A stretch of DNA of 48,834 bases from Pseudogymnoascus verrucosus (taxonomy: Eukaryota). The stretch lies in assembly GCA_001662655.1 (NCBI GenBank), contig KV460214.1; one strand, written 5' to 3'. A program made the translations under genes and the position numbers. Below are positions 1 through 48,834 of this stretch, one piece after another; the stretch's first letter is position 1; each line of letters starts with the position of its first letter. The notes below the pieces were generated by a model. That model was not told the DNA's origin, made no database searches, and saw nothing but the letters and a program-made list of their open reading frames with translations.

Positions 1-78
1 GAAGAAAGGAACACACTCGACGCATGGAGATGGTTGCGCATACGATGAGGAGGAGGATAGTAGCTAACGAGATGATAG

Positions 79-961
79 GGTCGGAGTCTTCTCCACGCTC
101 ACAAACTCATATGCTCTTGTTGCCGTTGGCGCGAGCGAGAACTTCTACAGGTAAGCTTTTGAACTTTACGCTGTGTTTGCATCCCCCACCCCACCACCAC
201 CAGCACCACCAGTTGCGCATATCTCTGCCACTGCCTCTCGAAGTCTTCGACCTACAATCCAGCATTTCCCACAAATCCCACAAATCCACAAAGCCACACA
301 CATCACTAACACGCTCTCCCCCCACAGCATCTTCGAAGCCGAGCTCCAAGACGTCATCCCCATCTGCCACTGCACCATCGCCGGCACACGCATCATCGGG
401 CGTCTCACAGCCGGAAACCGCAAAGGCCTCCTCGTCCCCACCAGCACGACGGACCAAGAGCTGCAGCACCTGCGCAACAGCATCCCCGACAGCGTGAAAA
501 TCCAACGCATCGAAGAGCGTCTCTCGGCTTTGGGGAACGTCATCGTATCCAACGACCACGTCGCGCTGGTCCACCCAGACATTGAGAGAGAGACGGAGGA
601 AATCATCGCTGATGTCCTAGGCGTAGAGGTGTTCCGCCAGACGATCGCGGATAATGTCTTAGTCGGGTCATACATGTCGTTATCGAACCAGGGCGGGCTT
701 GTGCATCCGAAGACGAGTATCCAGGATCAGGATGAGCTGAGTAGTTTGTTGCAGGTGCCGCTTGTGGCGGGGTCGATTAATAGGGGAAGTAGTGTGGTGG
801 GCGCGGGGATGGTGGTGAATGATTGGCTTGCGGTGGCGGGGTTGGATACTACGGCGACGGAGCTGAGTGTGGTGGAGAGCGTGTTTAGGTTGGGAGAGGG
901 GATGGCGCCGGGGATGATTAATACGAGTCTTAAGGATACGATGGTGGAGTCGTTTTACTGA
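79..961 (+). CDS. TIF6: Translation initiation factor eIF6; 5'-partial (start codon lies upstream of the window); exons 79-150 and 328-961
   Basis: Spliced translation ..[65 protein letters not shown] is classic eIF6. Intron 151-327 is GTAAGC..CTAAC..CAG; the upstream intron ends GCTAAC..TAG at 78. Confidence 0.96.
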
Positions 962-1578
962 TCTGGGAGCCGCGGTGCGGGGGATGAAAAGTTTGGGTTG
1001 GGGGTGCTTGGTTTTCTCGTTTTGGTGGGGAGAGGGATGAAAGGGATAAAGGGGTGGATTGATTACCTTGACCTATGAGGATTGGGGCGGTGGTATTCGT
1101 TGGGGATGCTGAGTTTTGAGCGGTATTGCTCTGCCCTAGACGGTGTTGGCGTGGATAGATAGACGCATATCCTGCGCCCGAGAAGAGAAACCTTTTGACC
1201 CCGTTTACTACATGCATGCATTTACTCTGCTGTGATTTTGTGTGCAAAATAAGCTTCCTGCGCATGTGTGTTTGTCGGTATATGTGATTTATAAGACCCA
1301 ACCAGCTATTTTCATTGTGGGAGGGGACAGCCAAGTCTTATGCACAGTATCAGAATCACCTTTATTCCCACCTCCAACCTCTCCACATACTTCTTCAATA
1401 TAAACAATAACCCTCTTTATCCAAGAACAGCAAATTCACACCCCCGTCTTAAATCATTACCGCCCCTCGCCAAGCCAATTATCCTCCGCCAACCAACACC
1501 CCCAATCGCCACCCGTCTCACATCAACAACACACCAGCCACATACCTCCACCACGCATCCACCGCCTCACAACCTGCA

Positions 1579-2274
1579 ATGCCACCACCCCGCACCACAG
1601 TCCCAGACTCAGACGCAGACTCCTCACCCACCTCAGCATCTACCTCCCCAGAACCCCTAGCCCCGCCCTCAACAACCATTGCACTGGGGACGTCGAGAAA
1701 GCGTTCCGCGTCCCCTGACCCCAGCTCTGCGGATGGGGATGATGTATCAAAGCATGTCCCAAGAGCAGTGGATGCAGTTCAAGGACCCTCAGTTGGCGCA
1801 GCAAATACTGATGAAGGGACTACAACGGCCCTGGAGCTGATGAGCGAAGAAGCGAGGGCGGAGGAGAAGAGGGTGAAGCAGATTGTGAGTCCTTCCGCTG
1901 AGAACTGGGTGGAGAGGAGATACTAACGAAGCAGGAGGCGATCAAAGCGCGCAACAAGGAATTAACCGCTGAAGTGGAAGCTATGGAAGCAAAGCTTGCG
2001 GATGCGAGGGGGAAATTGAAGTACTCTCCCCTCCCCTCCCCTTCCACTCCACAGATACCAGTGATATATGAACCCTTGGTGGTTGATAGTAGCTAACGGA
2101 AGAAGAAACCCTGATGCTGCAGCAACGGTGAAGGCGCATATCAAGCGTTTGCATGCGTATAATGAGATTCGAGATGTTGGGCAGGGGTTGATTGGGTTGA
2201 TTGCTGAGCAGAGGGGGGTGAGGATTGGGGAGTGTTATGATGGTGGGGAGTTTGGGGTTGGTGCTAAGGATTGA
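1579..2274 (+). CDS. swi5: Swi5/Sae3-family DNA repair and recombination protein; exons about 1579-1884, 1935-2020, 2106-2274
   Basis: Last exon encodes TVKAHIKRLHAYNEIRDVGQGLIGLIAEQRGVRIGECY, the Swi5/Sae3 motif, preceded by a coiled-coil exon. Introns GTGAGT..CTAAC..CAG and GTACTC..CTAAC..AAG keep the frame. Confidence 0.85.
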
Positions 2275-2455
2275 AGAGCTGGGGGGGTTGCTTTTGGCTT
2301 TGGAGTTAAGGGAGTTCATGGGGCGTGGATGGAATGGCGCGGGATTTGCATAATTGGCTCGAATATCGGGTGTGTATATGGGCTCTGGGCTGGCTATTTG
2401 CAGTATATCGAAGTATATATACGATTTCCAAAAACGTTTCCTCCTTCGCGAACGG

Positions 2456-3612
2456 CTACGACGCCTTTTCAACACTCTCCCCTCTCGGAGCTCCAGTTCG
2501 CTCATACGCCCCATCCGCACTCAAACTCGCCTCAATAAAATCCTCAAGCTCCTCACTCACAGTCTTCAACTTATCCTTCACATTCTGCACCCCCTCGTTC
2601 CCCACAATATGCCTGGCAGGCGGATTCTCATGCCCCCCAATCGCCGTCAAAGCATGCACCGTCTCCAGCACCAACCGATCCGCCGACTCCGTCGACAACT
2701 CGGGATACCGACTCACGATCCCCTCCTCCATCCTCTCCCCACTCTCATCCAGCTCCTCCTCCGGATGATACCCAACGACATTACACAAGATATCCCTCGG
2801 CCCCGGCGCCGGATTCTGCCCACTATCATACTGCGGCAGCTGCGGCGCGAACACCACCTTGTTACTCAACACGCCCACCTCCATATTCGGCTGCACAATC
2901 GTAACCTTGACATTAAACGGCGCGACCTCATAAGCCACCGAATCGCAAAATCCCTCCAACGCCCACTGCGCCGCAGAATGCAACGCCATCCCTGGCGTCG
3001 CAATATGTCCCCCCACTCCCGTCAGGACAAGCACATGTCCATTCCGCTTCGCCCTCATCATCGGCAGCGCCGCCTTGACAAAATTGACATGCGCAAAAAA
3101 TACAGTCTCAAACTGCCTCCTACACAAATCCCTCGTCGCATCACTCACGCCCAACTCCTCCACCGACCCCACCACCGCCTCGCTCGAATTACAAAGCAGA
3201 ATATCCACCCGCCCAAACGTCTCAACAGCCTCCGCTAACGCGGCCTGCGCGCTGGATACAAGGCGGCCATCACATCTGATCCCCCGGATGCGGTGGGACC
3301 AGCCTTGCGTGGTGCGGCGAGGGGATTTGCATTCGTTGATTAAAGCGCGGAAGGCGGCGGAGCGGGCGGGGTCGGAGAGTTCGGTGGGGGGGAGGCCGGC
3401 GGCGACGTAGTCGCCGTGCGCGAGGAGGAGGCGGATGAGGCGCACGGAGAGGGGGGAGAGGGAGGAGGTTAGGAACCAGACGCGGGGGGAGTTGTGGGTT
3501 GCTGGGGAGAGGGGATTAGTTGTGGGGGTACTGGGGGGGAGGAGGGGGTGGGGGACGTACGGAAGGAGGCGGGGGGGATGGGGGGGGGCCGGGAGGTTGG
3601 CCCTTCGGACAT
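2456..3612 (-). CDS. Atypical short-chain dehydrogenase/reductase-like protein; exons 3612-3561 and 3501-2456
   Basis: PRVWFLTSSLSP..FGRVDILL..QFETVFFAHVNFVKAALP..WALEGFCDSVAYEVAPFNVKVTIVQP gives an SDR fold. The catalytic YxxxK appears as HSAAQ. Intron 3560-3502 is GTACGT..CTAAT..CAG. Confidence 0.85.
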
Positions 3613-4236
3613 GGTGTGGTGGGCTGTTTGGGGGACCTGTGAGGGGGGTCTGGCGGGTGGGTTCTTATAATATCAATGGCATTGCCTCTATTTCCGGCAG
3701 TCGCTCTTTTGCCAGAGACAGGCGCTGTGCGGGCGTTGGTATATATATGAAGTTGATGATGTTTTATGGGGAGTTGTTATGAACGAGGCTGACAAATTGT
3801 AGCATCTGGGACAGAACTGTACCCCACGGACGAGGCTGCGGAAAAACGTAAACACGACACACATAGGAAAGATCGAGCGCACGGACGGAATCTGCACAAT
3901 CCCGTCATCGGCGATATTTCGTGCAATCATGAGTCAATATGTGAGAAAGTTGCATGCAATTGGATTTACCCGCAGGAGTCAGAAGATCGTGATTGAGTGA
4001 ATATAAACACCTCTTAATCCTCTAATTCCCCCGCATTCGTGGCCTCATTTTTTTACACCTTTGCTAAACCAAAGATTCCCTCATCCTTGGCCGCAGAACT
4101 TTTAGGAAATCCCCCCACTATCTCCAAAATCCACCCCGCATTCTTATATTTATATATCAACAACACCTCCTCTCTTCTCTTCCCAAAACACACACCCCCC
4201 CCCAACACCAACTCACCAAACAACCAACCACCCACC

Positions 4237-5558
4237 ATGCCCGCCCGCTCCGAAATCTCCTACTTCGGCGCCGGCCCCGCCGGCCTGCCCACCTCCGTCC
4301 TCGAAACCGCCGCCGCCTCCCTCGTGAACCACAACGACACCGGGCTCGGTCTGGCCGAGCACTCTCACCGCTCCGCGCTGGCCTCCGGCATCCTCGAGGA
4401 CACCAAGGCCCATCTATCATCCTACCTCGACATCCCCTCCGACTACGACATCCTCTTCATGCAAGGCGGCGGCAGCGGCGAGTTCTCCGCCACGCTCTAC
4501 AACTTCATCGGTTTCTGGGTCGAAGCGCGCCGCCTCTCCATCGCATCCGCGCTCGGCACAGACGACGAGGCAGCCGTGACAGCCGCGCTCAAGAAAGCCG
4601 TCGACGAGGAGCTCAAAGTCGATTACCTCGTCACAGGCTCCTGGTCTCTCAAAGCCTCTCAGGAAGCCGCGCGCCTCCTGGGCTCTGAACACGTCAACAT
4701 CGCTGCCGACTCCCGCGTCGCTAATAACGGCAAGTTCGGCGGCATCCCCGAGGAGTCCACTTGGGCCCTCTCGAAGGCTCCAGCATTCACGTATTTCTGC
4801 GATAACGAGACGGTGGATGGTGTTGAGTTCCCCGCCTTCCCCGCCGCTATCGACGATGGCCGCATCGTCGTGGCAGATATGTCATCCAACATCCTCTCCC
4901 GCCGCATCCCCGTCTCCAAATACGCCGCAATCTTCTTCGGCGCGCAGAAGAACCTCGGTACGGCTGGTATCACCGTTGTCGTGATCCGGAAGAGCCTTTT
5001 GCCGCCATCCCTCGCGACGCCGTCCGCGAAGTTGATGCGTCAGCTGGGTCTGCCGATGCCGCCGATTATTCTGGATTATGCGACGATTGCGAAGAATAAG
5101 TCGCTGTACAACACTCTTTCGGTGTTTGATGTGTATATCGCGGATTTGGTCCTGCAGTCGCTGCTGGCTACGTACCCGAATAAGGTTGATGGACAGCAGG
5201 CCGTCGCGGAGCAGAAGGCTAAGGCTATCTACTCCGCTCTCGAGGCACACCCACAAGTCTACGAGGTTCGTCCAGCTCCTTAACTCTCGTCACGTTCCCC
5301 TGTCATCCGTAACGCACCACTAACTCCCACCAGATCGTCCCCCACACCTCAGCCCGCTCCCGCATGAACATCTGCTTCCGCATCCTCGCCCCCAAAGCCG
5401 AAGCTGATTTCCTCGCCGGCGCCACCGCGCTCGGTCTTCAGGGTCTCAAGGGCCACCGCAGCGTCGGGGGTATCAGGGCTAGCAACTATAACAGCGTGTC
5501 TGTCGCTTCGGCGGAGAAGTTGGCTGCGTATTTGGGGGCTTTTGCTACGGGTGCGTAG
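4237..5558 (+). CDS. SER1: Phosphoserine aminotransferase; exons 4237-5265 and 5334-5558
   Basis: [39 protein letters not shown] (PLP Lys), [24 protein letters not shown]. Intron GTTCGT..CTAAC..CAG. Confidence 0.96.
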
Positions 5559-6126
5559 ATGTGTGTGTGTTGTGTTAAGTAGGGTTGGAATTGGGATTGG
5601 CGTTTTTTTTGTAGTTTTTTTGGGAGAGCGGTTTCAACATGGGTGGGTGGATGGATCCTTCACGACCATCTGGGGGGGATCGGGGGGAAAGTTTGATGAT
5701 TAGGGTCTACGCTGAGAGTTGCAGCACCAATTTCAAGAAGAGGTAGAGTGGTGGAAGATGGGAGCTCTGGTCAGGTAGACGGAGGGACAGATTAAAGTAC
5801 ACAAAACAAAAGCAAAGTCTTCGAAGTTCAAACTCTCTGCATTACAAAAACCGAACTAAACGCATATTTATCACCCCCACTCCCCATAAACAACAAAAGC
5901 AGCAACAACGCAGGCTTTCCTTTCCAAGCCCCTTTCCCAAACGCCAACCCCACTCTTTGCGCATACATACAAAGCGCCCGCGTCCCTATGTCGCACAACT
6001 ACTATATAACAACCACCTCCCCCTATCTTTCCATGCCATACCCCATGCCACACCCTTCCTCATGCCGCCGTGTATCAATCCAATCCAATCCCCCATCCAC
6101 CATTACCTAATTCCCCCCCCCCTTTT

Positions 6127-9100
6127 CTAATCATCCAACTCAATCGGCCTCCCCTGACTCCCCTCCGGCGTCGGGGGCCTCACAACCGTAACCGGAACCC
6201 CTCCACCCCCACTCCCTGCGGTAGCAGGCCTCTCCTCCTCCTCCTCCTCCGCAATCGCCTCCCCCTCCCCCGCCACCCCACTCGTCCCCGCCCTCTCCCG
6301 TCTCCTCCTCCTCGTCTTCCTCTCCTCCTCCGCCGTATCCCTCCTCCGACTCCTCCTCGCACTATCCCTCCGTTCCGCACCCTCCGCATCCTCCCCCTCC
6401 GCCCCCCTCATCCCCTGCAACAACAGCGCCGCGCGCGCCGCGACATCATCCGAGCCGCCACCGCCACCGCCTTCTTCCGCCGCCGTCGCCCCAGAAGGCG
6501 CAGGCGACGATGCCTCCCCCGGCGGCACCTCGCTAGCCACGCTCTCCTGACTCTGCAGACCCGCTTCTAGCTCTGGAATCTCGTCGAAATCGGGGATCTT
6601 CTGCCCAGACGCAACGCGCACCTGGTGTTTATTCTGCAATCTCGCGCGGCGCCTACGATCGCGCTGATCGCGGACCTGCGGCGCGGCAGCGCGAAGTTTC
6701 TCGAGGAGAGAGTCCATAGCGCCTGCGGAGGATGGGGAGGGCGGGGCGCTGCTCCCGTCGGCGAGGGTGCCGCTGGTGACCTTGAGGAGCATGGCGTTCT
6801 TGCGCTTCATGCTGGCGTCGTTCTTGCGGCGCGTTTCCTCGAGGGAGATGTTCTTGTCGCGCGAGCGCTTCCACTCGGTCACGAAGATGGCGAGCTTGGA
6901 GAAGAAGTCGCGGCGCGCGTTTTCGTCTGAGCTGTCCTCGCCGTAGAACACCATGATGTCGTCGTAGGTGCTGATCATGTCTTCGAGGTAGAGCTGCATC
7001 TGCTCGGCCTTGCGGCGGGCCTCTTTCATCGAGCGCAGGACCACTTGCGAGACGCGGTCTTGCGGGTGGAATTTCTTCGCGTCGCTGAGGTTGCCGGAGT
7101 CGAGAGACATTTGCACGTTGCGGATGTTGTCGATGTACTTCTTGGCGTCGGTGCGGAGCTGCTCGACGTTGAGCTTCTGCGCGGTGACGACGCCGCCGAT
7201 GTCGTCGGTGAAGTTCTCCCACTCGGGGTACTGCGTGCGGACAATGCGCTCGACCAGGTCGGCGAAGGTTGACTCGTTCTTCTCGTCCTTGACCATGCCG
7301 AGGCGTGCCAGCGAACTGAGCTTGAAACCACTGGCTTGCTTGTTCGAGTCGTTCATGTAGTTACCGATATCGAGAATTAGACCAAGAACGTTCATCAGTG
7401 ACACGGAATCGCGAAGGGATTCGGACACAGTGACGACCTGGCGAAGCTTGGTCGATACATCCTCATACTCGGCCTCATATGTTCTTGTAAGAGCCAGCGC
7501 ACGTATCCTCGACTTCCAGTAGTGGTGCAGCTCGAACGCGGTCTGAAGGTAGATCTGATCCTCTCTCGTCAGCTCCTCAGGGTCCATCTCACGAGCCTCC
7601 TTGTTCGCTTCGGGACCCGTCCAGTCCTTGCTATACGGAGCCATAAGCTTGGTAGTGTTGTCAGGGATGTTGCACAGATCGTCCTTCTGGAGGAACTCCA
7701 TCACAACAGTGTTATCCAATACCTCCGTATCGCAGTGAATAATCATCTGGACAACCTTCTCAACCGAGTACGCCGAGAACTTGGAGAGAGAGATTTCTAC
7801 ACACAAAAGTATTAGCATCATCCATCCACATCACCTCGCCCCAACAACAAAAATAGTACTTACGGAACGTCCTAGCCAAGTCGCTGGAGATAATCTGCTT
7901 CTTCGCAGTCTTATTCCCGCTCGTCTTGCCAATCTTCTTAATCTCCTTCGCCATAAACAGCTTCTCCACCTCATCAAGAACACCCTTCCTCGTCAACTCC
8001 GCATACTTCTCCTCCTTCTCCGCCGGCGTCGGCGCGTGCGCCGCCCAATGCGTCGTCAGAGGAGTATCAACCTTCTCCCAATGCAGCGCCTTGAGCTTCT
8101 TCTTCGGTCGCGCCACGGGCAGCCCCAGGGTCGGGACTGTCGAGAACTGCGGCCGTGGTAGAAAGTTACCGGAAGAGTGTCCGGGCAGCGGAGGTGGAGG
8201 AGGTGGGCCCATGGCGCCAGGTAGTGGAGGAGCCCCAGGTATTCCAGGTGCTCCAGGCGGCGGAGGTGGTGGTGGCGGAGGCGGAGGTGGTCCAGAGAAG
8301 CCACCACCACCCATTCCTGGTGGTGGCGGAGGAGGCGGCGGCGGAGGCGGTGGTGGACCGTTGAATCCGCCAGCCTGGCCGGGCATAGGTGGTGGAGGGG
8401 GAGGTGGACCGCCGGTGAATCCGCCAGCCTGGCCAGGCATAGGCGGTGGGGGCGGAGGTGGAGGCGGCGGTGGTCCATTGAACCCTGTCGCAACCATTTT
8501 CTGCGCATCCTCATCACTAGGCGTCTTCGGCGACTGCGACTCGAGGCTTGGATGAGATGGTCCAGTGGTGATTCCATCGTCCTCGTCCTCACTAGCTCCG
8601 ACTATCGGTACAACATTCTTCGAGCCCTGCACCTTCGGCGGCCGCCTCAGCTCAACAACTCTCGGCTTCTCAAATACCGCGTCGTCGTCGTCCTCTCTAT
8701 CCGACTCAGCCAAGTCAGCATGCGAATCGACAGGCTTCCTCTGTATCCTCGTCGACCTCGACACGCTCCCCAGCACGCTATTAGTGAGATCTCTCGGCTG
8801 CGTCGAGCCGAGAATCGCCTCTCCGCCATCCATCTCCTCACGGAGAGCACGCAGACGATCAGATGGTCCGTTGTCCGCGCCCCATACCCTGCCTTCAAGC
8901 TTATACTGCGTCTTCTGGCGCTGCAGCTGCATCTCAAGGCGATCCATCAGCCTCTCCCTATCAAGTATACCCTTCATATGCTGAGGATCCGACTCGCCAA
9001 GCCCGTTCTTAGTCCCCTTTGACGCAGCAATATCCTGCGCATCGCGGAGCATAAGGTACAGCTCTCTCGTCTCGAGCTCATTACGCTGCGCCTCCTTGGC

Positions 9101-11491
9101 GCGGACTGAGTGCATGTTCTCCAGCTCGCTCTTCAGCCCGTCCGCCTGGCGGCGTTGCACCTCAATGACCTGAGCCTGCTCGTCCAGCTGCTTCTGCAGC
9201 TTCGCAACCAGGCCGTCGGCACCGAGCTCGATCTGCGCCTTCGCCTCGTCACGCTCCGCCATCGCGGCATCTGCAACCTGGCGCGCCTCTTGGGCCTCAT
9301 CCAGCGCCTGCCGCGCTTCGGAGTCCGTGTGCAGCTTGTCGAGCAAGCTCTGCACCGTAAAATTGAGAGACTGCTTGAGATCCATATCTGGAAGCCTCCG
9401 GTCCATAGCGACGTAACTAAGCATGGAGTCCACCAGCTGGAACATCCGCAGTCGCTCCTCGCCATCGTTGTCTCTGATGAGCAGGAGATGCTGCAGCGCA
9501 GACACAAAGTAGTCCTGAGTCCGGCTCCCATTAACCTTCTGCATGATCGCATTTACAATCTGCGTCGGGTCACTAAGATCCTGAACCTCCGGCTCCTCGC
9601 CATCCTTCATGCTACTATTCTCGCGCTCCAGGAGGTCCTCGTAGTCGATGGCCTCGTTCTGCCGGAACTTCTCAATCTGCTTGTCTATATATTCGTACTG
9701 GAAGCCCTCCATCTTCGTCAGAATCCGCTTGATCCCGCATGCCGTGAACTGCGCGCGGATGTGCACACGCAGCTGCAGGTCCTTGTCCGGGGCGTCGATG
9801 GTCATGTTGATCAGGACGAGAGTCGCAACGGCGTATTCCATAAGCAGGTTCTCCATACCGATTCCGCCGCTACGGACTTCCTCGCTGGCGCCGACGAGAC
9901 TGCCCATCTTCCCTCGGCCATCGATGGTGACTTCGACAATCCGCATCCATGCGTCGAAGCGACCATTCTCGCCCATCTGGTTCTTCACATGGTCCATAGC
10001 TTGGATTACGCGGAGATGTCCTTCGCCCTCGCCCCAATGGCACAAGAACGTTAACATCTCACTCACTAGCTTTCTGGTCGTGAGCCTCGGCGAGATCAAG
10101 GAGGTCGCCAGCGCAACAATGACTTGCTGGTGGTGAAGCGCATCATCGGCGCCATACTTGTTGTTCAGGAGAGCCTTCAAGCACTTCAGGATATCGTATT
10201 CCCGATCCAAGTCCTTGTCGCTGGTATTCCCATCAGCAGGCGCCGGCCCATTAGCCTGCCTGCGGTTGATCTTCCCAAGCACATTCGTCAGTGCAACCTG
10301 GCCCTGGCATTCGACGAAAGTCTTAACCCAGCTGATAGGTTGCGTCCGCAAACTGACAGCCAGACTAGCCAACTGCTTCTGCGTAATGCTGTTGTCCATC
10401 ACCTTGCGAACAAACCATTCCGGCGTTCCCTCCTCGTCAGCGTTGGCCAACATTATCTCTGCCTGTCCATATATCCCCGACTGCCTCGCAGTTGTCCGCC
10501 GCTTCTGCTCCCCCTGCCATTCTGTAAGGCGATCCTGGTATACAAGTGTCCACTTCTTCCCCGGCGGATAGGCCAACATTTGGCGCCGTGCCTGGTCCGG
10601 TAGATTGTGCCATCCTCGCTTCTGCATCAGGGCCAAAAACTGCTGCTCGATGACCCTCTCATCCGCCGGCTTTGAGACGTCGAAGTTCGATGGGGATGAC
10701 TGCATCATGGTATCTGGTCGATGGTATGACATTTTAGTGGTCCTATGCGACTCTCGACTCGAGGCTTGAGATGGTGCCAGCGAAGTCTGCGAGGCCGACG
10801 GCTGCACAGTCCTAGAAGAGCCATTCGAGGAGAATACGCTCGCCCTCTCAGCCGCAGAACCCACGCTCTGCTGATCGAAAGATTGCCGAGGATACGCCGC
10901 GGAATTGTTCGTCGAGTACGTCGAGTACGAGTCGTATCGTGAATTATGATTCGCATTGGAGCTACCAGGCCGTTGTGCCTGACCGGGTCCCCATTGCTGG
11001 AGCTGTGTTGTCCTATTCCCCGTCGACGCCATTGTAATATTCGCAGAGTTCGGAGGAGGTCGCGGCCCGGAGAGGACATGTGTCGAGCTGTTTTGTTGAT
11101 TTTGCCCGGTCGACGGATCGTATCCTGGATATTGGTGGTAGTCCGAGCCGCCCATATTCAAGTGATGTGGTTGCGGCTCTTTCCGCATGGGCATCTGGTC
11201 ACCCCGCGGGAGATACTCAACCGGTATCGGTGAGCGTCCATCGGGCGCATGGTCGTACGGCATCGAGGTTATGACGCCAGACATTGAATCTGTAGTTGGT
11301 GACGGGAGCTGGTCAACCGAGGCAATGGAGATGCCTCGAGCGTGCCGCGATGTTCTCGACGCAACTGATCCCTTGTCCTGGAATTCCGAGCCGAATTCGT
11401 CGCTGTCCTGCCTCCTGTCCTTCTTGCTGCTCCTCGAGAAGAAAGACTTGCCGCCGGAGGATTGGCGTGCCTTGCTATCCGACCCTGACAT
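6127..11491 (-). CDS. sepA: Formin (SepA/Bni1 type); exons 11491-7864 and 7796-6127
   Basis: GBD/FH3 (SLRTQPISWVKTFVECQGQ, KCLKALLNNKYG), coiled coil, polyproline FH1, FH2 (KKLKALHWEKVD, LILDIGNYMN..GFKLSSL) and DAD (MDSLLEKLR). Intron 7863-7797 is GTAAGT..CTAAT..TAG. ATG 11491 (MSGSDSKARQSSGGKSFF) chosen over the upstream GTG. Confidence 0.95.
8185..8485 (-). repeat. FH1 polyproline-coding repeats of the formin, including a duplicated PMPGQAGGF unit
   Basis: (GGT/GGA/GGC)n tracts on the + strand; GAATCCGCCAGCCTGGCC..GCATAGG occurs twice (about 8363 and 8417). Confidence 0.85.
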
Positions 11492-13148
11492 GGTGAGTAG
11501 CAAGTGGTCCACCCTGGAAGGTTTCCTCGGCCCTTTATTTATCAGTCGTGGTGTAGTCACCCGACGCGCCTTGTTCGTGTAGTGTCGTTACTGGAATCAT
11601 TGAAGTCTCATGCCATGCCCCTCTTTGGTACTGCCCTGGACAGTGGGTATATCTATGTTGTTTTGCGTCTGGGTTATCTGTTTCGATAGGTACTGTACAA
11701 AAGCAGAAAGTCGAGCGACGTGTAACCTGTAATCTGTGGTGGAAAGGGAATCAGCATCGAAGAAGTTCCCAGGGTAAAGGGTCCCCTCGCGTCGTTCGTC
11801 TGGGCGATTCACTAAGGGGTGACGAGGGAAAGCGCTTACCTCGGCGTGGATGTGCAAGCAACGCTACGCAGAGTATGTTTCGCGTGTGGCTGTTGCTGTT
11901 GACTCTTGGGGCAGCTGAAGTTTGGTCGGAAAAGGAAGTAGTCGAGATTAGTCCAAATGATGATCGAGCAATCGAAAGCCTATAGTGTAGGGGTCCTGAG
12001 TTGGGCCTGGTCAGTATAAAGTTATGCTTTTGGGGGGTGCTGAAACCGTGCGAGTATGGTTTAGTATGGTTTAGTTAGAACGTACCTTTATGGATATAGG
12101 CACAAGCCACAAGCTGGGGGGGGGGGTTCGGGGGTGTTCCTTTCTCTCCAATGGGTGTGTTCGAGAGAGGCCGTAGAAAGAGCGATCTGCAGAGGAAGCG
12201 GCGGTGGGGGGGGGAACGGCAAGAGGCAAGAGGCAAGAGGCTCAGCGTACGGCTATGATGAAGTCGCGAATATATATCTCCCCAAGAGAACAAACGCCGA
12301 AAAGCAGAGTCGGTAATACTCTGTGTCGTATATCATAAGCAGCTGAGTGTCAGCAAAGGACAGCCTTGTGTGTTGTGGCGTTGATTATGTCTCTCTTTTC
12401 CAGATTATATGGCTGATGCTTGTGTTATGCTGTTATCTAACCGTGACCGTTCATGCACATCCCGTATCCACTGTATTAGCCACACACTAGCCACTTTAAC
12501 CACGTAAAGCCACATCTCTCTAACTAAATTAAGCGATATTCTGGGCCGATGTGGCTTGTGCATCCCCTGAACTTAACCCGAAGTAGCAAGCAGCTAGAAT
12601 CACGCTGATTGCCCGTTGCGCAACGTCACAAAAATATATTTGATTTATGAGTAAATACGTCAGAATAATTAATTAATTATTATCCGCAATCAGAAAAATA
12701 GTTTCAAAATTCTATTTAATTCCTCTATTTATTCTACAATTATCTGATTGTCGCAATACCCTCATCGACCCTTTCTACGACCATCACCAAATATTTTTCC
12801 CTATTACTACGCCATACTACCTACTACCTCCATACAAATTACCCCAGGGCTCGGCGCTTCTACCGCCATCTCCGCCTTGACAGGGGCCGCGCCATCCCGA
12901 ACCTTCCAGTCTCACAACGCCCAAATGGAACGTCTGTGACCACGCGCTTTGCACCACCACCACATACACCCACCTACACCTACAATATCACCGACACACC
13001 TACTACACCCCCCCAATCCATGGCCACCACGACCAACGCCCACACCCACGACACCACCAAGCATCATTACGCCCGCACCGACAAACCATACTTCCCCCAT
13101 CCCGCGCCCCCAGAGACCCCCAGCCCTCCCCAACCACCAACCCCAACC

Positions 13149-13604
13149 ATGCCCTCCGCAGCAACCACCACCCTCCTCACCACCTTCCTCGTCCCCCTCG
13201 CCGTAGCCGGCACCCTCTACCTCCTCCTCACCTTCGTGCTAGTCCCACTCTACCAACGGCACCACGCGCGCTACGCCTCCTACCTCCCCCTAACCGCGAT
13301 CTCGACCTCCACCTCCAGCTTCCGCGCGCGGATCCAAGCCAGCATCGCCCAATACATGTTACCAGCCGGTTGGCGGACGGGGTTCGATTCGCAGCAGTAC
13401 CCGGCGGATTCGAGGTCGGGGAGCGAGGCGGGGGATGAGGTGGGGGAGGAGCTGTATGAGTTTGTGGCGGGGAGGAGGGTGGGGGTGAGCTTGGATGCGA
13501 GGAGGGGGGAGGAGGGGGGGAGGTTGAGTAGGGATTTGGAGGAGGGTTTTGCGGATGATAGTAGTGAGGAGGGGGATGGGATTGAGAGGGTTAGGGGGAG
13601 GTGA
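13149..13604 (+). CDS. Hypothetical single-pass membrane protein; the start could be the in-frame ATG at 13020
   Basis: Hydrophobic N-terminal stretch (FLVPLAVAGTLYLLLTFVLVPLY), then RYASYLPL and an acidic tail (RLSRDLEEGFADDSSEE); codon style matches neighbouring core genes. Confidence 0.75.
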   Translation: MPSAATTTLLTTFLVPLAVAGTLYLLLTFVLVPLYQRHHARYASYLPLTAISTSTSSFRARIQASIAQYMLPAGWRTGFDSQQYPADSRSGSEAGDEVGEELYEFVAGRRVGVSLDARRGEEGGRLSRDLEEGFADDSSEEGDGIERVRGR

Positions 13605-14439
13605 GGGGGGAGGGAGAGAGAAGTTGGATTATATTTTGGATGGAGCGGGTGTTTAGAGATTGTTATATGCGGATAATGGTTGGGCGAATTTGCAGCGAAG
13701 AACTTATTGAGCGACAATATACGACGCGAGCCGTCTACATGCACCAAGAAGAGAAACGACGTCTAGAGTCGCCAGATACCCGAATATACCGATGAGAGTG
13801 GAACAAAGCGAGGCTCCGGCACAGGTTCTGTAAATCGACCTATAAAACGACCTACGAATCGATAGACATACAACGCGAGTTTCCTATATGCAACAAACAG
13901 AAGGGAAATATTGGGGCTACAATCGAGAAGTCTAGTCGATAAACTCCTGTTAATTGGCACGGCTACGGCACCAGTCATTCATTCGCCAAATTCAACAGAA
14001 AGGAAGCTTACAAAAGGAACACGATTGATTATTATACATCCTACACCAGTTGATTAATTAAGTGCATCCATTCAGCACGTCAGAAGCGACGGCCAGAACT
14101 CGCCAGCTCTCAAACATCCCGCAAAATCGAGCGCCAGATTTATTCCGATTTCGCTAGAGCGTCTCGATGGGCAATACATATTATATTATTCGAGCATCAA
14201 TCCAGGCATCAATCGAAAAACCACCCATTACCCCCTATAACGCCATAACTCCAGTCTATCCGCCTACACAACCAGAGGCACCCAAACTCCAGAATGCCAT
14301 AATCTATATTACCCCCCCAACGCCCAAACCCCAACACAACACAACCATCAACACCACAAAAACACCACCGCCAAACACCTCATCACCGCACTCCACCACC
14401 TCCCCCCCCACCCCCACCCACACCCACACCCACACCCAC

Positions 14440-15453
14440 CTACCATTCACACCTCCCCCTCTGCGAACCCAACCACGACCTCTCCAACTCCTCCCTCCAC
14501 GTCCCCTCCACCCTCCTCGTCTCCTCACTCAACCTCACCCACTCCCTCTGAATCCGACTCTCCGCCCACTCATTCGGCACTTGCGTCATACTCACCAACG
14601 CCATCCCCCTCGCCTCCTCCATCTGCCACTGATACTTCAGCATCTGCGTCCCCGGCTCCCCCTCCACCCGACACGACATACACTTCTTGGGGACCTCCCA
14701 CCGGCCCCCGCGCCCCTTATATGACGGCGGCGCATCATCCGCCAGCGCAGGGATAACAGAATGCCCACACTCCTCATGCACATGCAGATACCGGCAAAGC
14801 GGACACGTCTGCCCTAGGTCCTGATCCAACCACGCCAGCAGACAGAGATGTCCAAACCGATGTCCACACGGCAGCGACGCCACTTTCTCCACCCTCCCAT
14901 CGTGCTCCTCCTCGCCACAGCGCGGGATCCCGGTGAACTCATGGCAGATGGAGCATTTGGGACCCGCGCCCGGAGGGGCTTTTTCCTCCTCCTCATCCTC
15001 CTTGGAGGCTTCTTGGGGAGACGAGGAGACTTCGATTTCGTGGACGGAGGCGGGGGCTTTGCTAGAGATGTCGGCGCAGGCGAGGTCGCTGGCGCTGAGT
15101 TCGAGGGCGGGTTCGAGGGTGGAGTCGAAGGGGTCGGGGTCGTCGTCGGCGGCGGCCGGGGGGGGTGGGGTGGGGGGTGCTGTCTCCGACGCTATCTCAG
15201 CGCTGGGTTGGGGGGGAGCTGGTGGTGGTGTTGGTGCAGTGGTAGGCTCGGGGGCGGGTGGTTCTGGTGGTTCGTCTGGGGTGACGGGGGGGGAACGGGG
15301 AGGGGTGATGAACTGTGATGGTGGTGGTCTGTCGGGTTGCATGGTGCATCGGCGTCGTTGGGCGGCTTGGGCGCGGCGTTTGAGGGAGGTGAGGGGGCGC
15401 TCTTTGGTGCTCTCGGTGTAGCGGTGGAAGAAGTCGGCGCGGAAGAATTTCAT
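14440..15453 (-). CDS. RING-finger protein (putative E3 ligase) with a Pro-rich N-terminus; start uncertain (15453 or 15342)
   Basis: CSIC..LPCGHRFGHLCLLAWL..TCPLCR, followed by HEECGH and CMSC. Confidence 0.85.
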   Translation of the reverse strand: MKFFRADFFHRYTESTKERPLTSLKRRAQAAQRRRCTMQPDRPPPSQFITPPRSPPVTPDEPPEPPAPEPTTAPTPPPAPPQPSAEIASETAPPTPPPPAAADDDPDPFDSTLEPALELSASDLACADISSKAPASVHEIEVSSSPQEASKEDEEEEKAPPGAGPKCSICHEFTGIPRCGEEEHDGRVEKVASLPCGHRFGHLCLLAWLDQDLGQTCPLCRYLHVHEECGHSVIPALADDAPPSYKGRGGRWEVPKKCMSCRVEGEPGTQMLKYQWQMEEARGMALVSMTQVPNEWAESRIQREWVRLSEETRRVEGTWREELERSWLGSQRGRCEW

Positions 15454-16859
15454 GGTGGCGTGATGGTGGGTCGGTGGTTGGTGGTAGTAGTAGGATTATA
15501 TCTCTTCAACAACGTGTCTAGAAATCAATATATAAATTTGAATTTTGTATACAGTCAAACGTGTGAGTGACGTTGTCTCAAATCTCGTGTGCCTTCCCAC
15601 TACCGTGATAGACTTGTATGGTGGATAAAAAAGGAGAACGACAACAAGCAGCCGAGTGAGCAAGAGAGAAAGAAGAAGAAGAAAGAGGAATAGCAGGAAG
15701 AAAATACTTAAAAGCGAAAGAGGGGTATCCAAACCATGCGCCGAGGGGAGGAAAGAGGGCTCTCACCATCCCATCGTCACCTTACCCAGGAACCCGTACC
15801 ATGGCACTCGCGCTCTTAGCACGCCGTTAGCAGGCTGTCAAGTACGCCCCCTAGGCCCCTCTTTCATTCCAAACCGCGTCACATTTTGCTGCTGGCGCAG
15901 TGTCATTTCGGGGTACTTATTTAGGTTCGACTCGTGATGGGAGGAGAGGGTGTTGAGATGGAATGTTTGTGGTGGGATGGTGGAGAGAGCACGAGTCGAG
16001 AAATGAGGGTGGTGAGGAGCACACTACACACCATATCGCGACCCCGTGATACTACCCCTTCTATCGGCGTCTTCCTCCACAAGTATATGTACATTAATCT
16101 TTCTATAATCGCAAAATATAACCCGTCTTAAATAATCAACAATCACTCACTCATATTACCCCGTCCTATCCACAGCACCGACAATATCCCGTTCCTGATA
16201 GACCTCTCTCTTACCTCCCCAAGCGAGTACCCGGCTGGATAATCTACTAACTCCCTCGCTAAACCCGGGCACTAGCCGCGCCGGCGCGTGTCGTGACGTG
16301 CGCGTCATCCGACGCGGGGGAGGCGTTTGACGATGTCTCAGGTCAACATGACGAGTGTATGCGCGTGCGCAGGTACAATGGGCATGGGGGATGGGGGGTC
16401 AGGCTATGGAGGGGGGTCTGTTGATTTGTTGGTTGGGGGGGGGGGGAGAAGCTAAGGTGATGGGTATAATAATAGAGGGGATGGGTAAATATAAGAGGGT
16501 ATTTAAATGGTTGGTTTTGTGGTTGGACTGATTAATATAATATGGTCTGAGGTACTGCTGGGTAGTTATTGTCGGCTAGTATTTATATTTATTAGTGTTA
16601 TTGTCTTATTTATATTCACGAAAAAAAGGCTAATAGTATTTATTATCAGTGTCATTATTTATTTATATCACAAAAATAAGTTTAATAGACTTTATTTACC
16701 AAGGCATATATATATAATAATATCTACCTATGCTGCTAAATATTTAACATCTCCCCACACTAAATTCATATATACAGTAAAATCATCACTCATACCCATA
16801 TCCACAACCTCCCCCCATTCACCCAACTATATGTACCCCCTCTTCGTCACTACACCCAT

Positions 16860-18949
16860 CTAGCAGACTCCCGAAGGAACAGTCGTGCTCTCCTTCCTGC
16901 CAGTAGATCCGCTCCCCCTCGACGCACCCTCACCCAGTCCACGCTTGGCAAACGCCTTCCAGAGCTCGCAAGCGTTCGAGCCACCAGTGAGCGCCTTATC
17001 AGCATCAATGATGGCATCACGGGCCTGCACGAATGTAGGGCTGCAGGGTTGACTGTTTGATATTAGCATCATGTTTGAGAAATAGAGAAAGGAGGGGGGG
17101 AAGAGGAGGGGACTTACAGAGCCATTCCATCAAGAACCAACTTCATAGTCAAGAACTTTCCATCTGTCGGCACCTTCCCATTAAACGTCGGCTGTCTTGC
17201 CTCGGAGTTGCCATGTTTCTCCACCAAATTCCAAAGCACCTCATAAAGGATAGTCGCCCACACCGTGCCAATAGTATGCACCGCACTCATCGTATTAACA
17301 CTCTTATACGTATACGGGTTCGTCGTCAAGCTCGTTGAGTACAGGTAATTCCTAATCCCCTTCGGATCATTCGCAATCCAATCACCCATCGGGTAATTCT
17401 TGGCCCTCGTATCCGCCTTCTTCAGGTGAATAGCAATAGCCATGAAATCTCCCCATCCCTCGCCCATGCCCCCCGCCTCGAGGACGTTGAGGCAGCCGGT
17501 GTTAGCGGGGCCGCCGGTAAGGCGGTTGGATACGCCGTGGGTGTACTCGTGGATGATGACGCCGGCGTCGAAGCTGCAGTCGCGGTAGGGCGTGCTCTCG
17601 TCCCAGATGTACATGCGCATCACACCCGGCTGTCCATCAGGCGGGGTAGCGAAGTTGGCATTGTTCGTCCCCGAGCCATCCTGGGCGTTGAGGATGACGG
17701 CATCGTTGCCCTTGCCGCCGGCGCCGTTGTTGTTGGTCTCGAAGTTACCAGCGGCCTCGTTGAAGCCGAGCGCGTGGAGCATGTCGTGGTACATGTTCGC
17801 GGTGTAGAAGAGCTGGGTGACGGATGCGTCGATGTACTTCTTCGGGTTGGTCTCGGCGAGGGAGTAGCCGTACTCGAATTTCGCGCCGGGAGCGTCGGGG
17901 CGGTAGTCGTTGGTCCAGCTGTTGTCGCCGTCGTAGTTGGCTTGCGCGATGCCGTTGTTGCCTTCGGTCATGGTGTAGGTGGTCTTTCCGTTGCCTTGCC
18001 AGGTGAATTCCGAGGCGGTCTTGTCGGCGGGGTCGGTCTCGATGGTGCGGCTGCCCTTGCTGGGGTCGTTGGTTCCCCATGGGCTGTGGGATGTTAGAAT
18101 AATAAATCATCTAGTAGGAAGCGTTTATACATACAAGACTTGGTAGGTAGCGTCGGAAACGTAGTTCACAACACCGTAAACCTCGCTAGCTCCTGAGGCA
18201 TCAACGTAGGAAAGCAGCCAGTTGTCCTTGAGATCAGTCTCCACTCTCCACGACAAAGACAGCGACCCGTCCTCCTTCTGGAAGTACACGAGACGAGCCT
18301 TGGGGTCCTGCTGAGCGCCAGTGGTTCCCTCAATGATGTAGTGCTCAAGCGCCTCCTCGGCCTTGGCCTGAGCGCCATCGGCGCTGATCTCGAGACCGAG
18401 GACGTTGGAGGCACCCTTCAGAGCGGCAACGGCGTCAACCTGACCGCGCGCGACCAGGGGGTTCTCAGATGGAACGTCGCCAGAGAAGAACGAGTTTCCG
18501 TAGGAGAAGACGCTTCCGTCAGCGGCGACCTGCGAGAGAAACTGTCAGATTATATCACTCTAAAACGGGGATTCATGGGGACGTACGTTAACGTTGAAAT
18601 CAGCATTGTCGATATCAAGACCGTGAGCCACCTGCTTGAAGTTGACATGAGCAACGCCATTGCTCCCAACATAATGGTCATCCACCACGCGAAACTCCGC
18701 GCCCGGCGCAACCTGCTTAACGAGGGCCTGCGCCGTCTCGAGATAAGTCCCCCTCTTGGTCAGAGAAGACACAATGCTCGACTTAGCGGTGAACCCCGCA
18801 TTGCTGTAATCAGCCTTGGTGCCCAGACGGAACGCATCAAAGTTGACCGCGCGACCATTGATGTCCCTGCGCGACGACACGAGCGCGGGGTGCGCAAGCG
18901 CCGTGCACGGGAGCAGCGCGACGAGCGCGGCGGCGGTGGTCAAACGCAT
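16860..18949 (-). CDS. Secreted fungalysin (M36) metalloprotease; exons 18949-18587, 18529-18135, 18083-17118, 17052-16860
   Basis: Signal peptide [13 protein letters not shown], propeptide ([19 protein letters not shown]), [15 protein letters not shown], zinc motif [26 protein letters not shown]. Three GT-AG introns restore the frame. Confidence 0.95.
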
Positions 18950-21075
18950 GGTGGTGTGAGGGGAGAAGTGAAGGATGGAAGAGAAGTAGTAGAATAGTCT
19001 GAACTTATCGAGCAAGAGCTTCCGAACCTACCTCTCAGGCGCAGCGACGGCGTCTTTATATACATCAATCCCATCCATGGTGGAGACAGCTCGAATCCGT
19101 GATCACCATCACGGCCCTGTGGCCGCCGTGCTAAATGCACCTCACAGCACCTCATGACAAGCTTCCCCCCAACGCACTCCCTTCCCAGCTTCCCGATTCG
19201 AGTAACTGCCCCATCGAGATAGACAGAACAGAGGCTCGTTGGCAGAGCTACTGCAGGCCCAATAAATGAAGTAGCATCCCCCGACCCGACCTACCTGCCT
19301 TCACCTCGCGGCGCTAAACCCGCACCGCACGCCGAGCTTTCCAACGAAGCGGCCGATCCCCCATCCTTCCCAGCAGCCGCCCAGCCACCAACCCTTCCTT
19401 CGAGAAGGCTGCCGAGCCACCAGCGCATCCTTCGATCGGGATAATCGTGTGGGAATCCCGAGGCCGGGGGCTGTGTCTCATCTAATCTTCCATCCCATTC
19501 GCCCTGAGACCGCGTCGTGAACACACGCACAGCTACCCTGCCCTCATCGTCGCCGCGTACGTACCTCAGCTGCTCCCCCGCCGGACCACACGCGACCCTG
19601 AGCTCCCCTCTCCTCACTCACACCAATAATAAACACACCCCTCGACCCCCATCTGATTCGCCTCCAACCCCCTCACAATACGACCGTTCGCACGTAGTAG
19701 CCTCACCTGCCAAGTCCCGACTACCGGACCCCATGCGCAGATTGGGAAGGTCAGTATGGGTGGCCACCGCAGCGGAGCTCGGCATGTGAGAACACCGGCA
19801 TGCGCGCGTCCAAGTTCATCGCGCCATCTGCCGCCAAGGCGCCGCACGGGGAAGCATTCGAGTCGGGGTGATATACTAAGCTCGTTAGCAGAGCCGTGAT
19901 ATAGTGCTGTGTGATAAGAAGCGTGCGTCTGTAGGGGTTGAAGCGTCGCCGCTAAGGTGTGGAGGGGGTAGGTGGCATGTGAGGGGTGCGTCGCTAAGAC
20001 ACGGTTTAGGAAGTTGGGGCGCAGGCACCGTCTGCTGAGTGGCTATGGGGGTCATGGCGTGCCTGACCGGATGGAGAAGCTCTGATGGGAAACGGTGGGC
20101 TAGCTGGGGGGGATGGGGGGTTTAGGCTTAATTTGATGGGAGGATGGCCCGATTAATAAGGTGTGTAAAATGTGTTGACTTATCTTTGGGGGTTTGGGGG
20201 ATTGCGTATTGTGTATTGTTTTGTTCGGGGTGATCGCCGTTGAGAGCAACTTCCCCATACAAATATGCCACAGTTGTAGGTGGCGGGTGGCTGTAGTGGC
20301 GGAGGCGCTGGGGCGGGGAGGGGCATCCACTATCTTGCCGGTGGGATAAGCATAACCCTTTTAAACAACAACTATTGACAACCCTTTTGTACGAAGGCAT
20401 TTCAAAGATACCGCTATTCTCTATAATCTGCCAGTTTTAGAATCGTAAATATATCCCTATCCTATCGCACTCAGTTACTCTAATCAGATGGTTGTTTAAA
20501 GTATGCGCTAGACTACGAGGATCTATACGGATTTACATGTCGCTTCACCCATAAACATAAACATCGCACCTATCGGAAGATCATACCCAAAGTAGTGTTG
20601 CAGTATCTTAAAGATGATAAACGTCTTTATTTGCTTTTTCTACGGCAAGGAGGGGGGGGGGGTGGTGTATTGGCACTCACTCCTTCCTTATTAAGTAACG
20701 TAACACTACTATAACACTACTATCTATACGTATACGTATACGACAAAAAGCACCTCGCCTTCCTTCCACCTTCTATCTATCCGTGCCATCGCTATCACAA
20801 CCAGGCTCAACTTCCAATGCAACATCTACACCTATAGCACCTACCACCCACTACTAAAAGTAAGCCTTACAAACCATTACATAGCGCCTCTACAACCTCG
20901 CCCCATGCGGCTCCTCTAACGTCTCCTCCTTCCTCCAAGCAACAGAGTAACAGTAACAACTTATACTTACCACCACCTCTACCAACCATCTCTCTCTCCC
21001 CCTACCGCCCTCAGCCCATCCCCTTCCTACACAGCAGCACAACAGTACATATACCCTACCAACAGAGAAGCTATC

Positions 21076-21136
21076 ACATACGACCATAGACTCAAGAGAA
21101 TTGGGCATCCCGTCCGCTCTGCCATACACAAGCTTG
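21076..21136 (+). pseudogene. 5S rRNA gene truncated or interrupted after nt 61
   Basis: 61/61 identical to nt 1-61 of the intact copy at 26201, then an abrupt switch to non-5S sequence; upstream TATA-like element retained. Confidence 0.93.
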
Positions 21137-21339
21137 CGTATCCTCTGGTTAATAGTCTCAATCGTGCCAATAGGCATAGCACGGATTCAGGGCCACTTAC
21201 CTTGGAGGTTCCTCCCTTATCTTTTTTTGGATCTTTCGTAATAGACCTATAGGATAGCACCGAAACCCTTCAGACTCGCACTCCCATATGCTACCATTCT
21301 GACCCGGTGCCCTGTGTCCTTACAATGGCCCTCCACCCA

Positions 21340-21410
21340 ATGATCCACCACTGAATTATCCACCACCTAATTATCCTCCACCTAATTATCCCTTACTCAA
21401 TGATCCCTAA
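21340..21410 (+). repeat. Degenerate ~15-bp tandem repeat (AATTATCCACCACCT-like, 4-5 units)
   Basis: aatgatccaccactg aattatccaccacct aattatcctccacct aattatcccttactc aatgatccc; reads as P-N-Y/D-P-P repeats, possibly a coding relic. Confidence 0.7.
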
Positions 21411-21527
21411 TACTTTTATCATTATTAGCAAATTACGCACCATGAGCTAAAGTTGGCAACTACAACCACAATTTGAGCCACAGTCTGAATTGCAACATGA
21501 GAACAACAGTAGTTTGTATTATTCATC

Positions 21528-21850
21528 TTATAACATATGCTCCCCATCCTCATTCTTTGCCTTCTTGCTCACATGGTTTAAAGCCTCGCCCTTCGTGTCT
21601 TGTATCTTTTCCTCATCATCTTCTCTCTTTCGTTTCCTAGCAACATAGTTTGAACGTAGTTCCTTAATACAATGCACGCCTTCAAAATGAGCTCTGAAAT
21701 CTGAAGGAGGCTTAAGATGCACGTTGCACATAGGGTGCTAACATTCTAATTCTGCATAAGTAGTAAGGTGTGTGTCAATATAATTAAGTAGCGTGGTTTC
21801 TTCATCCATTGCTACATTCTTTGTGATAGAGAAAGGCTCTTATCGCCCAA
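21528..21850 (-). pseudogene. Mutated C-terminal fragment of a C2H2-type zinc-finger protein resembling DUF3435 (Starship captain) tails
   Basis: Reconstructed with one frameshift and two TAG stops: LGDKSLSLSQRM*QWMKK(A)TLLNYIDTHL..LEC*HPMCNVHLKPPSDFRAHFEGVHCIKE..RKRKRE. Family assignment is from remembered motif similarity only. Confidence 0.5.
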
Positions 21851-21938
21851 GGGTGAAATCAGCCACAAGGTTAGATTGATATTTTGCAGGATAATAGGTG
21901 GATGTATGTCGCTGGTTTGGTCTATTTAGATTAATTAC

Positions 21939-22151
21939 CTACTCATCATACCCTAAACTGAGTGTCGTCGGGATCAGTGACTCTTTAGCGTTCCTATCCA
22001 AATACTTCCTCATCTTAACACCCGCAAACTCATGCTCAACGACTGTAAAATGACCCTGTTGTCCATTCGCCCTCGTGATATTCTTCAATTTGAACACCTC
22101 CTTCAGCATCGCAGCGAGCGCGCTCCCGACCAATCTCGCACCGAAGCAGAA
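21939..22151 (-). pseudogene. C-terminal fragment of a Ppo / linoleate diol synthase-type (dioxygenase-P450 fusion) gene
   Basis: FCFGARLVGSALAAMLKEVFKLKNITRANGQQGHF..YLDRNAKESLIPTTLSLGYDE*: heme-Cys segment and characteristic tail. No upstream gene body is present. Confidence 0.65.
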
Positions 22152-22920
22152 GAGTTCAGCTGGTGACGGTAGTTACGTCGTGCTTGACCCTGCTGAGCTG
22201 GTAGCTGGGTAGCTAGATATGGCTGACGGACCTTGCGGGGGCGGCGAGCAATCTGACTGGCTGAACTCGTCGAATTGTCAAGCGGAGTGGATTGGGGATT
22301 AGGTGGTCTGTGCTTCCCGGCCGAGGTAAATTGGTTATCTGGCAAAGTTTCTTTACACCATCTTCCTTTCATCATTAAAGATGAACAACGCAAAAGGCTA
22401 TTATCAATTCCCGACTAAGTTAAGCAATTTTTTTCATTTTTCATGATAGCTAGTGAAGCTGCTAAGGCATTGTTCTCTCGGGCTACTATTACCTTTTTTT
22501 CTCCTCGAGTTTCGTGCTTCAATTCAGAGTTGGAAAAGTCGTCGTCATGCTCCCCCTTCCCACGTCCCACGTCACTAACGTGTGCGGGGCGGTTATTTGC
22601 TGTTTAGTATTTTCGCTATAAAACATACCAACCCGACTAATTGTCGGATCTTTTGAAAGCTTACTCGGGTTATATATAGATTAGGCTTCCGTTACAGGGA
22701 CACGAAAGTCACGTGTGAAGGATGGGTATCCCTGAAACGGCCTAATGCGTGAACATGGCCTACTCCTCCAACACACCATTTCGACGACAAACAGACAGAA
22801 TATATAGGCAACAGCATACCGAACGCTTTCATTTGCTCATAATCCACTTGGTGTTGTTTACTCAGTCTTGCTCTGGAGGAGGTCGCAGCGGTTAGCTCGA
22901 GGAGCTCCTGCTCATCAAAA

Positions 22921-23771
22921 ATGTCGCAGAAATACGACACCCTCCCAATGGCACTTAAATACGACATCGGTCCCCGACAATTCCTCTTCAGACAGCCGTC
23001 CTCATTCTCATCCGCGACGTCAAACATCCCCCTCACCAAACCACCATCCTACATCCCAATGGCGCCCACCACCGAAGAACCCGCAGCCACCGCCGCGACA
23101 ACCACCACCTCCCTCCACCGCCTCCCCTCCGCACCCCGCCACTCCACCGACTCCGACACCGACTCCATCATCTCCACCAACGCCCGCCTCATCTACCCCA
23201 CCTCTCACCACATCGCCCAAAAAGATTACACCAGCACCATCTACCCCACCTCCTTCTTCCGCCTCCTCGCCGCCATCTTCCTCATCGTTGCTCTCTCCCT
23301 CTTCGCCGCCAGCGGCGCAGGCCGCGCCGTCCCTGCCATCGTCTTCGTCTCCCTCGCCCTCCTTCGCATCCTCTTCGTCTTCTTCTTCCACACCCCGCGC
23401 AGAGCCCGCTGGCTCGGCTGGAGAGGCGTCAACCTCGCTGTTGATTTCTCGCTCTTTGCTGGTATCTTCGGGGCTGTGGGGGGCGCATTCAGCAACCAGC
23501 GAAATGTTGCGGCGTGCGTCCTTGGCTGGGTTGGCGTGTGAGTTTTCCCCCTCCCTCTCCTTTCTAGCAGCTGGAGTATAGACTTGTGCTAATGGGGGTT
23601 TTTAGTTCTATCTTTGCCTTAGCGGCGGTTGATACGGGGCGTCCGACTAGGATCGCTTTTACATGGACACTGAGTCTGGATTTCTGGACGGGGAGCGGCG
23701 CGCTGTCGCTTGATGATAACTGGGTTGAGGCTAGGAGGCCAGAGATGGGTGGGAGGGCGTCACCTGTCTAG
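22921..23771 (+). CDS. Hypothetical multi-pass membrane protein; intron 23538-23605; start may be 23059
   Basis: About 4 hydrophobic segments; GTGAGT..CTAAT..TAG intron joins two ORFs in frame; codon style like core genes. Confidence 0.75.
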
Positions 23772-24592
23772 AGATGGTGGGGGCCGGGTGAATGGTGAGG
23801 TAAGGGGGTGCAGGTATGGGCGTTGGTGTCTATAACAGTAAGTTTTTTTTTTTTCTTTCTTTCTTTCACTTGCACGTTTGGAGAGCGGAGGGGACGGCGC
23901 ATATAATGATCTAGATATTATGTCAAACTAGTCGGAGGGCAGCTTAGGCTGTCTGATGGCGAAAATACTCTGAAATAGTAATGGCTGTCCCCTTGAGGAC
24001 GCTGGTGTTGGTCCGTTTGTTGTGTTGCTGCAAGTAGCATTGCTAGATGATGGTGACTGACTTTTATAGTGCTTTATATACGATACGGTGCTTGGTTCGA
24101 GTGGGTTTGAGGAGTTAGGAGTTTGCGGGTTTGGTGGGATACTTTGGATATTTAGAGCTTTTATGAATGGTATATTTTCCAGACATTTATACTTTTCCCG
24201 CAGGTAAAAGTGAGACATTAGATGCATAGGTTTTACTATGTAATTGCCTGATCCTATCTGATTCACCAGGCCAGAATCACAATCTGTTGCCCTTTGCCCA
24301 AGTGATCTTGAACTGTTCTTGGTTTACCCCACCGAATGTGTCTAATGCCGAATCTAGAATAGTGTGCTTATAACTAATTGCGGAAATGTTCGTGGAGCCA
24401 CGCCTTACTTCCCCATCGGCGAACACGACTGTTCCGACGGCTCATCTCCCGAAATGAACTATATCCCTGTTTCTAAAGTTACGAATTATTCATTCGCGCC
24501 CCACTTCCCGTCAAGGCCAACACCATCGATTAAGTATATGTAACTGACAGGACCCCAGTTTGTTCCGAAAATCCTTATTCCATCCAATAAAA

Positions 24593-25603
24593 ATGTTGCA
24601 GCCGATTTTCGCAAGGGCTTTGACTAGGCAACTATTGGGGAATTCGAGGTACTTACGCCCCATCCGAATCACTTCATCTCCTAGGATATTCTGTCGCACT
24701 TCCTTGAGGCGGTCTTTAGATTTCAACATGAACTCCTCAAGTACCAGATCCTACAGTGCCACCGAGCTGGATGTGGTGGATTTTCGCATTAGGAAAGACG
24801 GGCCAAGCACATTGCAGAACCCACACTACACATATGCCTTCCGCTATTGGGGATTCGTAATCATTCGAACTACATACACGCCAGAGTCTGATCTCCAATG
24901 GCCCGTCGCCATGGCGAAATTATCCGACTGGCTACTGTTGGAGATGAAGGAAAAATACAATACTTCAACTACAGATCAAGACCGCGTCATTGAGAAATTT
25001 AGGAACCTGATTGCGGATGACAAAGCACTGTATGATGGGATGCCAATGAACGATGCGATTCTGCACTTCGATGATATCCTTAATGAGCAGTATAATGTTA
25101 CGTTGAAGTACAGTTCGCCAGAGCATTTCGAGAAAACAAGGGATTTTCGGATTCCCGAGCTTGTCGAGCAATCTCTCGTCGAGTCTGACCCCGAGGTCAA
25201 AAAAGATCTCCTCGAAGCATCGTATTGGTGGCTCAACAGTCACATATGTCTTGTAATGGACGAGGAGTCGCTAGATGATCTCGTGGAGCTCCCTGTGGAG
25301 ATCCCTGGTTTCGATTTGACTTCGATGCTGCAAGAATTCAGGGAGGACCCTCACGGTCCTCCACCTGTTCCGCGGACGGCATATCTCAAAGTTGCCATGC
25401 AACATTCAGATTTCGATTTGATGGATCGCAAGCAGTATCATAGTGCCGAGGATCCGGACTGGTACGCTCAGTGGGCTAAATGGGCAGTTCATAATGGCTT
25501 GGGACAGATGCATCGGTCTTATGAAACTTGCGAGCTAGATGCGGGCATGAGATTGGAGCGACTATACGGGCAGCCATATGTCGAAATTTACGGGCAGGAC
25601 TAA
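24593..25603 (+). CDS. Hypothetical protein with a WGFVIIRTTY..SD..W motif; start may be 24728
   Basis: Uninterrupted ~1 kb ORF; the motif resembles an uncharacterised fungal family. Confidence 0.7.
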   Translation: MLQPIFARALTRQLLGNSRYLRPIRITSSPRIFCRTSLRRSLDFNMNSSSTRSYSATELDVVDFRIRKDGPSTLQNPHYTYAFRYWGFVIIRTTYTPESDLQWPVAMAKLSDWLLLEMKEKYNTSTTDQDRVIEKFRNLIADDKALYDGMPMNDAILHFDDILNEQYNVTLKYSSPEHFEKTRDFRIPELVEQSLVESDPEVKKDLLEASYWWLNSHICLVMDEESLDDLVELPVEIPGFDLTSMLQEFREDPHGPPPVPRTAYLKVAMQHSDFDLMDRKQYHSAEDPDWYAQWAKWAVHNGLGQMHRSYETCELDAGMRLERLYGQPYVEIYGQD

Positions 25604-26200
25604 TATCTATTTGCTTCTTGTACGTGTTGGGATGCTTTGGGACAGATCAAACGAGTTACACATGACGTTCTTAGTGTAAGTTAAGAGGTTTTCGCAGCCT
25701 GAGTTGTTTACATAGTTCGATATTATCAAAACTAGCCATTGATCTTAATTTCAGGTTATCTAAAAAAAAGTCCTAACTCTGCTCCTTGCTCGAGAAGGCC
25801 TAAATTATATAAAATCCGCCTCTAGGTTTTATTTCCTGATCCTGGAAATCGGATTCCTAAATTTATCCGTGGGGAATTGATTCTGTCAGCGTGATGCCGC
25901 ATGTTATCCAAATGTTCCAAAGTGGTATACGCCAGTGCCCGCTGACCTTCATCAGCAGTACTTGTACTGACATCGGTCCATAGCGCCACGATATGTCCAC
26001 AGCCAACAATCACTATAATCACTAACATGGCCAAAAAGTACAGTTCTATCAACTATAACATCATCTACACCCATGGCACCTAACACTAATCACACAACCC
26101 ATCACCCGTAGCTCCCCCCCTTTCCCCAAACCATTCCCCACTTGCCGCCCGACGCCATAGCACAGCAGTATATATATTCCCCCGTAAGAGAGGAATAAAT

Positions 26201-26319
26201 ACATACGACCATAGACTCAAGAGAATTGGGCATCCCGTCCGCTCTGCCATACACAAGCTTGAGATCGGTGGATTAGTAGTTGGGTGGGTGACCACCAGCG
26301 AATACCCACTGTTGTATGT
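26201..26319 (+). rRNA. Intact dispersed 5S rRNA gene
   Basis: ACATACGACCATAG..CATCCCGTCCGCTCTGCCATACACAAGC..GATTAGTAGTTGGGTGGGTGACCACCAGCGAATACCCACTGTTGTATGT, about 119 nt with pairing termini, an upstream TATA-like box and an oligo-T terminator. Confidence 0.97.
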
Positions 26320-26685
26320 TTTTACTATTTTTTTTGGCCCTTTTGGGCTAGATAAGAGAGTGTGTGTATAGATATAACGTAAATATGATAATATTGCTAG
26401 TAAGTACTCTAACGCTTTTAGTTAAACAATGTGTAATGTATTAGATCTATAATATAGTAATGAGTTAATGTTTGCCTATAAAGATTGATTATATATAACC
26501 ACATTTCTGTTTTAAATGACCTTTTTATTTTGAAGACATAGTTCATTGACATTTTAATCCTTAATAAGAACATAAATCCATTACTATGCCTACTTATTAA
26601 ACAACTAAGTCTGATTCAGCTCGAATCCAATCATCCTAGGTAAGTGGCACTGCTTTTAGATATTGGGACTATGCAATGACAGTTG

Positions 26686-26880
26686 TTAGGCCAAGGGTAG
26701 TAGAGACATGTCATCGAGCAGCTTCGCCTCCTGCGTGCAATCTGCCGCCAACTGGTCAAGGAATGTGGCTTCCAGCAGTGATGGTAGCTCTAATTAGAGC
26801 TCTGTCCCCAACAGCTCATCAAGGAACACAGATGTTGCATCTAGCTAGGAATGGTCTAGAAGTGGCAAGGAAGACAGTCG
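26686..26880 (-). pseudogene. Possible mutated coding remnant next to an AT-rich tract
   Basis: Frame LSSLPLLDHS*LDATSVFLDELLGTEL*LELPSLLEATFLDQLAADCTQEAKLLDDMSLLPLA* has internal TAG/TAA stops compatible with CAG/CAA transitions; no family recognised. Confidence 0.3.
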
Positions 26881-27394
26881 TAGCTGATGGTCCATTAAAT
26901 CAAAGAATCGAAGACTGTGGGCGTCGTGAGTAGATCAGTTCTGTTACGAAGCTCCTGTCGAAATGCCCACCTAACTCATGGGAACATCCATTAGGAGGTT
27001 GAGTTGCAGGCTGTTCTGTTCGCTTAGTGTAAACCATTCACTAAATTGTGGACATTTGTGGTCGTGTGTGGTCATTGAGAATGCGGGGAAAGAATGCGGG
27101 GAAAGGCTAATGTTAGGATTTAGGATGATGATGAACCCATTCCGTTACTCCACCTGCCAAGTCCGTCCATTGGACGGATATATATTTCCGAAAGGGTAAA
27201 ACCGCCCAACTTTGAGATGAGACGTAACAGAGACCTTGACGCACTGCGTTGGAGAAATAAAATAGCTTGGATAGGCTACCATGACATCTCCACTCAGAAT
27301 ACTCGGATGTATTTACTATTGTAACACTAATAAGGGTTCAGAAACAAAAATAAAAAAGTAGCAAACGACACAGGCCACAGGAATTACAAAAACG

Positions 27395-28471
27395 ATGGCG
27401 ATTTCATTGCTCAAGGGTACAGCCTTTGTGACAGGCGCAGCTTCTGGTGATTAACGCGTCCCTAATTCCCACCATGATCCATCCTTCCTCTACTCCAATA
27501 TCACTCCAACATCGTAACGGCCAAGGAGCCTGAAATCCTCCCAAGAAAAGAGCAACCCCTCAATCCATGTCTAAAGCTCATTCTCCATCCTCGCAGGAAT
27601 TGGCAAAGCAACCGCCTTTGCCTTTGCCCGGTACGGCGTCCAGCGCCTCGCCATCTCCGACCGCTCCGCTCCCGCCCTCAGGGCCACCGCTCTCGAGTTG
27701 CAAGCGCAGTTCCCCTCGGTCGAAATCAAGCCGCTCATCGTCGACGTGACCAACGATGACGAGATTGATCGCGGGGTCGCTGACGCCGTCGCGGCATTCG
27801 GCCGCATCGACATCGCCGTCAATAATGCCGGGGTCAGCGGCGCGGGCAAGGAGACCCACGAGGCGACTTCCAGCGACTGGCAGAACGTGGTGGACGTCAA
27901 TTTGAGCGGAGTGTGGAAGACCCAGAGGAGGATTCTGCAGCAAATGTTGACACAGGAGAGCCTGGGCATGAGAGAGGGCAGAGGCACGATTATCAACGTC
28001 GCATCGATGTATGGACTAGTTGGCCCGCCGGGATATATCGCGGCCACTGCGTATACGGCCTCGAAGCACGGTGTTCTGGGTCTTACGAAAGCTGTAAGTC
28101 GTAAAAGTGAGCATGATTGAAGCCTGAAATCTGAGTTCTGACTCGTGGTGGTACCTTAGGATGCAATCACCTACGCGCCCGAGGGGATCCGTATCAATGC
28201 CATCTGTCCGGGGTAAGTGCACCTTATATACATCTCTAACTGATCTCTCGCAGAGATAATGACTAACACAGCCTCCAGATATGTCGATACGCCGCTTCTC
28301 CGCGCTGACAGCCAAACCGACTACATGAAGAAGGAATTGTTGAAGGTGCCAATAGGACGACTGTCGTCACAAGAAGAGACGGCAGACGCGATTGCCTTCC
28401 TAGCCTCACCAATGGCTAGTTACATAGTCGGAGCGGCCTTGGTGGCAGATGGGGGGTATTCTATTCAGTAA
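27395..28471 (+). CDS. Classical SDR oxidoreductase; exons 27395-27446, 27597-28093, 28160-28212, 28279-28471
   Basis: TGAASG|IG, GRIDIAVNNAG, IINVAS, YTASK, GIRINAICPG, DGGY; three GT-AG introns. Confidence 0.93.
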
Positions 28472-28844
28472 TATATAAGAAAATATCTGAAAAATAAACA
28501 TAGAATACGTAAACCAGATTACATGTTTGTTAACTCTATTATTTCAAGTTATATAGTAAACTGCATCACTCCTCTAGTATTACAATATAAAGCAAACTTA
28601 GGTGGACTGGAACACATATAATTTGTATGTAAAAGTACAACCAACTACCCGCGTTACCTAGGACCCCGCGTTACACAGTGACTTAATGTTAGCGTGGGGC
28701 GAGTTCAGGAACGCCCAAAGATGGCGGAAAACTTCAACCGGCGATAAGACTAATAAGACGGAATGCTTATCACATATCAATACTAGATGCCCACGAAATA
28801 AAATGATGGACTCGAACAAAGCATATAGTTTGGCAGAAGAAGAA

Positions 28845-30642
28845 ATGGCTGCTCAACTACCAGACTTGAGCCAGTATGGCCGCTATCAGCTCCTGGCCAT
28901 CGCTGCGCCTTTATTGGTACGTCGCCGATGAACTTTCGTGAGAATGAAAAAGTACTTATATTCTAGATTGTGCTCTACTATATCGGCTTGGTTATCTACC
29001 GCATCTCTATCCATCCTCTGGCAAAGTACCCTGGCCCCACGCTATGGGCTATCAGTTCGATCCCCGGCATCCGCAGTCTGCTCAATGGAAGAATCAGCTT
29101 CGACTACAAGGAATTGCATGACAAGTATGGTCTGTAGTTTACCGTTCCTCCCGTTTCCAATACATCGAAAGCTAACAATAGCCAGGTCCCGTTGTCCGGG
29201 TCTCTCCAGAAGAACTCTCATTCAACACCGTCGAAGCCTGGGAAGACATCTATGGGCACCGAATTGGGAAGCATGCCGGACGCCCCAACATGGATAAGGA
29301 TCCCATTCACGTCGGTTCTGTAGAACCCATTCCTGGCGCTTCTTCTCTTACTATGGCCAATGACATAGATCACGCTCGTCTCCGCCGTGCTCTTGCATAT
29401 GCTTTCTCTCAGAAGGCATTGGTTGAGCAGGAGGAGTTGCTACAGGATTATGTGACGAAGTACATCGATAACATCCGCAAGTTTTCTGAGGCTGGTGAGG
29501 AGTTCAACGCTGTAGATTGGTTCAATTATACGACTTTTGATATCATTGGTGATTTGTCTTTCGGCGAGGTACTTCGCTGCGCCTCCCCATTCATACCAGG
29601 AATTCACTAACGCACCGTCAGCCCTTCGGCTGTCTCGATAACAAGCACGGCTCCCGCGACTGGGTCGTCATGATCTACGAATCCATCAAAGCAGGAGTCC
29701 TCGAGCAAGCCACCCGCCGCTTTGCCGACGTGGGGACCTGGGCCCAGCAGTTCCTCATGTGGCTCATCCCTTCCAAAGCGCGATGGATCCGCCGCGAGCA
29801 CTTGCGGAACTCGAAGGAGAAGGCACTCCGCAGGATGAATGACGATAGCGAGCATAAGGACTTTTTATGGTATATCATGAAACAGCGCGAGAAGAAATCT
29901 GAGGTGTCGGATAACGAGGTGATAATCAATGCTGCCTTGTTCATGTAAGTCTCCCACCGCCGTGCTCTACATTCTAACGCGAATGACTGATTCATCAAAC
30001 AGTATTGCCGGCTCTGAAACAACCGCAACCCTCCTCGCTGGCCTAACCAACCTACTCCTCCGCAACCCTGAAAAGCTCGCCCGTGTTACTGCTGAGATCC
30101 GCTCCCGATTTGCTACCGAGGCTGATCTGACCTTTGACAACATCATGTCCCTTCCCTACTTGAATGCCTGCTTCGAAGAGAGCCTGCGCATCTTCCCACC
30201 AGTGCCCGTCGGCTTGTTGAGAAGAGTTCCAAAGGGTGGTGACATGATCGACGGCAGCTTTGTCCCAGGCGGAACGAGTGTTTCCGTGCCTGCGTGGGCT
30301 GCCAGCCATAGCCCGGCCAACTTCAAGGATCCAGACGTTTTCTTGCCAGAGAGATGGATGGAGGAACATCAGAGCGAGTATGGCACTGATGTAAAGAAGT
30401 CGTCACAGCCCTTCTCGCTTGGGCCGAGAGGCTGTATTGGCCGCCACTTGTCGTATGTGGAAATGCGTCTAATACTTGGTCGACTGTTGTGGAATTTTGA
30501 TCTTGCGTGGAGTGATAGTGCTGCTGGGAAGGAGTCACACAGGAGATGGGATCATGATGGTGAGTGCAAGCATCTGAGAGCCTTCAATACGTGGGAGAAG
30601 CCGCCGCTGGTGATCAAGGCATCTGCGGCAAAGAAAGGATGA
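28845..30642 (+). CDS. Cytochrome P450 (Tri11/CYP65-like appearance); five exons, introns about 28917-28966, 29130-29185, 29569-29621, 29945-30002
   Basis: HPLAKYPGP, KYGPVVR, FDIIGDLSFGEPFG, AGSETT, EESLR, PERW, PFSLGPRGCIG. Subfamily is an impression; start could be 28803. Confidence 0.93.
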
Positions 30643-31278
30643 AGAAGGCCTGGTAGTGGAGAAGTGAGCATCAGCTAGAAGGATTATGTGATGGACAGAA
30701 TTCACAGTCCCAAATCTCAAGACAGATACAATTATTCGGTGGGCATATTGCCCGCGATGTGTTAGCCATAGCCCGAGAAATTGAAATGAGTCTACAGATT
30801 TTATCTATTTTCTTGGTTGACAGTGATCTCCGAATCCTTGGATTTTTAGAAGTACGATGTATCTGTTCAAGACCACCCGCCAATGCTGACCATTCACCAA
30901 CGGACTAGACCATTGGTGAATGGCCTAGGCTAGCCACCAATACGAACATTTGCCAGTCGACTAGACCGTTCGCCAATGAGTGCTCTCATTGGCGACTGGC
31001 CTGGGCAGCCCGCCACCACTCGTCAATTCCTACATCGGCGGGTGTTCTTGGCAACGCCTACGGAGCAGACATGAAAAAGGCGAGTAAGAGCAGATATTTA
31101 TGTAGGTAATATAGTAACGTTATTGAAAAGAACAAGATATTATATTAGTACCGTTATCCTATTCATATTGGCAGGAACATATTGGCTGGTGGTCGGGAAC
31201 ATATCGTATTCTGGATCTAAATCTATCACGGGAATTGCCATGCTTTTATATCATTTATATTGCAATGTCTGCATCTCT

Positions 31279-32500
31279 TTAAGGAATTATCTTGGCCTTC
31301 TTCATCCTGTCAAATACGCCACCCCATGTTTGCAGTGTGCTCCTCTCTTCTTTAAACCCTGTCTCGTACATCTTCTTCATGTCATACTGTCTATCGAAGT
31401 CGAACTGCGTGAGGAGGAAATACTCAAACCCTTTGAATGTTAGTTCAGAGTCCGCAATCCCAGTTCTTAGACCATGTTTTTTCTCCAAATTCTGCCATGC
31501 ATTGAAATGTTTCTTGATGTACGTCCTCACTTCCGTCGGTTCTCCTTCGCTAGGTGGCCCGACCCCCTTCAATCCGAAATATGAGCAAATTTCCGGCCAC
31601 TTTGTCTCCCAGGACTTTGGTTCCTTTGCATCCGCGACATTGAATCCTTCTCCCTTTGAACTCTTTGAGAGTGCGAGAGAAAGATGAATTGTCTGTCTTG
31701 CAATCATGTCACTTGAACTGTCAATTGATTTCGCAACCCAAGCTTTGTGACTCCCTGGGTACGGACAAGCCGAGCCTTTCCCTTCAACTTCAGCCCAGAG
31801 TGACAGAAACACAGCTATTGAGGTTGCAAGCGAGTAGAAGTTTTGATTCGGGACAAATCCAATGATGATATCCGGTCTCGTGTCGCACCAATTCCACGAT
31901 TTGTCTTTGGAGTAAGAAGTGATCCACTCAAGTTGCGGGTGGTAGAAGAGGGTCTCGTAGTATGGAGACTTGAGACGTGGATGCGATTCTCTCAAGGGAA
32001 CGTGAATGTAATCCGTAGGGTGGTTTTCCAGAAGGTGACAGCCGTACATTTTTGCACCTGTTTGGAGCACTACAAATTCCAGTGCTGAGCTGAGATGGTC
32101 CATGGCGGTAGTGGAGCGCTTAAACATCTCGACTGCATCTTTATATTCCTGCAAGAGATCCGATGAGGCCTTATATGCTGAATTTATGTCAGTGAGTGAC
32201 GTCTCCTCCCAAAAAGGGAAACGAACCCAAATAGTACACATGTGTCACCTTCTCAATACCCTCGATCTTTTGAAATGCACCCTCAAGATCTTCCTGGCTC
32301 CCCTTTAACAAATCGATCCCCGAGACGATGGTCAGCCTCTCATCGTTTGGCCACAAAGAATCGCTCTGGTTGAGTGGCCGATTCGTCAAAGCATAGACTT
32401 TGTCCCAGATTTCCTCCTTCGGATAGTCATTCAGAATCTCGTTTACAAACGCCCATCCCGTCACGCCACTGGCGCCAAATATGAGCGCCGACTTGGACAT
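31279..32500 (-). CDS. NAD(P)-dependent Rossmann reductase, PRISE (progesterone 5-beta-reductase/iridoid synthase)-like or SirQ-like; intron 32226-32178
   Basis: ALIFGASGVTGW, VTHVYYLAY, LQTGAKMYG, FYHPQ, TRPDIIIGF and a KAKIIP terminus. Confidence 0.85.
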
Positions 32501-32963
32501 TTCGGATTTCTTCAAGATTTATATCCGGAGATAACTTCGAGCGATACACTACTGCACTTCTGCTATTTAATGCGAATACGTACGAGTTTTTGCTACCAAG
32601 TATTGAAGTATTACTATTTCCCTTACTGCAAGATCACACGGCAAGGGCATTTCGGAAATCCTAGATTCAAAAATCTCGGAAATCCAGTAGCAGCAACTTG
32701 ATTAACTACAGTACACGGAAAACGATATGCTGAGGTCCACCCTAAAAGGAACGAGCCGAGGTGGAGAGTACTCGTACATGGCGGGGTAGGGAATCCCCCA
32801 AGCCCACTAGCGTTGAACGTTAGCCTAATCCTTAACGCCGCAATCTCCATTCTCAATTGTAATTGTGATTTAGAAAAGCCCTTTATTTCTTTTTCTTTTT
32901 CAAAATTCAATCACAAACGAAAAGAGATCAGCCCCTCCCAAGCTGTCAACCATATCGTCAAAC

Positions 32964-33710
32964 ATGGCACAGCCCGGAATTCTGTGGGTGAACTCTAAAA
33001 TCACCCACCCCGATGCAATCACTCCAGAAAACTTCGACAAATGGTACAATGACATCCACGTCCCCGATATCCTCGCAACCAGTGGCTTCGACTCTGCATT
33101 TCGATACAAAAACATCGATCCAAAGGCAGATCGACCATACCTAGCCATGTACCCAGTCAGCGACGTTGATTGGCTTGGGTCTCCGGAATTCTCGAGCATA
33201 CCTAATACGAGCGATTGTTTCCCGGGACCAAGTCACAAGTGTTTTGATTACGCAGATTTTGATACAAGATTTTATGAGTTTATTCATTCATACGAGAAGC
33301 CTGGCGCGCCTGCTTGTAGGTGGTGGTCCTCTCCGTCGATGCATCAAGTGGGGGTTGACAAGTGAAAAACAGGTCCAACTAAATTGGTGATCTCAGCCGG
33401 ACTCACTCCAGCAGCAGGGACAGATGCAGATTTTGATGCATGGTATAGAGAGGAACATTATAGTACTTTGGCTGCGTGTTCGGGGTATATGAGAACGAGA
33501 AGGTACAAATTGAAAAGGGCTGTGAAGGCAGAGAACCCAACGACGTATCTGTCGCTGCATGAGTTTGAGTGTGATGTGCTACCGCAGGCAGACTTAGATA
33601 AAACTGCAGAGACACCTTGGTCTAAGAAAATTATGGGATCGCTACTCGGTGCTGAGATTGGTGTTTATGCGTTAAGTGGAGCATGGGGCGAAGTTGGGGG
33701 AAAGATTTGA
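32964..33710 (+). CDS. EthD-like tandem dimeric alpha-beta barrel protein; intron 33316-33372
   Basis: Two repeats, FDKWYNDIHVPDIL..FRY..YLAMY and FDAWYREEH..RTRRY..YLSLHEF. Confidence 0.8.
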
Positions 33711-34206
33711 AGGGAATGGCAAACGTGGTTATTAAATTGTCCTACAATAATGTGCCTGACATCTATTGTGTGTAAAATCCCAACTGTTATCTCTTGTAGA
33801 AGTGGCTGTCACTTCCAATATTGTTTTGCTAGGAGAGTAGCCCCAACGCGTGCCCGGCGTAACTATTGCTTTATGCGGCTCAAAATCTCGATAGTCAATT
33901 TCCATCATCTCGGATATCTTTTGCCGACCGCATCGCCCCGCATCCCCCGCATCCCATAAGCGAAATCAACCCCACACGCGGGAATAACTAACTGGGGTAA
34001 ACAAATTCTGGGGTCGAAACCTGGAGAGTCCGGGACTAGCCTAGGGAATGCTCAAAAATAGGAACCGAAAGTGGCTTTTCGCGCATGCTATATAATGTCC
34101 TCGACCAAGCGAGTTTGAATGATCCAGTTGATTTTCTTCAACTTCGTCGTCCTATTCTTGATCTTTTTGAGCCTGAAAGAAAACGAAATCACTAGACAGG
34201 AAAGAA

Positions 34207-36157
34207 ATGACAGACATTAATAACAGTGACGAGAAGGATGAGTTTGTCCTTGAACATCTAGAGGCAGTGAAGCCGGATGCTAATGTGGCTTTTCATCATG
34301 GCCAAATTGCTCCTGAAGCAATCGGAGGACTTTATAACGAGATGCCAAAGGGCTATTACTGGAGCAAAGATTTCTTAGGAACATTAATCGTGAGTAATAA
34401 ATCTCGGGTTCTTGAAAATGCCTCTGATTGATAATTATAGGCGACATGTCTTGCCCAGATCAGCGGATACCTCGGCTGGGTCCTACCAGCTAACACTCTC
34501 AGTCTCATCAATGAGTCTCTTGGAGGATCTCCAAATATAAATTGGGTTGCACTTGCGTGGACTCTCGGTTTCACAGTGGGACTCTCCCTTGTTGGGAGAT
34601 TGAGTGACAGTCTGCCTTCCAAAACCCATGCGACTTGCACCTCTACTGACAAATAATCCAGTATTCGGACGCCGCTGGTTTTTCATCGGTTCTTCACTGA
34701 TGGCACTTGTCGGGAACATCATAGGAGCATCAGCCCAATCCGTTAACCAACTCATCGGAACAAATTGTCTCAACGGTCTGGCTGCAGCCGGCCAACTTTC
34801 CTTCAATGTCGTAATTGGCGAACTCGTACCAAACAAGCTTCGTGGACCCTTTAACGCATTGGTATTGTCGACGTCCATCCCGTTCGCGGTCTTCGGTCCT
34901 CCCGTAGCAAGAGCCTTCTATGAAAATACCGGCCTACAGTGGCGGTGGTCATACATTCTGGGATGCATCATCAATACCATCGCTATTGCAACATACTACG
35001 TCTGCTATTTCCCTCCGTCGTATCGTCAGCTGCATGTCAACGGAAAGACGATGATGAAACAGCTTAAGGGCCTTGATTGGATTGGGATCTTCCTCTTCAC
35101 TGCCGGATTGGTACTTTTCCTGATCGGACTCAACTGGTAAGTCAAACTTTATCCGCGACAATTCTATCCACTGACAAGTCGAAGGGGAGGACAAACATAC
35201 CCCTGGAGCTCCGCCCACGTCCTCAGCACCCTCATCATCGGAATCGCCACCCTCATCGCCTTCGGATTCTATGAAGTTTACAGCGGCCACGAATACCCAC
35301 TGATCCCAATGCACCTCTTCAACAACATAAAGTACGATGCCATCGTCGCATGTGCTTCTATAGCTGCTATGGTCTACTATTCCATGACCGTGGTCTGGCC
35401 TACTTTGGTCGGCGCACTCTTCACCACCAGCGTCCAAGATATCGGATGGCTGTCATGCGCAGTAGGCGGAGGCCTACTGTTGGGTCAAATAGCTGCTGGT
35501 TTGGGAATTCGGTATATCCCAAGGATGAAGCTCCAGATGACTGTCGCGGCAGTGGTTATGGTGACATTCGTTGCTGCACTTGCTTCTGTGGACGAGTACT
35601 CCCGCACTAGGACTGTTGTCTTCCTTATTATTGGGACTGCAGCTGCTGGATACATCGAGAACCTGACACTGTCGTCAATGGCGCTTGTTTGGGAGCCAGA
35701 GGATATCGGATTGGTTGCTGGTGTGTTGGGAAGTATAAGGACGGCTTGCTCATCGGTTGCCACTTCTCTATACCTTAGCATTCTGTCCAATCAGTTTGCA
35801 AAGCACTTACCTCGCTATGTCACCCCTGCCGCGACAGAAGCTGGACTTCCAACCTCGTCCCTCGAAGATTTGTTTGCTGGCATCACAGCGGGATCGTTTA
35901 GTAAAGTGGAAGGAATCACACCAGCTATCGAGGAAGCCGTTGGCCATGCGGTCAAGCGTGCATATTCGATGTCTTTTAGGACAGTATTTCTGTGCACTTT
36001 GCCGTTTGGGGCGATTATTTTGGTGGCTGCGATTATAAGCCCGAATGTTGAGGATTACTTGACAGATGATGTCGCAAGAAGATTGCAGGGGAAGGCTGTT
36101 GCTGCTGTCCCTAACAGCCAAGTAATGACTGAGAAGGATACTAATCCTGCAGAGTAA
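34207..36157 (+). CDS. MFS transporter of the TRI12 (trichothecene efflux pump)-like family; introns 34390-34440, 34610-34661, 35137-35184
   Basis: GRLSDIFGRRWFF, GELVPNKLRG, QWRWSY, YFPPSY, LDWIG, GGQTYPW; many TM segments. Confidence 0.9.
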
Positions 36158-36236
36158 ATGTCGGGTTCATCTGGACGATGGGCAAATGAGCTGGACTGAT
36201 GCGAAATAGGATAGTTTCACCTTCTTTTATATAGTA

Positions 36237-36680
36237 ACGTAAGTCATGGCCTGCTTGGGCCAATGGCGTACTTGACCTTGAACCAAAATTACACCAAAAC
36301 ATCGAAAACTCAAAACTGCGTTAACTTCAACAACATTAGCTGTACAGTTTTACGCTCCTATATGCTGTATCTATATAGCTATATAAATAATGCTTTATCA
36401 TGATTTTATTCTAGAGTACTCGATAAAGAAGTTGCAAAAAAAGTATACTAAAAAAAGTATCAGTTTATTTGAACATAGAATAACGTCATAAATAAACGCG
36501 TGAAATACAAATCCTTCTATAGGAAAGTTCATCCATAGTCTATTGAACGCATATACAAAAGGACTAAGTTTATTAAGGCGTGGTTGAGAAGTTATTATAA
36601 TTATAATTTTTTCGGTGTTTTGGTGTAACTTTGGTGCAAGGTGAAGTACGCCATTGGCCCAAGTAGGCCATGACTTACGT
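36237..36680. mobile_element. 444-bp pogo/Fot1-type (Tc1-mariner) MITE with ~72-bp TIRs and a TA target duplication
   Basis: TA|ACGTAAGTCATGGCCTGCTTGGGCCAATGGCGTACTTG..CGAAAA on the left and its near-perfect reverse complement ending ..CCATGACTTACGT|TA on the right; AT-rich non-coding interior. Confidence 0.92.
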
Positions 36681-37084
36681 TAAGCTGTGGAGTTTATTAT
36701 TTGGATGAATTAGATGATAATGTATTAGACGCCTCGCAACTATTCCTGTCTAACTACCTCTGATTGATTACTAAGGTTCATACTATTACGAGTGGAGTAA
36801 GAGCCGGTGACTGGTTTATATTGTGCGTTTCCATAATCTATCCTAGACGATGTTGCCAAGTTTAACCAACAATTTGGCGGAGATATCTTCCGAATATTGT
36901 GTAGTAGATCCGGTCGACTGGGCAATCACCACTGTCGCCAACTGGTTTTTGGCGAAAAATAAGGGGCAAGAAACAGGTTACCAGTTAACATCAAGACGGA
37001 CGAAAACCCGCGCAGGAGTTGATGTTGCTCGAATAAACGAACAGACATGCTCTCACTTAACTATTAGAAGACAAGGCGCTCGCG

Positions 37085-38965
37085 TTACTCAGGATAAATG
37101 ATTGGGAGCGTCATGTAGTTGATATAGCACCCTCCAAAATGGATGTGGTTGCTGCCTTTAAATACGCTCTCTGATCTGAAAAATTGTGAGCTAAATCGCG
37201 CTCGTGTGGGGGTTTTACGTACCTGTCATCTGGATCGTTGTGGCCCCAGAATCCGGTTCCTGCAGTGTCTCCAGAACTGACATCAAGAACTAGGCGGCCG
37301 CCAACTCCAACAATCACATTAGTGGGCCAAATTTCCACATCGACGGGATACACCTCGTTAGGGATAACAGACAAGAGGTCAGTCGATAGGAAGTCTCGGT
37401 GCGGGAGATAAGAGCGGTGCTTGGGGTTTTCTGGGTTCGTCTTCCTGAGACTGACGCGAAGGAATCCCTTAGCTAGCGGCACCGCCTCTCCTGCTGATCC
37501 GGTGTAGAAGATTTCGTCCCCGGCGGGGGAGATATGACGGAGACTCAAGAACAAATCCAGATCTGAAGGGGTGGACCCCCAGCGATCTCCGCTCATAGAG
37601 ACATTAAGATGAACGACGATATGGCCAGTAACTTCGGTCTCCTCCTCAAACGGTCGTGTCTGGAAGGAAAGAGTATCGGCTGGCGTCGCTGTTCCCAACG
37701 CTCTGTAAGTCGCCTTGGCGGTTGGCACACCTACAGGTTGCTCGAATAGAAGCTCGCTGCCCGAGGTAAGGAACACATCAACGTATCGCGTCCTTGCCAA
37801 GGGCCATTCGGCCTCTGTCCTGCGAAAATAAGTCTTCTCGGCTGTGGGGTTATTATACCCAACATTACCCTTGCGAAGGATCAGATTGACTGGTGGCACC
37901 CTCCCTTTGACAGTCCATCCCTCTCGGTCATCGCCTTTCAGGAACGCGTCCAGGAAACTGCGTTGGACTTCAACCTCCTCAGGGTAGTAGAAAGGTAGGT
38001 CGTGTCGACCGGTAATAAACCGGAGGTACTTGAACTCGGAGCCTGCTCTCATATAACCCACGACATTGCCCCTCAGATGTAACATAATGCCACCCCAATT
38101 TGCCACACTGAGGAGGGGAACTTTGACGTCTTCTAGGTTAAACTGAACTGAAGCAAAAGCAGGATGGTCCCGATACCTGTGCTTATGTAGAAAATCGGTT
38201 GATGCTGTTCTGTTTGCCGCGAGCTCTTCTTCAGCAAGGTCACCTTCAATAGTATCGGGACCCCAGTTTCGCGCCGCTCTTCCTGGAAGCCCATACTGGT
38301 TAGGAGCGACCTGGCGTTTATACCACCACGCAAAGAATGAGTTAGACAGAATCCCACCATGGCGGACCGATTCGGTATACGGATCAGAAAAGCCTTCCCA
38401 TGGAATAATTGCTGCCAGCCCCTTGGGATTCCTAGATGCCACCTGCCACTGGGTAACGGCGTAGTAACTGACTCCTAACAAGCCGACTTTTCCTGACGAC
38501 CACGGTTGCACCGATGCCCATTCAATCAAGTCGGCAAAAGCATCAATCGTGCGGGATGACTTGACGCTCAAAAGACCGGGGCTTTGTCCAATACCAATCT
38601 CATCAGCTCGTACCACAACGTACCCATGCGCCGTCCAATACTTCGGTGTAGGTGTCTCCCAGGCAGAGTGTTCCGTCTGGTGAGGTGGATCTATCTCTGA
38701 GAAGCTCTTCGGGTGAAAGCTGTTGCGGCTTAGCGATGATACATGGCTGCAAAGTAGAGTCGTACACTCACTCCTTGTAAGGAACATCTTTTCCGTAAGG
38801 TCCGCAAGTTGCAATAACGGGGAACTTATGTCCTTTCTCAGCCTTGGGCCGGTATACGTTGCAGCGAATCACGCCTCCATTTGACAAGGGCACAGACACA
38901 TTCTGCTCAAAGATATACGGATATGTGGTCGCGTCGATGGTGCGAATATTCCGGATCTCAGCCAT
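37085..38965 (-). CDS. CocE/NonD-family (peptidase S15-like) serine hydrolase; introns about 38771-38720 and 37222-37156
   Basis: IRCNVYRP, GPYGKD, HSAWETP, GYVVVRADEIGIGQSPG, nucleophile GVSYYA, IIPWEG, GRHDLPFY and a C-terminal beta domain. Confidence 0.92.
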
Positions 38966-39823
38966 CTTGACTTTTTGTCAACCAAACGAACAAACCCACC
39001 ACCTTTTGTACGCAGGATAGAGTTATGATTCTCGCTAGAGGCTCCTTGGTAGAAATGGCCGACGGCTATGCTTCCCAGTTCGCCCTTTTCTCCAGTCTCT
39101 TCGATCTGTCCTATTCCAGCATGGTGTTCCATATGTTAGCCCATCCACCCGAGCTCCCATTGGTTGCATTAGTCATACTTTCTCCGAACCCTAGCCCGCT
39201 CCGAAGCCGATGGGCCGATGCCGATATATGGAACGAAGCTGCTCGGGGTTCGGCGTGGGAAAAGGCAATCGTTGGCTAGCCTGGAAGTGCCACCGCAGTA
39301 GTGGGCTTTCGTTATGGTCCCTTTGTTTCATTCCAACAATTATTAAATCCGCTTTACTGTTCTTATTTTACTGCTCTTCCCGCGCTCACACGTGCATAAT
39401 ACTGTTTGCCTTCATCCTCTACGTCTAACACTCCTGTGGCGAGACCAAACAGTAATAGAAATAATAGCTAGCAACAGAAAAAGCAATGCTAACATAACTT
39501 TTACCCGTCTAATATTACGTCTGATCTTTTCTCACAGGACATTGCTGTAGTAATCCTTACGCTATTCTATAATCTCGGCGAGGTCGAAAGAACTATAGCA
39601 ACAGCTTCGAAGGCCCCGCTCCCAGCCAAGGCGGTTAGGTTATGTGCGTATAGTCCTCCCCAGCACAGTCTTCCCCAGCATCTGTAAGCGCTTTAAGCTT
39701 CAATTATCCGAGATTTGCCGAAAGAGCCGAGAAATATATATCCATTTATTCCCCCGAATTTCATAATTTTACATCGATAAAGATATAACCGTTAATCGCA
39801 GTTGTCCATAATTTTTTTTGCAA

Positions 39824-40741
39824 ATGCCTATTCTCCCTCGCTTTTCAAATCTCACGGTGGTACTGAAGGATGGGGTGGCACTGCTTAAGTACGATCGACC
39901 TAAAGCGGGAAATGCTCTCAATGTTCCACTGATCAAGGCAAGAATCGTCAGCGTTATTGTAATAAAACATATTTATTTGCTAACAAGTACATAGGACATA
40001 TTAGCCGGACTAAAATGGGCAGATAATGAAGATCTGGTCAAGGTTGTCTTGCAAACCGGAGAAGGAAGGAACTTCACTGCCGGACTCGATTTGCGGGACA
40101 AGTCAGTTGGTGGACCAGATACAGTCATTAGTGATGAGTTTCTGGACGCAATCAAGTGAGCTATGTTGATCCCGATGTTATGTAGTCGCTAATGTTTGTA
40201 AAGGGAACTCCACGAGACTATGATTAATTCCAACAAAATCCTTGTTACTGCTGTCAATGGGCCGGCTCCCGGCTGGGGGACCAGCAGCCTTGGCTTGGCT
40301 GACCTTGTTTACGCCTCACCAGATGCGGTTTTCTTCACTCCATTTGTCCAATTAGGAATTTGTGCCGAAGCTTGCTCAAGTATAACCTTCGCCAAAATCA
40401 TGGGCCATCAAAAGGCCGCCTCATTGCTCCTTGCAGGAGATAGAATGACGGCGAGCGAGCTCGAAAGTGCGGGTCTAGTAAACAAGACTATTCCTCAAGA
40501 AAATTTTCTTGAGGATGTTCTTAACATCTGCTACAGAATCGCAAAACTGCCATCTGAGGCTTTGAAATTCAATAAGGGTCTTTTGATGCGAAATTCCCGA
40601 CAGGAGTTACTTGAAGCAAACGAAATTGAGCTGAACTTCTTGAGAGAGAGAGCTCGAAGCCAGGAAGCCAGGTTGGCTGTCAACAACTTTCTCCTGGATC
40701 AGCAACTTAAACGAGATCAGCGGGCTCAGGCTAGGCTGTAG
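39824..40741 (+). CDS. Crotonase-family enoyl-CoA delta-isomerase-like protein with PTS1 (-ARL); introns about 39938-39994 and 40156-40203
   Basis: YDRPKAGNAL, TGEGRNFTAGLD, AVNGPAPGWG, FFTPFVQLGICAEACSS, C-terminal QARL*. Confidence 0.88.
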
Positions 40742-42108
40742 GCCTCACAAACACCCCTTAGTTTGTGAAACCTACATCTCGAAGTACTCCGGTTTAGACT
40801 GCTGAAACCAGCAGTTTTGGTCGCTATACACGGTGAGATTCGTGTAGAAGATAAGGGGGAATAGATCGAAATTTGAGGCGGCATCAAAACCCGTGCATGA
40901 TGCTCTGCCGTAAGTAGTTATTTCGGGCATGTCAGGTCTCAGGCTGACATGAGTCATTTGCATCAATAGTTACAATGTTCATAATGGATTTCTATTTATA
41001 TTGAGTCAAATCTGACGGCATAGCACAAGCACCTCAACCTAAATGTATTCCCTATATGTTTCGGCTCTTACACACGGTCCTTCACATCCCTATCAAAAAT
41101 TATTGCATCACTTCCACTGAAAATACACGGGAGTGGCGAGATTGATGGAGACAAGAGCATGCTGAACATAGGTATGTTAGACGACAACCCCCCATTACCA
41201 CGTTTACGTTCATGCAGCAATAAATAGAGCACGCACCAACAACAGCGGACAGGAGCAGTTCGATACCCTGGCTTTGCACCTACTTATATTGCAATGCAGG
41301 TGGGCGCACCAGAGACAAGCCGAAGATATGATAGGACAAAGAAAACTCTACTGATCGATGGGAAACGGCGCTTTTATGACCTATATGACGATCCATAGAC
41401 GTGTATGTCTCGTCTGCGACTGCCGGGAGCCGGGACGCCGGGACTGTTTATCTTAGACAGAACGGGCTGATGGACGTAAGACGGGAGGGAAAGAAGGAAA
41501 GAAGGGGAGAGGGTGGGGAGGAAGCAAGCATATCGTACGGTGTTCTCCCTGGTGGCGTCATATCGCATTCTCTCCATAGGTGCGGAGGAGGAGATAACCT
41601 TGCAATAAGCCCTTGTTCTCGGCCATTGTTATCGTTATTGTTGTTCTAAAAGCCGGCCCTAGCCATTCATTGCTCGGGTCTACAAGATCAGGCAAACGGT
41701 CTCTAGATAAATGATGTTCGACTTAGCTTTGTTTGGCAGGAATCTTCGCACCATACCATATCTTTATTATTTAAGTACTAGAGTTTGTCCCTTCCCACGC
41801 CTCTACGCTGCACTTTCTCCTTCCGCCCTCAGGACCCTCTCACACTTGCTAGCAGACCCCCTACAGAACACTGACGTTTCGCCCACACCAAACCTCGCCC
41901 TCCTTAAACAACACTTCGATCTCCATCACCATCCTCTTGGAAACACACCAACACACCACACATTGCTCTCCCATCCACAACATAACCATGTATTTTTCAG
42001 GCTCCTCTCTACAACATAACTTCACTGCCCCCCCATACTCCATGCCACTTCATACGTCTTATAAATTAAACTCATCACTGACACTTATCGCAGCACAATT
42101 TTGCCCTA

Positions 42109-42273
42109 ATGGCTCTCTCAAACCCCTGCGTGCACTTCTTCAAGATCTTAAAGTCTGAGAGTAGCTTAATCCAGTGGATGTGCAATATGTGCCACTCTGG
42201 CCCGCACTGGCTCATCTTCGAATGCAGGTACTGCAAGTTCAAGACTTGTCGCGTCTGCACCGACCACTGCTAG
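42109..42273 (+). CDS. 54-aa Cys/His-rich putative zinc-binding microprotein (below the ORF-track cutoff)
   Basis: MALSNPCVHFFKILKSESSLIQWMCNMCHSGPHWLIFECRYCKFKTCRVCTDHC*: three CxxC pairs. A probable 5'-UTR intron (about 41990-42093, GTATTT..CTGAC..CAG) precedes it. Confidence 0.72.
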   Translation: MALSNPCVHFFKILKSESSLIQWMCNMCHSGPHWLIFECRYCKFKTCRVCTDHC

Positions 42274-42765
42274 TATAGTGGCAAACAAAGTCTTGACCCC
42301 CTCTGTATTCTCATTCCACACCGGTTCCGCCCGACAATCTAGGCGATGTTCTAAATCTGGTTAGTTGCATGATACTGTTGAAGAGTGGGGTGACAGCCAT
42401 TCCGGGTATTGATGAGTTCATCTTTGCAACTGATCTCGATGGAAACTTCATGGATATTGCGTGAGCCCTAGGAGTTGCCGCAGTTGTGTCCACTTGATGG
42501 CAGGGGAGCTTTGGAGAAACCATTCCTCCGATTCGGCGCCGAATTCGGGATGGCAGAGCCGAAGACCCATTTTACCCTAGGTACGACCCTCGTCAGTGTA
42601 TTAGTTGTACGATATTTGTCACTATCAATGTAATGCCCAAGTGATTGGAGAGAGAGCTAGTATGGGAGCGTATGGAGGAGCCAAATATATAACGTGCATT
42701 TGCTAGACTACAGCCCGAGGTCATGACCACCCCCTGTCTTGTACCAGCATCTCGTTCTGGGCTTC

Positions 42766-43680
42766 CTATTTCTTAAATGATGTGGCATACCAGTCACGCG
42801 TGTGTTTGGCCGCAATGTTGGTGTCGGTCTTCTCAGAGTACAAGCTCATGTGGCTGACGGAAGGCAGGATCTCAAGGCGCTTGAACGGCGAGGAAATCTT
42901 GTTGAATGCCTCGATCTCCAGATCCCAGGCAGTGATATTATCTGCCTCGGCAACGATCATCAGGACCTTCTTGTCTAGGATGCGACCCAGGAAGGGGAAC
43001 ACCGAATAGTCTAAAAGAAGCTCGGCAGACTCCAAGGTGCTCCAGTGCTCATGGAGGGGTGCTTCAGTCAGCTTGAGCTGGGTGAACACCTCGTTGACGC
43101 GGGCGAATGGCCAGACGGATAAAACCTCGTTAGGTGTCTGAGTGGCGAATTCAATCCTGTTGCCGCCGCCGCCAGTCTTGGCACGCTCTCGACGATCTGC
43201 AAGAATTGCGTTTTCGAAATCTCGGAATCGTGTTTCTCCATGCACGCGACGCATGTTGTTGTACCCATCCACGACAGGAACCACGCTCACCGCAGACTTG
43301 ACTCGAGGATCAGTTGCGGCCAAGATTAAAGCGTGGCCTCCACTGTAGGAGATACCAAAAACCCCTAGTTGGTCAGGATCAGCATCGTCCCGACTTTCGG
43401 CGTAGGTCAGCGCATTCTTGTAGTCGGAAATCTGGCTCCAGGGGTCTAGATGCTGACGGCGGTCTCCCGAGCTCTCCCCGAACCCAGCATAGTCAAAGCC
43501 CAGGAACTGTACACCCTGTTCATTCACGATACGGGCGATGTGCGGTAGCACAATCTCCTTGGTGTAGCACCATCCACCGGCCGCAACGACAGTGGGGAGC
43601 CTCCCGACAGCTCCATCGGGGCGGAAGAGTGTTCCGACAAGCGTGTTGCCGTCGCTGGGAAATTGGACCTTGATCTCCAT
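42766..43680 (-). CDS. Intronless alpha/beta-fold serine hydrolase, bacterial-like
   Basis: 304-aa ORF: AGGWCYTKE, FDYAGFGESSG, nucleophile GISYSGG, AEADNIT (Asp) and SHMSLY (His). Confidence 0.9.
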   Translation of the reverse strand: MEIKVQFPSDGNTLVGTLFRPDGAVGRLPTVVAAGGWCYTKEIVLPHIARIVNEQGVQFLGFDYAGFGESSGDRRQHLDPWSQISDYKNALTYAESRDDADPDQLGVFGISYSGGHALILAATDPRVKSAVSVVPVVDGYNNMRRVHGETRFRDFENAILADRRERAKTGGGGNRIEFATQTPNEVLSVWPFARVNEVFTQLKLTEAPLHEHWSTLESAELLLDYSVFPFLGRILDKKVLMIVAEADNITAWDLEIEAFNKISSPFKRLEILPSVSHMSLYSEKTDTNIAAKHTRDWYATSFKK

Positions 43681-44381
43681 TTGTACGTTGAGCGTTCGTT
43701 AACAGTAAAATAGTTTAGTATCTTTTGGAGGAGATGCTGTGGTGTCTAAAGTAAGCTATTCGAGAACGGTTTGGCTTCAACGATCAGTGAGATCTTATAA
43801 GATCGTTAGATCTCTATCCTGGCTACCCAATTCGAATTGTTCGGACCGAAGGACGACCTAACATACGATGTTACAGTATAATGATTGTATGTACTGAAGT
43901 ACCCAGCACCCATACACATCACCAGTCTACATCTTTGTCTCCATCGGACTTGCTACTTCGGCATTGGTTAGGTAAATTTCCGAATCGGTCCGAATGTTTA
44001 CTAAAGTCGCTCGCGCCTAAAGGTTTGGAGCACCTCAGGGGCGGGTCTAACTAAGACATTTCGGAAGAGAGGATTTGAAAAGCCACTCTAGGGACCGACG
44101 GCCCTGCACGTCATGCCCCGTCATGCCCCTTCATTCTACCTCGGTCCCGACCCCGTAAACGCCGGGCTTACGGCTGGGAATTCGCAGTCATCTGACAAGT
44201 CAGATTTGGCTAGGGAAGACCCTGAGCTGGACGTTCTGGTCATGGGAATAGAAGGGGACTCTACTCTTCCCGCCGAAATAATACCAGGATGTCTCAGGTA
44301 AGATAATAAAGCATGGGAATAACTTCGAGTCTTTAGGTTCGAACGAGCTAGTAAATTAACCCCACGTATACTTGATTACAT

Positions 44382-46918
44382 CTAGCCAAAACTATCACTG
44401 CCTTGACGAAAAAGATTCATGGGTTCAAAACCTTCAAACTCAATACCAGCTGCGGCGAATTGCAAGTTCCACCACTCACCTTCTAAAGTCATCAGTGTGT
44501 TGTCAACAGCGGCCTCGTCTCTCTCTATGCTTTCGCCGGTCCCCGTCAGTGGGGAATGTAAAACCGGCTGAGAATGTCGGGACCCCATTGTACCCATATC
44601 TTTCAAATGATGATATGATGGTGTAAGCGGATTTTGTACTAGGTTACTAACGCTTTCACGCTGGGCTTGTGAAAATGAGACAGGGCTTATAGGATGTGTG
44701 GAGTTCATCCTGGGGTGTCTCTCCGTTGAGTCTGAACCATGCTGGGTCTCAAAATTAACCTGTGTTGGCGTAGATCTGTCTTGACGCAACGAAGCTGCCT
44801 TGAGCGCTGTGCGTAACTTTTCATACTATAGTACCCGAAGTTAAAATGCTGTCGGTCTAGGGGCGAAAGATGTTCTGACTTACAGGGCTATGTAGAGACC
44901 TCCAGTAGATGCGAAGGGTATCCAGCATTCGAACTATAGCCTCCACCATGGAAATCTTGCTCCTCTCTCCGTCATCCGCCTCTTTGTCTCGACATGAGAT
45001 TTCAAATGCTAGAAGGACCGAGCTTGCAATGAAAGCACCGTAACCCATAACTGGAGATACACAGGTGATATCAGAGCCTCTATCCAAGTAGTCCATCAAC
45101 AAGGTCGTAAACAATTCTGCATGACGCAGTGCAGCCTGAGCGCTACTTCTAACGACCTCTGCATCTATATGCGGATCGAGTGGCGAGCCCGAAAATAGAG
45201 GCACAATGGTCGAATGCAGAGTTATCTGACACAGGTAGTAAAAGGCATCAAAGAGCATGACTTGAGGATCGCTTTCAGATGTGGCTGTGTTCTTCAGAGT
45301 TACCCGACCTGACGCAGGCGCTGTATTATGGTAGATAGAAGTAGCGTGATCAGAGAGAGTTGAAAGGGCGTCAAGCTTTGCCGGTGTGGAATAGGACGAT
45401 AGATCGGTAACGAAAAGCTGGACCTTAGCCCTTAGACAATATTAACACTGGAGCTGAACATTGAATATCAATCTCACCAGATGCCAATTATCTTCATCAG
45501 CCCTACTAAAGCTGGGGCAGTCCGTCTAGCTCCTGATTGTTCGAAACTTGGCATTGGAGACCATTCAGCATCCATTCGCTCACCCAAGCTAATCTCCCAC
45601 CCAGATGGGGTGCTAAAGATGGAAGAGGGTAATGGTCGCATAGCCATTTCTGTCCATGCTGACCTGACGAAGGGCTTTGGTTCTGCCACAATACACACAG
45701 ACGCCCAGCAAGCCCAAAGACACCGACGCTCCAGCTCTGATTTTAATGATATGTCGAACTCTTCAACGCGCTCAGTAATTTTCTTACCATAGTCCCAGAT
45801 GCTGCAGAAACGGTAGGCCAAAGCTAATGGGCTATAATCAGTGCGGAACATCCACTAACGGGGGCACGGCAGCGTACAAAGACATAGATCGCCACTTTTC
45901 GAGTTTCCAGTACCAAACCAATATAATGTTAGGCATTCAAGAGTCTGGACGACTGCCAACGAGGGTTCCTCCACGATTACGGACATGGCTTCTTTTGTAG
46001 CAGCTTTCGCCCAAGATAGGCCGCGGGAATGAAAGAAGCCTAACGCCCGAAGTTCAAAAAGATCGCTGGATTCATTTTCTACACCATGTCTAGGCGCGAG
46101 GAATCTGATGAGAAAATAAGTGGTTGTTCGGATGAGCAAAGGGTGGATAGTGATAATACAAAGAAGCTAACGCGAAGATCGCTTTCAGGAGAACAGTTGG
46201 AACCTTCCCTTCTAAATACTCCTGAAAGAGGATAGGTTTACAAAATAACAGATGCGCGTTGTAGATGCGCGTAAAGTAAATCTCGAGCAGAGAGAGGCCC
46301 ACAGCACGCGCTGGTAAGGCCAAACCATCTGAGCTGGAGCTATTTCTCTGCTTAGTTGCTCTTGCATTGGCTGATGCAAGATCAATACTTCGTAAGTGAC
46401 TAGGATATAACTAGATTTTGAAGGAAAAATAAGCCTTGAATTTTAAAAAGTCCATGATACGTACATCTAATGGCATGTCCACTGGTGGATCGGATGTATT
46501 TGCGCCTGCAGGCGCAGCTCCGTTTAGAAATAATACTTTGTCAAGTGGGGTATAGTCTGTGGTTAACGCGGTATTCACACTCGGTCCATCGCTTGGCCGT
46601 GGTCTTTCATACCGTGCGGAAGAGTAGTCAGTGTCGTTGCCGCTGAGGGGAATCCTCTGGTGTTCTCGGTATGGTGTCATACTCGGCGAGCTACGTTCAG
46701 GTCGCGGGCGCCTACGGTCAGGCGGGTTTGGATAGACACAATGCGATTGTTGCCTTGTGCAACGAGCACAACTTGGGCGGTCGCGGCTACATTTGAGCTA
46801 GGCAAAGCAGATTTAGTGCTGGCCACCTATGGAGGACTGAGAAGGTCACCTTTTGATTCCGACATCGCTGACATGCGGTGTTGGAGCCTGACAAGTTGGA
46901 CTGAGCGATCCTGTTCAT
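44382..46918 (-). CDS. Zn(II)2Cys6 transcription factor with fungal-specific middle domain; about 7 exons
   Basis: ACQRCRNQK|LKCSRDRPSCARCTRQQSHCVY across intron 46849-46798; later exons give LLEIYF, SLAVVQTLECLTLYW and ERRCLWACW. Six GT-AG introns join the ORF-track fragments in frame. Confidence 0.88.
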
Positions 46919-47076
46919 TGTGTCTTAATCACAGTTGGGAATGAGGTAAGTATGTGGTTGGACGAGGGAACGACTTATGGCAAGTAGCTAGTACTAGGCT
47001 TAAGTTAGCTTAGGTAGGCTTAGTAATGGTTAGGTACAATCACGTGAACCGAATAGTCCGTAGTTGTGATTTCCGA

Positions 47077-48834
47077 CAGTGTTCCCCAAATAGTACTCGA
47101 ATACTATTCGGCATTTGCCCGAATACTCTGGCTCTGATAGTATTCGCCGAATACTCGTACGAATACTCGCCGAATAGTATTCGGCGAGTTAATGAGGCTC
47201 TTTAATGAGGCTCAACTGTAGTATAGTATAATATAGTAATTGAAATATGATAACTCTGTCTACTCGCTATCGTCATCCTCGTCGCCTATAACCCCCCAAT
47301 CCCGTAGGCAGAGTAGATATCGAAGAGTAGAAGGCAGTAATCTATTCCTTTTCTTAGTGACTATATCACCGCCGACACTAAATATGCGCTCTGACGCTGC
47401 CGATGAGGCTGGAATTGCTAGATAATCCCGTGCGATCCGTGATATAACCGGATACTAAAACTGCTTTGCTTGCCAATATTTGAGAATATTAGTATGGCGG
47501 TCGACTCCGCTCTCTTTAAGCCATCGTCGCCACTCAACTTCCTCAATTAAAGGCCTATGATGCTGATACATCTCGTCGTCGGAATCAAGCTCTCTTGGGG
47601 TTGTTATCTGCTCTGTTTCGGCGGCAATAGTAGCTTCAATGGCAGCAACCTGTATATCATTCTCACGGTCTTTATACCGGTTAAAGCAAGCTGCGAACTG
47701 CGCCCTTGCCCTATCTCGTTTTATAGCGTCTGCGCTATTTAGCATATAAAATTCGTATATACTCAAGTTGAATCTTGGGTCGTAGATAGTAGCAATTGAC
47801 GAGTGGCTTGAGCCTTGATTTGTTATAAGGTTATAGTAAGTATCAAGCTTACTATATGACGCTTTACAAGCTGTGCTAATTGCTGCTATAGTCGATGGAG
47901 CGATTTCCATTGCCTTAAGCTTATTTAAAAGCCGTAGATAGTGTGGAATACAGACGTTTAACGTTGGATAATTATCAGCTTGAACTTGCTCTGCAGGCTT
48001 GACGAATATCTTAAAGAACGCTTTGAGTCCATGTAACACTTGCCATTCTATCGATGTAATGATAATATCACGCATACTTAAATCCATCGTTTGCGAAGCA
48101 CATAAAGCATTGATCGGCTGCTCAAGCTTTAAAGCGTTCTCAAGCATATGATATGTTGAGTTCCATCGCACAGGCATGTCGAGGGACAGAGAAACCACCT
48201 GGATACCCATAGTAGATGCTTGCACTTTCAATGCATCTTTCCATGCTCGACGGTTCCGGAAGACATAGATATGTCGGCGTAGTTTTATAAGAACCGTTGC
48301 CACTTCATCTCTATTAGGAACGAAGCCTTAAGTATGAGCAGAGCCTTGCTCAAGCCTATATGATTCCGTTTGTTCTGATGGTACAGCTTTTAACATAGTT
48401 AAAGCTGCTTGAACCGCAAGGTTTATAATATGTGCCATGCATCGAACGTCGCCTTCCTTTACTGTAAAGCTCCATGGTTGCTGTATAGAAGCGATATCCG
48501 TACATACCCCTATTTCAAACTCTGCAAGCATTGCTGTATTATTCGATGCGTTGTCTCGAGTAATAGTAAAGACTCCATTTGTAATACCAAAGTCGTCAGT
48601 GATAGCTTGAAGCTGCTCTGCAAGATATTCACCTGAATGAATAGGCTCCTTTAAATGTATGATATCAAGAACACAGTGCCGGTGAACCCATTCGTTATTA
48701 ATCCAATGAACAGTTATCGCAGCGTGCTCTGCGCCATTCATTGCTGACCATGAATCAGTCGTAAGTGATAACCGTCCACCCTTTATAACATGAGCCTAGA
48801 GTTCTATTTGCAGCTTCATACGGTGGTTGCAGAA
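47077..48834 (-). mobile_element. hAT-superfamily DNA transposon (one end only; continues beyond the window)
   Basis: Candidate TIR CAGTGTTCCCCAAA at 47077, subterminal GAATACTC/GAATAGTATTC repeats and palindromes at 47095-47190, and a transposase gene. Confidence 0.85.
47260..48834 (-). pseudogene. hAT transposase pseudogene with three in-frame stops
   Basis: LTTDSWS, TRDNASNN, RCMAHIINL, RWNST and the dimerisation domain YPVISRIARDYLAIPASSAASERIFS. Stops: TAG 48796-48798, TAA 48328-48330, TAG 47455-47457. Confidence 0.92.

Follow-up and report, generated by a model that had tools for sequence, protein, structure and literature searches.

Why does a 5S rRNA gene of Pseudogymnoascus verrucosus (assembly GCA_001662655.1, contig KV460214.1) end abruptly at its nucleotide 61, and what is the unrelated DNA that follows it? 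We addressed this question in a 48,834-nt stretch of the contig (hereafter, the window), which also contains an intact 5S gene 5125 nt downstream of the split copy, in the same orientation and with its target site unoccupied, which served as the reference. In fungi, Starships are the main known vehicles by which large gene blocks move inside a genome or from one genome to another; 5S genes are among the places where they preferentially land. A Starship-type, site-specific insertion into 5S had already been proposed in a sequence-only reading of the locus. Our results support that core claim: a working 5S gene was probably invaded by site-specific insertion, of which the 61-nt half is the left junction, and the inserting family targets (C)AAGCTTG (nt 54–61) in this lineage of fungi and most likely consists of Starships moved by a DUF3435 tyrosine recombinase. 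The locus is a degraded example of known biology, and the kind of event is already known.

Table 1. Features of the split 5S locus, in positions of the window
Feature	Position	Strand	Basis
Upstream region of split 5S	20820..21075	+	Promoter-like motifs in common with intact copy
5′ half of 5S rRNA gene (nt 1–61)	21076..21136	+	Alignment: 61/61 identical to intact copy
GCTTG (5S nt 57–61), candidate direct repeat/crossover region	21132..21136	+	Left junctions end at nt 61, right ones start at nt 57/54
Terminal block of inserted element, putative left arm of terminal inverted repeat	21137..21201	+	Conserved core CTCAATCGTGCCAATAGGCATAGC; L003 match, multi-copy depth
Compositionally distinct DNA, may be part of inserted region	21137..48834	.	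GC, GC3, Pfam
Second motif in common with L003, TTCGTAATAG, after variable spacer	21235..21244	+	Alignment to L003
Subterminal tandem repeat, 15-nt unit CCACCCAATTATCCA, 3.9 copies	21333..21406	+	Repeat search
Broken fragment of DUF3435-type (Starship-captain-type) tyrosine-recombinase protein	21531..21857	-	tblastn with P0140
Orphan C-terminal fragment of psi-producing oxygenase/linoleate diol synthase (Ppo) gene	21942..22151	-	Homology search, ~2 copies by depth
Intact 5S rRNA gene	26201..26320	+	Rfam: 74.2 bits, model positions 1–120

The split copy is identical to positions 26201–26261 of the intact gene in all 61 positions, and the identity stops sharply after ...AAGCTTG, exactly as first read from the sequence. 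Two copies of the first 23 nt of the 5S gene, starting at 21076 and 26201, are present in the window, with none expected (100 shuffles). Rfam recognized one full 5S gene only, the intact one; the split half produced no match in 20500–27000 even at E<=1, because a 61-nt piece is too short. The earlier observation that the window has no separate 3′ half also stands: a 23-nt motif of the 3′ half, with up to three mismatches allowed, was found within the window only in the intact gene, and a sensitive blastn search with the whole 5S as query returned no other 3′ half there. Being 5S-derived (nt 1–61) and lacking an intact coding region, the split copy is a truncated 5S pseudogene. The upstream regions of the two genes are not copies of one another, yet they have motifs in common, in agreement with the initial impression that the upstream boxes were kept. 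These motifs are the TATA-like TACATATA/TATATATA ~30 nt upstream of the two starts (TACATATA of the split copy at 21046–21053), GCACA(A/G)CAGTA, and a 28-nt motif with 86% identity between 20820–20847 (split copy) and 26059–26086 (intact copy). The consensus of contig ends at other 5S copies likewise has a TATA ~27 nt upstream. Although its promoter motifs are kept, the split copy should be dead, because the whole 3′ half (nt 62–119) is lost.

The junction is not confined to this locus. Scanning metagenomes with 5S nt 41–61 as a query yielded six matching loci; in five of them 5S continues past nt 61 (three of these, L004–L006, have one common context), and in the sixth, the independent contig L003, it stops after the same G61 and the same block comes next. 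Positions 21068–21201 of the window and 23–156 of L003 are 83% identical, with an identical core, while the upstream flank and the 5S variant differ between the two; a run of seven T, read from the sequence, occupies 21222–21228 of the window. Repeats of the GGGTGAGC type come after the block in L003, and cargo-like genes lie directly behind the end block, over 4 kb. Within 4 kb of its junction L003 contains no right end or 5S 3′ part and no DUF3435 gene, the latter counting against the Starship reading.

The sequence behind the break is multi-copy in all four related assemblies (X1, X19, X3 and X4). Summed depth at 21241, compared with single copy, reached 6283.8 vs ~165 in X1, 569.7 vs ~16 in X19, 1714 vs ~32 in X3 and 569.3 vs ~36 in X4; these sums are not copy numbers, and the apparent copy number of the block is in the tens, which is high for Starships and also counts against that reading. 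Depth at 21139–21148 was left out of copy-number use because contigs of intact 5S genes can align on to ~21156. In eight contigs of X4, 5S nt 61 is followed by a diverged form of the block (~20/30 letters alike by eye). In X19 and X3 the block is found also after complete 5S genes, 16–25 nt on, which the simple insertion model leaves unexplained. The sequence-only reading had proposed to look for the junction at other 5S halves cut at the same base, and there it was, in L003 and with the multi-copy block in each of the four assemblies. The same reading would have been contradicted by a single-copy junction linked neither to 5S nor to DUF3435 genes; the junction turned out to be multi-copy and 5S-linked, with a fragment of a DUF3435 protein 400–700 nt away.

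Matching right junctions were detected at other loci, where 5S 3′ parts start from nt 57 (five contigs of X1 and seven of X3) or nt 54 (two contigs of X3). The sequence ahead of these 3′ parts, once reverse-complemented, can be aligned with the left block in register with its end; the evidence consists of 30-nt consensus text from contig ends rather than full sequences. The reverse-complemented right-end consensus of X1 is identical to the window block in 23/29 columns, a score reached by 0/2000 shuffles. For X3_26254 against L003 the corresponding figure is 3/2000, and for the other four reverse-complement comparisons it is 9 to 62 of 2000. Six controls in direct orientation were not significant (480 to 1785 of 2000 shuffles reached the score). 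The family is bounded by an imperfect terminal inverted repeat of ~30 nt, established at the level of the family and not from the right end of the local copy. Also at the family level, the direct repeat is GCTTG where right parts start at nt 57 (12 contigs) or CAAGCTTG where they start at nt 54 (two contigs), the window locus contributing the left junction only.

At the right junction of a large element one would expect the inverted end block, followed by GCTTGAGATCGG.... When the window and L003 versions of the end block were compared in both orientations with the whole window, no local alignment exceeded shuffled scores; therefore, no right end is present inside the window. Self-comparison of 21137–22400 with the window gave no second copy on either strand. 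A 19-nt inverted match between 21188–21206 and 26634–26652 failed to extend in alignment and was taken as chance.

Behind the terminal block the DNA is a mosaic of fragments, most of which had been recognized by the sequence-only reading. The tandem repeat is real, and another genomic copy of 21330–21676 exists that lacks 44 nt of the stretch (joint 21406→21451). The predicted tail of a zinc-finger gene turned out to be a piece of a DUF3435-type protein: residues 682–778 of P0140 (1047 aa) align with 21850–21561 at 60% identity (tblastn, E = 8.8e−27). DUF3435 itself spans residues 157–543 of P0140 (E = 5.6e−41), so that the fragment lies on the C-terminal side of the catalytic domain, in a C2H2-like zinc-finger region. 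It is interrupted by an in-frame TAG at 21738–21740 and a frameshift near 21794, has 27 short relatives, and its depth is about 5–10 times single copy. The link to DUF3435 passes through a C-terminal region that only one full-length protein, P0140, displays, and the gene model of P0140 could be a fusion; this counts against the link. Neither the catalytic part nor any other piece of DUF3435 was found in the window by Pfam analysis of ORFs or by tblastn. The predicted Ppo tail matches residues 992–1061 of psi-producing oxygenase A (P0003; 83% identity, E = 2e−30; 112 relatives). No Pfam match was obtained for the small ORFs of the debris. The one feature of this debris that did not withstand analysis is the RIP-like change. 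In RIP, TpA/ApT is high and (CpA+TpG)/(ApC+GpT) is low, the usual cut-offs being 0.89 and 1.03, respectively; at 0.85 and 1.28, the region 21137–22400 is on the non-RIP side of both. The sole borderline RIP stretch is 26321–26640 (1.12 and 1.00; GC 0.278).

How far the inserted DNA extends is a separate issue. The sequence-only reading had put the right boundary at ~22400 and assumed later collapse by deletion. No right element boundary was found in the window, and composition lends no support to one at 22400: GC is 0.474 right of the break vs 0.555 left of it, GC3 is at most 0.643 in 12 of the 13 ORFs on the right and at least 0.663 in all eight on the left, and the shift starts at the break and persists to the window end, across 27.7 kb of accessory-type genes. 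According to Pfam, the latter encode SDR, P450, PRISE, TRI12-type MFS, S15 hydrolase, enoyl-CoA hydratase, alpha/beta hydrolase and Zn2Cys6 proteins, along with a hAT remnant. ORFs at 22.6–25.6 kb have no Pfam match; one of 351 aa (24548–25603) has 11 relatives, and each of the six for which a source is named is a hypothetical protein of Pseudogymnoascus. Because the window contains no right end or 3′ half and the GC/GC3 shift lasts to its end, we consider it slightly more likely that inserted or foreign DNA continues to the right of 22400, and perhaps out of the window, than that a collapsed ~1.2-kb remnant is left; collapse by deletion is unproven on the same grounds.

Both flanks of the split state are present in X19, X3 and X4, at about 97–98% identity, and record 14 of X3 covers the junction, to the left of which it has 20 nt of 5S. 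The locus is common to all four assemblies; left of the break, an M36 protease gene occupies 17.1–19.0 kb of the window. An intact 5S at the corresponding locus of relatives had been predicted by the sequence-only reading, but no empty site was seen in X19, X3 and X4, where no contig spans the junction with at least 31 nt on each side. Uncovered stretches (26516–28500 in X1; 25180–26181 in X19 and X4) are gaps that were not taken as evidence.

The Starship literature provides close parallels. Repeated targeting of internal 5S sites with direct repeats of 6–16 bp is reported in PMC11162782, and the 5S-targeting Starships described there and in PMC9156397 belong to the families Enterprise, Arwing and Voyager and use at least five independent 5S target sites. 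Osiris Starships of Aspergillus fumigatus (Enterprise family) are reported to insert specifically into 5S rDNA and to fragment it (Gluck-Thaler et al., mBio 2025, PMC12153272). Their direct repeats as given in Table S3 of that paper, ttaagccac, aagcc and aagccacacg, lie on the AAGC box; by position, in a correspondence anchored by motif on the AAGC of the Rfam alignment and not via A. fumigatus 5S, this is ACAAGCTTG (nt 53–61), or about nt 53–64 overall, of the 5S studied here. The break at nt 61 and the repeat at nt 54/57–61 fall on the same AAGC box, which also accommodates the direct repeat AAGCC given for A. nidulans Starship1 in Table S1 of PMC11162782. Unlike in Osiris, the host, judged from protein names, is Leotiomycetes-like instead of belonging to Eurotiomycetes, the site core is the palindrome AAGCTT, and the recombinase fragment seems to be oriented the other way with respect to 5S. 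The ends differ as well: the Osiris TIR is given as gaacgcggtcaataccc, whereas the block begins with CGTATCCTCTGG... and has the core CTCAATCGTGCC. By eye, ~10/13 letters agree between that TIR and the core of the block, too weak a likeness to build a claim on.

A giant size, a DUF3435 captain, TIRs and TSDs are described for Voyager of Macrophomina phaseolina, every insertion of which lies at a fixed internal site of a 5S gene and is predicted to kill that copy; its cut is 20 bp after the start of 5S, with the direct repeat GCCCTGTATTCT, compared with nt 54–61 here. In contrast to Voyager and other 5S Starships, the copy at this locus is degraded and shows no intact captain, companion genes or right end. 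The recognition features listed by Gluck-Thaler et al. 2022 (PMC9156397) are target-site duplication or direct repeats, insertion polymorphism and large size with cargo, TIRs being frequent if not universal, with the captain, a DUF3435 (PF11917) tyrosine-recombinase gene, at the 5′ terminus of the element and reading inwards. The recombinase fragment instead points toward the nearest element end, and its orientation is therefore incompatible with a simple captain-at-boundary arrangement. Bacterial integrative elements and phages in tRNA genes offer a wider analogy, also combining a tyrosine recombinase, a conserved multi-copy small RNA gene and a short segment of identity at both junctions. 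They, however, usually bring a replacement gene end that leaves the tRNA intact, whereas in the present case the 5S copy is broken, as is also reported of Starships.

Several other histories could produce a split 5S gene. That the break is a one-off, non-specific rearrangement or deletion ending by chance inside the gene would suit the single junction visible in the window and its mosaic surroundings; this is highly improbable, being already contradicted by the same base and the same block in the independent contig L003 and in many contigs of four assemblies. More plausible, yet still very unlikely, is a truncated pseudogene family (5′ half plus conserved flank block) that has spread by duplication and been homogenized by gene conversion, with no targeted insertion. 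Dispersed fungal 5S families have been described in these terms under birth-and-death evolution, and the 5′ half is fully identical to the intact gene even though the flanks differ. The old papers on A. nidulans pseudogenes are not known to describe a mobile element, and Borsuk et al. (1988, J Mol Evol 28:125) reportedly found truncated 5S pseudogenes accompanied by a conserved sequence, their title naming an ‘immunoglobulin switch region’ likeness. By that account, those pseudogenes resemble the present family in being multi-copy and in joining a 5S 5′ half to a conserved block of non-5S sequence, and the repeats behind the block in L003 are reminiscent of the likeness named in that title. 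Truncated 5S pseudogenes are moreover common in filamentous fungi, where they make up 18–83% of sequences (Rooney and Ward 2005, cited in PMC5555474). Duplication of one pseudogene, however, would not yield right junctions with inverted-repeat ends and a direct repeat, and the upstream flanks of the window and L003 differ, which is what separate insertions into different 5S genes should produce.

Inverted-repeat ends of ~30 nt with a 5–8 nt repeat, and the high apparent copy number of the block, would suit a 5S-specific TIR DNA transposon or MITE-like family other than a Starship, the DUF3435-type fragment being debris that landed nearby. A low-copy stretch (~2 times single copy at 21497) indeed separates the end block from that fragment, and L003 has no captain within its 4 kb. 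We regard such a family as unlikely: the same 4 kb of L003 has no right end or 5S 3′ part, so that this copy is no short MITE, the target lies on the AAGC box used by Osiris, and no other transposase occurs near the break, the hAT remnant being 26 kb off. Pseudogymnoascus is also rich in Starship recombinases, with 5–33 predicted per genome in 21 genomes and an annotated element in only one of the 21 according to the starfish survey (PMC11162782, Table S8). A somewhat better, though still rather doubtful, alternative accepts the element and has it collapsed by deletion to ~1.2 kb of debris (21137–22400), with ordinary host DNA to the right. Truncation of the captain-type piece on both sides and the orphan Ppo tail imply deletions and rearrangements, and the locus is common to all four assemblies. 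A Pfam scan of 93 of the 101 ORFs of at least 75 aa overlapping 21137–48834, which could miss short exons, detected none of the genes frequently accompanying Starships (DUF3723, ferric reductase, patatin-like, NLR; PMC9156397); this absence counts against the Starship reading as well. Against collapse, nothing marks a boundary at 22400 and the composition remains shifted beyond it, cargo-like genes directly adjoin the end block in L003, and removal of the right end and of the 5S 3′ half would also be needed.

A Starship insertion is thus the preferred explanation, because the junction recurs at the same base, the family has inverted-repeat ends, and a DUF3435-protein fragment and a break in composition are present. 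By analogy with Starships and bacterial integrases, the recombinase would recognize the conserved 5S box around AAGC and cross over there, presumably within the GCTTG segment. One end of the element would then adjoin the 5S 5′ part and a short repeat, the other that repeat and the 5S 3′ part, the ends themselves being imperfect ~30-nt inverted repeats. The local element, which a member of the DUF3435 family may have moved, would be old and degraded: an end block, then a tandem repeat, a captain-type piece that sits wrongly for an active element, and the orphan Ppo fragment.

The locus and the recurrent junctions provide a target site (5S nt 54–61), an end sequence and a repeat, which could help to delimit elements in Pseudogymnoascus genomes. 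The same AAGC box of 5S is used in two fungal classes, whether by convergence or by conservation. Speculatively, and with considerable doubt, the end-block family, with apparently tens of copies per genome in four related fungi, could include short, ends-only ‘mini-Starships’ that the genus's many DUF3435 recombinases mobilize in trans; the family would then have disabled a sizeable share of 5S genes at one base, and the truncated pseudogenes reported from A. nidulans in the 1980s might be left junctions of 5S-targeting Starships. A testable explanation is thereby offered for the old reports of conserved truncated 5S pseudogenes.

The first 23 nt of the 5S rRNA gene occur a second time in the window, at 21076 (none expected in 100 shuffles). 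In the alignment, 21076-21136 is identical at all 61 positions to 26201-26261 of the intact copy, ending ...ACACAAGCTTG, beyond which the two sequences diverge. This agrees with an earlier sequence-only reading, which had described a 5S gene split at nt 61, followed by abrupt divergence, with no separate 3′ half in the window. Indeed, a 5S 3′-half motif (up to three mismatches) is present window-wide in the intact gene only, and sensitive blastn with the whole gene as a query retrieved no further 3′ part from the window. The upstream regions of the split and intact genes are not copies of each other but have in common a TATA-like box ~30 nt upstream, GCACA(A/G)CAGTA and, farther up, a 28-nt motif; the half gene therefore looks like the remnant of a once normal 5S gene at a separate location. 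Directly 3′ of the intact gene, 26321-26640 is highly AT-rich (GC 0.278) and has the only borderline RIP-type indices of the region (TpA/ApT 1.12, composite 1.00).

Features behind the break and in the right-hand part of the window
Feature	Position	Strand	Remarks
Block directly behind the break	21137-21201		recurs elsewhere
T-run	21222-21228
Short motif	21235-21244
Tandem repeat	21333-21406		15-nt unit, 3.9 copies
ORF tail	21531-21857	-	C2H2-like pattern; in-frame TAG and frameshift
Psi-producing oxygenase	21942-22151	-	last 70 residues; 83% identity to Leotiomycete proteins
Complete 5S rRNA gene	26201-26320	+	Rfam, 74.2 bits; sole full copy in the window
Cluster-like run	27478-46797		short-chain dehydrogenase, cytochrome P450, PRISE-type reductase, TRI12-type MFS transporter, S15-family hydrolase, enoyl-CoA hydratase, alpha/beta hydrolase, Zn2Cys6 regulator
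hAT-type transposase remnant	47455-48795	-	split over two adjoining ORFs; GC3 0.40

Contigs of four public runs (X1, X19, X3 and X4) were aligned to 18500-28500. X1 matches the window without mismatches, may be its source and is thus not independent; X19, X3 and X4 come from relatives with ~2-3% divergence. In all four runs the summed contig depth to the right of the break greatly exceeds that of single-copy sequence: at 21241 it is 6283.8 versus ~165 in X1, 569.7 versus ~16 in X19, 1714 versus ~32 in X3 and 569.3 versus ~36 in X4. The excess shrinks rightward, being roughly ten-fold by 21548, five-fold by 21710 and two-fold by 21954. Since depth sums are not copy numbers, these values are taken only to indicate that the first 100-160 nt exist in tens of copies and the sequence beyond in fewer. 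Eight X4 contigs leave the 5S gene at nt 61 and continue into a divergent form of the block. With 5S nt 41-61 as the query, a metagenome scan yielded six loci. In five, three of which represent one context, the 5S gene continues normally beyond nt 61; in the sixth, L003, it likewise ends at G61 and gives way to the block seen in the window. Both the 5S 5′ half of L003 (slightly) and its upstream flank differ from those in the window. L003 23-156 and window 21068-21201 are 83% identical, with an identical block core, CTCAATCGTGCCAATAGGCATAGC, and, after a variable spacer, a second common motif, TTCGTAATAG. Behind its block lie GGGTGAGC-type tandem repeats (157-264), a methyltransferase-like gene and a DDE transposase, and neither a 5S 3′ part nor a second element end is found in its 4 kb of sequence. 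At 960-3307 of L003 the methyltransferase-like ORF breaks off just before the DDE (Tc1/pogo-like) transposase ORF.

The block was also observed in X19 and X3 downstream of complete 5S genes with a T-run, after a gap of 16-25 nt and starting from about its 9th-15th base (window 21145-21151); insertion at nt 54-61 does not explain this arrangement.

5S 3′ parts preceded by non-5S letters start at nt 57 in five contigs of X1 and seven of X3, and at nt 54 in two contigs of X3. Compared as 30-nt consensus strings from the contigs, these right junctions align in reverse complement to the left block, in register with its end. For the X1 consensus against the window, 23 of 29 columns are identical and none of 2000 shuffles reaches the score. 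The score is reached by three of 2000 shuffles for X3_26254 (another right junction) against L003, by 9 to 62 in the other four reverse-complement comparisons and by 480 to 1785 in six direct-orientation controls. These alignments show that the family has imperfect terminal inverted repeats of ~30 nt; GCTTG or CAAGCTTG in the 5S gene appears to be either duplicated or the site of crossover. Inverted ends together with a short 5S repeat are the signature of a site-specific mobile element. As the sequence-only reading required of such an insertion, the junction proves recurrent and linked to 5S, with non-random truncation points.

Of the first 20 nt of the block (21137-21156), 12 agree with 5S nt 62-80, and hence blastn carries the 5S match on to 21156. 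In addition, GTGGATT is common to L003 and 5S nt 68-74, at almost equal distance from the break. The 5S-like start is compatible with look-alike recombinase-binding arms on element and target, or with chance.

The sequence behind the break is a mosaic, of which the same reading had correctly described the tandem repeat, zinc-finger tail and Ppo tail. Its "RIP-like changes" did not hold up, as the dinucleotide indices of 21137-22400 (0.85 and 1.28) fall outside the RIP range by the usual cut-offs. Searching 1.84 billion proteins with the zinc-finger-like ORF tail (69 aa) gave 27 relatives at E ≤ 0.001, every one of them short. A relative of 197 aa, P0122, has a single long match, the 1047-aa protein P0140 (72% identity). 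Residues 157-543 of P0140 are DUF3435 (E = 5.6e-41), the domain of Starship "captain" tyrosine recombinases. Window 21850-21561 matches P0140 residues 682-778 in two frames (60% identity, E = 8.8e-27); no further piece of P0140 and no DUF3435 domain were found in the window. The fragment lies outside the catalytic domain, is truncated at both sides and, contrary to the captain rule, faces the nearest element end. It would fit an element that had its captain end beside the 5S 3′ part and later lost internal sequence; L003, whose 5′-half side shows cargo but lacks a captain, agrees with this. A second, nested element would fit just as well.

GC content is 0.555 left of the break (1-21075) versus 0.474 right of it (21137-48834). 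All eight ORFs on the left have a GC3 of at least 0.663, and on the right GC3 does not exceed 0.643 in 12 of 13, the exception being an SDR at 27575-28120 (0.72). The shift is sharp at the 5S break and kept to the window end. The previously proposed right boundary at ~22400 has no support. Genes on the right are of an accessory kind (SDR, P450, PRISE, TRI12-type transporter, hydrolases, Zn2Cys6 and the hAT remnant, the last with weak Pfam matches to the hAT-like RNase-H fold and DUF659). Given the persistent shift and these genes, we slightly favour an inserted or foreign segment that extends well to the right of 22400 and perhaps out of the window. Starship companion genes (DUF3723, ferric reductase, patatin, NLR) were absent from the 93 of 101 ORFs of at least 75 aa scanned right of the break. 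No empty site was seen, and both flanks are present in the three relatives; record 14 of X3 includes the junction, with 20 nt of 5S, and no contig bridges it with at least 31 nt on each side. The accessory-metabolism run resembles a small biosynthetic or catabolic cluster. Diverged second copies (~80-85% identity) of 22651-23103 and 24656-25228 are found in the same genomes on further long contigs. A 351-aa ORF (24548-25603) has 11 relatives, and all six with a named source are Pseudogymnoascus hypothetical proteins. By the names of its protein relatives, the host is close to Pseudogymnoascus.

In PMC9156397, Starships are defined by an inward-reading DUF3435 gene at the 5′ end, together with TSDs and often TIRs; the Voyager cut given there is 20 bp from the 5S start. 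According to PMC11162782, 23% of curated Starship insertion sites are in 5S rDNA, with at least five distinct internal target sites and direct repeats of 6-16 bp, and a starfish survey of 21 Pseudogymnoascus genomes reports 5-33 recombinases in each and an annotated element in one. The bioRxiv version of PMC12153272 describes Osiris elements that insert into and fragment 5S in A. fumigatus. Their direct repeats, ttaagccac, aagcc and aagccacacg (PMC12153272, Table S3), and the AAGCC of an A. nidulans Starship (PMC11162782, Table S1) correspond to nt 53-64 of the 5S gene here (anchored on AAGC in the Rfam alignment), the same box as the cut. The end sequences differ, and the target core here is the palindrome AAGCTT.

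A 5S-specific TIR transposon other than a Starship, with the recombinase fragment as chance debris, would account for the high copy number of the block, but neither the size of the L003 copy nor the target box common with known Starships fits such an element, and we consider it unlikely. Spread of a pseudogene family via duplication and gene conversion (cf. the literature quoted in PMC5555474 and the title of Borsuk 1988) would leave the complementary right junctions with inverted ends unexplained and is highly improbable. A one-off rearrangement is ruled out by the recurrence of the junction.

A bolder and rather unlikely extension of the 5S-targeting Starship reading is that high-copy, partly non-autonomous derivatives disabled many 5S copies and are the same in kind as the truncated 5S pseudogenes of A. 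nidulans. The sequence associated with those pseudogenes was reportedly likened by Borsuk in 1988 to an immunoglobulin switch region, which the L003 repeats might also resemble. Among the papers searched, none mentions both "Starship" and "Borsuk", and the main texts of PMC11162782 and PMC12153272 do not cite Borsuk or Bartnik. The locus itself is a degraded new example of an already known kind of event, most likely insertion of a 5S-targeting Starship; what it adds is a further lineage, this family's end sequence and repeat, and the use of one AAGC box of 5S in two fungal classes.
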